Part shown: positions 1 through 64,000 of the stretch, one piece after another
Position numbering within the stretch: the first letter of the stretch is position 1
Layout of the letters: each line of letters starts with the position of its first letter
Translations under genes and position numbers: made by a program
Source: Deltaproteobacteria bacterium
GTDB lineage: Bacteria > Myxococcota > Kuafuiibacteriia > Kuafuiibacteriales > Kuafuiibacteriaceae
Assembly: GCA_040218735.1 (NCBI GenBank)
Contig: JAVJQW010000019.1
Location: 160,001-224,000, forward strand
Length of the DNA: 64,000 bases
Reading direction: 5' to 3'
Notes under the pieces: generated by a model
Seen by the model: only the letters and a program-made list of their open reading frames with translations
Told to the model about the DNA's origin: nothing
Databases searched by the model: none

Positions 1-1881
1 GGTGGCGACGCCGCTCGGGTCCGAGACGTCGGCGCTCACGGTGACGGCGTTGTTCTCGAGCTGCCCGTTCGACACCGGCGTGTGGACGATCGTCGGCGCG
101 ATCCGGTCGATCGCCACCACCGAGAACGAGTGCACCGCGACCGGCGCCATCGCGGGCTCACGCGCGACGTTCGCCGGCGTCGCGTTGTCGGTGGCCTCGA
201 TGTAGTAGTCCATGCTGGTCGGCAGCACGGCGGCGGCGGGGATCTGGACGGAGTAGGTCGCGCCCGAAGCCGTCATCTCGACGCTGGTGAACAGCGTGTC
301 CTGCGAACGCTTGTAGTACAGCGTGACCTCCGACAGCCCGCTCGCGTCGGTGACGGCGGCGGTGACCATGACCGCGACGCCCTCTTGCTGGTCCTGCGGG
401 ACCGCGGTGTGCGTGATCGTCGGCGCCTGCATGTCGTCGGGCTGCACCGTGATCGAATGCAGGTTGGCCGGCGCGCCCGGCGGGTTCGTCGCGGCGTTCG
501 GCGTCGTCGCGGTGTCGTTCGCTCGAATGTAGTACTCGAGCCCCGGCAGCTGAACGGCGCTCGCGCCGACGGTCGCCTCATAGCGACCCGCACTCGCTTC
601 GATCATCGTGACGGAGCTGAACGGCGTCGCCCCCTCGGTGCGGTAGAACAGCGTGACGGTGCCGACGGAGGAGTCGGCGTCACTCACCGTCGCGGCGAGC
701 GGGACCGCGGTGCCCTCGGTGATCGGGCCCGTCGGCGGCGTGTGATCGATCGTCGGCGCCGTGGTGTCCGGCGTGCCCACGGTGATGGTCACGTCCTGCG
801 TCGTCTCGCCCTGGCCGTTCTCCGCGACGAGTGTGAGCGTGACGGTCGCGTCCAACATGATCGCCGTGCTCCCCGACGGCGTGCGCGGGAAGGCGGCGAT
901 CGGCGTACCGTCGCCGTGTAGGTCGACGGTGTCCGCGTCGGCGGTGTTCCAAGTGACCGTCACGTTGCCGGGCGCCGCGAGCGAAGTCGGCGTCACCGTG
1001 AACGTCACGATCTGGGGGCTGCCGGGCTCGAGGACCGTCACCGTGACCGTCGCGACGTCGCTCCCGACCTCGCCGTTCGCGACGAGCATGTACGTCGTGG
1101 TGTCGGTCGGCGTGATGGAGCGCGTGCCCGTCACCGGCCCGTTCATGAGGATGACGTTCTGCTGCGTGTCGGTGATCTCGACCGACGTCGCGTTCGACAC
1201 TTCCCAGGACAACGTCGTCGGCCCGCCGGTGGTCTGGCTGGGGTTGGCCTCGAACCGGACGACGGTCGGCTCGGTTCCGACGAAGACGTTGGTCGTGTCG
1301 CGCACCGGACCGCCTTTGCCCTCGGCGACGATCTCGTAGGTGGTGTTGGCGGTGGGGGTGACGGTGACCTCGCCGGTCGCCGCGGCGGCGGGGACGAGGA
1401 CGGCGCCGCCCTGCTCTTGGATCGTGACGGCGGTGGCGCCGGCCGTGCGCCAGCGGAGCGTGGCGGAGGCGCCGGGCGCGATGATGCCGGGGTCTGCGGT
1501 GAACTCGAGGATGGAGACCTCGCCGGTGCCGACGCTCACCACGACGGTGCGGCGGGTGTCGCCGGCTTCCGAGCTCGCGACGAGGGTGAACGTGGTGTCG
1601 CCGTCGAGCGGACCGACGGTGACTTCGCCGGAGAGGACGTCGGTGACGCCGAGCGCGTCCGGGGCGATGGAGACGACGTCGGCGTTACGCACCGCGTAGC
1701 GGAGGACCGTGGATTCACCCGGGGCGATCGTGGGGTTGTCCACCGTGAACGTGTCGATGATCGGGAAGCTCGCCGGCGGTTTGTCGTCGGGGGGCGGGAG
1801 GCGCTCCGGAGCCGGGCACGCCTGGACCGCCGCGGCGGCCAAGCAAAGCGCGAATGTCGTTCGAATCCTGAGGGTCCCCAT
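1..1881 (-). CDS. Large surface lipoprotein with tandem Ig-like repeats (partial, runs off window start)
   Basis: Absent from the ORF track because there is no stop in the window. Hand translation from ATG at 1881 gives MGTLRIRTTFALCLAAAAVQAC (lipobox-like Cys). Four ~85-aa FT/E..P..I..G...L.W/Y beta-sandwich repeats follow, then three ~110-aa D..APTI.HT...VTL(F/Y)Y..YYI.A.D repeats, the last cut by the window edge. Confidence 0.8.
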   Translation of the reverse strand, partial: MGTLRIRTTFALCLAAAAVQACPAPERLPPPDDKPPASFPIIDTFTVDNPTIAPGESTVLRYAVRNADVVSIAPDALGVTDVLSGEVTVGPLDGDTTFTLVASSEAGDTRRTVVVSVGTGEVSILEFTADPGIIAPGASATLRWRTAGATAVTIQEQGGAVLVPAAAATGEVTVTPTANTTYEIVAEGKGGPVRDTTNVFVGTEPTVVRFEANPSQTTGGPTTLSWEVSNATSVEITDTQQNVILMNGPVTGTRSITPTDTTTYMLVANGEVGSDVATVTVTVLEPGSPQIVTFTVTPTSLAAPGNVTVTWNTADADTVDLHGDGTPIAAFPRTPSGSTAIMLDATVTLTLVAENGQGETTQDVTITVGTPDTTAPTIDHTPPTGPITEGTAVPLAATVSDADSSVGTVTLFYRTEGATPFSSVTMIEASAGRYEATVGASAVQLPGLEYYIRANDTATTPNAATNPPGAPANLHSITVQPDDMQAPTITHTAVPQDQQEGVAVMVTAAVTDASGLSEVTLYYKRSQDTLFTSVEMTASGATYSVQIPAAAVLPTSMDYYIEATDNATPANVAREPAMAPVAVHSFSVVAIDRIAPTIVHTPVSNGQLENNAVTVSADVSDPSGVAT

Positions 1882-1979
1882 CGCGTCGGTTATTACGTGC
1901 ACCACCGGTCGGATCTACCGCACCCCGGGACCCTTGGTCGGACATTTGACCGACATTTACCCCGAGATTGGATAGGTTG

Positions 1980-3524
1980 ATGGTGAGTCGGCCCGTGTTG
2001 TTCCCGTTCGCTCTCCTCCTCGCCGCCGCGCCCGAGCCACCGACGGCCATCGAACCCGCGATCTCGGCGCCCAAGGGGGCCTCGTGCGCGCTGTCGGTCC
2101 ACACCGATCCGTGCCGGAAGGGCGACTGCGAAGCGGGCGGGGGGACGACGCGCGTCGAGGTGCCGGCGGGTCGGTACCTCGTCTTCGCGCGGTGTGAGCT
2201 CGGAGACGCCGTGCTCGCGCCGCCGCCGGTCTCGGTGACGGTGAAGGCGGAGCAGGTCGCGCGCCCGAAGATCTTGGTCGAGCGCGCGCAGATGCGCCTG
2301 GAGTCGAGGCGTGGCGGCGTGCTGCTGCCCGCGCACGTCGACGTGTACCCGGCGAGGAGCAACTTCGAAGGGGAGTCGCTGGTCCGGCTCCCGTCGAACC
2401 GCACCGTGTCGATCGCTCCCGGGCGCTACGACCTGCTCGTGACCCTCGCCGATGACGACGCGCCGCGCGCGGAGGTCGCGCTTCGGAACGTCACGGTCAC
2501 CGCGAAGAGGAAGGCGGTGTTCTCGACGGACCTGTCGGACGGCGGCGTGGTCGTGCGCGCGCGGTGCGACGGCCGAACCGCCGAGGCCGCGGTCCGGGCG
2601 TTCATCGCGGGGCGGGAGCGCGACGTCGGGAGTGTCACGTCGGGGGAGGAGCTGCGGCTGCCGCCGGGGCGGTACCGCATCGACACGGAGCTGCTGTCGA
2701 GCTTCGACTACGCGACGAACCGTAAGGACGTCTGGATCCAGCCGGGTCGAACGCAGAAGATCACGGAGGCGTTCACGACGGGGGAGTTGGCGGTCTCGGT
2801 GACGGCCGACGGCGCCGCGGTGCCCGCGACGGTGCGCATCTCGCGGCCGGGCGCGGCGGACTTCTTCAACTACTTCGAAGCGCCCGGGCCGGTGACACTC
2901 TCGCCGGGGCGTTACACGGTCGCGATCGACGCGGCCGCAGCGGGACCGCTCGGGGAGCAACGCCGCGACGTGGAGGTGCGGCGCAAGCGCACGACGAAGG
3001 AGCGCATCGACTTCACGCGCGCGACGCTGGTCGTTCGGGTGGTGAAGAACGGTCGACCGGTGGGGTTCGCGGAGGTGCGTGTCCACGGAGCGGGTGGCGG
3101 TGACGCGGTGAAGCCGCAGGCGGACGGTGCGTTTCGTTTGTGGCCGGGGCGTTACGAGATCACGGCGAAGCTCGAGTCGGGGGCGACGCTCACCGACGGG
3201 CCGTTCGATGTCGCGCTCGGCGAGAAGGTCACGCGCCAGCTCGCCTTCGACCGCGCGTTCCTCACGGTGCGCGCGCGCCGAGGATCGACCGCGGTGTCGG
3301 CGACGGTGTTCGTCTACAAACACGGCGCGACGAAGCCCCTGGCCGAGGGCCCGACGGACGTCCGCATCGAGGTCCGCCCGGGCGTCTACGACCTGAAGGT
3401 CGTCGCGGGGCCCGACTCACGTTGGCAGCAGAACGTGAAGATCGACGACTCGAAGACGGTCACGATCGACCTCCCGGAGGAAGCGGAAGCCGAGCTCCCG
3501 GAGGGCGACGCCGAGCCGGAGTGA
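1980..3524 (+). CDS. Secreted protein with repeated beta-sandwich (PEGA/carboxypeptidase-regulatory-like) modules
   Basis: Signal-peptide-like N-terminus (VLFPFALLLAAA) and six recurring (P/A)G(R/V)Y motifs spaced about 80-95 aa apart. Confidence 0.7.
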   Translation: MVSRPVLFPFALLLAAAPEPPTAIEPAISAPKGASCALSVHTDPCRKGDCEAGGGTTRVEVPAGRYLVFARCELGDAVLAPPPVSVTVKAEQVARPKILVERAQMRLESRRGGVLLPAHVDVYPARSNFEGESLVRLPSNRTVSIAPGRYDLLVTLADDDAPRAEVALRNVTVTAKRKAVFSTDLSDGGVVVRARCDGRTAEAAVRAFIAGRERDVGSVTSGEELRLPPGRYRIDTELLSSFDYATNRKDVWIQPGRTQKITEAFTTGELAVSVTADGAAVPATVRISRPGAADFFNYFEAPGPVTLSPGRYTVAIDAAAAGPLGEQRRDVEVRRKRTTKERIDFTRATLVVRVVKNGRPVGFAEVRVHGAGGGDAVKPQADGAFRLWPGRYEITAKLESGATLTDGPFDVALGEKVTRQLAFDRAFLTVRARRGSTAVSATVFVYKHGATKPLAEGPTDVRIEVRPGVYDLKVVAGPDSRWQQNVKIDDSKTVTIDLPEEAEAELPEGDAEPE

Positions 3525-3525
3525 C

Positions 3526-4626
3526 TCACCCGCCGATGCGGGACATGTCGACGCCGTGGTGGCGGTCGACGCCGTCCACGTAGAACTCGTGGCCGTCGCC
3601 CTTGCCGAACAGCGACTGGCTGACGGCTTCGAGGAGGCCGTCGTCGGTGCGGCCGTCGCGCAGGAGCGTGCGGAGCGGGAGGCCCGACGGCGACGCGAGG
3701 CACGCCCGGATCTCGCCGCGCGCCGTGATGCGGACGCGGTTGCAGCGATGGCAGAAGTTCTCCGTCACCGCGCCGATGAAGCCGACGCGTCGGCCGCTGC
3801 CGTCCGCGGCTTCGACGTAGCCGGCCGGGCCGCGATCCATGCGGTAGGTCGGGTCGTTCTCGTTCGCGAGTAGGCCGACGAGCGACCGCTTCATCTCGGC
3901 GACCGGGACGACGGCGTCTGCGCCGAGGCGCGCGCCTTCGCCGAGGGGCATCAGCTCGATGAAGCGCGGGACGATGCCGCGCGCCCACGCCCACTCGACG
4001 TTCTCGGCGAGCACGTCGTCGTTTGCGCCGCGCACGACGACGGCGTTGGTCTTCATCTCGGTGACGCCGGCTTCGAGCGCCGCGTCGATGCCACGAACGA
4101 CGCGGGTGAGATCTCCGCCGCGGGTCATCTTCGCGAACCGATCCGGGTCCACGCTGTCGAGGGACACGTTGATGCGCGAGAGCCCCGCGTCGATCAGCGG
4201 GCGCGCGAGGTGGTCGAGCGCGGTGGCGTTGGTGGTCAGCGCGATGTCCTGGATCCCGGCGTCTTCCCGGAGCATCCGCACGAGGTCCGCGAGGTTCTTG
4301 CGGATGAGCGGCTCACCGCCGGTCAGGCGAATGGTCTCGACGCCGAGGCGCGCGAACACCCGCGCGACGCGGACGATCTCCTCGAACGAGAGCACGTCTT
4401 CGCGCGGCGACGCGGGCACGCCCTCCTCGGGCATGCAGTAGGTGCAGCGCAGGTCGCAGCGGTCGGTGACCGAGAGCCGCAGATACCGCAGGCGACGGCC
4501 CTGGCGATCGGCGAGCCAGCCCGGATACCCGACGGTGCCCCGCGCGGCGAGCGGCACGGGATCGGCGGTCGCGTCCGTGGGGAGGGGCGCGTCGGTGTCC
4601 CCACAGATGATCGGGAGGCGGCTCAC
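3526..4626 (-). CDS. moaA: GTP 3',8-cyclase (molybdenum cofactor biosynthesis)
   Basis: YLRLSVTDRCDLRCTYCMP radical SAM motif, TGGEP, C-terminal FCHRCNRVR..C cluster, terminal MSRIGG. Confidence 0.96.
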   Translation of the reverse strand: MSRLPIICGDTDAPLPTDATADPVPLAARGTVGYPGWLADRQGRRLRYLRLSVTDRCDLRCTYCMPEEGVPASPREDVLSFEEIVRVARVFARLGVETIRLTGGEPLIRKNLADLVRMLREDAGIQDIALTTNATALDHLARPLIDAGLSRINVSLDSVDPDRFAKMTRGGDLTRVVRGIDAALEAGVTEMKTNAVVVRGANDDVLAENVEWAWARGIVPRFIELMPLGEGARLGADAVVPVAEMKRSLVGLLANENDPTYRMDRGPAGYVEAADGSGRRVGFIGAVTENFCHRCNRVRITARGEIRACLASPSGLPLRTLLRDGRTDDGLLEAVSQSLFGKGDGHEFYVDGVDRHHGVDMSRIGG

Positions 4627-4721
4627 GGGCGGAAGCGAGCCTACGCGGATGAAATCGACAACGCTACCTGTTCGATCCCCGTTGACACGGCGCGTAACGC
4701 CGGGAGGGATCGACGAAAGCC

Positions 4722-5897
4722 ATGGCCGCGATGAACAAAGACACGCTGATCGAGCAGACGAAGGCCCGCATCCAGGAGGCCTCCGTCGAAGAGGTCCGAA
4801 CGCGCCTCGAGGCGAACCCCAACGTGGTCCTGGTGGACGTGCGGGAAGCGGACGAGGTCGCGACGGGGATCATCGCCGGCGCCAAACACATCCCGCGCGG
4901 GTTCTTGGAGCTGCGCATCGAGAACGTCGAGCGCAACCGCGACGCCGAGATGGTCGTGTACTGCGCGGGCGGGACGCGCAGCGCGCTCGCGGTGCGGTCG
5001 CTCGAGGAGCTCGGCTACACGAACGTGACCTCGATGAAGGGCGGCTTCAACGGCTGGAAGAACGCGGGGTTCCCGTGGAAGGTCGAGGAGCAGCTCTCCC
5101 CCAACCAGAAGATCCGCTACTCGCGGCACCTGCTCCTCCCCGAGGTCGGTGAAGAGGGCCAAAAGAAGCTCCTCGACGCGAAGGTCCTGCTCGTCGGCGC
5201 GGGCGGGCTCGGGTCCCCGTCGGCGTTCTATCTCGCCGCGGCGGGGATCGGGCACATCGGGATCGTCGACCCGGACGTCGTCGACTTCTCGAACCTGCAG
5301 CGTCAGATCCTGCACCGCGACGCGGACGCGGGGGTCCCGAAGGTCGACAGCGCCGAGCGCGCGATGAAGGACCTGAACCCGGACATCAAGGTCACGAAGT
5401 ACCAGGACCTGCTGACGTCGCAGAACATCATGCAGATCCTCGACGAGGGCTACCAGATCGTCGTCGACGGCTGCGACAACTTCCAGACGCGCTACCTGAT
5501 CAACGACGCGTGTGTCTTCCGCGGCATCCCGAACGTGCACGGATCGATCTTCCAGTTCGAGGGCCAAGCCTCGGTCTTCGCGCCGAGCCTCGGCGGCCCC
5601 TGCTACCGCTGCCTCTACCCCGAGCCGCCGCCGCCCGGGATGGCGCCGAGCTGCGCGGAGGCGGGTGTGATCGGCGCGCTGCCGGGGATCGTCGGGACGA
5701 TCCAGGCGATGGAGACGATCAAGATCATCCTCGGCGAGGGCAACCCGCTCGCCGGTCGACTGCTCCAGTTCGACGCGCTGGAGATGAAGTGGCGCGAGCT
5801 CAAGCTGCACCGCGACCCGAGCTGCCCCGTGTGCGGCGAGAAGCCGACGGTGACCGAGCTGATCGACTACGAGGCCTTCTGCCAAGTGAACGCGTGA
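4722..5897 (+). CDS. moeB: Molybdopterin-synthase adenylyltransferase (MoeB/MoeZ type) with N-terminal rhodanese domain
   Basis: Rhodanese motifs DVRE and YCAGGTRS, then ThiF-family RYSRH, GAGGLG, SNLQRQ, CYRC and CPVC. Confidence 0.92.
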   Translation: MAAMNKDTLIEQTKARIQEASVEEVRTRLEANPNVVLVDVREADEVATGIIAGAKHIPRGFLELRIENVERNRDAEMVVYCAGGTRSALAVRSLEELGYTNVTSMKGGFNGWKNAGFPWKVEEQLSPNQKIRYSRHLLLPEVGEEGQKKLLDAKVLLVGAGGLGSPSAFYLAAAGIGHIGIVDPDVVDFSNLQRQILHRDADAGVPKVDSAERAMKDLNPDIKVTKYQDLLTSQNIMQILDEGYQIVVDGCDNFQTRYLINDACVFRGIPNVHGSIFQFEGQASVFAPSLGGPCYRCLYPEPPPPGMAPSCAEAGVIGALPGIVGTIQAMETIKIILGEGNPLAGRLLQFDALEMKWRELKLHRDPSCPVCGEKPTVTELIDYEAFCQVNA

Positions 5898-5908
5898 TAT
5901 CCTGAGGC

Positions 5909-6472
5909 ATGGTCGAGCCGGGCCAACGGAGGGCGACGTACCAGGATGTCCTGGACGCACCACCGAATCAGATCGCGCAGGTCGTGGACGGAGAGCTGTG
6001 GCTTCAGCCACGGCCGAACGTCGGGCACGCCAATGCCGCGACCGAGCTGACCACCCAGATTCGCGCAGCCTTCGGTCGCCGCCACCACGGGCACGGTGGG
6101 TGGCACATCCTGTTCGAGCCCGAGCTTCACCTCTCGGGCAACATCCTCGTACCGGACGTCGCGGGCTGGCGGCGGGAGTCCGTCGCGGAGCTCGACCGCG
6201 TCGCTGCCTACTTCGACACGCGCCCCGACTGGGTCTGCGAGATCCTCTCCCCCTCCACGCAGGTCCTCGATCGCTCCCGCAAGATGGACTTGTATGCCGC
6301 GGAAGGCGTGGGCCACCTCTGGTTCGTCGACCCCGCGGCGAAGATGCTCGAGGCGTACCAACGCAGCGCCGACGGCTGGCTCCGCCTCGGCACCTGGTCG
6401 GAAGACGCCACCCCCCACGTCGCCCCGTTCGACGCCCTCGATCTCGAGCTCGCCCTCCTCTGGGAGGATTGA
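5909..6472 (+). CDS. Uma2 family (DUF820) putative endonuclease
   Basis: QPRP..H, EPELHL, VPDVAGW, PDWVCEILSPST, K..LYA..GV..LWFVDP. Confidence 0.9.
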   Translation: MVEPGQRRATYQDVLDAPPNQIAQVVDGELWLQPRPNVGHANAATELTTQIRAAFGRRHHGHGGWHILFEPELHLSGNILVPDVAGWRRESVAELDRVAAYFDTRPDWVCEILSPSTQVLDRSRKMDLYAAEGVGHLWFVDPAAKMLEAYQRSADGWLRLGTWSEDATPHVAPFDALDLELALLWED

Positions 6473-6474
6473 GT

Positions 6475-9685
<3,211 letters not shown>

Positions 9686-9777
9686 TCAAGCTACCACGGA
9701 GGCACCACGCTCGGAAGGGAAAAGTAGCTTGAGCGCCGCGGACTTAGAGCCAAGAATGCGACGCCGAGAACGCCCGG

Positions 9778-11283
9778 ATGATCCCCCCTTCGCACCCTCG
9801 ATCCGGCCTCCTCGATCCCGTCCTCGGACTCGCCGCGATCGCCGCCGTCGCCGCCCACGCGTGGATGCTCTTCGTCGGCCGCTACCTCCCCTTCATCGAC
9901 TGGTCGAATCACCTCGGGCTCATCGCGATCCTCGCTCACGGCGGCGACGCCCTCACCTTCGCCGAGCGCTCCTTCGCCCCGACGCCGTACTGGCTCTTCT
10001 ACATGACCACCGCCGCCTTCGCGCAGGTCGTCTCGGTCGAGGCCGCCGCGAAGCTCACCTTCCTCGCCGCCACCGCCGCCACCACCCTCGCCACCGCCGA
10101 CCTCGCACGCACCTGCGGACGGGATCCCCGCATCGCCGCCATCGCCCCGCTCGCGATGTTCTCGGTCGCGCTCGGCTACGGGTTCGCCGCGTGGGTCTGC
10201 GGCGTGTGGACCGTGCCGCTTGTCCTCGCCGCCGTCGAACGCGCGCTCGACGCGCCGACCCGAACACGAACCGCGCTCCTCGCCGCGGCCTGGACCACCT
10301 GCTTCCTCGCGCACGCGCTCCTCTTCCTGTTCGTCTCCGTCGCGCTCACGCTCCGGGTCGTCGTCGACCTGCTCGGCCGCGGCCGCAGCGAAGCCGCCGG
10401 CCGCCTCCGCGCGGTCGCCGTCGCCGCGGCCCCCGCGTTCCTCGTCGGCCTGGTCACCGTCGCGCGCCTCGAACCCGGGTCCTCACCGACCCAGTGGGCG
10501 CACTTCGAACCGACGGCCTGGTCCCTCGCGCGCCTCGGCAGCGACCTCCTCCAGCGCGGCGACGACCGCCACGTCTACACGATGCTCGCCGCCCTCGCGT
10601 GGTGGATCGGGTTGCTGTTCCTCGGCGCGCGACAACGACGACACGCCCGCCGCGGCACGGTCGCCCTCGCGCTGTACGCCGGGCTCGCCGGCGGCCTCTA
10701 CGCCTTCGGCCCGATGACCCTCGAACACCCCGTCGAAGTCTGGATGCTCGCCCCGCGCTTCGGCGCGATCGCCGCGCTGTTCCTCTTCCTCCTCCCCACC
10801 GCCTCGCTCCGTTCCCGCGCCGGCCTGATCTGGGTCGGCGCCGCGCTCGCGTTGCTCTTCGCCAACGCCGCGCTCAACCGCCAGATGATCGCGAAGTTCG
10901 ATCGCATCGGCCAGCGCTACGATCCGGTGCGAAGGCACATCCCGCGCGGCGCAACCTACCTTGCGCTCACGCTCGTCCCGCCGGGCGACCTCGCGACCTA
11001 CCACCCCGCCGTGCAGTCGCTCTTCTTCCACCACCTCTGCGACGGCGCCGCGTACACCGCCTACCTCTTCGACAACCCCCTGCACCCCGTTCGCCCGAAA
11101 CAACCGCGGCCCCCCGCGCCCCCCTGGCGCGACGTCGCGAGCTACGCCCCGGACGTGCACGGCGTCGCGTACGACTTCCTCGTGTTGCGCGGCGCGCTCC
11201 TCGTCGAGCGTACGAAGGACGCGGGCCGCCACCGCCTCGTCGCCGAGGAGAACGGCTGGTTCGTGTTCGAGACGGTGCGCTGA
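9778..11283 (+). CDS. Polytopic membrane protein, possibly a GT-C-fold glycosyltransferase
   Basis: About 10-12 hydrophobic segments, first loop YLPFIDWSNH, soluble C-terminal domain ending YDFLVLR..GW.VFE. Confidence 0.6.
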   Translation: MIPPSHPRSGLLDPVLGLAAIAAVAAHAWMLFVGRYLPFIDWSNHLGLIAILAHGGDALTFAERSFAPTPYWLFYMTTAAFAQVVSVEAAAKLTFLAATAATTLATADLARTCGRDPRIAAIAPLAMFSVALGYGFAAWVCGVWTVPLVLAAVERALDAPTRTRTALLAAAWTTCFLAHALLFLFVSVALTLRVVVDLLGRGRSEAAGRLRAVAVAAAPAFLVGLVTVARLEPGSSPTQWAHFEPTAWSLARLGSDLLQRGDDRHVYTMLAALAWWIGLLFLGARQRRHARRGTVALALYAGLAGGLYAFGPMTLEHPVEVWMLAPRFGAIAALFLFLLPTASLRSRAGLIWVGAALALLFANAALNRQMIAKFDRIGQRYDPVRRHIPRGATYLALTLVPPGDLATYHPAVQSLFFHHLCDGAAYTAYLFDNPLHPVRPKQPRPPAPPWRDVASYAPDVHGVAYDFLVLRGALLVERTKDAGRHRLVAEENGWFVFETVR

Positions 11284-11284
11284 A

Positions 11285-12733
11285 TCAGGAGAGCTGCACC
11301 GCGAGCGCGACCCCCGCGGCGAGGACCGCGGCGACCCCGAGCACGAGCAAGGTCGTGCGCAGGAGGTGAGGCGGCTTCGCAGGCGTCGGCGGCGGGACCT
11401 GCACCGTCGCGGCGGCGGCGTCCGGGATGACCGGGAGCGTGTCGAGCATGCCGGAGTCGTCGTCGGGTCCTCCCATCACCGGCGTCACCGCGAGCGGCGA
11501 CGCGTCGAACGCGACCAACGCATCGTCACCGGGGCCGACGGTCGCACGCAGGACGCCGTGGTCGACGTCCGGACGCGTCGTAGGCGCGGCGGGGATCGAC
11601 CGCGGAGGCTTCGTGTCATCGACGTCGTCGGGGAGTGGGGTCTCGGGGGTCGGCGGACCGAAGTCGAGCGGCACGAGCGTCGGCCCGGAGGCGTCTTCAG
11701 GCGTGGGATCGGACATCAGCTCCGACGCCTCGATCGGTGAAGGCGGCCCCGCGGGGAGGATCGTCTCGGCCGCCGGCCGCGCGACCAACGGGAGCGTAGC
11801 GAGGAGCTCCTCCCCCGACTCCGCACCACTGCGCTCATCCCGAGCGGCGAGGGGCGCGACGAGCTGACCCGGGAGCACGACGCCCGCGGTGTGGTCGAGC
11901 GCCCGGTGCACGTTCTCGAACGCCTCGGCGACGGCCGCTGCGGTCGGCAAGCGGTCCTCGGGATCGTAGGCGAGGAGCTGGTTCAGGAGCGCTTCGAGCC
12001 GCGGCTCCCACCGCACCTCGGGGCGAACGGCGGAGAGGGTGTGCGGGGTCTTGGTCAGCGTCGCGACGACGAGCGCGTTGGCGTCGGCGCCGTCGTACGG
12101 GAACCGCTGCGTGAGCATCGAGAACCCGAGGATGCCCAGCGCGAAGATGTCGGAGCTCGCGGACACCGCGCCGCCGCGGCACTGCTCGGGGGACATGAAC
12201 CCGGGCGTCCCGAAGATCTGCATCGGCGCGGTGATGCGTTCGTGGTCGACGAGCTTCGCGATGCCGAAGTCGAGGACCTTCACGACGTCCTCTTCGCCGA
12301 CGCGCTCCAGGAAGATGTTCGCGAGCTTGAGGTCGCGGTGCACGATGCCGCGGCGGTGCGCTTCGTCGAGGGAGCGCGCGATGGGGATCAACGTGTCCAC
12401 GGTTTGGAGCTGCGAGAGGGGCCCGCGCTCGAGGCGCGCGAGGAGCGTCTCCCCTTCGAGGAACTCCGTGACGACGTAGAGCCGACCGTCGTCGGTGCGG
12501 CCGGTGTCGAACATGCGGATCGTGTTGGGGTGGCGGAGCGTGCCGATGATGGCGGCTTCGTTCTCGAAGCGCGTGACGGCGTTGTGTGAGCTGAGCGCCG
12601 AGGGGAGCAGCACTTTGACCGCGACGTCGCGGCCCTGCGCGGAGATCTGCCGCGCGCGGTACACGACGCCGATGCCCCCGCGGCCGACCTCCTCGGCGAT
12701 CTCGTAGCGCCCGTCGAGCGTCTGCCCGATCAC
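11285..12733 (-). CDS. Ser/Thr protein kinase with Pro-rich linker and C-terminal membrane anchor
   Basis: GRGGIG, VAVK, HRDLKLAN, DFG, GTPGFMSPE; terminal hydrophobic helix. Confidence 0.93.
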   Translation of the reverse strand: MIGQTLDGRYEIAEEVGRGGIGVVYRARQISAQGRDVAVKVLLPSALSSHNAVTRFENEAAIIGTLRHPNTIRMFDTGRTDDGRLYVVTEFLEGETLLARLERGPLSQLQTVDTLIPIARSLDEAHRRGIVHRDLKLANIFLERVGEEDVVKVLDFGIAKLVDHERITAPMQIFGTPGFMSPEQCRGGAVSASSDIFALGILGFSMLTQRFPYDGADANALVVATLTKTPHTLSAVRPEVRWEPRLEALLNQLLAYDPEDRLPTAAAVAEAFENVHRALDHTAGVVLPGQLVAPLAARDERSGAESGEELLATLPLVARPAAETILPAGPPSPIEASELMSDPTPEDASGPTLVPLDFGPPTPETPLPDDVDDTKPPRSIPAAPTTRPDVDHGVLRATVGPGDDALVAFDASPLAVTPVMGGPDDDSGMLDTLPVIPDAAAATVQVPPPTPAKPPHLLRTTLLVLGVAAVLAAGVALAVQLS

Positions 12734-12742
12734 CGGGGGATC

Positions 12743-13816
12743 TTAACCCTCACTCGGTCCGCCGGGGGAGGACGCGGCGCTGGGGACCGTGGCGTCGACC
12801 GGGTTGTCGGTCGTCGTGGCCTGGGTCGCGTCGACGGCGGTCGCGTCGTCGGCGACGATGCGCGCGGTGCCGCCCGGCTTGCGCTTGGGGACGGCGAGGT
12901 GCTGCGCGATCCAGTCCGCCATCGCCGCGCGGTCGTGCTGACCGGGGTAGTGGAGCACGAGCACGCCGCGCAGCGCGGCTTCGACGGCGCCCATGCTCTG
13001 CGGGCGCGCGGCCGGATCGCGGGCGAGCATCTGGCGCAGGAGCGTCTGCACCTCGTCCGGCACGACGTCGTTGACCGAGCGTATCGAGGGGACGTTCGCC
13101 TGGATGACGAGCTCGAGCGTCTCGGCCTCGCTCTTCGCCTTGAACAGGCGCTGCATCGCGAGCATCTCCCAGAGCACGACGCCGAGCGCAAACACATCGA
13201 CGCGCGCGGTGATCGGCTCGGCGAGCGCCTGCTCGGGCGCCATGTACCCCAGCTTCCCCTTGATGACGCCGGTCCGAGTGTTCGTCAGCCGCTCCGCCGC
13301 ATGGGCGATGCCGAAGTCGAGGACCTTCACCACCCCTTCGCGCGTCACCATGACGTTGTGCGGAGAGATGTCGCGGTGGACGATGTGCATCGGCTCCCCC
13401 GCGTCGTTCGTGCGTTCATGGACGTACGCGAGCGCGGTCGCGACCTCGAGCCCCACCGCGAGCGCGAGCGGCACCGGGAACCACTGGCCGACGCGCGACA
13501 GCCGCATCAGGAGGCGCCTCAGGTCCGACCCGTCGACGAGCTCCATCGACTGGATGAAGTGCCCGCCGAGATCGTGGCCGTCGTAGACCTGGAGGATGTT
13601 GGGGTGCACCAGGCGCCGCGCGATGTTGACCTCGTCCTGGAACATCGAGCGGAAGGTCGTCTCCGCGTAGAAGAACGGCAGGAGGACCTTGAGGGCGACC
13701 TCGCGGCCGTCCGCGTCGGTGGCGGACCAGATCTCCGCCATCCCCCCCAGCGCGACGCGTTCACCGAGGGTGAACGGTCCCAGCGCGAGGCCGGTACGCA
13801 AGGGCACGGGCGCCAT
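12743..13816 (-). CDS. Ser/Thr protein kinase, apparently cytoplasmic
   Basis: GGMA, VALK, HRDISPHN, DFG, GKLGYMAPE; no TM segment after the kinase domain. Confidence 0.93.
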   Translation of the reverse strand: MAPVPLRTGLALGPFTLGERVALGGMAEIWSATDADGREVALKVLLPFFYAETTFRSMFQDEVNIARRLVHPNILQVYDGHDLGGHFIQSMELVDGSDLRRLLMRLSRVGQWFPVPLALAVGLEVATALAYVHERTNDAGEPMHIVHRDISPHNVMVTREGVVKVLDFGIAHAAERLTNTRTGVIKGKLGYMAPEQALAEPITARVDVFALGVVLWEMLAMQRLFKAKSEAETLELVIQANVPSIRSVNDVVPDEVQTLLRQMLARDPAARPQSMGAVEAALRGVLVLHYPGQHDRAAMADWIAQHLAVPKRKPGGTARIVADDATAVDATQATTTDNPVDATVPSAASSPGGPSEG

Positions 13817-13846
13817 CGGGCGCGACCTTACCGAGAAGTGAGGGGA

Positions 13847-14425
13847 CTAGCGAGCGTGGACGCCGGTGGCGCCTTCGAGGACGCGGCCAGCGGCGCCCTG
13901 CGCGATGCGATAGATCTCCGCGCGGACTTCCTTCGACGCGGCGCCGTCGCCGATCGTCGACACGGACTGCACCTCGTAGAAGACGGCGGTCGCCTGGTCG
14001 ACGCTGGTGTCGAGCGCCGGGCCGAGCCGGAGCAGACGGATGTTCGACGTGTAGCTCTCCTGGAGCACCGCGTTCCCGGGGTTCTTCACGAAGGTGCTGT
14101 TCGTCTCGTCCATCGCCGACGAGATGCCGAACGGGTCGCGCCGCGGCAGGCCGCCCTGGTCCGTCGCGTACACCCAGCTGTTGTTCGCCGGATCGATCGG
14201 CATGTTGGCCGGGGTGAGGGTCACGTCGGCCATCGTCTCCTGCGCACCACCGATCGCGACCGCGCGGGCCTGGGAGGCCTTGCGGTGCTCGCCGGCGATG
14301 ACCAGGTCGACGTTGACCATGTCGAGGAGCGTGCCTCCCGCGACGGCGACCAACGCAACGACCAACACCACGATGAACAGCGCAAAGCCACGCTGATTCG
14401 GATTTCGGCGACGTCGTTTCTTCAT
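13847..14425 (-). CDS. pilX: Type IV minor pilin, PilX-like
   Basis: MKKRRRRNPNQRG|FALFIVVLVV: class III signal peptide lacking Glu+5, typical of PilX; last gene of the pilV-pilW run. Confidence 0.75.
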   Translation of the reverse strand: MKKRRRRNPNQRGFALFIVVLVVALVAVAGGTLLDMVNVDLVIAGEHRKASQARAVAIGGAQETMADVTLTPANMPIDPANNSWVYATDQGGLPRRDPFGISSAMDETNSTFVKNPGNAVLQESYTSNIRLLRLGPALDTSVDQATAVFYEVQSVSTIGDGAASKEVRAEIYRIAQGAAGRVLEGATGVHAR

Positions 14426-14436
14426 GAGCTTTCTCC

Positions 14437-15657
14437 TCAGCGCGGCAGCGCCATGCGTCCGGAGTTGGTGATCTCCACGGAGGTCCGGTAGACGCGCCGG
14501 TCGCCGTGATCGTTGGTGCCGCAGGGCATCGGGACACACTCGTTGGTGAGCTGAAGGACCGAACCGGCGCGCGGCTTCACGTCCGGGACGCGGCTGCGAA
14601 TGACGAGCTCGACGTCGACGCGGAGGCGCTGCTGACCCGGGATGGGACCGTCGCCGACGAACTGCCAGGCCGGCGGGACGGCGGCGGTGTTCCAGGCCCA
14701 GACGCGCATGCCGAGGAACTCGGTGTACTCCGCGACGATGCCCGCGCAGGTGTTGATGTTCGGCGCGGCGCCCGTGCAGTTGCTGGAGTCGAACACGGCG
14801 CGGCTCAACGTGCCGCTGCGGGTCTGCGCATTCGGCGCGATGAACCACACGACCGTCTTCAGGCCGCCCTGGATTTCGCCGCCGCGGTACGAGGACCCGT
14901 AGGCCTGGTCGTAGGCGGTGAACGTGAGGTCCGGGTCGAGGTCGTCGACGAACTGCTGGCAGCCGTTCGCACACGCCGCCGGGCTGTTCACACACGGACC
15001 CGCTTGCGCCCGGAAGATCGCGGAGCGCGCCTGGATGCCGTCCTGGTGACGAAGGACGACGAGCTCACCGTCCTGGAAGCTGGTCTGCACGCCGATCGCC
15101 GGGTTGTCGAGGCAGTATTCGGCGCCCCCCTCGAAGCTGACGATGGAGGCAAACGAACCGTTGGCCATTCGGATGCCCACGGCTTGGGTCGTGATGTTGT
15201 AGTTCGGGAGGATGAGGCCGCCGTGGCCGACGCCCGCGAACGTCTGCTGCGTCCCGGCCATCACCGCGGGGCCGGCGCCCGTGGGCATGGTGAACGTGGC
15301 GCCGCCGGTGTTGAACCCGACGTTGCGGATCGTGAACGGCCCGCGCACCAAGCCGCGGAAACACGTCGCCCCGCCCGGACAGGGGGAGGCGGCGTTGAGC
15401 TCGGTGTGGTTGCCGTTGGCGACGCCGTAGCCGATGCCGGCGCCCGCCTGAGAGACGTCCTCGACGATCAGGTCGAGCGCGGCGCGCCCGGCCTGGGACA
15501 GCTCGACGCGCTCGCGCGACACACCCATCAGGCGCGTCTCGTGGGCTGCGAAGGTGAACGCCGCGGCGGTGAGCACCGTCGCGATGGCGGTGCCGACGAG
15601 CAGCTCGATCAGCGTGAAGCCGTGTTGGGCGCGGTTCAGCATGGGCGAGGACCTCAT
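14437..15657 (-). CDS. pilW: Type IV minor pilin, PilW-like
   Basis: QHG|FTLIELLVG prepilin motif, R.ALDLI..DV..AG helix, large Cys-containing head. Confidence 0.78.
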   Translation of the reverse strand: MRSSPMLNRAQHGFTLIELLVGTAIATVLTAAAFTFAAHETRLMGVSRERVELSQAGRAALDLIVEDVSQAGAGIGYGVANGNHTELNAASPCPGGATCFRGLVRGPFTIRNVGFNTGGATFTMPTGAGPAVMAGTQQTFAGVGHGGLILPNYNITTQAVGIRMANGSFASIVSFEGGAEYCLDNPAIGVQTSFQDGELVVLRHQDGIQARSAIFRAQAGPCVNSPAACANGCQQFVDDLDPDLTFTAYDQAYGSSYRGGEIQGGLKTVVWFIAPNAQTRSGTLSRAVFDSSNCTGAAPNINTCAGIVAEYTEFLGMRVWAWNTAAVPPAWQFVGDGPIPGQQRLRVDVELVIRSRVPDVKPRAGSVLQLTNECVPMPCGTNDHGDRRVYRTSVEITNSGRMALPR

Positions 15658-16229
15658 AGTCCGGGGACCGCCAGACGGTCCGCGACGACGCGGCGGGAGA
15701 CACGCTGGCCCGCGACGGGGGCGGCGGGCGAGCGGATCAGGCTGTCGTTCCAGCACACGATGGTGGCGACCCGCCAACCGTCGCCGGCGGGGTTCTGACC
15801 CTCCATGATCCGCACGCGGAAGCGACCGTTCAGCGGCGGTCCCGCGGCGGCGGGCGCGATGTTGCCGTGGATGTCGAAGTCGAACGTGCAGCCGAGCGGC
15901 ACGCAGGTCTCGACCGAGCTGCAGACGCCGCCGGGGGCGGAGGCGAAGATGGTGCCGCAGTCGTCGAGCGCCGCGAGCGGAACGGTGCGGGCGGCCGCGT
16001 TGGGGCAGTTGGTCGGGTTGTCGACCGCGAACACCGCGAAGTTGTCCGCGATCTGGCGCGCGACCTCCGAGGCGTCACCGATCCGCGACGAGGAGACCGT
16101 GCCGCGCATGGAGGACTGGTGGAGCCGGACGAGCGCGGTGAGCGCGACCCCGAGGACACCGGCCGCGATGAGGGCTTCGACCAGAGAGAAGCCGGCGGTC
16201 CGCCGGCGCTTTCGCTTTGAGACACCCAT
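15654..16229 (-). CDS. pilV: Type IV minor pilin, PilV-like
   Basis: RTAG|FSLVEALIAAGVLGVAL prepilin motif; AGGAGG upstream; 4-bp overlap with pilW. Confidence 0.75.
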   Translation of the reverse strand: MGVSKRKRRRTAGFSLVEALIAAGVLGVALTALVRLHQSSMRGTVSSSRIGDASEVARQIADNFAVFAVDNPTNCPNAAARTVPLAALDDCGTIFASAPGGVCSSVETCVPLGCTFDFDIHGNIAPAAAGPPLNGRFRVRIMEGQNPAGDGWRVATIVCWNDSLIRSPAAPVAGQRVSRRVVADRLAVPGL

Positions 16230-16242
16230 CCGGGAGTTCCTC

Positions 16243-16299
16243 CTTGCAGGGCCCGGACCAGCGTAGATCCGCGGCGTTCGGGACTGTGAGTGTGCAAGG
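16243..16299 (-). promoter_or_regulatory. Putative sigma54 -24/-12 element plus upstream CCTTGCA box, ahead of pilV
   Basis: Coding strand CCTTGCA-N31-CTGGTCCGGGCCCTGCAAG (GG-N10-GC), same spacing as upstream of pilY1. Caveat: implies a very short leader. Confidence 0.45.
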
Positions 16300-16357
16300 A
16301 TCGTCGGAGGTCCGCAAGGTTTGGGCACTTGTCGGGATCGAGGTGCGCGGGGGTGGG

Positions 16358-17479
16358 TCATCGTTCCACGAGGAGCGCCGGCATCAACACGGCACCGCCG
16401 ACCACCGCGCCCGCGAGCAGCTCCCACCATGGGAATCGCTTGGGGTCGTCGCGGAGGAAACCGAGCACGGCCCACGTGATCCCCGCGGCGAGCAGCGGGA
16501 GCCCGATCTGGGCCTGGACGACGAGCTTGGACGCCACCGCCTCCTCGCCTTCGTCGAGCGTTCTGTAGGACTTGGGCACGTAGGGCGCCCAGAGCGTCAG
16601 GCCCGCGCCGACCGCCGCCGCCGCGATCCCGCCCCACCGCATCCCCGTGTAGACGCCGCCGTAGATCGGCGGGTTCGCGAGGGACAGCTCGAGGTCGAGC
16701 GTGCGACGCCGGCCGGCCGCGAGCGCGACGTCGGTCTCGAACGGTTCGATGTGCGGACCGCGCGCGGTGATGCGTCGCTTGCCGACCTGCACGCGGCGGA
16801 GCTCGACCGCGCGAACGTCGCCGATGCGCGCGACCTCGCGGTCGTCGATGAACAGGTTCACGCCGCCGGTCGACGTCGTGATGCCGAGCTCGGCGTTGGC
16901 GTCGAGGGGATCGACGTCGCGGATCGCGTCGCCGAGGGGGGCGAGCTGCTGGGTGAGGAAGCGAGTGGCTTCGTCGGGCGAAGGGAGGAGCGTCGGCGGT
17001 GCGCGGAGGACGACCGCGTCGCGTCGGATGCTGCGATCGATGGCGGCGTCGTCACCGCCGGTGTCGAGCGCACGCGCGCGATCGAGATCGATGAGGAGGA
17101 CGGCGACGACCTCTTCCTCTTTGTCGGCGATCGTCGTGATGCGCACGGAGATGACCGCGAGGAATCGACCGCCGCGACCGCGTTCTTGTTCGGGGAGCGC
17201 CGTGCGAACGATGCAGAGGGTGCGTGGCATCTTGCGTTCGGTGCAGGCCTCGTACGCGGCGCCTTCGAGCGGGACGACGTCGGCGTCGGCGGTCGCGGCG
17301 AGCGCCTGTTTAATCGCGTTGAAGAGGAACGTCGAAGAGAGGCGCTCGAGGCCTTGCGGCGGGAGGACGAGCGTTGCGAAGACAGGCGCAGGGCCGGCGA
17401 CGTCGATGACGGGGGGCTCGACGTCGGGCGCAGCGAGGAGCGTCGTGGCGAGCGCGGCGATGACCGGGACGAACGACAA
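16358..17479 (-). CDS. Secreted/membrane protein with PEGA-like domain and C-terminal TM helices
   Basis: Signal peptide; V.LFIDD..G.RRITARGP..PFETDV PEGA-like segment; C-terminal hydrophobic stretches. Confidence 0.65.
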   Translation of the reverse strand: MSFVPVIAALATTLLAAPDVEPPVIDVAGPAPVFATLVLPPQGLERLSSTFLFNAIKQALAATADADVVPLEGAAYEACTERKMPRTLCIVRTALPEQERGRGGRFLAVISVRITTIADKEEEVVAVLLIDLDRARALDTGGDDAAIDRSIRRDAVVLRAPPTLLPSPDEATRFLTQQLAPLGDAIRDVDPLDANAELGITTSTGGVNLFIDDREVARIGDVRAVELRRVQVGKRRITARGPHIEPFETDVALAAGRRRTLDLELSLANPPIYGGVYTGMRWGGIAAAAVGAGLTLWAPYVPKSYRTLDEGEEAVASKLVVQAQIGLPLLAAGITWAVLGFLRDDPKRFPWWELLAGAVVGGAVLMPALLVER

Positions 17480-17630
17480 CGTCGCGGACGGTAGCGGTCA
17501 CGATCGCGAGCGGCAACTTCGCGACCTGGACTCAGGTGCAACGTGTGACATCCGAGGGCGTTCGGAATTCGTTCAGGATGGGTTCTTGTGTGGTGCGGGT
17601 ATCCAGAAGGTGGAAGACTGGCCGACCTGA

Positions 17631-19043
17631 GTGGCCGTGGACCCGACGAAGCACAGGTACCGAGTCGGTGAGCGGCTCGGGGGCGGCGGCATGGCGGAGG
17701 TGTACAAAGCGCACCTTCGCGGCGCCGAGGGCTTCGAGCGGGCGGTCGCGATCAAGCGAATACTCACCGGTTACTCGTCGGACGACGCGTTCGCGGAGAT
17801 GTTCATCCGCGAGGCGCGGCTGGCGTCGCGGCTGAGTCACCCGAACATCACGCAGATCATCGACTTCGACCGGGACGACGACGGTCACCTCTTCATCGTG
17901 ATGGAGCTGGTGGAGGGGCGTGACCTGAAGGGTCTGGCGGCGTCGGGGCCGTTGCCGTTGTCGGTGAGTTTGTTCGTGGTCGGTGAGTTGCTGCGCGCGT
18001 TGGATTACGCGCACCGCCTCGACGACCAGGGCCGGCCGCTGCGGATCGTCCACCGCGACGTCACGCCGCACAACGTGCTGTTGTCGTGGGAGGGGGCGGT
18101 CAAGCTGACGGACTTCGGCATCGCGAAGGCGTTGGCGGAGAGCCCGATGACGCAGACCGGCGTGGTGAAGGGGAAGGCGGCGTACCTGAGCCCGGAGCAG
18201 GCGCGCGCGGAGAAGATCGACGCGCGCTCGGATCTGTTCGCGGTGGGCGTGATCCTGCACGAGCTGGTGCGGGGGCAGCGTCTGTTCGGGGTCGAGGAGG
18301 GCGCGGTGGACATGGTTGTCGTCCGGCGCGTGCTGAAGATGGACATCCCGAGCCTTCGCCTGGAGCAGCCGGAGGTGTCGCCGCTGCTCGACAACCTGTG
18401 CATGCGTTTGTTGGCGCGCGAGCCCGACGCCCGCTTCAGCACGGCGCACGCAGCGCTCGAGGCGCTGTTGAGCCTGAAGGAGTACTCGGCGCGGGGCCAG
18501 CTCGAGCTGGCGACGCTGATGCGCGAGCGCTTCGGTTCTCCCTCGTCGCCGCCGGCCGGGCGCCCGGTCGTACCGTCGGGCGTGCCGAAGGGTGACTTCA
18601 CGGGGGTGAGCGCGATGCTCGATCCGGAGCACCCCACGGACGACGCCGACCCGCGGCCGCCCCCCAGCGAGCTCCCCACGGACGACGCCTCCATGGCCAA
18701 GCCGGACTCGATGGACGTAGCGCCGACGATCGCGGTGGTCGCGAAGGATCCGACGACGGCCGAGACCGAGCTCCCCGACACCGCGCCCCCGCCCGGAACA
18801 CCGGCGGACATGCGCCGCACGGAGCGCCTCGACGTGGAGGCGCACCTCGAACGCATCCGCACCTCCCAACCCGACGCGCTCGACATCCGCCCGATGTCGC
18901 GACCCGAGGTCGGCGCGACCTCGGTGCCGGACGCGTCGCGCTCACAAGCGGAGCTGGTACGCCGCGCGAACATGGGGTGGTGGGTGGCGATCGTGGTGCT
19001 GCTCGGCGTGGGGGCCTGGGCGTTGGTGCAGCTGCTGAAGTAA
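17631..19043 (+). CDS. Ser/Thr protein kinase with C-terminal TM anchor
   Basis: GGGGMA, VAIK, HRDVTPHN, DFG, YLSPE; C-terminal WWVAIVVLLGVG. Confidence 0.93.
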   Translation: MAVDPTKHRYRVGERLGGGGMAEVYKAHLRGAEGFERAVAIKRILTGYSSDDAFAEMFIREARLASRLSHPNITQIIDFDRDDDGHLFIVMELVEGRDLKGLAASGPLPLSVSLFVVGELLRALDYAHRLDDQGRPLRIVHRDVTPHNVLLSWEGAVKLTDFGIAKALAESPMTQTGVVKGKAAYLSPEQARAEKIDARSDLFAVGVILHELVRGQRLFGVEEGAVDMVVVRRVLKMDIPSLRLEQPEVSPLLDNLCMRLLAREPDARFSTAHAALEALLSLKEYSARGQLELATLMRERFGSPSSPPAGRPVVPSGVPKGDFTGVSAMLDPEHPTDDADPRPPPSELPTDDASMAKPDSMDVAPTIAVVAKDPTTAETELPDTAPPPGTPADMRRTERLDVEAHLERIRTSQPDALDIRPMSRPEVGATSVPDASRSQAELVRRANMGWWVAIVVLLGVGAWALVQLLK

Positions 19044-19400
19044 GGCGCAGGCGTCGCTCGCGAGTCGGTGCGGAGACGCCAACGCGATGACGTCGACGAG
19101 CGTCGCGACGCTCTAGGCCGCCGCGATCGTCAACCCGAAGGACGAAGTCGGCCGCTTCTCGACCGCGCGCCCCCCTCGGGTTCGGCGGATCCTGGACGGC
19201 GCGTCCCCTTCGGCCTCCGGTCGTGATGGGCCTCGACCTCGCGGGGCGAGTCGCGTCGAGGCCGGCGCGCGGAGGTCGCCGCGACTCCCGCGGTCCAAAA
19301 GACGATCGCTTCGGCGGCCACCGAATCGGCGTGCGCCGGATTCGTTCGGCGGCACCCGAACGTTCGCCGGACGAATCGGCGCCGAAGCAGATCCCATGGG

Positions 19401-22091
19401 GTGGCGCGGGTCTTGGAACGGCGTCGTTGCGTGGCTCGCCCGACCGCGCCTGTGTCCGCCTTCGCGACCGTCCACCCCACGCGCACGTCGGGGCAGGCGG
19501 TCGATCGATCCGTGCTCGTAGCGTCGCCGCCCGTCACGCTCGACCATTCGGTGCCGAGCGACGGGAACCTCCGGGAGCCGGAGGTCCGCGCGAGCGCGAT
19601 CGAGGTGCTCGGGCTCGGGTCGCTCGGCGCCTCGCCGCGTGCGTTGGAGCGTCGGCTCGTGCGGCTGGTACGTGCGCAAGGCGTTCGGGCGGTTCGGCTC
19701 CGCGTGCGCTTGGCGCGGGGCGAGGCCCGGGCGCTGTACGACGGCGCCGTGGGGATCGGTTCGGCGCCTGCGCTGCGACGTGCGGATAAGATCCTACGGC
19801 GGCTCGACGTCCTCGACGTCGGGCTCGATCGATTCGAAGCGGAGCGCGCTCGGGTTCGCGCGGCGATGACACCGCGGGCGGTGGCGACGGCCGAGGCGAT
19901 CCTCGAGCAAACGCGTGCGTCGGTGCGTTCGTGGCGGGATCAGTACGGCGACGAGACCGAGCTGCTCGCGCTCCGCGCCGACGCGCAGGCGCTGTTCGAG
20001 GCGCGCGGGCGTTTCGAGCGGGCGAGCGGCGCCGAGCGGATCTCGGCGCGTGCAGCGTATGACGCGTTGCACGCGAGAATATCGGCGAGGCACCCGCCGC
20101 TCGCGTCCGCGAGCCTCGCTGCGCCGCTCACGGAGCTCTGGGCGTTTGGTAGCGAGACGGACTCGAAGCAGGTGGGGCAGGTCGTCGTGGACGTCCCGCG
20201 TCCGATCGACGCTGCGCTCGAAGCGAAGATCGAGGCGACGCTCGACGGCGTCGACGCGATGCAAGCTCGCTTGCGCGACGATCCGGACGCGGTGTGGCAG
20301 CTCCCGGACGTCGTCGAGGCGACGCTGATCGCGGAGGGGATCGTCGCGCACGGGATGGTCGCCGCGCACGCGCGAGACGTAGTGCGGGAGGTGAATCGCG
20401 ACGCGCGCATGTGGCGGACGTTTGTGTCGATCGCCGCGGTCGGCTTGGGGATCGCGGCGGCGCTGCCCAGCGGTGGAGCGAGCCTCGCGGCGACGGCGGT
20501 CGCGACGTCGGCGCTCGACGGGTACCAGCTCTACCTCGCGTACGCGGAGTATCGGCGAGGCGTCGACGCGGCGGACGCGGGGCTCGCGGCGGAGCGCCCG
20601 TCGCCGCTGCCGGTGATCCTAGAAGCGGCGGCGACGACCGCCGGCGCGGGCGGCGCGGCGACGGCGCTCGCAAAATCTCGCTTCGTTCGTGCGCTCGGCC
20701 GCACGGACGATCTGGGCGCTGCCACGCGTGCGATGGAGACGCGCCTAGGTCGGGAGCGGGCGGCGTCGCTCTTCGAGCGTTTCGGAGGAGACGGGGTCGA
20801 AGCGCTGCCGGCGGAGCTGTGGTCGCGGTTGGCGGCCGTGGACGAAGAGGCGTTGGACGCGGCGCTGGATGCGCTCGGTCCCGAACAGGTCATCGCGTGG
20901 ACGGAGGGGGTGGGGCCGGAGCGTGTCGCGGCGCTGGTGGCGGACGTGCCATCCGGGTGGTGGCCGGACCTGACCGCCACGGCGATCGATCCCGAGGCGA
21001 TCGAGGGTGTCTTGGCGCTGGGGTCGGAGGTGGTCGCGACGTTGCTGCCGTCGGTGAAGGGCGAGGGGCTCGCGGCGCTCGCGCGGGCGGCGGACGGGGC
21101 GCCGGTGTCGGTGCTCGACGACGGCTTCGCGGTGGTCCGCGGTGTGCGGTTCCATCCGCGTTCGCCGGGCGGTGCGGACCGACTCGGCGATGTGTTGTCG
21201 CGATGGGACGAGTTGGTCGCGCGCGCGCCCGACTTGGCGAGCTTCGGGCCGTGGAGTGAACGGGAGATCGGTCGGGTCGAGGAGCTGATCCGGGAGGTGT
21301 CGGGGGGCAAGCGTCCCAAGCGTGCGGCGTTCAGGTCGCTCGCCTCGCGGTCGGGCGCTGCGCCGAGCGCGCTGCGCCGCGCGGTCCACGCGGCGGCGGG
21401 GCGCGCGGTGGTGTTGGGCCGTCGCTCGGCGGCGCTCGTCGTGCGCGCGCCTCAGCTGCGCGACGGCCTGGAGTCGTTGGCGCTGAGCGCGGTGTCGCCG
21501 GCGACGCGGGCGCGCGCGCTGGACGGTGTCGAGCGTGCGTTGGGGGCGGCGGTGACGATCTCGCGTCGGCATCTGGCCGCGTGGTTGGACGACGCGGCGG
21601 ATGCGGGCCACTCGATCGAACGCTGCTTCGTCGACCGGCTGGTGGAGTTGGAGTATGCGGTCGAAGCGATCGAAGCCGGGCGCGCGGCGGAGGGGAGCAC
21701 GGTGTTCCTCGGCCTGAAGCCAGGCGAGCGCGTGGCCCTGAAACCGGGCGGCCCGTGGTTCGAGGTCCCGCCGACCACCCCGGGCCGAGTGGGGGCCTTG
21801 GAGGACATCGACGTGGTATTCATCGACGCGGACGACGTGGTGCACGTGGTGGAGGTGAAGCGCACGGACGAGGCGCTGTGGAAGGCGCTGGAGAAGACGA
21901 GTGGCGACTACGTCGATAAGTTCGTGCAGCTACGCGGCGAAGGTGCGGCGGCCGAGCAGAAGCGCGAGGTCACAATGGCGATTCGGTCGCCTGGGACGGG
22001 AGCGTTGGACCGACCCCTGACCGTCGGGGAAGGCGAAACGCCGCGCGCGGTGCTCGCGAAGAAGGCGATTCGCGTGGAGTTCGAGCCATGA
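19401..22091 (+). CDS. Putative polymorphic toxin with hydrophobic hairpin and C-terminal PD-(D/E)xK nuclease-like domain
   Basis: Central IAAVGLGIAAALPSGGASLAATAVA segment; C-terminal ELEYA...DIDVVFID..VHVVEVK motif; ATGA overlap with the next gene. True start uncertain (could be near 19551). Confidence 0.6.
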   Translation: MARVLERRRCVARPTAPVSAFATVHPTRTSGQAVDRSVLVASPPVTLDHSVPSDGNLREPEVRASAIEVLGLGSLGASPRALERRLVRLVRAQGVRAVRLRVRLARGEARALYDGAVGIGSAPALRRADKILRRLDVLDVGLDRFEAERARVRAAMTPRAVATAEAILEQTRASVRSWRDQYGDETELLALRADAQALFEARGRFERASGAERISARAAYDALHARISARHPPLASASLAAPLTELWAFGSETDSKQVGQVVVDVPRPIDAALEAKIEATLDGVDAMQARLRDDPDAVWQLPDVVEATLIAEGIVAHGMVAAHARDVVREVNRDARMWRTFVSIAAVGLGIAAALPSGGASLAATAVATSALDGYQLYLAYAEYRRGVDAADAGLAAERPSPLPVILEAAATTAGAGGAATALAKSRFVRALGRTDDLGAATRAMETRLGRERAASLFERFGGDGVEALPAELWSRLAAVDEEALDAALDALGPEQVIAWTEGVGPERVAALVADVPSGWWPDLTATAIDPEAIEGVLALGSEVVATLLPSVKGEGLAALARAADGAPVSVLDDGFAVVRGVRFHPRSPGGADRLGDVLSRWDELVARAPDLASFGPWSEREIGRVEELIREVSGGKRPKRAAFRSLASRSGAAPSALRRAVHAAAGRAVVLGRRSAALVVRAPQLRDGLESLALSAVSPATRARALDGVERALGAAVTISRRHLAAWLDDAADAGHSIERCFVDRLVELEYAVEAIEAGRAAEGSTVFLGLKPGERVALKPGGPWFEVPPTTPGRVGALEDIDVVFIDADDVVHVVEVKRTDEALWKALEKTSGDYVDKFVQLRGEGAAAEQKREVTMAIRSPGTGALDRPLTVGEGETPRAVLAKKAIRVEFEP

Positions 22092-22756
22092 GCTCAACGC
22101 CCTTCGCGGGACTCGAAGACGCAGTCAGCCATCTCCCCGAGCGCTGGGCGTTCATTTCGCGCGTCCCGCGAGACGAATTCGCGGTGCCAGGCGAAGTCAC
22201 GAAGGGCTTTCGCGGCGTCGCGGCCGTCCTGACCCTCCTCGGACCCTCGGACGCCCGCGAGGTTTCTGCGGAGGTTGGGTACGGGCGCGACGGCGGGTGG
22301 TTCGCCTTCAAGGAGCGCTTCGCTGACCTTCGAACGCTGTCGGCTGCGAATGTGAACGCCTACCTGGTCGAGCAGTTCGGGAGCGCGAACGCGGCGAGCC
22401 ATGGCCGCTGGTCGATGCAGGGGTGGCTTCGTGACCGCGTCGGAAACATCGCCAAGCGGGTGATCATTGACGTCCCGGCGTGGTTCAACGAGGACCCGAC
22501 CGGCCTGCGCGAAGTCGCCTTCGAGGAGCTCCAACGCGTCGCCCTCCTCCTCCCCGACCGTCACCAGGCCGACTGCCTCCGACTGATCCTCGAGCGCGTC
22601 GAGATGCGCGCCTTCGACTTCGCGCGCCGCCTCTACCACCACCCCGACGCCGGCCCCGCCATGAAGGCCGTCGTCCACGAGGTCTTCGAGCCCGACTACG
22701 CAGCGAAGCTGATCGCGGACGTGCCGGAGTCGCATGCGCCGTCCCCGTGGTTGTGA
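22088..22756 (+). CDS. Putative cognate immunity protein 1
   Basis: 222 aa, ATGA-coupled to the toxin stop, no signal peptide, paralog directly downstream. Confidence 0.55.
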   Translation: MSSTPFAGLEDAVSHLPERWAFISRVPRDEFAVPGEVTKGFRGVAAVLTLLGPSDAREVSAEVGYGRDGGWFAFKERFADLRTLSAANVNAYLVEQFGSANAASHGRWSMQGWLRDRVGNIAKRVIIDVPAWFNEDPTGLREVAFEELQRVALLLPDRHQADCLRLILERVEMRAFDFARRLYHHPDAGPAMKAVVHEVFEPDYAAKLIADVPESHAPSPWL

Positions 22757-23694
22757 GGTCGCGAGGAGGGTGGAGGGCATCGACGTGGTATTCATCGACG
22801 CGGACGACGTGGTGGAGGTGAAGCGCACGGACGAGGCGCTGTGTGGAAGGCGCTGGAGAAGACGAGCGGTGAGTACTTCTACAAGTTCGTGCGGCTTCCC
22901 GTGCAAGGCGCGGCGGTCGGACAGAAGCGCGAGGTGACGATGGCGATTCGGTCGGTGGAGACGGTAGCGTTGGATCGTCCGCTTCCTCTGCTCTCGGAGG
23001 AGAGTGTTCGCGTCGAGGTCGCCCCGTGATCGCGCCGGACTGGGAGGCGTTTCGGAGCGCCGTCGCTCAGATTCCTCCGCGCTGGACGGCTCGTCTGGTG
23101 CCCCGGCCTCCTGGCTTCGAGCCTCCTACGCCGGACGCCGTGCGAGCCGGTTTCTCGGGCATCCAAGGAGCCATCCGAGCACTTGGACCTCGCCGCCACA
23201 ATGAACCAGAAGCGCCAGCCGCCGCTCGACCCGGTGGACCTTGGGAGGGGTTCGCGTACCGATGGCCGAACCTCCACGAATTCCGTTGGGAGGACGCTGA
23301 GGCGTTCATAACCGAGCGAAGCGGTCCCGAGGCCTTTGACGCGGACGGCCTCCTCGTCGTCGTCGGCTGGCTCCGTGGGTACCTCGGCCATAGCGCCAAG
23401 GAGATCATCATGGACGTCCCGGCGTGGTTCAACGAGGACCCGACCGGCCTGCGCGAAGTCGCCTTCGAGGAGCTCCAACGCGTCGCCTTCCTCCTCCCCG
23501 ACCGTCACCAGGCCGGCTGCCTCCGCCTCATCCTCGAGGTGGTCGAGATGCGCGCCTTCGACTTCGCGCGCCGCCTCTACCACCACCCCGACGCCGGCCC
23601 CGCGATGAAGGCCGTCGTCCACGAGGTCTTCGAGCCCGACTATGCCGCGAAGCTGATCGCGGACGTGCCGGAGTCCCACGCGCCGTCCCCGTGG
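22469..23694 (+). repeat. 282-bp near-identical direct repeat (22469-22750 and 23413-23694)
   Basis: gacgtcccggcgtggttcaacgaggacccg...gtccccgtgg occurs twice, 944 bp apart, with about a dozen mismatches counted by eye. Confidence 0.95.
22772..23029 (+). pseudogene. Orphan, frameshifted copy of the toxin C-terminal tip
   Basis: Aligns with 21800-22091 (catcgacgtggtattcatcgacgcggacgacgtgg...gaagcgcgagg). Has a 9-bp deletion, a 2-bp TG insertion near 22841 and a further short deletion. Confidence 0.85.
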
Positions 23695-23700
23695 GCGTGA
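23026..23700 (+). CDS. Putative immunity protein 2 (paralog of 22088-22756)
   Basis: GTGA overlap with the orphan tip; C-terminal ~94 aa almost identical to immunity 1, N-terminal part divergent. Confidence 0.6.
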   Translation: MIAPDWEAFRSAVAQIPPRWTARLVPRPPGFEPPTPDAVRAGFSGIQGAIRALGPRRHNEPEAPAAARPGGPWEGFAYRWPNLHEFRWEDAEAFITERSGPEAFDADGLLVVVGWLRGYLGHSAKEIIMDVPAWFNEDPTGLREVAFEELQRVAFLLPDRHQAGCLRLILEVVEMRAFDFARRLYHHPDAGPAMKAVVHEVFEPDYAAKLIADVPESHAPSPWA

Positions 23701-23795
23701 TGCCGCGGAACGCGGACCGGGCGTGGGCGGTGATGCCTGGGTTGAAGTAGGGTGACGGTTGTGCAGATTCGCTGGGCGGAGCACGGTAGGCGCGC

Positions 23796-24497
23796 GTGAT
23801 TGCCTGTCTGGTCGGAGTTCTGGTCAGCGCGCCCGTCGGCATCCTCCCCGTGGAGCTCGAGGGCCTGGAGAGTTTGGATCGTAGCTTCCTCCTCGCGGAG
23901 GTCTCGGAGCACGTCGAACGCATCACGAAGAGCAAGCCGGTCATCGGCGACTTCGCGGCCTCTCCCGCAGAGCTGTCGGCGTCGACGGGCGTCGAGCGCG
24001 TCATCGGCGTATCGATGGTGAAGGGGGCCGCGCTCGTGCGGATCTCGCTGCAGCTCCACGAGCCGTCCGGCGCGCGCCGAGCGCTTCAGTTCGATGGTGT
24101 TGGGGATAGAGAGGTATGGGGCGCCGCGTTGTCCGGGCTCGTGGAGGCGCTCTTGCTCGATCGCGGCCCGGCGGTGGCGACGGCGGTCGTTCAGTCCGCT
24201 CCGGAGCCCCCGCCCAAGTCCACGGCGTTGTGGTGGGGCGGGGTCGCGCTCGGTGCGACGGGACTCGCCGTCGGGACCACGCTGAGGATCATCGCCTCGA
24301 ACAAGGACGGCCGCGCGGAGGAGCTTCGAGAGCAACAGCTCGAAGCGACGTCACGTCCGGAGTGGGAGATGCTCGACGAAGCACGGGAGACCGCTTCGAT
24401 GTCGGGCGCCAGACTCGGAACGGCGTCGAACGTCACGCTGATCATCAGCTCGGCGATCACGGGCGCGGCGCTCGCGGCGTTGGTGTCGGCGTGGTGA
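23796..24497 (+). CDS. Hypothetical exported protein with C-terminal TM hairpin
   Basis: Hydrophobic N-terminus and two C-terminal hydrophobic helices; GTGA overlap with the next gene. Confidence 0.65.
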   Translation: MIACLVGVLVSAPVGILPVELEGLESLDRSFLLAEVSEHVERITKSKPVIGDFAASPAELSASTGVERVIGVSMVKGAALVRISLQLHEPSGARRALQFDGVGDREVWGAALSGLVEALLLDRGPAVATAVVQSAPEPPPKSTALWWGGVALGATGLAVGTTLRIIASNKDGRAEELREQQLEATSRPEWEMLDEARETASMSGARLGTASNVTLIISSAITGAALAALVSAW

Positions 24498-25470
24498 GGC
24501 GCGTCGTCATCGCATGGATGTTCCTCGCCGCGTGCGAAGCACCCTCGTCGAGTCGCCCTTCCGAGAACCGGCGATCTATCGGTGTCCTCGGTTCGAGTGG
24601 AGAACTACGATCGCGGGCCTGGACATGCTCGGCGCCGCCGAGATCCGCGGCCGCCGAGTCGTAGTGGCTACCGATGGATTCTATGCCTACGACCTCGGTG
24701 ACCTCGTCTCGGTGGACGTCGGAATCGCGTTGGCCGAGCCCCTGACCTCGTTCGCGGTATGCGACGACTACTTCTTCGCGGGGTACGAATATGGAGTCGA
24801 GTACCTCCCGCTTACGGACGCCGTGACGGGCGGCAGGATCGATGCAGGTTGGATCGAGATGGCAGCGACGCCGGACTGCGCACTCGTCGGGGGACTCGCC
24901 GGTCAGTTGGAGTGGGTGCGGCTCGGCGACGGTCGCTACGGCGATCGGAACGTCACGGCCCCGTACGGCAACGAGGTCGGAGTGGTCCGGGCCGGCGCGT
25001 ACCTCTACTTCATGTCCACGGACGACGCTGCGGTCCGATGGGACGTGATAGGTGGAGAAGGGCGCACCTTCGGCTTCTGGTCACCGCCCGCGCGACCGAC
25101 GGCGCTGTACGCGGACGAAACGGTGGTGGTGGGCACGGATCTTGGCGACTTCTTGAGTTTCGGTGTCGTCGAGAACGCACCGGACGAAGCCGGTAGCGTC
25201 CGCAAGGGCCAGATCCCTGGCGGTGATCCTGATGCCTACGACGATCCCGGAGTCGTGGACATCGCGGACTACGGGAGCGGCTACGTCTACGTAGCGCCGG
25301 TCGACATCGGCGTGTGGGACGACTCGGAGGTTCCGTGCGCACCCCAAGTCACCTCGGCTGAGCAGCGCGCCGGCGCTGAGATCACCGCCGTCGTGTCGCT
25401 CGACGTGGACCACGTCGCGGTCCACGCGGGAGATGAGGTCCACATCCTCCAAGCGGAGGTCCCGCGATGA
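24494..25470 (+). pseudogene. Beta-rich (propeller-like) lipoprotein with an apparent 1-bp deletion near 24542-24544
   Basis: The signal MRRVVIAWMFLAAC lies in one frame and the body (LVESPFREPAIYRC...) in another; adding one C to the CCC run joins them. Confidence 0.6.
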
Positions 25471-27923
25471 AGTGCTCGGGCGCGCATCTCGGCCTCGTGT
25501 TTTGTCTGATCGTGGGCTGCACGCGCCCGAGCGACGTACCCGATGGTATCAAGTGGGTCGCTGCAATTGCGTTGGATGACGAAGGCGGTGTCGCGGACGG
25601 GAGCGAGCTTGTCTTGGCAGAGGTCGCGGGCCGCGATGTGCTCGACGCCGAGGTCTTGGTCGGCTTCGGAGGCAAACAGCTCGCGCTGGATTCGTCGTCA
25701 CCGGCCGAGCTTCGGATTGAACCTGCCCTAGGGTGCGGCCCCTACTTGCCGAGACCAGAGTGGGTCTCGGGCGGGCGCGACACCATCGACTTCGAAGATG
25801 CCTTCGAGGCGTCCTGGTTCCACTCCCGCTGCGCCGATGCCCCGACGATCGCGGAGCTGCATAGGCGGGACGGGATCTCGGGGGTGGCGATTCAACAAAC
25901 GGGCTGCCGGTTTACGATCACGAGCTCGCAGGGGGCGATCCTGACGACGGGGGCCATGGGGCGGACGGGCTTCGGGTGCTTCGACACCGGATCCTGCGAG
26001 ACGAGCTCAGGAGGTGCTGGTTTTCGGTGCGGAGACGCTTGCTGCGGTCTCGCCGGCTGCCACGCGGAAGAGACTTTCTGCCCCGCGGTGGAGGGGGGAC
26101 GTTGTCGACGTCTCGCGTGGGACTCCGACAACTGCGGCGCGTGTGACGTGGTCTGCGACGCGGGTTGGACGTGCAAGGACGGCGTCTGTCAGGAGCCCCC
26201 CGTCGAGACCCCGCCGGACGGGCGAGCTGTGAAGGTCGTCGTCGGAGAGAATCGAGCCTGCGCGCTGACGGTGGATTCGCGTGTCTTCTGCTGGGAGCCA
26301 GGTCGGAGGCCGCAAGCCGTCGCGGGAGGAATGGATGACCTCTTGCTGCTCGGCAACAGCGACATCCTGTGCGTTCTGGGGGAGGGGCAGGTGCTGTGTG
26401 ACCACGAGGTGCGCGGTCAGCTGTCTTGGATCGCGAGCGGTGCAGAGACGTTCTTCGGCTACTTCTTCAACGAGCTCTGCGTTTATCGAGGGACGGAGAT
26501 CGAGTGCAAGAAGCCTCAAGAGTTTGTGAGCTCCCGAATTGGGGCGCCCCCGGGGCTCACGCTCATTCGCGCCGAGTTCCAGCGATACGTCGGAATCGAT
26601 CAATCCCAACAACTCCATGCATTCCGCAGCAGCGGGAGTGCATGGTCGCTCCCGGGCTATACGGACGTCACGTTCTCGTCGTACGACGAGCTCTGTGCGG
26701 TGGCCGTCGACGGAACCGTGGATTGTTTTGATTTCGAGACCGGCGAAGTCACGCGCACGCTCGATCTGGATTTGACCGGGATTTCGTCTCATGCGGAGGC
26801 AACGTGCGGCTGGGGGAGGACCGGCCTTTGGTGCTGGGGGGACCTGAAGTACGCGCCTCCAGGCTTCGCGGGGGAAGGCCCGCTGCTGATCCCGGAGACC
26901 GAAGGCACGACAGCGAGCAGCTTCAACCGACGAACCGGGTGCATCGTGGATGCGGCCGCCCACGTCAGGTGCTGGGGAGCGGACTCGACGGTCCTGGGAA
27001 ATGACCGGGTGTTCGGGGTGCCGGTTCGTGTCCCGCTTCGGCGTCGCGCAACCCACCTCTTCGCAGAAGTCGAGCGGGTGTGTGCGCGAACAGAGGATCG
27101 CGAAACGGTGTGTTGGGGCAACGGTGTCGGCGTCGAAGCGCTGACCGGACGTGGCGTTGTGGTTGTACCCTCGGGCACGGATTACATTGCCGAGGGATGG
27201 GTGGCTTGCGTCCACTCCGGTTCCACGGCGCTGGAGTGCGTGCTGTTCCGTGGGGAAGGCGTTGAGCGCAACGTGCGGCTCGAGAAGTTCCATCACATCG
27301 ACATCGGAGGAGCCGGGCTCTGTGCTGTAGGCGACGAAGGCAAGGTGTCCGTTTGCCTTCCCTCCGAAACGCAGCTGCAGGGCGTACCAACTCGGGCCCG
27401 CCTCGTCGCAAGCGGCGGCACAGCCTGCGCCCTCGTCGATCGGCGAGTCGTGTGTGGTCAGCCGCGGCAAGAACCGCGGCTGTCGAGCTGGGCTCCGACA
27501 GGGCCTGCGGCGGCGAACGATCTCGCTCTCATGGGCAGTTCGCTTTGCGTCGCCAGCGACAAGGGCCTGTTCTGCGAGCGCGACGGCGTAACGACGCAAC
27601 TCCGGGCGGGCGCGTTTCGATCGGTGACGGCCGGCTTCTACGCGGGGTGTGGGATCGACGCGAGCGATCGCGCGTGGTGTTTCGGCGTCAACGACTACGG
27701 GATGGTCAGGCCTACTCAAACGGGGCGCGGCCTCGATTTTGAGCTCCTCGAACCGCTCGAAGTTCCCCTGGGCCCGGTCGACGCGATTGTCGGTGGCTTC
27801 GAGAACGTCTGTGCGCTGCTCCGCGATGGCTCGGTCTATTGCTGGGGATCGAACAACCAGTGTCAGCTGGGTCGGTGCGATGCCTATCACCAACGCCTAG
27901 CACCCCCCATCGTGCTGGAGTGA
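25467..27923 (+). CDS. RCC1-repeat lipoprotein with Cys-rich module
   Basis: Lipobox CLIVGC; DSDNCGACDVVC...C.DGVC module; many CAL..DG.V.CWG.N..QLG RCC1-type repeats. Confidence 0.85.
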   Translation: MKCSGAHLGLVFCLIVGCTRPSDVPDGIKWVAAIALDDEGGVADGSELVLAEVAGRDVLDAEVLVGFGGKQLALDSSSPAELRIEPALGCGPYLPRPEWVSGGRDTIDFEDAFEASWFHSRCADAPTIAELHRRDGISGVAIQQTGCRFTITSSQGAILTTGAMGRTGFGCFDTGSCETSSGGAGFRCGDACCGLAGCHAEETFCPAVEGGRCRRLAWDSDNCGACDVVCDAGWTCKDGVCQEPPVETPPDGRAVKVVVGENRACALTVDSRVFCWEPGRRPQAVAGGMDDLLLLGNSDILCVLGEGQVLCDHEVRGQLSWIASGAETFFGYFFNELCVYRGTEIECKKPQEFVSSRIGAPPGLTLIRAEFQRYVGIDQSQQLHAFRSSGSAWSLPGYTDVTFSSYDELCAVAVDGTVDCFDFETGEVTRTLDLDLTGISSHAEATCGWGRTGLWCWGDLKYAPPGFAGEGPLLIPETEGTTASSFNRRTGCIVDAAAHVRCWGADSTVLGNDRVFGVPVRVPLRRRATHLFAEVERVCARTEDRETVCWGNGVGVEALTGRGVVVVPSGTDYIAEGWVACVHSGSTALECVLFRGEGVERNVRLEKFHHIDIGGAGLCAVGDEGKVSVCLPSETQLQGVPTRARLVASGGTACALVDRRVVCGQPRQEPRLSSWAPTGPAAANDLALMGSSLCVASDKGLFCERDGVTTQLRAGAFRSVTAGFYAGCGIDASDRAWCFGVNDYGMVRPTQTGRGLDFELLEPLEVPLGPVDAIVGGFENVCALLRDGSVYCWGSNNQCQLGRCDAYHQRLAPPIVLE

Positions 27924-27945
27924 TGGTTGGACGGGCTCGGGTGAG

Positions 27946-29574
27946 ATGACGGTCATCGCCGGAAAGTACATCGCCGAAGAGCGGATCGGCGTGGGCGGGA
28001 TGGCCACCGTGTACCGCGGCCGCCTGCTCGGGGTGCACGGTTTCGAGCGTCCCGTCGCGATCAAGCGCATTCATCCGGGACATGCATCAGACCCGAGCTT
28101 CGTCGCAATGTTCAAGCGAGAAGCGCGAATCGCGGCTCGGCTGAACCACCCGAACATCGTCTCGATCGTCGACTTCGACCGTGCAGAGGACGGTGGCCTC
28201 TTCTTGGTGATGGAGTTCATCGAAGGCGTCGACCTGCGTAGGTTGGTGAAGGCGGGGCCAGTCCCGGTCGCGTGTGCGTTGTTCGTTGTCGCGAAAGTAC
28301 TTGGCGCTCTCGCTCACGCGCATTCGGTCGGTGTGGAAGGGGCCGTCGATCGCGTTGTCCACCGCGATGTTACGCCGCACAACATACTCATTTCGCGCGA
28401 GGGTGATGTGAAGCTCTCCGACTTCGGGATCGCGCGGGCGATGTCGGAGAGTCCGCTCACCAAGACTGGCGTAGTCAAAGGCAAGATGGGTTACCTGAGC
28501 CCGGAGCAGGCTAGAGGCGAGCCCCTCGACGCGCGCTCGGATCTCTTCTCGTTGGGGGTCATCTTGCACGAGCTGGTCGCGGGTGATCGGCTGTTCCGCG
28601 TAGCGTCCGGAGCCGCTGGACTCCTCGAGGTCCAGCGCAAGCTCGCGGATGGGATCCCGTCATTGGGTTCCGCCAGCGTAGACGTGTCCGCGGAGCTCAT
28701 CGAAGTGTCCGACCGCCTGCTCGCGATTGATCGCTCCGCCCGTTTTCGGTCCGGTGAGGAGGCGCTGGATGCGCTCCTATCTTGCCCGGAGGTCAGCAAC
28801 CGGGGGCGCGAGGACCTCGCAGAACATCTGTGTGAGATGTTCGACGGCACCGTAGCGCTTGCGCTCGATCCGGCAGCGCAGACAGAAACGGAGGACGCGG
28901 AAGCCGATGCCTCGGTCCTTGGGTTGACCGAGCCGACGACACGCGTCATGGCGAGCGCTGTCTCAGGAGATCGTCGCGTCGAGCATGTGGCGCCGCCGCC
29001 GCGAGCAAGGTGGTTCAGCAAGATCGGATGGATTCTATCGGTGGGCGGCGCGACCTTGGGTCTCGTCCTCCTGGCGGACAGGCTGCGCACCGAAGAGGCG
29101 GCCGTAGTTCCGACGGCGCATGAGGAGCGAGAACCACCAGCGCGGGTGCAGCCGATTGTGGAGCCGCGCGCGACAACCAAATCCGATCAAGATGTCAGGA
29201 AGGTGGCGCAGCCACGGACGAGCGTTCGACCGAGCGGCGTCCGGCGTTTCGGTGACGCCCGACGAACCCGCCAAAGCGTCGTTGACGCCCCCACAACCAC
29301 GAGCCCGAAACCTCCAACGGCAGAGCCGACCCAAGTCTCGCCCGACGTGCTGGAGGCACGTATCGACGCTGTAGGGCGGCGCCTGAGGGCGGGTCTGGAT
29401 GTGGATCGGAGTCGAGCCGCGATACTAGATCAGCAGTACTTCGATCTTCGCGCGGCAGCGCGGGGCGCCCGACGCACGGGGGATTGGAGCCAGGTCGAGC
29501 TTCGACTTCGGCGAGTCGAGAGAGAAGTTGCTACGAAGGCGAGGGCCGCAGGAAGTAGCGATGCCTCTCCGTGA
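27946..29574 (+). CDS. Membrane Ser/Thr protein kinase (close paralog of 17631-19043)
   Basis: GVGGMA, GFERPVAIKRI, HRDVTPHN, DFG, YLSPEQAR; TM helix then extracytoplasmic helical tail. Confidence 0.93.
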   Translation: MTVIAGKYIAEERIGVGGMATVYRGRLLGVHGFERPVAIKRIHPGHASDPSFVAMFKREARIAARLNHPNIVSIVDFDRAEDGGLFLVMEFIEGVDLRRLVKAGPVPVACALFVVAKVLGALAHAHSVGVEGAVDRVVHRDVTPHNILISREGDVKLSDFGIARAMSESPLTKTGVVKGKMGYLSPEQARGEPLDARSDLFSLGVILHELVAGDRLFRVASGAAGLLEVQRKLADGIPSLGSASVDVSAELIEVSDRLLAIDRSARFRSGEEALDALLSCPEVSNRGREDLAEHLCEMFDGTVALALDPAAQTETEDAEADASVLGLTEPTTRVMASAVSGDRRVEHVAPPPRARWFSKIGWILSVGGATLGLVLLADRLRTEEAAVVPTAHEEREPPARVQPIVEPRATTKSDQDVRKVAQPRTSVRPSGVRRFGDARRTRQSVVDAPTTTSPKPPTAEPTQVSPDVLEARIDAVGRRLRAGLDVDRSRAAILDQQYFDLRAAARGARRTGDWSQVELRLRRVEREVATKARAAGSSDASP

Positions 29575-29615
29575 TAGCGTTGGCGTGATTGCTCCAACTT
29601 GCGCGGCGGTGAGGT

Positions 29616-30965
29616 ATGACAAGAGTCGTGTCCAACATGGTCGATCGAGAGGTCGTTCTCGGATTGGCTGCCTGCTGGGTCGCCTGGACGGCTTGTGCCT
29701 GCGCTGAGGCCGAGCTGAAGTTCCCCCCCGAGTCCGGAATCCTCGCTGTCTCGCGATCAGGTGGGCCGCCGGAGCTCACCGTCGTTCGAGATGATGAACC
29801 TCGGTGTGGTGACCAAACTGCGCAGGTAGAGATCAACGCCCGGACTGACGTGGCGTGGTTTGTCACGCCTGAGGACGCCGTCGCCGCCGAGTCCATCGCG
29901 GAGAGCTGCTCCGAGGGTGTCGTGGATTGTGACTCCGAGCGAGATCCTTGCTTCCCGTTGGTCTTCGAAGAGGCGTACGCGTTCGACGCGGGGTCTTGGC
30001 CCACCAGTGACGAGCCTCCAGATATTCGCGTGCCGACGGCGTGTGGAACATCGTTCAGAGTGGAGCGAACGGTCGAGCTGGGTCTCGATTCTCCGCCCTT
30101 CGCGATCTCACGATCGGGCGTCATCTACGCGAGCTCGGGGGCTGACGTCTTTCGGTGGGATCCCCCGGACTATGAGCGATCGGGGCCCAGGCGGGTTTCG
30201 AACGCGACGGAGTTGACGGCGTTGAGTGTCGATGATGATGACCGCTTGTGGGCCCTGAGCGAATCCGCGCTCTACCGGCAGAGCGGTGACGGCATCTTCG
30301 ACGCGGCGGCATTCACAGTCGCCGAGTTCGATGACGTTACGACCGCCACAGCCTCTGGAATCGACGTCTCAGCGGCCTTCACGTTAGGTGCTGGACGCCA
30401 ACTTGGTGTGTCGAGCGGCTATATCGTTGTAGGCACGGAGCGAGCGATCGCCTTTCGCGTGCCCGCGACCCCGGACGTTGATCCAGAGTTCAACCCTCCG
30501 TATCGAATCCGTCGCATTCCGAACGGGGTGGGTGTTGCCGGGAGGGATAGGGTTTGGACGGTGGTCGACGGGGAACAGCCCGTTAGCGCTGTAGGACTCG
30601 CGGCAGGAGCACAAGGTCGTCGATTCGTAGCCCGTAGCGGCGCAACGGTGGTTGGCGGCCATGAGCGCGGCTACAGATATCGGGAGGCGGCGGGCGGCTT
30701 TTCAGAGCTAGTTTCGGTCGACCTCGACGGGCTGGTTGAGGTTGAGATCGGCGAGGACAGTTCTTTCATTGCGACTTCGAAGCTCGATGACTCGCTCTTG
30801 ATACGCAGAGCCGGCCGCACAGGAACGACCTGCGTCACGAGGCTCCCTCTCGTTTGTGATGAACTTGATGTCGAATCGACGTTGGACCGGCTGGTCGTCT
30901 CCTGTCATGGAGGCGGCGGGATGTCGGTAGTGCTGGTCGATCGAGTTGAAGCGTCAGGTACGTGA
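29616..30965 (+). CDS. Hypothetical exported (lipo)protein, beta-rich
   Basis: Hydrophobic N-terminus with Cys; long ORF directly after the kinase. Confidence 0.6.
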   Translation: MTRVVSNMVDREVVLGLAACWVAWTACACAEAELKFPPESGILAVSRSGGPPELTVVRDDEPRCGDQTAQVEINARTDVAWFVTPEDAVAAESIAESCSEGVVDCDSERDPCFPLVFEEAYAFDAGSWPTSDEPPDIRVPTACGTSFRVERTVELGLDSPPFAISRSGVIYASSGADVFRWDPPDYERSGPRRVSNATELTALSVDDDDRLWALSESALYRQSGDGIFDAAAFTVAEFDDVTTATASGIDVSAAFTLGAGRQLGVSSGYIVVGTERAIAFRVPATPDVDPEFNPPYRIRRIPNGVGVAGRDRVWTVVDGEQPVSAVGLAAGAQGRRFVARSGATVVGGHERGYRYREAAGGFSELVSVDLDGLVEVEIGEDSSFIATSKLDDSLLIRRAGRTGTTCVTRLPLVCDELDVESTLDRLVVSCHGGGGMSVVLVDRVEASGT

Positions 30966-30975
30966 TTCGATTCGA

Positions 30976-32274
30976 CTACTCTCCCCGCAACTGGAATTCG
31001 AACGACCGAACTTCCTCCGCGATGGTTCCGCAGCCGTCGTGCGTCACACGAAGCTGGAAGGTGTAGCGGCCGAAGACGGTGATTCCATGCTCCACCTCAA
31101 AGCTCACTGCAGTTTCGGTGGTGGAGCCGAGGTCAACGGCGCGGAACTCAGGAGCAGCGTCCCCAGAGTTGAAAATGGCATACTCGACTGCCAGCGGTCT
31201 ATCGAAGACCGTTCCAACTTCGACGCGGAACGAAGAAGTTTCGCCTGGCAGCGCCGTGTAATCGCCTCGATCGGTACCGCTAGGTATGTTGACCTGGAGC
31301 TGCGCGCACGCTGGCCGGAACATCGCCGTGCAGCTTAGGTCTTGTTTGATCTCCTTCGATCCCGATTGTGCAAGGGCATCGCAGGCGTTGTCCGCCCAGC
31401 CTGTGAAGATGAAGTCGTCGTTTGTTTCGACCTCCAAGTGCAGGTCTGTTTGCTGCTCCGTCATCACCTGACAGACGTCCTCGGACGAGGTGCAGTTGAT
31501 AGACGTACCGTCGATCGTCGCTCCAACGGACGTGACCCGACCGGGATTCAGCGACCCGTCCGAGGATCGCATCTGAACGCTCACCTGTACCGGGGAGGGG
31601 AGGAACTCCGCCTTGCAGTCGAGCTGGTCCCCACGGCCGAGAGTGAGCATGAACTCCGGAGCATTGACGTCGATCCCTGCCACACCGACACAGGAGCCGC
31701 TCCAACCTAGGAATGCGTCGTGGTCGGTGACGGTAACCCTCGGCGTGTCACCGACGTTGAAGTCCACGGTCGATCGCCCTTCCCGAAACTCCTGCTCGTC
31801 GATCATCACCGAGCCGCGCCCCACGACTTCGAGTGCGAGGGTTGGAGTTACTCCTCGAATCGCCAAGGTCAGGGTTCCCTGCGTTACGGGATCGCCGCTC
31901 GGGCGAAAGACATCTCCCTCCCATCGACCGGGTTCGCCGGCGAACCTCATCTCCTTGACGCTCGTCATCGCGGTAAACGTTTGGGTGTAAGGACCGTCTC
32001 CGAGCGATGCGCGGAACGCAGTTGCGCTCGGCGGCTCGACGAACTGTGTATCGCCCTTGAGCCGGCCGAGGAGCGTGAACTCGTACGTCTCGCCTTCGTC
32101 GAGCTCCACGCGCGGCTCAGCGCCAGGGAACACGAGTTCGACCTCAGGCGTGTTGGAGCCCTGCTTCGTAACGATGAGCTTCAGCTCGACCTCAGAGGGG
32201 CCGCAGCCAGGCAGGTAGGCGAGAAGGGCCGAGCAGGCTATGAGGAACCGAGCTTTGTGCCACGAACGTTGCAT
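30976..32274 (-). CDS. Lipoprotein with divergent InlB B-repeat-like domains
   Basis: LPGC lipobox; two F.GW...C motifs (FLGWSGSC, FTGWADNAC), each followed by C.A.F.P. Confidence 0.7.
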   Translation of the reverse strand: MQRSWHKARFLIACSALLAYLPGCGPSEVELKLIVTKQGSNTPEVELVFPGAEPRVELDEGETYEFTLLGRLKGDTQFVEPPSATAFRASLGDGPYTQTFTAMTSVKEMRFAGEPGRWEGDVFRPSGDPVTQGTLTLAIRGVTPTLALEVVGRGSVMIDEQEFREGRSTVDFNVGDTPRVTVTDHDAFLGWSGSCVGVAGIDVNAPEFMLTLGRGDQLDCKAEFLPSPVQVSVQMRSSDGSLNPGRVTSVGATIDGTSINCTSSEDVCQVMTEQQTDLHLEVETNDDFIFTGWADNACDALAQSGSKEIKQDLSCTAMFRPACAQLQVNIPSGTDRGDYTALPGETSSFRVEVGTVFDRPLAVEYAIFNSGDAAPEFRAVDLGSTTETAVSFEVEHGITVFGRYTFQLRVTHDGCGTIAEEVRSFEFQLRGE

Positions 32275-32354
32275 CGTCTAACCTCCGCTTTCGCGAGATG
32301 CCGCGCCGCTGCACTCGAAGGGGCAGAGACGGGGCAGGTAACTGCAACGTCTTG

Positions 32355-32371
32355 AGCAAGCTCCGATCCAG
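32355..32371 (-). promoter_or_regulatory. Putative sigma54 promoter
   Basis: CTGGATCGGAGCTTGCT (GG-N10-GC, with TTGCT) about 80 bp upstream of the ATG at 32274. Confidence 0.4.
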
Positions 32372-32491
32372 GCGCCAAGGGTCCGGAGATCCGGCCGAGG
32401 GGCCTGTAACGTGCTGCTTCTCTACGTCGCAGCCGTAACCAGCTCCAATGATACAGGGGGGGCGCCCGGATTCAAGATTCGGGCAGGGACA

Positions 32492-32974
32492 CTAGCGGGT
32501 GATCTGCGTTACGTACGCGAAGCCCTTCGCGTCGTTCCGGAGGTAGAGCGTAACGACCTGACCAACCTTGCCACGAGCCAGCGGCTCGACTCCGTTTTGC
32601 ATGACAGCGACCCGAATCGCGGTCTTCGGGATGTCTCGCATCTGGCGGTAGCGTTTGCGGTCCACGTCGCCATCGACGATGTAGATTACGCGACCGTCCT
32701 CGAGCGCGAGGAGCTCTGCGCGGACCTTGTTTTCGCGGCTGACGAGCTTGAGGTCGTGACGGCCGGGAACGAAGTGCCGATGCATCACCGGCGCGGGCAC
32801 CTTCCGTTTCTTCAGCTTCTCCAGGAAGGCCTCGTTCTCGCGCTGATGCTCCGCTTCAAGAGACTGGAGCGAAATGGAGGTCGGCGCAGTGTTCTTGCCG
32901 TCCCCAGCGTAGGCCGGGACGGACAGGGCAGCGACCAGCCCAAGGGTCATGAGTGCGTTTAGCTTGGTAGGCAT
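32492..32974 (-). CDS. Small secreted hypothetical protein downstream of pilY1
   Basis: AGAGGAG RBS; signal peptide ending AYA|G; 15 bp after the pilY1 stop. Confidence 0.75.
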   Translation of the reverse strand: MPTKLNALMTLGLVAALSVPAYAGDGKNTAPTSISLQSLEAEHQRENEAFLEKLKKRKVPAPVMHRHFVPGRHDLKLVSRENKVRAELLALEDGRVIYIVDGDVDRKRYRQMRDIPKTAIRVAVMQNGVEPLARGKVGQVVTLYLRNDAKGFAYVTQITR

Positions 32975-32989
32975 GTCTGACTCCTCTGC

Positions 32990-35900
32990 TTAGAAGGACG
33001 GGTCGACCTGCAGTCGCCACATGTAGAGGCGGACTGCGCGACGGTTTTGGCGAGCCGGCAGCATCGGCTGGGCCGCTGCGCCCGGCTCGGGCGTTCCGGT
33101 CGTGACGACGGGAGGCCCATCTGCGGGAGTGTAGAGCAGGAGATCACCGCCAATGTCCGTGTTGCCCTGCCAGACTCGACGATCGTTGGCATTGACGCCG
33201 TTGACGCCGTTCATGTCGCCCAGCGGAGCCGCGTTACAGTTGTCGACCGCGTACACCGAGTCGATACCCGTCGCCGAAACGCACTCCGTCGCCTTGTTGA
33301 TGGGCTCATAGGTCTTGAAGTAGGCCACGCCGTCGATGACCAGCGGGTTGCGGAGAATCTGTGCGTCAGGCGTAACGGCGACGTACCAGCCGTTGCCTGT
33401 CTGCGAAGCAAAGGCCGCATTGGCGTAGTCCACGCTGGTCACTGCCGTTGCGTCGTAGAGCTGCTCCAGGCCGAGGTCGGTCGTCGAACTCCCGTCATCC
33501 CAGATCACGCCGTAGACGTTGAAGTCCGGTGCGCCGCCGGCCGCGTCCGGACCGGGGATAATCGGCGGCCAGCCAGGAACAGGAGGCGTCGAGATCGCCG
33601 AGTTGCGGAGGTTCAGGTCCAGGGCCGGACGCTGCACGTTCCCCGTGCCGAAGTACACGCCGAATCGGCGAGCGCCCGTGCAGGTGGAGATCGCGACGTC
33701 CAGCTTCGTGAAGATCTTTCGGTAGTCCTTCGAGTCGCGCGGGAGCGGGGCGCCGTCGTTGTTGAGGTGCGCGATGCGGCGGACGTTGAAGAAGCCGCCG
33801 GGGCCCGGGGCCGTGCTCGGGGCGCGTTCGATCGCCCAGATCTGGCCGCACTCGTCGCCGACGTACGCGGTGCGGAAGAGGCCGCCCTCTCGGTAGACCG
33901 TGGGCTCCGCGGAGATCGGGCACGTGAAGTTGGTGAGCGCGGGGTGCGTCGTCCGGTCGAGGCAGACGCCGCGGACCGGCGGGGAGTCGCCGCAGTCGTA
34001 GGTCACGCGGGCGAGGATCGCGCCCTCCTGCTGGTTGTTGGTCGGCAGGTCGTTGAAGGTCGTCGCCGCCGCCGCCGGGGCCGCCGCGAGACCGTTGTAG
34101 TTGAACGAGTTCAGGTCGACGAAGTACACCGTCGGCATCCGCTGACCCGGCGACGGCGCCGTCGTGTTCGCCGTCTGGTAGTCGATGCTCGCGATCGTCC
34201 AGCCCGACGCCGCGCTGTCGTCGATGCCGTCCGTCACCACGTTCAGGCGGAAGCCGTTGGTGTCGTAGATCCAGGGCGTCACCGCGGGGCCGGCGTTGCC
34301 GGTGTACCGGACGACCTCGTTGCCCGTGCTGTCCGTGACCGCGACGTAGTCGTTCGCCTGCATGTTGATGCCGGAGAAACGAACGCGATACGCCTTGCCG
34401 CCGTTACCCGAGCTGAACTGGAACGGACCGAGCGGGATCGTGTAACCCGACCCACTCCCGTTGCCGGACAGCGGCGAACCGGGGTGCGCGCTCCAACCGG
34501 ACCAGTCGTAACACGGCTTCAGCGCCGCGGTCGCGTTGGCCGCGCTCGGGTTGTAGAGCGGAAGGATGTCCGCGAGCAGGTCGGTCAGGAACGTCGTCAT
34601 ACCGCTCGTGCAGTAGCCATTGCCGCTCGTGCAGGGCTGGCACTGCGCCGGGTTGCAGAGGATGTTGCGCGTAGCCGGAGGAATGATGAGGCCGAGCGGG
34701 TTGAGCAGCGGGTCCGTCTCGAGCGCCGTGCACACCGCGTTGATCGCGCCACCGAGGCTGCACTCCGCCGCCGAGATGCCGAGCACACCGCAGAGATCGT
34801 TGTGCTGAACGTTGCTCGGGCCGGGCGGTAGGTTGCTCTGGAGGGCACCGAAGTCCACGGTGTTGATGTCGTCCTCGCGGTCGTGACCGGAGACGATGAT
34901 GCCCGTCGGGACGACCGACTGCGTGTCGACCTCGCGGAAGTTACCGACCCACATCGGCGCCCACGTCTCGCGAAGGTGACGCAGCGAAGACTGCTGGTCG
35001 TCGATGCTCAGCGCCTGCGGCGCGAGGCTCGCGGCGTTGCCACCGAAGTTCGCCGACACGTCGAACTTCAGGTACTGCCGACCACCGCGCCCGAGGCCGA
35101 AGATGAGGTACGCCGTCTCGGCGTTGTTGATGTTGCCGTCGCCATTGCGGTCGTCGTGGTAGAGGCGGCCCTTGCCGTCGAAGTAGTAGCGCCGCATCTC
35201 GTCGAGCGTCGGCTGGTCCATGATGTCGCGGAGCTGGTGCGTGTTGACGAGGTTGTCGGACCACAGGTGGCCCGGGATGACCGCCGAGATCTCCCAGCCG
35301 TTCGCCGCGTCGTAGAAGTGCAGCATGCCTTCGTTCGAGTTCACCGCGAGGAAGCAGTTACCGGGCGCCTGGCAGTTGTCGGCGTAGCGGATCAGGATCG
35401 TGGAGCCGTTGATCGTGTCGCCGATCGGCCACTGATCGACCGCGATCGGGTTGCTGTCTGCGACCGTGGCGCACCCGCTCGCGCCGACCGCCTCGGCCGT
35501 GTAGCCGAACAGCTTGTTGACGAGCTCCGCGTGCTGGCACCAACCGCTCGTGTTGGTGAACGTCGGGTTGAACACGGCCGGGTTGCCGCGCGGGCCGGTG
35601 ATCGGAATCCAGCTCGGCGTTCCGGGCGCCCACGTCATGATGTTACGGCCCGCGTAGGGCGCCGCCGGGATGACCGCCGGGTTCGCCGGATCCGCGAACG
35701 TGTGCGTCGGCATCACCGCGCCGGTACCGCCGACATTGGCGTCCTGCGTGTTCGTGAACGTCCAGATGTCGAGCGGCGTCGGGTTCGCGAGGAGCGCGCC
35801 GGTCGGCGAGCCGCCCTGACGGAGGAACATGCAATCTACGCTGCCCGGGTTGGCCGGGGAGAGGAGCTGCGGGTCGACGCAGTACTTCTTCGTCGTGCCG

Positions 35901-36994
35901 TGCCACGAGCCGCGGTCGAACGGGCGGAACGACGTCACGTAGACGTAGTTGCCCGAGAACAGTCCGTCGTTCTGCAGCGTGCCCGGCGAGAACGCCACGT
36001 TGGAGCGCGCGATGACCGACAGGATGATCGTCTGGAACGCGTTCGCGAGCTCGCCGTACGTCGTCGGCGTGAAGGCCTGCCCGAGGCCCGCCGTCGCCAT
36101 GTCGTCGAGGAGGATCTCGGCCGCCGCGCCCGCGTCGAACGCGACCGTGTAGGTCCGGATGTCCTGGTTGCCATCGACGTCCGAGTCGACGTCGATCGTG
36201 TCGATCACCGGGGTCGAGATGTCGGCGTCGACCATGTAGGCCGCCGCGACGTCGGTGTGGGGCGCCGAGCCGTTGAGGTCACGAATCGTGCTGCCACCGC
36301 CCAGCGGATCGATGAGCTGTGCGAGCGCGCCGATCTGCCAGTTGTTGACCGCGCTGCCGTTCGAGGAGCCGTCGGACATCACGACGAGGTAGTTCTGGCG
36401 GCACTGGAGCGTGTTGTTGCAGCCGGTGGCGCCGGAGGTCGTCGGCGACGCACAAGGGGAGCCACCCGTCGCGCTGTAGCGGAAGAAGTCCGTCTGGTAC
36501 TGCGCGCCAGCGTAGTACTGCTGGGCGAGGGGGGTGCCGCCCTGCGGGCTCATCGCGAGGATGTCGTTCTGGATGCCGTTGAGGTTGCCGCCCGCGGTGT
36601 TGAAGCCGCCATTGGTCGTGATGCCATCGCCGGTGTTCGTGCCGAACAGACGCAGCGCAAAGAGGGCACGGGACGCGAAGGGGAGGTCCAAGATGCCGTC
36701 CGTAATTCCGGTGCAGCCGGTCATGGCCGCCTTGAGGAGGTCGATCTTACGGTAGTTCGCCGGGTTGAACGTCCGTGAAGGCGCCGCGACGAGCGCGCCG
36801 ATCGAGTCGAAGTAGCCGCAGTTCGGCGCGGTCCCCGTCGAGTCGTTCATCGAGCAAGACGAGTCCAGAATCAGCTGAATCTGCGGAAGTGTGTCCGCAC
36901 CGCGAAGAATGTCCAAGCCGTCCGGATAGGTCGGCCCTCCGGCGACGACCTGTCCCGCTAGCGCGGTCGTGACGACGAGCATCGAGTTCAGCAT
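32990..36994 (-). CDS. pilY1: Type IV pilus tip adhesin, PilY1-like (vWA + beta-propeller, with CUB-like insert)
   Basis: MIDAS DSSCS..GGTPL..SDG; PilY1 motifs NEGMLHFYDA..GWE, YYFDG, GLGRGGR.Y..DV, ETW, YVGD..GQIW, YFGTG, GWY; Ca-loop-like DRNGDGNIN. Confidence 0.88.
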   Translation of the reverse strand: MLNSMLVVTTALAGQVVAGGPTYPDGLDILRGADTLPQIQLILDSSCSMNDSTGTAPNCGYFDSIGALVAAPSRTFNPANYRKIDLLKAAMTGCTGITDGILDLPFASRALFALRLFGTNTGDGITTNGGFNTAGGNLNGIQNDILAMSPQGGTPLAQQYYAGAQYQTDFFRYSATGGSPCASPTTSGATGCNNTLQCRQNYLVVMSDGSSNGSAVNNWQIGALAQLIDPLGGGSTIRDLNGSAPHTDVAAAYMVDADISTPVIDTIDVDSDVDGNQDIRTYTVAFDAGAAAEILLDDMATAGLGQAFTPTTYGELANAFQTIILSVIARSNVAFSPGTLQNDGLFSGNYVYVTSFRPFDRGSWHGTTKKYCVDPQLLSPANPGSVDCMFLRQGGSPTGALLANPTPLDIWTFTNTQDANVGGTGAVMPTHTFADPANPAVIPAAPYAGRNIMTWAPGTPSWIPITGPRGNPAVFNPTFTNTSGWCQHAELVNKLFGYTAEAVGASGCATVADSNPIAVDQWPIGDTINGSTILIRYADNCQAPGNCFLAVNSNEGMLHFYDAANGWEISAVIPGHLWSDNLVNTHQLRDIMDQPTLDEMRRYYFDGKGRLYHDDRNGDGNINNAETAYLIFGLGRGGRQYLKFDVSANFGGNAASLAPQALSIDDQQSSLRHLRETWAPMWVGNFREVDTQSVVPTGIIVSGHDREDDINTVDFGALQSNLPPGPSNVQHNDLCGVLGISAAECSLGGAINAVCTALETDPLLNPLGLIIPPATRNILCNPAQCQPCTSGNGYCTSGMTTFLTDLLADILPLYNPSAANATAALKPCYDWSGWSAHPGSPLSGNGSGSGYTIPLGPFQFSSGNGGKAYRVRFSGINMQANDYVAVTDSTGNEVVRYTGNAGPAVTPWIYDTNGFRLNVVTDGIDDSAASGWTIASIDYQTANTTAPSPGQRMPTVYFVDLNSFNYNGLAAAPAAAATTFNDLPTNNQQEGAILARVTYDCGDSPPVRGVCLDRTTHPALTNFTCPISAEPTVYREGGLFRTAYVGDECGQIWAIERAPSTAPGPGGFFNVRRIAHLNNDGAPLPRDSKDYRKIFTKLDVAISTCTGARRFGVYFGTGNVQRPALDLNLRNSAISTPPVPGWPPIIPGPDAAGGAPDFNVYGVIWDDGSSTTDLGLEQLYDATAVTSVDYANAAFASQTGNGWYVAVTPDAQILRNPLVIDGVAYFKTYEPINKATECVSATGIDSVYAVDNCNAAPLGDMNGVNGVNANDRRVWQGNTDIGGDLLLYTPADGPPVVTTGTPEPGAAAQPMLPARQNRRAVRLYMWRLQVDPSF

Positions 36995-37068
36995 CCGTGG
37001 TCTCCCCTTCCCGTAGCGCCACGCACACCGGACCTCGGTGGTGCACGGGCGTGTCGGACCCTACTTCT

Positions 37069-37125
37069 CTTGCATCCGCAGGGCCAGTTCTCGGCCCACA
37101 CGATTCCACGCGCAAGTATGCAAGG
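37069..37125 (-). promoter_or_regulatory. Putative sigma54 -24/-12 element plus upstream CCTTGCA box, ahead of pilY1
   Basis: Coding strand CCTTGCA-N31-CTGGCCCTGCGGATGCAAG, about 75 bp upstream of the ATG. Confidence 0.5.
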
Positions 37126-37156
37126 TTCGTCGATCGAACCCCAGGCCTTGCACGTC

Positions 37157-37666
37157 CTACATGAAGGAGGCGCTGCCCCCGTAAGTCACCGTGATGGTGC
37201 GCTGTCCGCCGCCATGCGTGTCCGTCATGACGATGTTGATGTTGTTCGCCTGGTCCAGCGTCCCGTTCCGTCGGAAGCGAATCTCGGTCCCCACCGCAGG
37301 CGCGGTGATCGAGAACCCTGCCCCGTACTTCGTCAGCATGTCGACGACCTCGACCGCGACCTCGCTCCCGTTCGACGTGTTGTCGTTGTCGACGAACACC
37401 GAATAACTCGTCGCCGACACGATCCGAATCCCGGCCTGCACCGTGCGCTGGCCCGCCGCGAACGCCCCCGGAGGGGTCGTCCCGGTCTTGGCCATGCTCC
37501 GGGCCTTCCTAAAGTCACCGACCATCGCGTTGGCCGCCGACCGCATGTCCGCCTTCGCCGTGGACCGCTGGAAGGTCGCCATCGCGATCACGGCCCCGAT
37601 GGCCACGATCCCGATCACCACCATCACCTCGAGCATCGTGAATCCGCTTTTCGTCCGTCGCTGCAT
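37157..37666 (-). CDS. fimU: Type IV minor pilin, FimU/FimT (GspH-like)
   Basis: KSG|FTMLEVMVVIGIVAI; ARSMA helix; Y.VFVD and IRF..NG motifs. Confidence 0.8.
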   Translation of the reverse strand: MQRRTKSGFTMLEVMVVIGIVAIGAVIAMATFQRSTAKADMRSAANAMVGDFRKARSMAKTGTTPPGAFAAGQRTVQAGIRIVSATSYSVFVDNDNTSNGSEVAVEVVDMLTKYGAGFSITAPAVGTEIRFRRNGTLDQANNINIVMTDTHGGGQRTITVTYGGSASFM

Positions 37667-37713
37667 GGTCGTTCCCTTCCTCATCTTGGACGTCGGCAGA
37701 TTCGTTGTCGAAT

Positions 37714-39078
37714 TCAAACCCGCATCGCGTCGATCGGCCCGACCCGCAGATCCGCCTCGTCGCTCGTGATTCCGGCGTTGTGCATCAACGTCTGGATGAT
37801 GTGCTCCGGCCGCGGCACATCGCCGCCCGGGTCCGGACGCCCCGTCGCGAGGTCGATCGCCAACGGCTCGAGCCCCACGTCGCTCGACTGCCCGACGACG
37901 GTGCCCCCCTTGATCCCCGCGCCCGCCACGAAGCTCGCGTTGGTGAGCGAGTGGTCCCGGCCGCCGCGCTCGTTGAGCATCGCGGTCCGCGAGAACTCCG
38001 AGAACCCGACGATCACCGTGTGGTCGAGCCACGACTCACTCGTGTCCTTGTACTGACTCGACTCGAGGTCCTCGATCAGCCGCGCCACCGCGTTGAAGCC
38101 GCGCTGCTGGTTCGGCCCCTGGTCGGACGCCCACTCGTCGAAGTGTGTGTCGAGCCCGTTCGCCACCTGCATGCTCACGACGCGACTCACGCCGCCCTTG
38201 ATCGCCTGCGCCGCCATCGCCGCTTGCGCCTCCGCGGACTGAAGCCCCGCGTTCCCCGCACCGATCGCGTAGTGGTCGCGGATCGCCGCCATCGACGGCG
38301 CCGAGAAATCGAACAACCGATCCAGCGCCCCGACCGTCATCTGACGCGCCTTCTGACGACCCGTCTCCGCCGCCTGCCACGTCGGCGAGCGCTGCGCGCC
38401 CCGACACGACGCCACCGTCGACAGCAGGTGATCGAGCTGGTTCGCCTGGAGCACCTCGAGCTGCGGATCCGCCGGACGCAACGCCCGGATCAGATCCGGC
38501 ACGCCGTTCGCGGAGAGCGCCGTCGCGAAGTTCGGCTGGTCGACGTTGTACGACTCCACCCGAATCGACAGGTTCGGGATCGGCTCCTCCTGCCCGAAGC
38601 GCGCCGCGAACCACGTCGCCGCGGAGGACCCGCGCGCCTGAAGACCGCTCGGCGGCTTGCCGGTGATGAAGCGCCTACGCCCCGCTTCGTGCGTGAGCGT
38701 CTCCATGCTCATGCCACGGACGACCGCAAGTTTGCTTGCATGCGCCGCGAGGTCACCGATGTGCGGACCGAACGTGATGCCGCCGGCGCGCACGAGCTGA
38801 CCGTCGCCGCTCTCCAGCAGGTCGTACGCCGGCTGGATGCGCGTGGTCCGCGAGTTCTCCTCGGTGAACACCGCGGGGTCGCGCGGGTCGAGGCCGAGGA
38901 GGATGTCCCAGCCGCCCGAGAAGTACGCGAACACGTAGTACGTGTCCTTGCCTTCGCTCGCGCGGGCGAGCTGCGAGAGCGGGCCGGCTCCGCCGAACAC
39001 CGCCATGCCGCCGCCGAGCGCGAGCGTTCCCTTGAGTAGATTGCGACGCGTGATGCCTGTCTTGTTCGTCTTCGTCAC
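37714..39078 (-). CDS. Tat-exported DUF1501-family protein
   Basis: ITRRNLLK twin-arginine signal; YFSGGWD..DP, LDTH, FSEFSRT...NERGGRDH, G.GIKGG.VVG. Confidence 0.85.
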   Translation of the reverse strand: MTKTNKTGITRRNLLKGTLALGGGMAVFGGAGPLSQLARASEGKDTYYVFAYFSGGWDILLGLDPRDPAVFTEENSRTTRIQPAYDLLESGDGQLVRAGGITFGPHIGDLAAHASKLAVVRGMSMETLTHEAGRRRFITGKPPSGLQARGSSAATWFAARFGQEEPIPNLSIRVESYNVDQPNFATALSANGVPDLIRALRPADPQLEVLQANQLDHLLSTVASCRGAQRSPTWQAAETGRQKARQMTVGALDRLFDFSAPSMAAIRDHYAIGAGNAGLQSAEAQAAMAAQAIKGGVSRVVSMQVANGLDTHFDEWASDQGPNQQRGFNAVARLIEDLESSQYKDTSESWLDHTVIVGFSEFSRTAMLNERGGRDHSLTNASFVAGAGIKGGTVVGQSSDVGLEPLAIDLATGRPDPGGDVPRPEHIIQTLMHNAGITSDEADLRVGPIDAMRV

Positions 39079-39089
39079 TTCAGGCCACC

Positions 39090-39785
39090 TCAGTACGTGT
39101 AGAAATCCGGGTGCGTGAACAGCCCGACGCAGAGCGTCCGCCACACCGCCGGCTGCGATTCGGTCACGTGGTCCGCGCTCTGGAACAACCACTTCCAGGG
39201 CTCGAGCTCCGGAGCGCCCGCCTCGAGCTTGCGCCCGTGGAACCGCAGCAGCAGCGCGATCAGGTTCGCCTCCACCGCCGCCGGGTGGTCCGCGTAGGTC
39301 GTCGACGGGGTCGCGTGCTGGAAGAAGACCCGGTCCGCCTCGGCGCGCCGGCCCTCCTCCACCATCAGGTCGTCACACACCGCGCGCGACGCGTCGTCCA
39401 AGAACTTCTGGAACATCGCCGACGGGTCGAGGTTCTCGTCGGTCGTTTGAATGTAATCCGGCTTGCCGAGCGTCGACGCCAGCTCCTCGAACAGGTTCAC
39501 CTCGGTGTTCCCGCGCTGCTCCGTCCACCCGATGCCGCCCGTCACCTGACGAATCGCGGCGTCGAGCTGATCGAGGTCCATGCGACGACGACGACGGAAC
39601 GGATCCTCCGGACGCGCCTCGGGCGGCAGCAGCTCACCCTCCCCTTCGGTCGTCACGACGACGTCGACGGGATCCGGCGTGGTCGTCGGCGGGATCGGCG
39701 GCGGATTCACCGTCTGCACCGAGTCCGCCGGGCAGCCGTACACAAACGCGAGCGCCAACGCGCCCATCCAAGTCATGCGCTTCAT
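39090..39785 (-). CDS. Hypothetical lipoprotein in the DUF1501 cluster
   Basis: FVYGC lipobox; terminal W..LC..L..HPDF..Y motif; coupled to the upstream gene. Confidence 0.75.
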   Translation of the reverse strand: MKRMTWMGALALAFVYGCPADSVQTVNPPPIPPTTTPDPVDVVVTTEGEGELLPPEARPEDPFRRRRRMDLDQLDAAIRQVTGGIGWTEQRGNTEVNLFEELASTLGKPDYIQTTDENLDPSAMFQKFLDDASRAVCDDLMVEEGRRAEADRVFFQHATPSTTYADHPAAVEANLIALLLRFHGRKLEAGAPELEPWKWLFQSADHVTESQPAVWRTLCVGLFTHPDFYTY

Positions 39786-41356
39786 CAGCGGACCCTCCGG
39801 TACACGTCGCTCGTCACTATCGCCTTCACCAGCGCCTTGTACGAGTAGTTCGAAGCCACGAACGAGCGCCCGAGCGCCTCGAGCCACGTGCGCTCCTCGG
39901 TGTTCAGGTCACGACCGAACAGCCCCTCCATCGCGCGCTGCGCCGAGCAGCGTGGGAAGCGGTCGTCGACGATCGCCGTGTTCACCAGGTGCTTGGGCCC
40001 GAGGTCCACGTTGAGCTGGTGGCTCTCGCGCAGGAAGTTGTACGCGTTGAGGTGCCCCGCGAACTCCATTTCCACCGAGGAGAGCGGCCGGGTCACGTAG
40101 TACAGACGGCACTCGCGGCTGCACAGCCGCCCGGTCATCGCACACGTTCGGCAGTCTTCGCGCTCCGCCGGGAACGTCTCGGCGTCGAGGAAGCCCGCGC
40201 CGCGCTCCGCCCAGCGACCCCAGTGCGCCGCGGCCGGCTCGAGGAGCGCGTGGCAGTAGCGGCAGCCTTCGCGCTGTTGCAGATCCGGGTGCGGGAGCGC
40301 GTTCGGATCACCGCCCGGCAACCCACCGGTGGGCGGGCTGAACGGCGCGCAGAGGAAGGCCTCGAAGAACCGGTTCGCGCGCGCGCGGTTCGTCTGGAAG
40401 CGCAGCAGATACGCCGGGCTCGTCAGCACACCCGCGTGCCCCTCGGGGAGCTCGATCTCCTGGAAGTTGTACGTGTCGGCCGTGTAGGCGAGCTCGGGGA
40501 GGCGGTCGAGGTCGTACGCGACCGGCTCGAGCGTCACGTTCGCGGGGACGCCGCGCTGACGCTGCAGGTAGTGGACGATCGGACCGTCGACGAACGCGGT
40601 GCGGCTCGTGAACAGGTCCGTGTACGGGAGGTCCTCGCGGATGATCTTCGCGATGCGCATGTCGACGTCGATCCCGAGCGACGTCTGCACCGCGTCGTAC
40701 GCGCCGTAGCGGCACAGCCCGAGCTCGGGACCGCAGCCACACTTCGGGTCGTTGAAGCCGCTGTTCGTCGTGCAGTCCGCGCCGGTGGGGGAGACGGCGT
40801 TTTCCTGCGCGTCCGAGGCGCACACCCGGATGAGGCTCTCCGGATCCCAGTACGGCCGGACCTCGACGTAACCCTCGCGCCGAACGCCGTCGCCCTCGTC
40901 GACGAAGACGATCTCTCCGTTGGCGTCGAACTGCGCCGGCTCGTCGCGGCACGGGACGAAGTCGCCGCGGTACACGAGCGCCGGGCGATAACGCCAGTAC
41001 AGCTGCCCGGTCCGACGGAACGACGTCCGGTAGTTCATCAGGTTCACGTTCGTGACGTTGTTCCAGAGGAACGACCGGTGGATGCGCACCGCGCGCTCGA
41101 CGAACGCGTCGGTGTCGAGCATCTGCTCGATCATCTCCACCGGGACGTCGTCGACCTCGTCGAGCTGCGCGTAGTCCTGAGGCGAGGGGACCGTCCCGAG
41201 CAGGTCGAGGTACAGGCTCCGTAGGTACCCATACTTGTCGAGCCGCGGCTCGTCCGCGCGACACAGATCTTCCTCGTTGTTCGGCGTCTGCGCCGAAGCC
41301 ACGCCCGAGACCAAGAGGAGGGACAGCGCCCAACCCCCAACTCGTGTTCGTTTCAT
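39785..41356 (-). CDS. Secreted c-type cytochrome-like protein (DUF1549/DUF1588/DUF1585-like elements)
   Basis: Signal peptide; YLRSLYLDLLGTVP; HAGVLTSP..L.R..TNRARA; CRYCH heme motif; terminal YKALVKAIVTSD.Y. Confidence 0.75.
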   Translation of the reverse strand: MKRTRVGGWALSLLLVSGVASAQTPNNEEDLCRADEPRLDKYGYLRSLYLDLLGTVPSPQDYAQLDEVDDVPVEMIEQMLDTDAFVERAVRIHRSFLWNNVTNVNLMNYRTSFRRTGQLYWRYRPALVYRGDFVPCRDEPAQFDANGEIVFVDEGDGVRREGYVEVRPYWDPESLIRVCASDAQENAVSPTGADCTTNSGFNDPKCGCGPELGLCRYGAYDAVQTSLGIDVDMRIAKIIREDLPYTDLFTSRTAFVDGPIVHYLQRQRGVPANVTLEPVAYDLDRLPELAYTADTYNFQEIELPEGHAGVLTSPAYLLRFQTNRARANRFFEAFLCAPFSPPTGGLPGGDPNALPHPDLQQREGCRYCHALLEPAAAHWGRWAERGAGFLDAETFPAEREDCRTCAMTGRLCSRECRLYYVTRPLSSVEMEFAGHLNAYNFLRESHQLNVDLGPKHLVNTAIVDDRFPRCSAQRAMEGLFGRDLNTEERTWLEALGRSFVASNYSYKALVKAIVTSDVYRRVR

Positions 41357-41360
41357 CGCT

Positions 41361-42797
41361 CTACTCCCCATCGAGCGGGAACCCCGCTGCCGCCCAACCC
41401 TCGATGGCCGCGATCTCCGCCGCGTTCAGCGGACGGTTCGGCATCAAGGGCATGCGGCCCTCTCGGACGTTGAACAGAATCAAATCGATCTCGGCCTGCC
41501 ACAGCTCGAACGTGTCGAGCGGACGCGCGCTCGCGCGCTCCCCGTGGCAGACCTCGCAGTGGGCCGTCATCAGCGGCGCCACGTCGTCGGTCCAGTTCGG
41601 CACCGGACCCGCAAAGTACGAAAAACGAAGGCTGCTCTCGGCGGTCCGACCGTCGTCGTACGTCGCCACCGCCTTCAAGGTATGGGTGCCGTCGGTGAGC
41701 GTCGTCGGATCGACGGTCACCGACCACGGGCCGGTGCCGGCTTCGATCGCCGCGTCGTCGAGCGTCGCGGTCAGGCTCGTGATGCGCTCGGGCAACAGCG
41801 GCCGCAGCGTGATCGTCGTGGTGGTCAGCAGGAGCGCGCCCTCGTTGACGCCGTCGAAGTCAACGCGTAGCTCGGGGAACACACGCACCAGACGATCGGC
41901 GCCGGCGAGGACGCTGCCGTCGTTCGCCGCCTCGAGCAGCGGACGCACCGCCCCCTGAACCTCCTGGAACGCGCCGTCGAAGTGTCGCCAGACCTCGCTC
42001 ACCGTCTCGATCCACACGGCACCGTCGCGCGCCGCGACCACGCGAACGGCGCCACGAATGGCGTCGCGCTCGCGGAAGGTCCCGTCGAGCCGGCGGCTCC
42101 GGAGGATGCCTCCCCGTTCTACGATCCATAAGGTTCCGTCGGTTGCGGTGGCAAGTGACCGGATGTCGGCCCCGAAGGTCTGGGGGTAGGCCTTGGCACC
42201 GTCCAGGGTGAGCCCATACACCCGGCCCGCCGACAGCACCCACATCGCCGGCACCCCGCCGACCCGCGCCCCGAACGACAGCTCGGCGTCCGCGGTGGGG
42301 AGCCCATCCGGCGCGACCGACGCGCTGGTCCCCGACGACCAGACGCTCAGGCCGCGCTGACTCGCGATCCAGACCCGCCCGTCGGCGATCGCGAGATCGG
42401 TCGCGACGACACCGCCGATGACGTCGACGATCGGCGACGGCTGCATCGCGTCGCCGACCACCGCGAAGAGGCCAAACGACCCACCCACGAGCGGCGTGCC
42501 GTCGACCATCGCCACCGCGCGCACCGCGCCGGCGTCCGCGCCGAGCTCGACCACCGTCGCGGTGTCGACGCGGAGCAGGCCGTCCGGTCCGTCGGCGAGG
42601 ATCGTTCCGTCGTCGAGGCCCGCGGCGAACGTGATCGGTCGCTCCGCGAGCGGATCGACGACGCCTTCGAGCGGTTGGCGGATGATGTCGAATTCGGGCG
42701 GCGGCGCGACGCCACCATCACGCGTGGGTTCGACGGGAGTCGTCGCGTCGCACGCGAGCGCGGCGAGCAGGAGCGTCGCGTGTACCGTGCTTCGCAT
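41361..42797 (-). CDS. Lipoprotein: beta-propeller, Ig-like domain and C-terminal cytochrome c
   Basis: LAALAC lipobox; DG..W repeats; LTDGTHTL.A.A Ig motif; W..DV.P....CEVCH...MP...L....W. Confidence 0.8.
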   Translation of the reverse strand: MRSTVHATLLLAALACDATTPVEPTRDGGVAPPPEFDIIRQPLEGVVDPLAERPITFAAGLDDGTILADGPDGLLRVDTATVVELGADAGAVRAVAMVDGTPLVGGSFGLFAVVGDAMQPSPIVDVIGGVVATDLAIADGRVWIASQRGLSVWSSGTSASVAPDGLPTADAELSFGARVGGVPAMWVLSAGRVYGLTLDGAKAYPQTFGADIRSLATATDGTLWIVERGGILRSRRLDGTFRERDAIRGAVRVVAARDGAVWIETVSEVWRHFDGAFQEVQGAVRPLLEAANDGSVLAGADRLVRVFPELRVDFDGVNEGALLLTTTTITLRPLLPERITSLTATLDDAAIEAGTGPWSVTVDPTTLTDGTHTLKAVATYDDGRTAESSLRFSYFAGPVPNWTDDVAPLMTAHCEVCHGERASARPLDTFELWQAEIDLILFNVREGRMPLMPNRPLNAAEIAAIEGWAAAGFPLDGE

Positions 42798-42855
42798 TGG
42801 CGTAGAGTTCGCGCGCATGCAGGACCGATTTCCTCGTCTCACCTATATAACGCTC

Positions 42856-45800
42856 ATGGGGTATCGGGTCCTGTTCATCGCCTCGGTCGGCGCCAACATC
42901 ATCGCATGTTCTGGCGGCACCATCGAACCGCCTGCGACACGCGACGGAGGTTTCACACGCGACGCCGGCTTCGAACGTCGCGACGGCGGACCGCGCGACG
43001 CCGGGTCTCAGATTCCTGACGGTGGCGCGATGCTCGAACCCTGCGCGCCGGCGTTGTCCGTCACGCCGACGACCGCCGCCGTGCTCCCGTTCGGTCTTTA
43101 CACCGTGCGTCCGCAGGGCGGCACCGGCGCGTACCGCTTCGCGCTCGAAGCGAACGAGTCCGACGCGATCATCAACGCGCTCTCCGGCGCCTACCTCGCG
43201 GGCGGCGCGGGGGGCTCGGTCGATCGTGTCCTCGTCACCGACGACGGCTGCATCGGAGAGACCCGCGTCGACGTCCGCGTCGTCGAGCCGCTCCAGATCC
43301 GCCCCTTCGACATCACCGCTCCCCCCGCCACGTCGTGGCGCTTCGTCGGCGTGGGCGGCACCGGCGACTTCACGTTCGCGCTCCTCGTCGACGGCACCGG
43401 CGCGACGCTCACCGCGGACGGCAACTACACCGCGGGCATGGCGGAGGGCACCGACCGCATCCAGCTCGTCGACAACCAGACCGGCCAGACCTCCGAAGCC
43501 ACCGTCGTCATCGCGAACGACGCGACGATGGCACCCGCACCGCCGTTTGTCTTCGTCGCGGCGGGGCAGACGTTCGATCTCGACATCGTCGGCGGCAGCG
43601 GATTCGTCGAGGTCGTCGAGTCCGTCACGACGTTTGCGCTCGAAGACGGCCGCATCGTCCGCGGGCTCGCGCCGGGGCGCTCGCAAGTCACCTTGCGCGA
43701 CGTCTACACCGGACAGACCGCCCCCTTCCGCGTGCAGACCGCGGCGTCTCAGAGCTACACGCCGGTGCGCTTCGGTCCGCAGCTGTCGAGCTCACGCACA
43801 CTCGCCGCCGGGGACCTGGACGGGGACGGCTTCGACGACGTCATCGCGTCCACGCCCGAGGGATCCGCGAACGGCTACCTGACGGGCGCGGTGTTGGTGT
43901 ATCGCGGCAGCGCGGCGGGGATCGATCCCACGCCCGCGCAGGTGCTCACCGGAGAGACGCGCCGCGATCTATTCGGCAACGACGTCGCGATCGGCGACTT
44001 CGACGAGGACGGCGAGACGGACCTCGTCGTCGGCGTGCCGCGCCTCGACATCGGCGGCACCGACGTCGGCGCGGCGATCATCTACAAGGGCATCGCGGGC
44101 GGCTTCTTCGAGACGACGCCGTGGCGAACGCTCTCCGGCCGCTTCTCCGGTGACGACTACGGCTGGTCGGTCGAGGTCTGCGACTTCGACGACGACGGAA
44201 AGGACGACATCGCGATCGGCGGCTACCGCACCGAGGATCGTGTGCGGCCGACGCGCGCCAACGACCAGGGCGGCGCGTTCGTCTACTTCAACGGCGACAC
44301 CGGCTTCGCGGATCTCGCGGATCAGATCCGCTGGGGCGACGTGCCCGACGGCTCGGGCGGATGGACGGGCGTCGCGGGGATGCGCTTCGCGACGGAGCTC
44401 GCGTCCGGCGACATCAACGGCGACGGCGTGTGTGACCTCGTCGTCGGCGCGCACGAGTGGGACCAGACCACGAACACCAACGACGGCCTCGTCATGGTCT
44501 TCGCGGGCAGCGCGATGGGCGTGTCGGAGCGCCCGGTCCTCGCGTGGGCGAACGACAACACCGGCGACCGCGGCGGGCAGTTCGGTCGGCGCATCGCGAT
44601 CGGCGACATCGACATCGACGGCAAGGACGACCTCGCGATCTCGAACTTCGCGTACGACAACGGCAACAGCGATCAACACGGCGCCATCCGTGTCTTCCGC
44701 GGCCGCGACTTCGCCGGCCCGATCGACACCCTCACGAGTTACACCCCCGCCGACTTCGAGTACCTCAACCCGCAGAGCTTCGACTGGTTCGGCTTCGCGC
44801 CCGCGATCGGCGACGTCACCGGCGACGGCGTCGCGGACCTCGTGACCGGCAACCCGATCGACGAAGCGGAGGGCGGCCCCGGCGCGTCCGGGACGATCGC
44901 GATCTTCGTCGGTCGCGAAGCCGGCCTCCCGGACCCCGCGGTGGAGCCGATCCGCATCGGCACCGAGACCTCGCAGGATCGGATCGGGCTCGGCGTCGCG
45001 ATCGTTCGCGACGTGGACGGCGACCGCCGAAACGACATCGTCACGTTCAGCGCGTACGGCGGAACGGAAGGCGTCGAGGTCGGCGCGCCGTGGGTCGTCA
45101 CTACCGGCGACACGCCGACCGCGACGCCGCTCGATCACCCCGGCGAAGCGTCGGGTGGTTACTTCGGATCCGACGCGGCGATCGTCGGCGACGTCAACGG
45201 CGACGGCTTCGAGGACCTCGTGGTCGGCGCCGAGCAGCACCCGGGGATGGGGCGCGTCGCCGGCGGGGCCTTCCTCTACACCGGCTCCGCCGCCGGCTTC
45301 GCGAACAGCCCGGCGCTCGAGCTGACCGGCTTCACGACGCACAGCGCGGGCGACTACTTCGGTCGCGCCGTCGCACCCGCGGGCGACTTCGACGACGACG
45401 GCGTACAGGACTTCGCGGTCATCGCGCGCTTCGAAGATCGGCCCGCGTCGTTCAACACGAACAACTACGTCGCCGAAGCGAGCTGCGCCGGCTCCCAGAA
45501 CAACCCCGGCGCGGTGTACGTGTTCCGCGGCTCGGCGAACGGCCTCCCCTCCTCGGAGCCCGCGTTCATCTACTACGGCCCGGTCGCCGGCGACGGCCTC
45601 AACGCGCTCGACGGCGGGTTCGACTTCAACGGCGACGGCTTCGACGACCTCGTGGTCGGCAACTACGACGACGACGAAAACGGCGGCAACGCGGGCATGG
45701 TCGCCGTCGTCGCCGGACGCGCGCGCGACACGATGGGGCGCATCACCGTGATCTGCGATCCGTACGTGCGATCGCTCGGACGCCTGAGCAACGATCAGCT

Positions 45801-46542
45801 CGGCCTGTCCGTCGCCGCGATCGGCGACGTGAACCAGGACGGCTGCGACGACCTCGCCGCGGGCGCGCCGTTCGCGGATCCGATGGCGAACAACGAGGGC
45901 GTCGTGCGCGTGCTCTTCGGGTTCGGCGGCGTGGGCTGCCTCGCGTCGCCGATGATGACTTCGATGCGCTCGACGATCGCCAACGCGCAGAGCGGCTACG
46001 CGCTGGGCGGTGGTAACGTCGACGTCGACGGCGACGGCCGCCCGGAGCTCGCGATCGGCCTGCCGTTCCTCGCCGCCGGCGGCAACTCGGTCGGCGGGAC
46101 GATCGTCGCGTACGGCGCGTACATCGACAGCCTCCCGAAGATCGCCAACACCAACGCCCCCACCGCGTGGGCACCGTTCCTCGACGCCGGGCTCCCGCCC
46201 CTGGTCGCCGTGGGTCGCGATGCAGGTGAAGAGGCCGGGCGCAGCGTCGCGCTGATCGGCGGCGGCACGTTCCCCGCGGCGGTCGTCGTGGGCTCCCCGC
46301 GCGGCGACGTCGGCGGCGTGACCCAGTCCGGCGGCGCGCGTGTGTTCCTCTACACGGGCGCCGGCCTCAGCGCCGAGCCCGTCGCGAGCTTCGGCGGCGA
46401 GACGACGCGCACGCAGGGGCTGATCGGCTGGCGCACCCGCGCCGGGTGGTTGAACGGCGCCCCAGCGTTCGTCGTCGGTGGCTACGACGGGTCGGGCGTC
46501 GCGCGCGACAGCGGCTCGGCGTACGCGTTCGACTTCCAGTAG
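42856..46542 (+). CDS. FG-GAP (integrin-alpha-like) repeat lipoprotein
   Basis: NIIAC lipobox; more than ten GD.(N/D)GDG..DL.VG repeats after Ig-like GGTG.Y.F modules. Confidence 0.9.
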   Translation: MGYRVLFIASVGANIIACSGGTIEPPATRDGGFTRDAGFERRDGGPRDAGSQIPDGGAMLEPCAPALSVTPTTAAVLPFGLYTVRPQGGTGAYRFALEANESDAIINALSGAYLAGGAGGSVDRVLVTDDGCIGETRVDVRVVEPLQIRPFDITAPPATSWRFVGVGGTGDFTFALLVDGTGATLTADGNYTAGMAEGTDRIQLVDNQTGQTSEATVVIANDATMAPAPPFVFVAAGQTFDLDIVGGSGFVEVVESVTTFALEDGRIVRGLAPGRSQVTLRDVYTGQTAPFRVQTAASQSYTPVRFGPQLSSSRTLAAGDLDGDGFDDVIASTPEGSANGYLTGAVLVYRGSAAGIDPTPAQVLTGETRRDLFGNDVAIGDFDEDGETDLVVGVPRLDIGGTDVGAAIIYKGIAGGFFETTPWRTLSGRFSGDDYGWSVEVCDFDDDGKDDIAIGGYRTEDRVRPTRANDQGGAFVYFNGDTGFADLADQIRWGDVPDGSGGWTGVAGMRFATELASGDINGDGVCDLVVGAHEWDQTTNTNDGLVMVFAGSAMGVSERPVLAWANDNTGDRGGQFGRRIAIGDIDIDGKDDLAISNFAYDNGNSDQHGAIRVFRGRDFAGPIDTLTSYTPADFEYLNPQSFDWFGFAPAIGDVTGDGVADLVTGNPIDEAEGGPGASGTIAIFVGREAGLPDPAVEPIRIGTETSQDRIGLGVAIVRDVDGDRRNDIVTFSAYGGTEGVEVGAPWVVTTGDTPTATPLDHPGEASGGYFGSDAAIVGDVNGDGFEDLVVGAEQHPGMGRVAGGAFLYTGSAAGFANSPALELTGFTTHSAGDYFGRAVAPAGDFDDDGVQDFAVIARFEDRPASFNTNNYVAEASCAGSQNNPGAVYVFRGSANGLPSSEPAFIYYGPVAGDGLNALDGGFDFNGDGFDDLVVGNYDDDENGGNAGMVAVVAGRARDTMGRITVICDPYVRSLGRLSNDQLGLSVAAIGDVNQDGCDDLAAGAPFADPMANNEGVVRVLFGFGGVGCLASPMMTSMRSTIANAQSGYALGGGNVDVDGDGRPELAIGLPFLAAGGNSVGGTIVAYGAYIDSLPKIANTNAPTAWAPFLDAGLPPLVAVGRDAGEEAGRSVALIGGGTFPAAVVVGSPRGDVGGVTQSGGARVFLYTGAGLSAEPVASFGGETTRTQGLIGWRTRAGWLNGAPAFVVGGYDGSGVARDSGSAYAFDFQ

Positions 46543-46555
46543 GAGAGACGGCGCC

Positions 46556-47206
46556 TCACCACCAGCGCGTCACCCGCGGCCTCCCGCTCGGACCGGGCAA
46601 CCACAACAACACCGCCGCCATCGCGCCGGCGAGCACGCGCGACGCACGCGGCGCGGACGCCGCGAGGTGCAGCTCACCTCGCAGGTCGAGGGCCGCGATC
46701 CACTGCCCTTCTCGATAGAGGTCGTAGCCGACGACCGTGGGCGCGCTCGTGGCCACCGGCCGGGCCGTCCACTTCGTGGCCGCGCCGGCGACGCCGACGA
46801 TGAGCACGGCGTCTTCGTCGGCGTCCGCGTCCTCGTTCAGGATCATCGCGGCGTTCGTGGTGCCGAGGCGCGCGGCGCCCGGGGCGTCGCTCGCGATTGG
46901 GCCGGTCACGCGTATCGAGCACTTCGCGTCGCGGCCCAGCTCGTGGATGTGGCCGAAGCAGCTTACGTCGGCGACCGGGCCGGGTTCGTGGCGAACCTCG
47001 AGCGTCAGGCCGGTCTCCCCGTAAGTCCAGCGTACCGGGTCGACGCGCGCGAACGTCAGGACGTCCGTGGCGAATTCCATCGGGTCCTCGGTCGAGCGAG
47101 CTTCGATCACCTCGTGGAGCACCTCCGCATCCGCGGGCGCGGCGGTTTGCATCGGCGTCGCGCAGCCGACGGCCGCGCAAGCCAGCATGCAAAGACGAAC
47201 GTTCAC
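46556..47206 (-). CDS. Hypothetical lipoprotein
   Basis: AAVGC lipobox; GTGA overlap with the upstream MutS-like gene. Confidence 0.65.
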   Translation of the reverse strand: MNVRLCMLACAAVGCATPMQTAAPADAEVLHEVIEARSTEDPMEFATDVLTFARVDPVRWTYGETGLTLEVRHEPGPVADVSCFGHIHELGRDAKCSIRVTGPIASDAPGAARLGTTNAAMILNEDADADEDAVLIVGVAGAATKWTARPVATSAPTVVGYDLYREGQWIAALDLRGELHLAASAPRASRVLAGAMAAVLLWLPGPSGRPRVTRWW

Positions 47207-48918
47207 GAGGTCTTCCGCTTCACGAGCGTGAGCAGCTCCTCGCGCGTGACGCCGAGGCGCGCCGCGGCCTGCGCGGCGAGCGACGTCGAAGCGACACCTT
47301 CGACGAAGCCGAACGTCGGGTGCTCGTGTTCGTCGAGCTCCACCTGGAGGAACGACAGCCCCAGCTCGTCCGCGCGCTCTTGGAGGCGATGCGCGAAGCC
47401 GAGGAAGTGCGTGGTGACGAACGTCTCCGGCTCGAGCTCGTTGAGGAGCGAGATGACGAGCATGAAGATCTCTTCGCCCTCCGACGGGTTCGTGCCCGAG
47501 CAGAGCTCGTCGAGGATCACCAACGCGCCGGGGCGCGCGCGCTCGAAGAGTCGGCGAATGCGTAGCAGCTCCGTGCCGAGGCGTCCCTCCGCCTGGTCGA
47601 ACGCCTCCTCCTGCACGAGCGAGCAGAAGATGCCGGGGACGCGCCGCAAGGTAGCTTGCCGCGCGGGCACGAAGAAGCCGACCTGCGCGAGGAGCTGCGT
47701 CAGCCCGAGCGCCTGGAGCAGGCGTGTCTTCCCGCCGCTGTTCGGGCCGGTCACGAGGGTGATGGCGCCGGGGCCTCGGGTGTCGAGGTCACACGGCACG
47801 GGCGTGACGTTCTGAGCGAAGAGGAGCGGGTTGAAGAGCCCTTCGATCCTGCGCGGCCCGTCCGACGAAAGGTCCGGCATCGACACTTCGAGCCCGGCCT
47901 TGGCGCAGCGATCGCGAAACGCCAACGCGGCGAGGTAGAACTCGACCTGCCCGACCAGCTGCAACAACCCCGGGAGGAGCGGCTCGACCTCGACGTAGAC
48001 GGCGTCGATCCACCGGTTCACCAGCTCGTTTTCGTTGAAGCGGTACCCGCGCAGCCACAGCAGGATGCGGCTCCACAGGCGCTGCGTCGGCGACTCGTAG
48101 AAGCGGTTGTCGCTGTTCTCCGCGATGCGCCCGACACCGAACTTGCGTACGCGGCCGTCGGCGCCGAGCTGCAGGCTGAGGTCGACGGTCGCGAGGTTGC
48201 GTTCGTGATCGAGGAGGTCACACAGTTTCCCGAACCCCTCCGACGCCGCGATCTGCGCACCGGTCTCCCGCACCGTCTTCAACGGCGAGTCGGGGTCGTC
48301 GAAGCCCGACGCCATGTGCTCGACGATCGCGCGGATCGCGGCGAGGGTTTCGAGGCGGCGGTGGAAGAGCTCGTCGCGGCCCTCTTGCTGCGTGACGAGG
48401 AAGAGCTTCCGGAGCTTCTCGAGGCGGCGGTACAGCTCGACGAGCTCGGTGCGGAGACCTTCGTCCTCCGCCAACCGCGCGAGGATCGCGCGGCGGTGAT
48501 CGAGGATCGCGGGGTCGGCCGGCGGGTTGGTCAGCAGCGCGAGGAGGGTCTTCTGATCGATCGACCTCGGCTTGCCGTCGATCTCCGGGATGCACACGAC
48601 CTGGATGAGGTGGTCGACGTAGAGGTGCTTCGCAAACGACGCCGACTCCCAGTCGGAGCGCTCCAGGCACACCTCGGAGAGGTAGTGTTTGATCGTGTCC
48701 GCGGCGTCGCCGCCCGCGAACGCAAAGCCGAGCTGCGGGACGAGGAGGTCGTCGTCGATCGTCATCCGCGGCTCGGGGTGGAGCAGGTCGACGCACGGCC
48801 CCTTCGGCGGTTGGGGCGCGGTGCGTTTGGATTGGCGCGGGAGGACGACCTCGTCGCTGGGGAGGCTGTCCCGGGCGAGGACCCGGCGGGCCATTCGAGA
48901 TCGGCGGGAGCTCAGCAC
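47203..48918 (-). CDS. MutS-related ATPase (domain V plus helical region only)
   Basis: TGPNSGGKT Walker A, LAQVG.FVPA, GRLGTEL, ILDELCSGTNP.EG, TTH; no mismatch-binding or Smr domain. Start uncertain. Confidence 0.85.
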   Translation of the reverse strand: MLSSRRSRMARRVLARDSLPSDEVVLPRQSKRTAPQPPKGPCVDLLHPEPRMTIDDDLLVPQLGFAFAGGDAADTIKHYLSEVCLERSDWESASFAKHLYVDHLIQVVCIPEIDGKPRSIDQKTLLALLTNPPADPAILDHRRAILARLAEDEGLRTELVELYRRLEKLRKLFLVTQQEGRDELFHRRLETLAAIRAIVEHMASGFDDPDSPLKTVRETGAQIAASEGFGKLCDLLDHERNLATVDLSLQLGADGRVRKFGVGRIAENSDNRFYESPTQRLWSRILLWLRGYRFNENELVNRWIDAVYVEVEPLLPGLLQLVGQVEFYLAALAFRDRCAKAGLEVSMPDLSSDGPRRIEGLFNPLLFAQNVTPVPCDLDTRGPGAITLVTGPNSGGKTRLLQALGLTQLLAQVGFFVPARQATLRRVPGIFCSLVQEEAFDQAEGRLGTELLRIRRLFERARPGALVILDELCSGTNPSEGEEIFMLVISLLNELEPETFVTTHFLGFAHRLQERADELGLSFLQVELDEHEHPTFGFVEGVASTSLAAQAAARLGVTREELLTLVKRKTS

Positions 48919-48920
48919 GA

Positions 48921-50063
48921 TCAGGCCTCGTAGTACCGCGGAACGCGGGTGTTGATCGACGTCAGAACTTCGTAGGGGATCGTATCGAGCCAGTCGGCGA
49001 GCTGCTCCACGGCGATGGCTTCGTCGCCCTGCTTGCCGAGGAGCACGACCTCGTCGCCGTTGTAGGCGGTCCCGTCGGCGCCGATGTCGACCATCATCGC
49101 GTCCATCGTGATGCGTCCGACGATGGGGTAGCGGGCGCCGTGGATCAGCACCTCCGCATGAGCGGAGAGGCGCCGGGCGTAGCCGTCGCCGTAGCCCACG
49201 GGCAGCGTGACGACGCGGGTGTCCCGGGTGGGGGCCCAGGTCGAGTCGTAGCTCACGGGGTGCCCGGCGCGAACGACCTTGAAGTAGACGACGCGGGTGC
49301 GCAGCGACAGCGTCGGCTCGATCGCGATCGAGCGCGCGACGTGCGGTGAAGGGTAGACGCCGTACAGGATCAGCCCGGGGCGCACCATGTCGAAGTAGGT
49401 GTCGGGGTGCCCGAGGATCGCGCCCGAGTTCGCGATGTGTCGCGGCGGCGTCGGCTCCGAGCGCCGCGCGAAGAAGGCGGTGGCCTCTTCGAAGCGTTCG
49501 AGCTGCAGGCGCGTGTAGCTCGGATCCGCGGCGTCGGACGAGGCGAAGTGCGAGAAGACGCCCTCGATCGCGCAGTGCTTCGAACGCAGCGCGGCCTCGA
49601 AGAGTTTGTCGCAGCTGTCCCAGTGGATGCCGATGCGCTCCATGCCCGTGTCGACTTTGAGGTGCACGCGCGCGGTTTTGTTCCGCTCCTTCGCGACCTC
49701 TTCGATCTGCTCGAGCTTGAACGGGGAGGCCGCAGTGATCGCGAGGTCGTAGTCGATGAAGTGGACGATCTGGTTTCCGATCAGGCCGCCGAGCACGAGG
49801 ATCGGTGCGTCGATCCCGGCGCGGCGCAGGCGGATCCCCTCTTCGAGGAACGCGACCCCGAGCTGATCCACGCCCGCGTCGAGGAGCGCCTTCGAGGTCC
49901 GCTCCAGGCCGTGCCCGTAGGCGTTGGCCTTCACGATGCCCATGATCTTCGCCGCGCCGACCTTCGCGCGAATCGCCCGCACGTTCCGCGCGAGCGCGCC
50001 AAGGTCGACCACCGCGGTCGTGGGGCGGAGCGCCACCCCCTCGTCGTCCACGGGCTCGATCAT
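48921..50063 (-). CDS. alr: Alanine racemase
   Basis: VKANAYGHG, HLKVDTGMERIG, SHFA, HIANSG, VRPG, GYGDG, TIPYE. Confidence 0.96.
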   Translation of the reverse strand: MIEPVDDEGVALRPTTAVVDLGALARNVRAIRAKVGAAKIMGIVKANAYGHGLERTSKALLDAGVDQLGVAFLEEGIRLRRAGIDAPILVLGGLIGNQIVHFIDYDLAITAASPFKLEQIEEVAKERNKTARVHLKVDTGMERIGIHWDSCDKLFEAALRSKHCAIEGVFSHFASSDAADPSYTRLQLERFEEATAFFARRSEPTPPRHIANSGAILGHPDTYFDMVRPGLILYGVYPSPHVARSIAIEPTLSLRTRVVYFKVVRAGHPVSYDSTWAPTRDTRVVTLPVGYGDGYARRLSAHAEVLIHGARYPIVGRITMDAMMVDIGADGTAYNGDEVVLLGKQGDEAIAVEQLADWLDTIPYEVLTSINTRVPRYYEA

Positions 50064-50150
50064 GCGAGCGAAACGTTAGCCCGCGCCGCGCGACTTCCCC
50101 AGAAAAACACGATTGCCAGGCGGGATGGGATCCGACAGCGTCGCCGCGGG

Positions 50151-50348
50151 ATGGAAGACCGCATCACCGACCTCGAGCTTCGGTACACGCACCAGCAGGA
50201 CCTCATCGAGAAGCTCGACGCGGAGCTCCTCGGGGCGAACCGCACCATCGACGTGCTGCAGAAACGCGTGGAGCGACTGGAGCACACCCTCGAACAGGTG
50301 CTCGCGATCGTGGACGTCCCCACGAACGAGAAGCCGCCGCACTACTGA
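50151..50348 (+). CDS. slyX: SlyX family protein
   Basis: MEDRITDLELR..HQ..LIE.L...EKPPHY. Confidence 0.9.
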   Translation: MEDRITDLELRYTHQQDLIEKLDAELLGANRTIDVLQKRVERLEHTLEQVLAIVDVPTNEKPPHY

Positions 50349-50352
50349 CCCG

Positions 50353-51777
50353 TCACGGGAGGGCGGCGAGCGGAGCGAGCTTCGCGGCGACGGCGGCACG
50401 CGCCTCGAGCTCGGCCGTGACCTTGTCGTCCAGCGTCTTCAGCACCGCGTCGAGGATCTCCGGCAGCGTGACGCCGCCGCGCTCGATCGACGCCCGCGCG
50501 CGCAAGTACCCGAGGCCCCCGTGATCCGTGGGCGCCAGCTGCCCAACGCAAACCGCCAAGGTGCGGAGCGCATCGATGCTCATCGCGTCGAACGCGACGA
50601 ACCCGCGCCGCCCCTCGATACCCTCCAGCCGCAACGTCGCCTCGGCGCCGTCGGTGCGGAGCCGATACCCCTCGACGGGGCGCGCTGCATCGTCGGGGAA
50701 CGCGGCGACGCTGCGCACCGGGTCGCACGCAGGGAGGCCGGGGTACACACCCTCGTCGAGCGGATAGGGCGCGGGGTTCATCAGGGCCAACAGATCATGT
50801 TCGACGCGGTCGCGGACTTGGGGCGGCCAGTCGTCGTGCTTCGCGGCGGCGAGGAGGTCGGCGGCGGACAAAACCTCGTCGTAGGCGTCGATGGCGCGCG
50901 CCACGATCAGGAGCGCGGTCGCGATCCGACCGAGGCCGGCCGCCCGGTGGACGGGGCCGTCGACGACGTCCTCGGGTTCGAGCGCGGCGAGCACGTCGAC
51001 GAGCGTGGCGTCGTGCTCGGCGACGTGGGCCGCGAACAACGCGAGCGCGTCGCGGGTGTGGTCGGGGCGCCTCTTCTTCTTCGCGGGCTTCGCGGCTTCG
51101 AGCTGGGCGACGCGGTCGAGCGCCGCGCCGACGGCGTCGATGTCCGCCGCCGCCATCTCGCCGATGGGGCGAGGAAGATCGAGCTGGCCGGGGTCGTCGA
51201 GGACGATGCGTCCGTCCTCGACGAGGGCTTGTTTGCGATCGAGCTCGGCGTCGACGACGGCGCGCGCGTCGATGAGCATCCGCTTCGTCGGCGCCGCACC
51301 GAGCGCTTCGCTCGCCGCCTGTAGTGCTTCGGGGCTCCAGCTCCGCGGTGTAGCCGTGTCTACGTCGTCGTCTTCGTCGCGGAAGAGCCGGACATGCGGG
51401 TGCGCGCAGAGCGTGACCCCGCGTTTGTCGTGATCGACCACGCCGACGTGCTTCGCGAAGGGGTCGTGGCCGAAGGCTTCCTCGCGCAGCGCGGCGCGCG
51501 GATCGTGGATCTCGGAGAGGAGGGCGTCGATGAAGTCGCCGAGGTTGTCGACCACGTGCGCGCGCGCGGCGAGCTGGGGACGGTGATCGACGAGCAAGAG
51601 CGTCGCGAGCATGGCGCGGTCGGGATCGTCGTAGGCGGCGGCGTTGATCGAGCGGATCGAGACGCTGGGATCACGGACGACCGCCGACAGGTACGCGAGA
51701 TCTTCCGCGGTGAACGTCGACGCGTCCGCGTGGTCGCGCAGCGATCGGCGCAGGCCGCGGTCGAAGTCGATCGGCAC
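50353..51777 (-). CDS. Hypothetical helical protein, paralog B
   Basis: End-to-end similarity to 52174-53697; codon bias supports coding. Confidence 0.8.
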   Translation of the reverse strand: MPIDFDRGLRRSLRDHADASTFTAEDLAYLSAVVRDPSVSIRSINAAAYDDPDRAMLATLLLVDHRPQLAARAHVVDNLGDFIDALLSEIHDPRAALREEAFGHDPFAKHVGVVDHDKRGVTLCAHPHVRLFRDEDDDVDTATPRSWSPEALQAASEALGAAPTKRMLIDARAVVDAELDRKQALVEDGRIVLDDPGQLDLPRPIGEMAAADIDAVGAALDRVAQLEAAKPAKKKRRPDHTRDALALFAAHVAEHDATLVDVLAALEPEDVVDGPVHRAAGLGRIATALLIVARAIDAYDEVLSAADLLAAAKHDDWPPQVRDRVEHDLLALMNPAPYPLDEGVYPGLPACDPVRSVAAFPDDAARPVEGYRLRTDGAEATLRLEGIEGRRGFVAFDAMSIDALRTLAVCVGQLAPTDHGGLGYLRARASIERGGVTLPEILDAVLKTLDDKVTAELEARAAVAAKLAPLAALP

Positions 51778-51838
51778 GTCAGGGGTATCGGCGTCGGCGG
51801 CGCGATCGTCCGTGACAGCGTTTGACCGAAGCTGAGCG

Positions 51839-52177
51839 TCAGCGCGCGGCGCGGAGCGCGACCATCGACTGGCCGCCGTTCAGGAGCTCACGCAGACGCG
51901 CGAACACCTTGGCGTCACCGCCCCAGCGAAAGAGCGTGCCGGGGTTCGAAGCGTCGAACGCACCCGTCCCGATCGCTTCCAGCGTCGCGGTGTTGCAGAG
52001 GATCGAGAGATCACAGCCCGCGCGGTAGCGGCGCTCGATGACCTCGGACTTGCGGGTGTCGACCGTGAAGCCCGCCCCATCGACGACGGCGAACGCGATC
52101 GAGAAGTGGTCGCGCACGAGGCCGCGCCGCGGGGCGAGCGCGGAGCGGAGCGCGACGACGAACGCCTCGACGCTCAA
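51839..52177 (-). CDS. Small SCP2-like (sterol-carrier fold) protein
   Basis: TTG start overlapping the upstream TGA; F.VD...CDL.I.C...TL..I..G.FD...F.WGGD pattern resembles SCP2. Confidence 0.5.
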   Translation of the reverse strand: MSVEAFVVALRSALAPRRGLVRDHFSIAFAVVDGAGFTVDTRKSEVIERRYRAGCDLSILCNTATLEAIGTGAFDASNPGTLFRWGGDAKVFARLRELLNGGQSMVALRAAR

Positions 52178-53697
52178 TCGCGCACCTCGATCTTCGCGAG
52201 CGGCGCGAGCGCTTCGGCGAGCTTGGCGCGTGCGTCGACCGCGGCGGTGAGTTTGTCGGTGAGCGTGGTGCGAACGTCGTCGAGGAGCGACCCCATCGTG
52301 GTGCCACCGCGTTCGATCTCGTCGCGCGCGCGGAGGTACCCGAGGCCACCGTCCTCGCTCGGGGACGCAGCGGCGAGGATGTTCGCGAGGTTGCGGAGCG
52401 ATTGCGGGCTCAGCGACGCGAAGGGGATCGGGCGCTCGTCGTTGGGGCGCTTCAGCCCCTCGGCCGAAACCTCGTGCTGCCCCCACCGGGTCTCGAAGAC
52501 GTACGACGCGACGGGCCCGTCGGCGGGGTGCGCCTGGATCGCCGAGATCGCGCGCGGCGCAAGCTCATCGTCGGCACCAAACGAGAGCCCGTAGGGATCT
52601 TCGTCCCGCAGCTCGTCGAGCTGACGACCGAGGCTCGCCTCCACGAGGTGGAGCGCGTAGTGCTCGACGAGTCGGTTCACCAGCGCCGGCGCCGACCCGG
52701 CCGCGAGGAAGTGGTCGCGCAGCTCGGGCTGATCGAGACCCTCCTCGATCGCGCGGAGCATCATCAACGCGGCGACGACCGTACCCGGCGCGCCGACCTG
52801 CTCGAACACGACACGATCGAGCTTCCCTTCGGGGCCGAGCGCGGCGAGCGCGGCCGACAGCGTCGAGGCGTTCTGCTCGACGAGCTCCGGATGGTCTCCC
52901 AGCCGCGCCAACACATCGCGCACGTCGTAGGGCGCGTCGTGCGGCTCGGCCGGCGACTCGAGGTCGCTCATCTGCTGAAGCGCGAGGCCGAGCGCGTCGA
53001 TGTCGGCCGGGTTCATCTCGCCGGGCGGACGCGCGACGTCGAGCCGACCAGGCTCGTCGAGGATGACGCGGCCGGCTTCGACGCGCGCCTGCTTCGCTTC
53101 GAGGATCGACGAGAGCGCGGCGTGGGCGTCGGAGAGGATCGTGCCGATGGCCTGGTCGGTGATCCCGCGGAGGCGCGTCGTGAGCGGGTCGTCGCCGTGG
53201 CGCATCGCGTTATCGATCGCGTGGAGCGTCGCTTCGAGCGCCTCGGGGTTCCAGCCCTGCGCCTCGCTGACGTCGAGCGCGCCGTCGTCATCGCGACGGA
53301 TGGCGATGCCCGAGCGCTGCTCGAGCGAGAACCCGTCCGCCGTGACGTCGAAGACGGCCGGGCCACCGTAGAACGGGTTTTGGCCGAAGTCGGCTTCGCG
53401 CAGCACGGCGCGAATGTCGTCGGTCTCCTCGAAGAGCCCCCGCAGAAACGCGCCGATGTTCTGCGACATCCGGGCTTGCGCCGCGTGGGAGGGGCGCGCG
53501 TCGAGGAGCATCAAGGTCGCGAGCATGGCGCGCTCGCCGTCGCTCAGATCGGCCGCGTTGAGCGCGCGAAGGCTGACGTCGGGCTCACGGACCGCCGCCT
53601 GGAGGTAGGTGAGGTCGTCGGCCGAGAGCCTGGAGACGCCGACGTTCTCGAGCAGCGCTTCGCGGAGCGCCTGGTCGGTGTGGAACGGGATCGCCAT
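52174..53697 (-). CDS. Hypothetical helical protein, paralog A
   Basis: Shares RAMLATL, GR..LD.PG.LD..RP.GEM..ADIDA and GGLGYLRAR..IERGG with 50353-51777. Confidence 0.8.
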   Translation of the reverse strand: MAIPFHTDQALREALLENVGVSRLSADDLTYLQAAVREPDVSLRALNAADLSDGERAMLATLMLLDARPSHAAQARMSQNIGAFLRGLFEETDDIRAVLREADFGQNPFYGGPAVFDVTADGFSLEQRSGIAIRRDDDGALDVSEAQGWNPEALEATLHAIDNAMRHGDDPLTTRLRGITDQAIGTILSDAHAALSSILEAKQARVEAGRVILDEPGRLDVARPPGEMNPADIDALGLALQQMSDLESPAEPHDAPYDVRDVLARLGDHPELVEQNASTLSAALAALGPEGKLDRVVFEQVGAPGTVVAALMMLRAIEEGLDQPELRDHFLAAGSAPALVNRLVEHYALHLVEASLGRQLDELRDEDPYGLSFGADDELAPRAISAIQAHPADGPVASYVFETRWGQHEVSAEGLKRPNDERPIPFASLSPQSLRNLANILAAASPSEDGGLGYLRARDEIERGGTTMGSLLDDVRTTLTDKLTAAVDARAKLAEALAPLAKIEVRD

Positions 53698-53782
53698 GGG
53701 GACCGGCGTCGTTATCGGCGACCCCGCGCACCGCGTTGCGCGCTTTCCCCGATCTCCCCTGAGCGTCCCCGAGACTTTCGGC

Positions 53783-54736
53783 TCAGCTCCAGTCGAGCAT
53801 CCGCTGCAGCGGCTCGAGCGCCTTCACCCGCAGCGCTTCGTCCATCTCCAGGGACGGGCTTTGCAGGCGCATGCACAGGTACAGCTTCTCCAGCGTGTTG
53901 AGCTTCATGTGCGGGCACTCGTTGCAGGCGCACGAGGAGTCGGGCGGCGCCGGGATGAACGTCTTGCCCTGCCCCTCCGTGAGCTTCTCCATCTGGTGGA
54001 TGATGCCGGGCTCCGTCGCGATGATGAGCTCCTTCACCTCGGTGTCGACGACGAAGTTCAGGATGGAGCGCGTCGACCCGATGTGGTCGGCGTGATTCAG
54101 CACCGACGCCTCACACTCGGGGTGCGCGACGACGAGCGCGTCCGGGTGGCGCACCTTCAGCTGGAGCAGCTTCTTCTCGGAGAAGATCTCGTGCACCTGA
54201 CACGACCCGGGCCACAGCAACATGTCCCGCCCGGTCTCGCGGATGAGGTAGCGACCGAGGTGCTGGTCCGGCGCGAAGAGGATCGGTTTGTCGGCGGGGA
54301 TGCGGTCGACGATCTTCTTCGCGTTCGACGACGTGACGATGACGTCCGACAGCGCCTTCACCCGCGCCGAACAGTTCACGTACGTGACGACGTAGTGATC
54401 CGGGTGCTGCTTGCAGAACGCCTCGAAGGCGTCGGGCGGGCAGCCGTCCGCGAGTGAGCAGCCGGCCTTCATGTCCGGGAGCAACACGAGCTTGCTCGGG
54501 TTCAGGATCTTCGCGGTCTCCGCCATGAAGTGGACGCCGCAGAAGACGATCGTGTCGGCCTTCGTCTTCGCCGCCTCCTGCGCGAGCTGCAACGAGTCGC
54601 CGATGAAGTCCGCGACGTCCTGGAGGTCCGGGTCCTGGTAGTAGTGCGCCAGGATGACGGCGTTGAGCTCCTTCTTCAGGTTGTCGATCTCGTCGAAGAG
54701 ATCACGGGTGGGGTCGATCGTCGCTGCGCTCACCAT
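53783..54736 (-). CDS. nadA: Quinolinate synthase A
   Basis: [52 protein letters not shown]. Confidence 0.96.
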
Positions 54737-54738
54737 GG

Positions 54739-57612
<2,874 letters not shown>

Positions 57613-57689
57613 CCGGGCTGTTGATCTAGTGACTCGCCGGAGGCTCGGCAAGCGTTTACTGGAAGAATGATCAGGTCTTTGGGTGCGGG

Positions 57690-58115
57690 TCAGGTGGAGC
57701 CTTCGCCGGACTGGAGGGCGCGGATCTCGGGCTTCGAGTAGAGGCGGCCGCCGGGCGCGTCGAGCCCCGGGCAGTAGCGCTTCGTGTCCTCCCACGCGCG
57801 GTGGTCGTCGAGCAGCTCGTCCCAGAACGGAAAGGTTCGGCACTGCGACGGCTTCACGTCGTGGACGGAGCAGCCGAGGTCGGGGGTGAGGAGGGGGCAG
57901 CCGTTGCCGTCGGTGGCGTCGATCTCGAACTGCCCGCTGTTCGGATCCCACTCGAGGCCGAAGTCGGTCTTGAAGCGGCCGACGGTCATCCCGAGGTGCT
58001 CCGCGATGCGCTCGACCTCGACGAAGGTCATGAAGATGTAGCCGGGCTCGAGGCAGCAGTTGCCGCACTGCGTGCAGCCGAAGCGACGGCCATTGAGGAT
58101 CGGGAGGGGCGGCAC
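57690..58115 (-). CDS. YkgJ family cysteine-cluster protein
   Basis: [13 protein letters not shown]...[14 protein letters not shown]...CPG. Confidence 0.9.
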
Positions 58116-58249
58116 GGCGCGATGATGATCCGGCGGACGCGGGATGGCCAGCCCGGAGGTCCGCCGGACGAACGCCGGACGAAGCGCGGGGCGATGAGGT
58201 GGTGCGCGGCGACACCGCGCTTGCGTTCGGGGACGCGCAAGAAGCGAAC

Positions 58250-59095
58250 GATGTTGTGCTCACCGGACTCGTCTTCGCCTGCGGAGGCGAACCGCGATCC
58301 GCTCCGATGGCGCCGGCGCTGGAGACGTGGGCGAAGGCGTCCGCTGCGAGGCCGGGGAGTGCGCGCCGCGGTGGCTCGTCGACGTGCGGGTCTGGCCGCA
58401 CGCGTTCGTCGTCGGGTCCTTCGTCGACTACTCGGAGGACGGGGGGAACGTGGACCGCGTGCCGGTGGAGGGCGGGTGGCCCTCGCCGGGCCTGGACGAG
58501 GTCAACGACTTCACCGCCCGAGGACGCTGGCTGTAGTCGGCGGTCTGGGAGGACCGGACGTCGTACCTGAACCAGACGGACGGGGCGACGCAGGAGGTCT
58601 TCCTGATCGACATGGCGTGCCTGGAGGTCGAGGCGACCGACGACGCCGTCTACTGCCTCTATCGCCTCTGGCTGACCCGTTTGCCGAGAGACGGGAGCCC
58701 GCCCACGGATCTGGAGCCCGTGGACGGCCTGAACCTGCACGCGTCGGAGTCGTTTGTGTGCTTGCGGTGGCCAGACGACGAGGCGCGGTGCCGGGGACAT
58801 CAGGGAGTCCGCCGGTGCGCATCGGCGGCTTGGACGTGATCGTCGTGATCGCGGGGGACGCGCTGTATTTCCTCGACGTGTCGGGCCGCCTCCGGCGCGC
58901 CGCGGTCCCGAGCGGTGAGGTGACGCTGGTCTACGACGGCGACGGCGAGCTGGGGATGAACGTCGACTCGATGCACTCCTCGACGTGTCGGGCCGCCTCC
59001 GGCGTGCTGCGGTCCCGAGCGGTGAGGTGACGCTGGTCTACGACGGCGACGGCGAGCTGGGGATGAACGTCGACTCGACGCACCTGTACTTCTAA
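58250..59095 (+). pseudogene. Degraded beta-propeller-like lipoprotein gene
   Basis: Lipobox-like GLVFAC, frameshift near 58330, in-frame TAG at 58534-58536, another shift near 58810, and an out-of-frame 107-bp duplication. Confidence 0.6.
58870..59083 (+). repeat. Tandem duplication, 2 x 107 bp
   Basis: tcctcgacgtgtcgggccgcc...gtcgactcga(t/c)gcac at 58870-58976 and 58977-59083, with 3 mismatches. Confidence 0.95.
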
Positions 59096-59268
59096 GAATG
59101 GAGCGGCGGTGAGCTGCGGGTGCAGCGGCTGGACTGGCGAGCGGGGCGATCGAGGCCTTCGCGACGGCACGGTCGGGGGACATCGTGGGCGGGACCCGCT
59201 GCAGATCCTCACGAAGTAGACGCGGTCATCGAGTGACGGCGGATCCCCATCGCGCTACGGGTCGGAGC

Positions 59269-59919
59269 GTGGACCGGCAGGCGCGACACGAGACGCTGTT
59301 GGAGCTGGAGCGCGAGGCGTGGTCGCGGCAAGTCGTGGTGGCCGGGCTCGACGAGGCCGGCGCGGGTCCGATCGCCGGCCCGATCGTCGCGGGGTGCGCG
59401 GTGATCGACGAGGCGGGAGCGGCCGAGCTCGTGGGGGTGGACGACAGCAAGTCGCTCTCCGCGAAGGCGCGGGCGGCGCACGCCGAGCGGATCCGCCAGC
59501 ACGCGGTGGCGTGGGCGGTGGCGGAGGCTTCGGTGCAGGAGATCGATCGCTACAACGTGCTGCGCGCCGGGCTGATGGCGATGCGGCGCGCGCTCGAGTC
59601 GGTGCAGGCGCAGGTTGAGGTTCAGGAGCTCTTCCTCGACGCGCGTGAGATCCCCGAAGTTCGGATGCCGCAACACAACCTCGTGAAGGGCGACGCGCGT
59701 TCGCTGTCGATTGCGGCGGCGTCGATCCTGGCGAAGGAGGCGCGCGACGCGATCATGGTCGGGGCGGGGGCGGAGCTTCCGGCGTACGGGTTCGAACGGC
59801 ATAAAGGGTATGGGACGGCCGAGCACCTCGCGGCGCTGCGGGCGCACGGGGCGACGGCTTGGCACCGTCGGTCGTTCGAGCCGCTGCGGACGATGTTGTC
59901 GCAGCTGTCGCTGTTCTGA
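59269..59919 (+). CDS. rnhB: Ribonuclease HII
   Basis: AGLDEAG.GP.AGP, DSK.LS, EID..N, KGD..S.SIAAASILAK..RD, HKGYGT..H, HRRSF. Start uncertain. Confidence 0.93.
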   Translation: MDRQARHETLLELEREAWSRQVVVAGLDEAGAGPIAGPIVAGCAVIDEAGAAELVGVDDSKSLSAKARAAHAERIRQHAVAWAVAEASVQEIDRYNVLRAGLMAMRRALESVQAQVEVQELFLDAREIPEVRMPQHNLVKGDARSLSIAAASILAKEARDAIMVGAGAELPAYGFERHKGYGTAEHLAALRAHGATAWHRRSFEPLRTMLSQLSLF

Positions 59920-59955
59920 GTGGCGCGCGCACCCCAGGTGCCTTGACCGGCGCGC

Positions 59956-61452
59956 TTGGGTACGATGGCGGCCGCCAGCCATGCGCGCCGAAACGAGGAA
60001 GAGCCGGTGGTGATGCCAGCGGCCGCGAGCGAGGGGCGCATCGGGCGCTACAAGCTCATCAAACGCCTCGCCGTCGGCGGGATGGCGGACATCTTCCTCG
60101 CGCAAGTCTTCGGCAAGCGGGGGTACGAGCGGACGGTCGTCGTGAAGACGATCCGGAGCGACCTCGTCGACGAGGAAGAGCTGATCGAGATGCTGATTCA
60201 GGAGGCGCGGATCGCTTCCTGCCTGCGGCACGACAGCATCGTCGAGATGATCGAGGTCGGCGAAGAGGCCGGCACGCACTTCCTCGCGATGGAGTTTGTG
60301 TTCGGTCGCGACCTCGGACAGATCCGCGATCGGTGCGCGGAGCTCGGGGTGCGGATCCCGCCGAAGCACCTGGTGACGATCGTCGCGGACGTGTTGGACG
60401 CGCTCCACCACGCCCACCACGAAGCCACGTTCGAGGGGCGACCGCTCGAGGTCATTCACCGCGACGTGTCGCCGCAGAACGTGCTCGTCGGTTTCGACGG
60501 GGGGGTGAAGCTCCTCGACTTCGGGCTCGCGAAGGCGGCGGCGCAGATCTCGCGCACGCGCGCGGGCGTGCTCAAAGGCAAGTACGCGTACATGTCGCCG
60601 GAGCAGGTGAACTTCAAGAACGTCGACCAGCGCGCGGACATCTTCAGCGCGGGCGTGGTGCTGTGGGAGATGCTGACGCAGCGGCGGTTGTTCTTTCGGT
60701 CGAGTGACTACGACACCGTGAAGGCGGTGATGGCGTGTCAGGTGCCGTTCCCGCGGGCGGTGCGACCGGACTTGCCGTGGGGGCTGTCGTGGGTCGCGTT
60801 CCGCGCGCTGCGGAAGGCGCCGCGGTGGCGTTACCGCGACGCGCGGAAGATGCGGGATGCGTTGTTGAAGTCGGACGCGCGAGACCGGGCGACGGCGCGG
60901 GACGAGCTGGCGGAGTGGATGGCGACGCTGTTCGAACGTCAGCTCGCGTCGCGGGACTTGGCGTTGACGCGTGCGCGGCACGATCCGGCGCGACACCGGC
61001 AGATTCTGGAGGCGGGGTTCGAGCTGCTCGAGGAGACGACGGATCCCGACTTGCGGATCAAACCGGCACCGCCACCGCCGGCGTCACCGAGCCGAGGTTC
61101 GGTCGCGGCGACCGGGGCGCTGGGGTTGGCGTCGGCGGTGCTCGGGACGTGGCGTTGGTTTGCGTTGGTGATGGCGGCGTTGGTGTTCTTGAGCGTGGCG
61201 GCGGGGATCTACATCGGGTCGGCGCAAGTCGCCGCGGACAACTACGGCTACCTGCACGTGTTTGCGGACTCCGAGGACGTGCAGATCGTGGTGGGCGGGA
61301 CGGAGGTCGGCGCGGCGCCGGTGCAGGAGATCGCGGTGTACCCGGGTCGGCATCGGATCGTCGGTAAGCGGGCGGACGAGCAGCGGACGATCGAGGTCGA
61401 GGTGCGGCCGGGGGAGAACAAGGTCGTGAAGCTGGAGTTCGAGGGGCCGTGA
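59956..61452 (+). CDS. Membrane Ser/Thr protein kinase with C-terminal PEGA domain
   Basis: AVGGMA, VVVK, HRDVSPQN, DFG, GKYAYMSPE; TM helix; G.APV...PG.H.I PEGA pattern. True start probably further downstream. Confidence 0.92.
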   Translation: MGTMAAASHARRNEEEPVVMPAAASEGRIGRYKLIKRLAVGGMADIFLAQVFGKRGYERTVVVKTIRSDLVDEEELIEMLIQEARIASCLRHDSIVEMIEVGEEAGTHFLAMEFVFGRDLGQIRDRCAELGVRIPPKHLVTIVADVLDALHHAHHEATFEGRPLEVIHRDVSPQNVLVGFDGGVKLLDFGLAKAAAQISRTRAGVLKGKYAYMSPEQVNFKNVDQRADIFSAGVVLWEMLTQRRLFFRSSDYDTVKAVMACQVPFPRAVRPDLPWGLSWVAFRALRKAPRWRYRDARKMRDALLKSDARDRATARDELAEWMATLFERQLASRDLALTRARHDPARHRQILEAGFELLEETTDPDLRIKPAPPPPASPSRGSVAATGALGLASAVLGTWRWFALVMAALVFLSVAAGIYIGSAQVAADNYGYLHVFADSEDVQIVVGGTEVGAAPVQEIAVYPGRHRIVGKRADEQRTIEVEVRPGENKVVKLEFEGP

Positions 61453-61493
61453 TCGTTGCTCCGCGCGAGCGATTCGGTTAGGCGGATCGCTCC

Positions 61494-61937
61494 ATGGCCA
61501 GCGCGCGGGAGTTGTTGCTCGAGCAGACGACGGACCGATTTGCGGAGATCATCTTCGCTTCGCCGAAGAAGTTCCGGGAGGAAGTGTTCCGTCGGGCGGG
61601 GGTGAAGGCGAAGAAGGGCGGCGCGTTTGCGCTCAGCAACGCGAAGAAGAACGCGGTGCGGGTGGAGAAGCTGCTCGGGTCGATGCAGGAAGGGGCGGAC
61701 GTTCCGGAGGAGATCCTCGCGGAGTTGATTCGCAACTACCTGTACACGAAGCGCGGGTTGCTGGCGGAGGCGCTGGACTTCTTCGAGGTCGAGCACGACG
61801 ACGGGCTGACGGATGCGGACCTCGACTTCCTCGAGGAGCTTCCGGCGGAGCGCGTGACGCAGCTTCGGGACATCCTCGAGAAGACGCACGACAAGGACGA
61901 TGTCGATCTCTACCTGCGGTTCATGAACGTGGGTTGA
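61494..61937 (+). CDS. Hypothetical protein
   Basis: Clean ORF with good codon bias; LDFFEVEHDDGL motif. Confidence 0.75.
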   Translation: MASARELLLEQTTDRFAEIIFASPKKFREEVFRRAGVKAKKGGAFALSNAKKNAVRVEKLLGSMQEGADVPEEILAELIRNYLYTKRGLLAEALDFFEVEHDDGLTDADLDFLEELPAERVTQLRDILEKTHDKDDVDLYLRFMNVG

Positions 61938-61939
61938 GG

Positions 61940-62737
61940 ATGGCGCGGTCGCCGAAGCGCCGCCTCGATGACGAGCTCGTAATCCGGGGGCTCGCGGAAG
62001 ATCTCAGAGTAGCGCGGGGGCTGATCATGGCCGGGAAGGTCGTGGTCGACGATGCGGTCTGTTCGAAGGCGGGGACGTCGGTGGCGGCGTCTGCCCGCGT
62101 GCACGTTCGTGGGCGGGCGATGAAGTTCGTGAGCCGGGGCGGGTACAAGCTGGAGGCGGCGCTAGAGCGGTTCGGGGTCGAGGTGGACGGACGCGTGGCG
62201 CTAGACGCGGGGGCTTCGACGGGAGGCTTCACGGACTGCTTGCTGCAGCGCGGCGCAGCGCGGGTCTACGCGGTGGACGTTGGGTTCGGTCAGCTACGTG
62301 GACGGCTGTCGACGGACCCGCGGGTGGTGAACCTGGAGCGAACGAACATCTCCGACGTGCGGACGGAGACGTTGTCGCCCGGGATCGATCTTGCGGTGGC
62401 GGACCTGTCGAACCTGTCGCTGCGTAAGGCGATTCCGATTCTGTGCGCGTTGTTCACAGATGCTCGCGTGGAGTTGGTGGTGTTGGTGAAGCCGCTTTTC
62501 GAGGGGCTGGAGCGGTCGGGGATGGAGTCGGCGTCGGCGTTGCTTACGACGGTGGAAGCGCTGATGGCGGATGTCGTCGCGGCAGGGCTCGGGGTTTCGG
62601 GTTTGATGGCCTCGCCGATTCGGGGAGGGCGTGCGTCGGTGGAGTTCTTGGCTTGGCTTCGTGCGGACGGGAATCGCGAGGTCGAAGAGGCGTGTCGGGC
62701 GGCGGTCGCCGAGATCCCTTCGGATTCTACTGAGTAG
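61940..62737 (+). CDS. tlyA: TlyA family rRNA 2'-O-methyltransferase
   Basis: S4 domain RLD..LV.RGL, FVSRGGYKL, DAGASTGGFTDCLLQRGA, AVDVG, LVKP.FE. Confidence 0.93.
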   Translation: MARSPKRRLDDELVIRGLAEDLRVARGLIMAGKVVVDDAVCSKAGTSVAASARVHVRGRAMKFVSRGGYKLEAALERFGVEVDGRVALDAGASTGGFTDCLLQRGAARVYAVDVGFGQLRGRLSTDPRVVNLERTNISDVRTETLSPGIDLAVADLSNLSLRKAIPILCALFTDARVELVVLVKPLFEGLERSGMESASALLTTVEALMADVVAAGLGVSGLMASPIRGGRASVEFLAWLRADGNREVEEACRAAVAEIPSDSTE

Positions 62738-62818
62738 AATGTTCGGATTTTTGCTCCGGACGGGGGCGGGTGGTAGCGGTAAGGATGAGGACCGCTGTTC
62801 GGTCGTCGGGAGTCTGGG

Positions 62819-63163
62819 ATGGGTCGACCGAGGAAGAATCGAGTCGGTGAGTACGCCGCGGCGCTGGGTGAGGAGCTCAGCTATCACATGCAGCTCGAGG
62901 TGACGAAGGCGGTCGAGGCATCGCAGAAGGTGTACCTCGAGGAGATCGCGGCGCTTCGACAGGAGATCCGGGCGCTATCCCAGCGGGTCGAGTCGCTCGG
63001 GAAGAAGGCGAAGGGTTCGCGGTCGCGGGTAGGGCGTTGGGTGCCGGGTGGGCCGGGGCGTCCTCCGAAGGACGCCGAAGACCGTATCGCGGCGTTCGAG
63101 GCGCGAAGCTCTCGGACGAAGAGTCAGCCGACCACCAAGAAGAAGAAGAAGTCGAAGTCCTGA
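62819..63163 (+). CDS. Small basic coiled-coil protein with AT-hook-like motifs
   Basis: N-terminal GRPRK, heptad region, PGRPPK, poly-Lys tail. Confidence 0.75.
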   Translation: MGRPRKNRVGEYAAALGEELSYHMQLEVTKAVEASQKVYLEEIAALRQEIRALSQRVESLGKKAKGSRSRVGRWVPGGPGRPPKDAEDRIAAFEARSSRTKSQPTTKKKKKSKS

Positions 63164-63165
63164 CC

Positions 63166-64000
63166 GTGAACCATCCGCTTTGGACGCTGCGGGACGATGA
63201 AGTAGGCGCCTACTACGAGGAGCGGGTTCTGGCTTGGCTCGGGTGGGATTTGGAGTCGGCGCCGGTGAACGAGCTGGCTTCGGCGTATCGGCAACTCTCG
63301 GAACAACTGAACCGGAGCGCCGGCGCAGCGCCGAGCGGGGAGTTTGCGGGTAAGGCGGACCTGGCGGTCCGGGCGCTAGTTTACGGTTGGCGCTCGGTGT
63401 TCGTAGCGCGGCGGCTGCTTCGCGGGGGCTCGGGGGTGCTCGTGGAGCTGGGGTCCGGGCTGGGTCCGTTTGGTCTGGTCGCAGGCGCGGCGGGGCGCCC
63501 GGTTCGGCTGGTGGACGCGGCGTCGAAGATTCTCGAAGAGGCGCCCGACTTCTTCGCTGCGTTCGACGTGGAGGCTCCGACGTTGGTGCGGGGCGATATG
63601 TCGAAGCATCTGGATGAGGGCGGCGAGGCGGTGCTGCCCTATTCGGCGCTGGAATGGGCGGGGTCTTCAGGGGCGCGACGGGATCGTTTGGTGCGGGCGT
63701 TGCGAAGTGGTCGCCTGTTGATCGTGGAACGAGGGACCAAAGAGGGGGGCGCGTTCGTTCAAGGCCTTCGGGATGGTGTTCAGGGTCGGGTCGGGGGTCC
63801 GTGCCCGGAGCGGAGCACTTGTGCGTTGGCGGAGCGCCCTAAGGATTGGTGCCATTTCACATGGTCTGTGCGCCCCGGGCCGCTCACGCAGCGGATCTCG
63901 GATAAGGCCGGGCGGCGTTGGAACGCGCTTCATGTGAGTTGGGTTCGATCGGGATCGCCAGGGCCGGATGGTGTGGTGCTGTGGAAGCGACCGGAGGGGA
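63166..64000 (+). CDS. Rsm22/METTL17-like SAM methyltransferase (partial, runs off window end)
   Basis: Absent from the ORF track. Hand translation from GTG 63166 stays open to the end and contains VELGSGLG, IVERGT and PCPERSTC...DWCHF. Confidence 0.75.
   Translation, partial: MNHPLWTLRDDEVGAYYEERVLAWLGWDLESAPVNELASAYRQLSEQLNRSAGAAPSGEFAGKADLAVRALVYGWRSVFVARRLLRGGSGVLVELGSGLGPFGLVAGAAGRPVRLVDAASKILEEAPDFFAAFDVEAPTLVRGDMSKHLDEGGEAVLPYSALEWAGSSGARRDRLVRALRSGRLLIVERGTKEGGAFVQGLRDGVQGRVGGPCPERSTCALAERPKDWCHFTWSVRPGPLTQRISDKAGRRWNALHVSWVRSGSPGPDGVVLWKRPEG

Follow-up and report, generated by a model that had tools for sequence, protein, structure and literature searches.

Which kind of toxin system does a cassette of four linked elements in a myxobacterium-like organism encode, and by what route might the toxin reach its target? 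The cassette lies on the forward strand of a 64-kb window (the whole stretch of DNA analysed here, 64,000 nucleotides). It begins with a predicted polymorphic toxin gene (19452–22091; 879 amino acids from the GTG at 19452, as in the database protein), whose homologues carry other C-terminal tips. The longest open reading frame is 19401–22091 (896 amino acids, the numbering used here for residues), and the start of one relative corresponds to 19431. An ATGA overlap couples the toxin gene to a 222-amino acid gene (22088–22756), after which come an orphan half-tip (22770–23029) and, joined to the orphan stop by a GTGA overlap, a gene for a 224-amino acid paralogue (23026–23700). A first-pass annotation made from the sequence alone had described this layout, and all four elements lie where it placed them. 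GC3 bias agrees with these reading frames. Comparison of 19000–24000 with the window by blastn yielded two internal repeats, 21799–22018 with 22771–22983 (83%, E 1e-61) and 22421–22763 with 23365–23707 (91%, E 2e-135), and both are far beyond chance. No tRNA or Rfam element was found within the window.

Judged from its homologues, the gene is a polymorphic toxin, with a constant trunk and unrelated C-terminal domains. Twenty proteins with the same N-terminal trunk form a clade (FastTree 0.978, SH-aLRT 99, 52-row tree). Eighteen of these have C-termini, which belong to six mutually unrelated classes, and the other two are incomplete. The tip seen in the window recurs in 11 of the 20; the remaining classes are an EndoU tip (one protein; 44–51% identity with the tips of other toxins, Rhs among them), an AvrB-like tip (one), an HExxH tip (two), a tip common to two proteins that had no library match and is presumably PIN-like, and a single tip without a class label. 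The trunks of P0007, P0012 and P0015 are 49–62% identical, yet their ends differ. This search for homologues with a shared N-terminus and different tips bears out the earlier proposal of a polymorphic toxin. A GTDB scan for the close clade gave 106 pattern matches, none confirmed, and plasmid and phage collections gave no match.

The tip (21417–22088) consists of a helical pre-domain followed by a domain that probably adopts the PD-(D/E)xK nuclease fold; this fold is confidently modelled (pLDDT 92), and toxic activity is predicted from it. The best-ranked Foldseek matches include PfoI (E 9e-4), Card1, and NucS/EndoMS, and we take all 17 rows given within ranks 1–18 to be PD-(D/E)xK-type nucleases. 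VIA aligned the tip with NucS (Z 7.1, rmsd 2.8, 104 aligned) and with a Burkholderia CdiA-CT (Z 5.7, rmsd 3.4, 106 aligned), with all Z values for the tip below 8 and the top rows being designed helical proteins aligned to the pre-domain. The REase-fold tip of the first-pass annotation is thus supported by model and structural matches. The conserved residues, the predicted catalytic ones among them, are E749 (nt 21645), D802, D804, E818, K820, Y837, and K840; in the alignment, D802, D804, and E818 are kept in 13 of the 13 rows covering them and K820 in 12 of 13. Pfam had no match to the window toxin at E≤1, and its Tox-REase families had none to the tip homologues at E≤0.01. The tip and both downstream proteins likewise lacked matches in Pfam, NCBIfam, and PHROG families, and searches of PDB sequences, queried with the tip as well as with alignments of tip and trunk, gave no meaningful match. 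The tip shares the E..D..ExK signature, restriction-endonuclease fold, and terminal position with Tox-REase-1 to -10, as set out in PMC3482391 (Table 2). Unlike these, it has no Pfam match, and it carries a D-x-D before the strand and an invariant Y-x-x-K. Atlas similarity to Tox-REase-7 is only 0.86, a lead; the same Table 2 pairs Tox-REase-7 with a HEAT-type helical immunity protein.

The 222-amino acid protein (protein 1) is the presumed cognate immunity protein, by virtue of its ATGA overlap, its homologues, and its all-helical model (pLDDT 80), and the 224-amino acid protein (protein 2) is the presumed orphan immunity protein. The two form a mosaic, with N-halves identical at 28/109 positions (26%) and C-halves at 99/111 (89%); the 111 codons of the C-half differ at 10 synonymous and 12 non-synonymous positions. 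The disparity between the halves suggests, at the level of sequence, allele swapping between conserved arms. No profile of the known immunity families SUKH, SuFu, ImmHEAT, or ImmN matched either protein, which agrees with the unrecognised immunity family proposed earlier. With the protein 1 model, Foldseek returned a best E of 0.67, an unclear match for an all-helical model, and VIA a best Z of 7.5 (rmsd 4.4, 133 aligned) to a designed helical repeat; Atlas matches to the immunity protein were below 0.9, with TM below 0.4. A profile of the immunity family had no matches among 5,251 open reading frames of loci that have the trunk and a different tip. At one such locus (L040), an SMI1/KNR4 immunity gene holds the position of the partner gene. 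P0014 and P0011 (42% and 43% identical, respectively) both list a 7,749-bp contig, equal size being a weak and indirect sign that tip and downstream gene are linked in relatives; P0005 and P0009 both list a 110,337-bp contig, a length shared by an unrelated Streptomyces contig. Complex prediction for the tip and protein 1 scored 0.00 in two runs made without control complexes and counts neither way.

The orphan is a broken, frameshifted copy of the last ~97 codons of the toxin, starting at the D-x-D strand and carrying a different C-terminal allele. As its start is within the nuclease core and the helix with E749 is missing, it is a half-domain and less than a whole tip. The first-pass annotation was correct in seeing a degenerate repeat coupled to a second immunity gene; what it called an orphan tip is better termed a half-tip. 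The lesions are two deletions, of 9 nt and, close to the end, of ~27 nt, and a 2-nt insertion that shifts the frame near 22841. After the frameshift, the orphan is identical to P0025, a stand-alone 95-amino acid protein, at 52 of 61 positions and to the resident toxin at 40 of 61. P0025 is itself a comparable orphan with an open frame. It has the same 9-nt deletion, and an origin of this deletion in assembly alone was rejected on that ground; the frameshift could be private to the strain or to the assembly.

The order of toxin, coupled immunity gene, 3' toxin remnant, and second immunity gene is like that of CDI, Rhs, and Maf orphan modules and of the displaced-effector arrays of Vibrio T6SS, as described in PMC5361080. 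Unlike those modules, the window locus has no CdiB, RHS, MafB, or VgrG, and its orphan, which begins within the catalytic core, represents a sister allele of the resident nuclease and not another class of toxin. The immunity mosaic, with its conserved and variable blocks, also resembles tandem EsaG and TipC immunity paralogues, which recombine through conserved blocks according to PMC9484751. These are unrelated proteins, and here, unlike in EsaG and TipC, one homology arm lies in the catalytic core of the toxin, so that the end of the tip and the N-half of the immunity protein would move together. Delivery left aside, it is highly likely that the locus encodes a polymorphic nuclease toxin with immunity, toxicity and immunity being read from architecture. 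The computed components of this explanation are the constant trunk, the swappable tip, the PD-(D/E)xK fold, and the tightly coupled downstream gene.

The route of delivery has to be sought in the N-terminal part of the toxin. Its leader (19452–19601) is poorly conserved and rich in Pro, Ser, and Thr (32%, versus 13% in residues 81–450), and a short clade motif (TRT..) was matched by regular expression in 11 of 19 clade proteins. FoldIndex is positive for the leader and thus gives no indication of disorder; the leader is a candidate loading sequence. A different motif, GN-x-A, occurs in the leaders of 24 of 151 other family members versus none of the 19 clade proteins, and a leader-motif link between the clade and the other members is not supported; a profile of GN-x-A placed P0004 and P0005 only weakly above shuffles. 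The conserved helical trunk core (19809–20696) includes a Gly/Ala hydrophobic hairpin (20409–20546; L-G-h-h-A-A-h-P-[ST]-G-G-x-S), which is the most conserved part of the trunk. The hydrophobicity of this hairpin, possibly a membrane-insertion element, is no more than moderate (Kyte-Doolittle 19-mer maximum 1.68). None of the Pfam and NCBIfam models tested covers the trunk core. As the first-pass annotation had noted, the toxin has no RHS, haemagglutinin, or PAAR/VgrG domain (Pfam E≤1, NCBIfam), a DUF4157 profile built for this analysis gave no match to it, and no h-region or lipobox is visible in its N-terminus when the sequence is read directly. SitAI lipoprotein toxins of myxobacteria have polymorphic nuclease tips with immunity, as at the window locus. 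Unlike SitAI, the window toxin has no lipobox or signal peptide.

By profile comparison, the trunk core is common to DUF4157/eCIS-type toxins. The trunk family has 423 representatives at E≤1e-3, and DUF4157 (eCIS_core), a marker of eCIS/PVC cargo, occurs in 74 of 138 trunk-bearing matches. A reciprocal profile built from 12 DUF4157-containing, CIS-linked proteins scored the window trunk at 64.4 bits, and at 19.7 bits with the hairpin masked. The best of 400 shuffles reached 1.8 bits and the reversed sequence −3.7 bits, and a compositional artefact was rejected on these controls. Contractile-injection genes (ATPase, sheath, tube, Pvc16, and tape-measure, from gene calls made within the analysis) were present within 10 kb at 14 of 29 distinct GTDB trunk loci versus none of 28 control loci, the latter not being fully independent because many belong to one unrelated hairpin family (L044 was dropped for occupying the same place as L043, and L049, at 23.9 bits, was counted as a control instead). 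Among the 13 loci where no trunk gene has DUF4157, only 3 had such genes nearby, versus 11 of the 16 with DUF4157. At L007, L011, L024, and L043, DUF4157-less trunk genes immediately follow a cargo-loading-type ATPase, and loss of DUF4157 is scattered many times across the family tree, ATPase-adjacent genes included. The clade of the window toxin is separate from every CIS-linked member of the family, and it takes in no gene from the 29 GTDB trunk loci. DUF4157 is absent from all 20 clade proteins (its profile was silent in the 19 of 19 tested versus 70–113 bits in true members), and no CIS genes were found in the 64-kb window. Since a large family of DUF4157/eCIS(PVC)-type toxins has this trunk as its conserved core, the system belongs to a known kind, of which it is a branch without DUF4157. 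Because the toxin lacks the domain itself, it is a relative that may work like PVC/eCIS toxins and not a DUF4157 protein. The earlier claim of an undescribed family with no recognisable link to a delivery system is not supported in that form.

Compared with the PVC-SS/eCIS polymorphic toxins that bear the PVC-metallopeptidase (DUF4157, PF13699), as described in PMC3482391, PMC8213781, and PMC11297309, the window toxin has a homologous trunk core and hairpin, belongs to a family with variable C-terminal nuclease or peptidase tips, has no Sec signal, and has relatives that adjoin a CDC48-like ATPase and tail genes. It differs from them in lacking DUF4157, in being solitary and in a separate clade, and in its REase tip, which belongs to no listed family. 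We give an even chance to the fuller reading that the locus encodes a stand-alone, DUF4157-less PVC/eCIS-type toxin that is also delivered by an eCIS; the absence of DUF4157 from the clade and of CIS genes from the window makes that delivery an inference. The AAA ATPase (Pvc15/Afp15 type) of an eCIS whose genes lie in another part of the genome would unfold the toxin and feed it into a contractile injection tube, a step that the leader would make possible. After injection, the trunk hairpin would engage the target membrane and the tip would enter the cytoplasm and cut nucleic acid, most likely DNA. The 222-amino acid protein would shield the producer and its clone-mates, with specificity set by its N-half. 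The orphan half-tip and the 224-amino acid protein would be what is left of a sister allele since displaced, retained as protection against relatives, and recombination between two conserved arms, one in the nuclease core and one in the C-half of the immunity protein, would swap the end of the tip together with the immunity N-half.

A rather less probable alternative, still to be taken seriously, is that the toxin-immunity system is the same and the clade has left eCIS for a contact-dependent machine or for release by lysis or in vesicles. Contact-dependent machines considered for myxobacteria are T6SS and Tad/T3SS-like systems. With lysis or vesicles, the toxin would gain entry through its own trunk hairpin, in the manner of bacteriocins. 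This alternative coincides with the unknown route of the first-pass annotation. It draws on the separate, uniformly DUF4157-free clade with its own leader motif, on the 64 kb free of CIS genes, and on 10 of 13 DUF4157-less loci elsewhere being solitary too. The window toxin also differs from many eCIS toxins in having a coupled partner gene and an orphan pair; many PVC/eCIS toxins have no immunity genes (PMC3482391, PMC8213781), and orphan immunity, which is a usual feature of kin conflict through contact (PMC5361080), points to kin-level contact conflict and so counts against eCIS delivery. Weighing against a departure from eCIS are the strong and reciprocal trunk homology to CIS-linked proteins, the repeated loss of DUF4157 even beside the ATPase, and a toxin devoid of Sec, lipoprotein, PAAR, VgrG, or RHS features. 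A bolder form is unlikely: an eCIS-cargo stalk that has become independent of the injection machine within one myxobacterial lineage, making a kin-discrimination toxin class of its own with a new route (hairpin entry), new REase and helical immunity families, and specificity reshuffled by recombination of a cassette that runs from the nuclease core to the C-half of the immunity protein.

It is improbable that the nuclease is directed at the producer's own DNA (in eDNA release, programmed lysis, or addiction/defence) with the downstream gene as antitoxin, in the manner of the Streptomyces CIS nuclease Tme. Tme, with DUF4157, hydrophobic helices, and a C-terminal nuclease, serves eDNA release and development according to PMC11126660, and defence nucleases often have PD-(D/E)xK folds; however, conflict between strains is expected to favour what is seen here, six tip classes that replace one another and a second partner allele that has been kept, and the EndoU tip is common to the clade and Rhs toxins. 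Least probable are downstream genes that act as chaperone or adaptor, with the second unit a neutral, decaying tandem duplication: neither downstream protein has a family match, the orphan is broken, and small partner proteins are possible for CIS effectors (PMC13277306), but a neutral duplicate would diverge evenly and would not give such unequal immunity halves, the half-tip decays while the second gene stays intact, the partner family is not found beside trunks with different tips, and a known type of immunity gene holds the partner position at L040.

The trunk, the tip, and the partner are described in no title or abstract listed by searches of the openly accessible literature; proteins of this sort might be among those given in the supplements to PMC3482391 and PMC8213781. 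With this locus come two candidate families, one of nuclease toxins and one of immunity proteins, and a compact case of specificity switching. The trunk core accounts for some of the "long linker" to which PMC8213781 draws attention. It marks hundreds of toxins, beside eCIS genes and with or without DUF4157, and could serve as a DUF4157-independent marker of eCIS cargo.

All four elements proposed in the first-pass annotation (toxin ORF, partner gene, orphan tip, and second partner gene) were found at the locus. The large toxin ORF (19401–22091; database start 19452) is joined by an ATGA overlap to the 222-amino acid gene of its partner, the presumed immunity protein (22088–22756), and the second partner copy of 224 amino acids lies at 23026–23700. 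The last ~97 codons of the toxin are repeated (21799–22018 versus 22771–22983, 83%), as is the 3' half of the partner gene (22421–22763 versus 23365–23707, 91%). The orphan, a broken copy of the toxin 3' end located between the partner copies, begins at the D-x-D strand and therefore encodes half a nuclease. It has lost 9 nt at one point and ~27 nt at another, and its reading frame shifts near 22841. The later part of the orphan is identical at 52 of 61 positions to a stand-alone protein (P0025), at 44 of 60 to a full toxin (P0006), and at 40 of 61 to the resident tip. A GGAGG-like site and a GTG are discernible upstream of the orphan (22757–22772), so the half-tip may still be translated, coupling expression of the second partner gene.

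The partner protein matched no Pfam, NCBIfam, or PHROG family, in keeping with the earlier proposal of an unrecognized immunity family, although its immunity role is presumed. Its model is all-helical (pLDDT 80). Three homologs were found among 672 candidates, and none among 5,251 ORFs of 58 loci, all without a window-type tip. The evidence that tip and partner are linked in relatives is indirect: the homologs P0005 and P0009, and likewise P0014 and P0011, are listed with contigs of equal length, and one match of such a length proved to be coincidental. A locus from the GTDB scan (L040) has an SMI1/KNR4 immunity gene in the partner position. The two partner copies are mosaic, with 26% identity in their N-halves and 89% in their C-halves; the distant homolog P0011 has 24–33% and 56–59% identity to them in the respective halves. 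Copy 2 thus joins an N-half no closer to the resident protein than a distant species' would be to a C-half that almost matches the resident sequence, a combination that requires recombination. The arrangement is consistent with an older allele having been displaced while its immunity gene was kept, and with conserved blocks having served as sites of recombination. Precedents for the former and the latter are described in PMC5361080 and PMC9484751, respectively.

The tip, for which an REase fold had been suggested, is a PD-(D/E)xK nuclease by predicted fold. A model from 14 sequences (pLDDT 92) gave a best Foldseek E-value of 9e-4, and the 17 rows shown among ranks 1–18 are all what we take to be PD-(D/E)xK-class nucleases. 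VIA pointed to the same fold, with modest scores (NucS, Z 7.1, rmsd 2.8, 104 aligned; CdiA-CT, Z 5.7, rmsd 3.4, 106 aligned), and three of the four top rows are designed helical proteins aligning to the pre-domain. Among rows covering each site, D802, D804, and E818 are conserved in 13/13, K820 in 12/13, and E749 in 11/12; Y837 and K840 are kept in 14/14. Neither the window protein nor the tip homologs matched Pfam Tox-REase families. Among the matches listed, the window-type tip was seen only on window-type trunks or as fragments, which constitutes weak evidence.

Of five proteins returned by an initial search, one joins the window toxin's trunk (38% over 631 residues) to an EndoU tip and another bears a third tip; the two homologs with names belong to MAGs labeled 'Deltaproteobacteria' and 'Myxococcales', which makes a host within Myxococcota probable. 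A trunk profile run against 1.84 billion representatives had 423 matches (E≤1e-3), the best 150 of which were analyzed. Twenty proteins including the window toxin form one branch of the trunk-core tree (FastTree 0.978, 171 rows; SH-aLRT 99, 52 rows), which has a midpoint root only; the search profile itself was derived from members of this group. This clade carries 11 window-type tips, one EndoU, one AvrB-like, two HExxH (with PHROG matches), and two of a common tip that is presumably PIN-like; one tip is without assignment and two are incomplete. The EndoU tip is 44–51% identical to tips on Rhs and other toxins. The same N-terminus thus occurs with different tips, as envisaged for the toxin system proposed earlier. 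By sequence comparison this is a real polymorphic toxin locus, with a predicted nuclease toxin and probable cognate and orphan immunity genes.

The defining domains of CDI, Rhs, and SitA are absent from the window toxin, which hence belongs to none of these, nor is it a DUF4157 protein by defining domain. It does share its trunk, or stalk, with toxins of extracellular contractile injection systems (eCIS). The trunk core is present in 138 of the best 150 of 423 matches, 74 of these 138 with eCIS_core/DUF4157. A reciprocal profile from 12 DUF4157-bearing, CIS-linked GTDB proteins gave the window toxin a score of 64.4 bits, or 19.7 once the hairpin was masked (400 shuffles, ≤1.8). Of the 58 loci retrieved from GTDB with the hairpin pattern, 30 contain a trunk gene scoring over 40 bits, and 29 of these loci are distinct. 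Using Pfam-named markers, with each locus's own genes excluded from its marker set, CIS genes were found within 10 kb of the trunk gene in 14/29 distinct loci versus 0/28 other pattern matches. In four loci (L007, L011, L024, and L043), a CDC48-like ATPase gene directly precedes a DUF4157-less trunk gene. These associations point to a connection of the toxin with contractile injection systems. According to PMC11126660 and PMC13277306, the Streptomyces CIS effectors Tme and Sle1 have helical regions and are predicted to contain membrane helices; passages of PMC12210884 contributed nothing further on Myxococcota.

Two trunk genes each occur in L043 (8794–14330), L024 (7802–15446), and L038 (8012–17647); in L043 the ATPase is followed by tandem DUF4157-less and DUF4157-bearing copies. 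A gene for a CIS spike tip was also identified in L055, and one for a PAAR protein in L038. Many non-trunk control loci (L001, L005, L008, L013, and others; ~10001 or the match site) represent one other small-protein family with a nearly identical A-A-I-P-T-G-G-L-S-L hairpin. In Actinobacteria and Chloroflexi, trunk genes that stand alone and lack DUF4157 (L002, L025, L028, L042, and L052) are each followed by an unannotated gene of 137–274 amino acids, and are candidates for further toxin-immunity pairs.

The delivery route had been called unknown. That view gives way in part to the trunk's homology to eCIS-type toxins; it stands in that DUF4157 occurs in 0/20 clade members and CIS genes in none of the 64-kb window. 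These absences speak against eCIS delivery for the clade, as does its branching separately from every CIS-linked member. Also against it, CIS genes were nearby in only 3/13 DUF4157-less loci, compared with 11/16 DUF4157-bearing ones; the GN-x-A leader motif of 24/151 other family members is absent from the clade; and the leader is rich in Pro/Ser/Thr, but FoldIndex does not call it disordered. A route of the clade's own is nevertheless unlikely. As the GTDB scan found no clade member, eCIS delivery for the clade rests on inference. The window toxin most likely works like eCIS-type toxins, with which it shares its trunk.

The locus neighbors Ser/Thr kinase, pilin-like, RCC1, and housekeeping genes. 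Related Ser/Thr kinase genes flank it on both sides (17631–19043 and 27946–29574; 72% over 287 nt), and GC content drops from ~0.72 to 0.61–0.68 across 22–33 kb, which suggests a variable region. A type IV pilin-like gene cluster (N-methylation motif) and a 1334-amino acid secreted-looking, unannotated protein lie at 13847–16637 and 32990–36994 (minus strand). Adjacent minus-strand ORFs of 474 and 507 amino acids (50353–51777 and 52174–53697) have similar-looking N-termini and no Pfam match.

At the level of titles and abstracts, no description of the window-type trunk, tip, or partner was found. The stalk is shared with eCIS-type toxins, and the clade is most likely a further branch of these. 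One clade member, P0022, bears an AvrB/XopAH-like tip, a domain known in plant-directed effectors, and some members of the clade may thus target eukaryotes.
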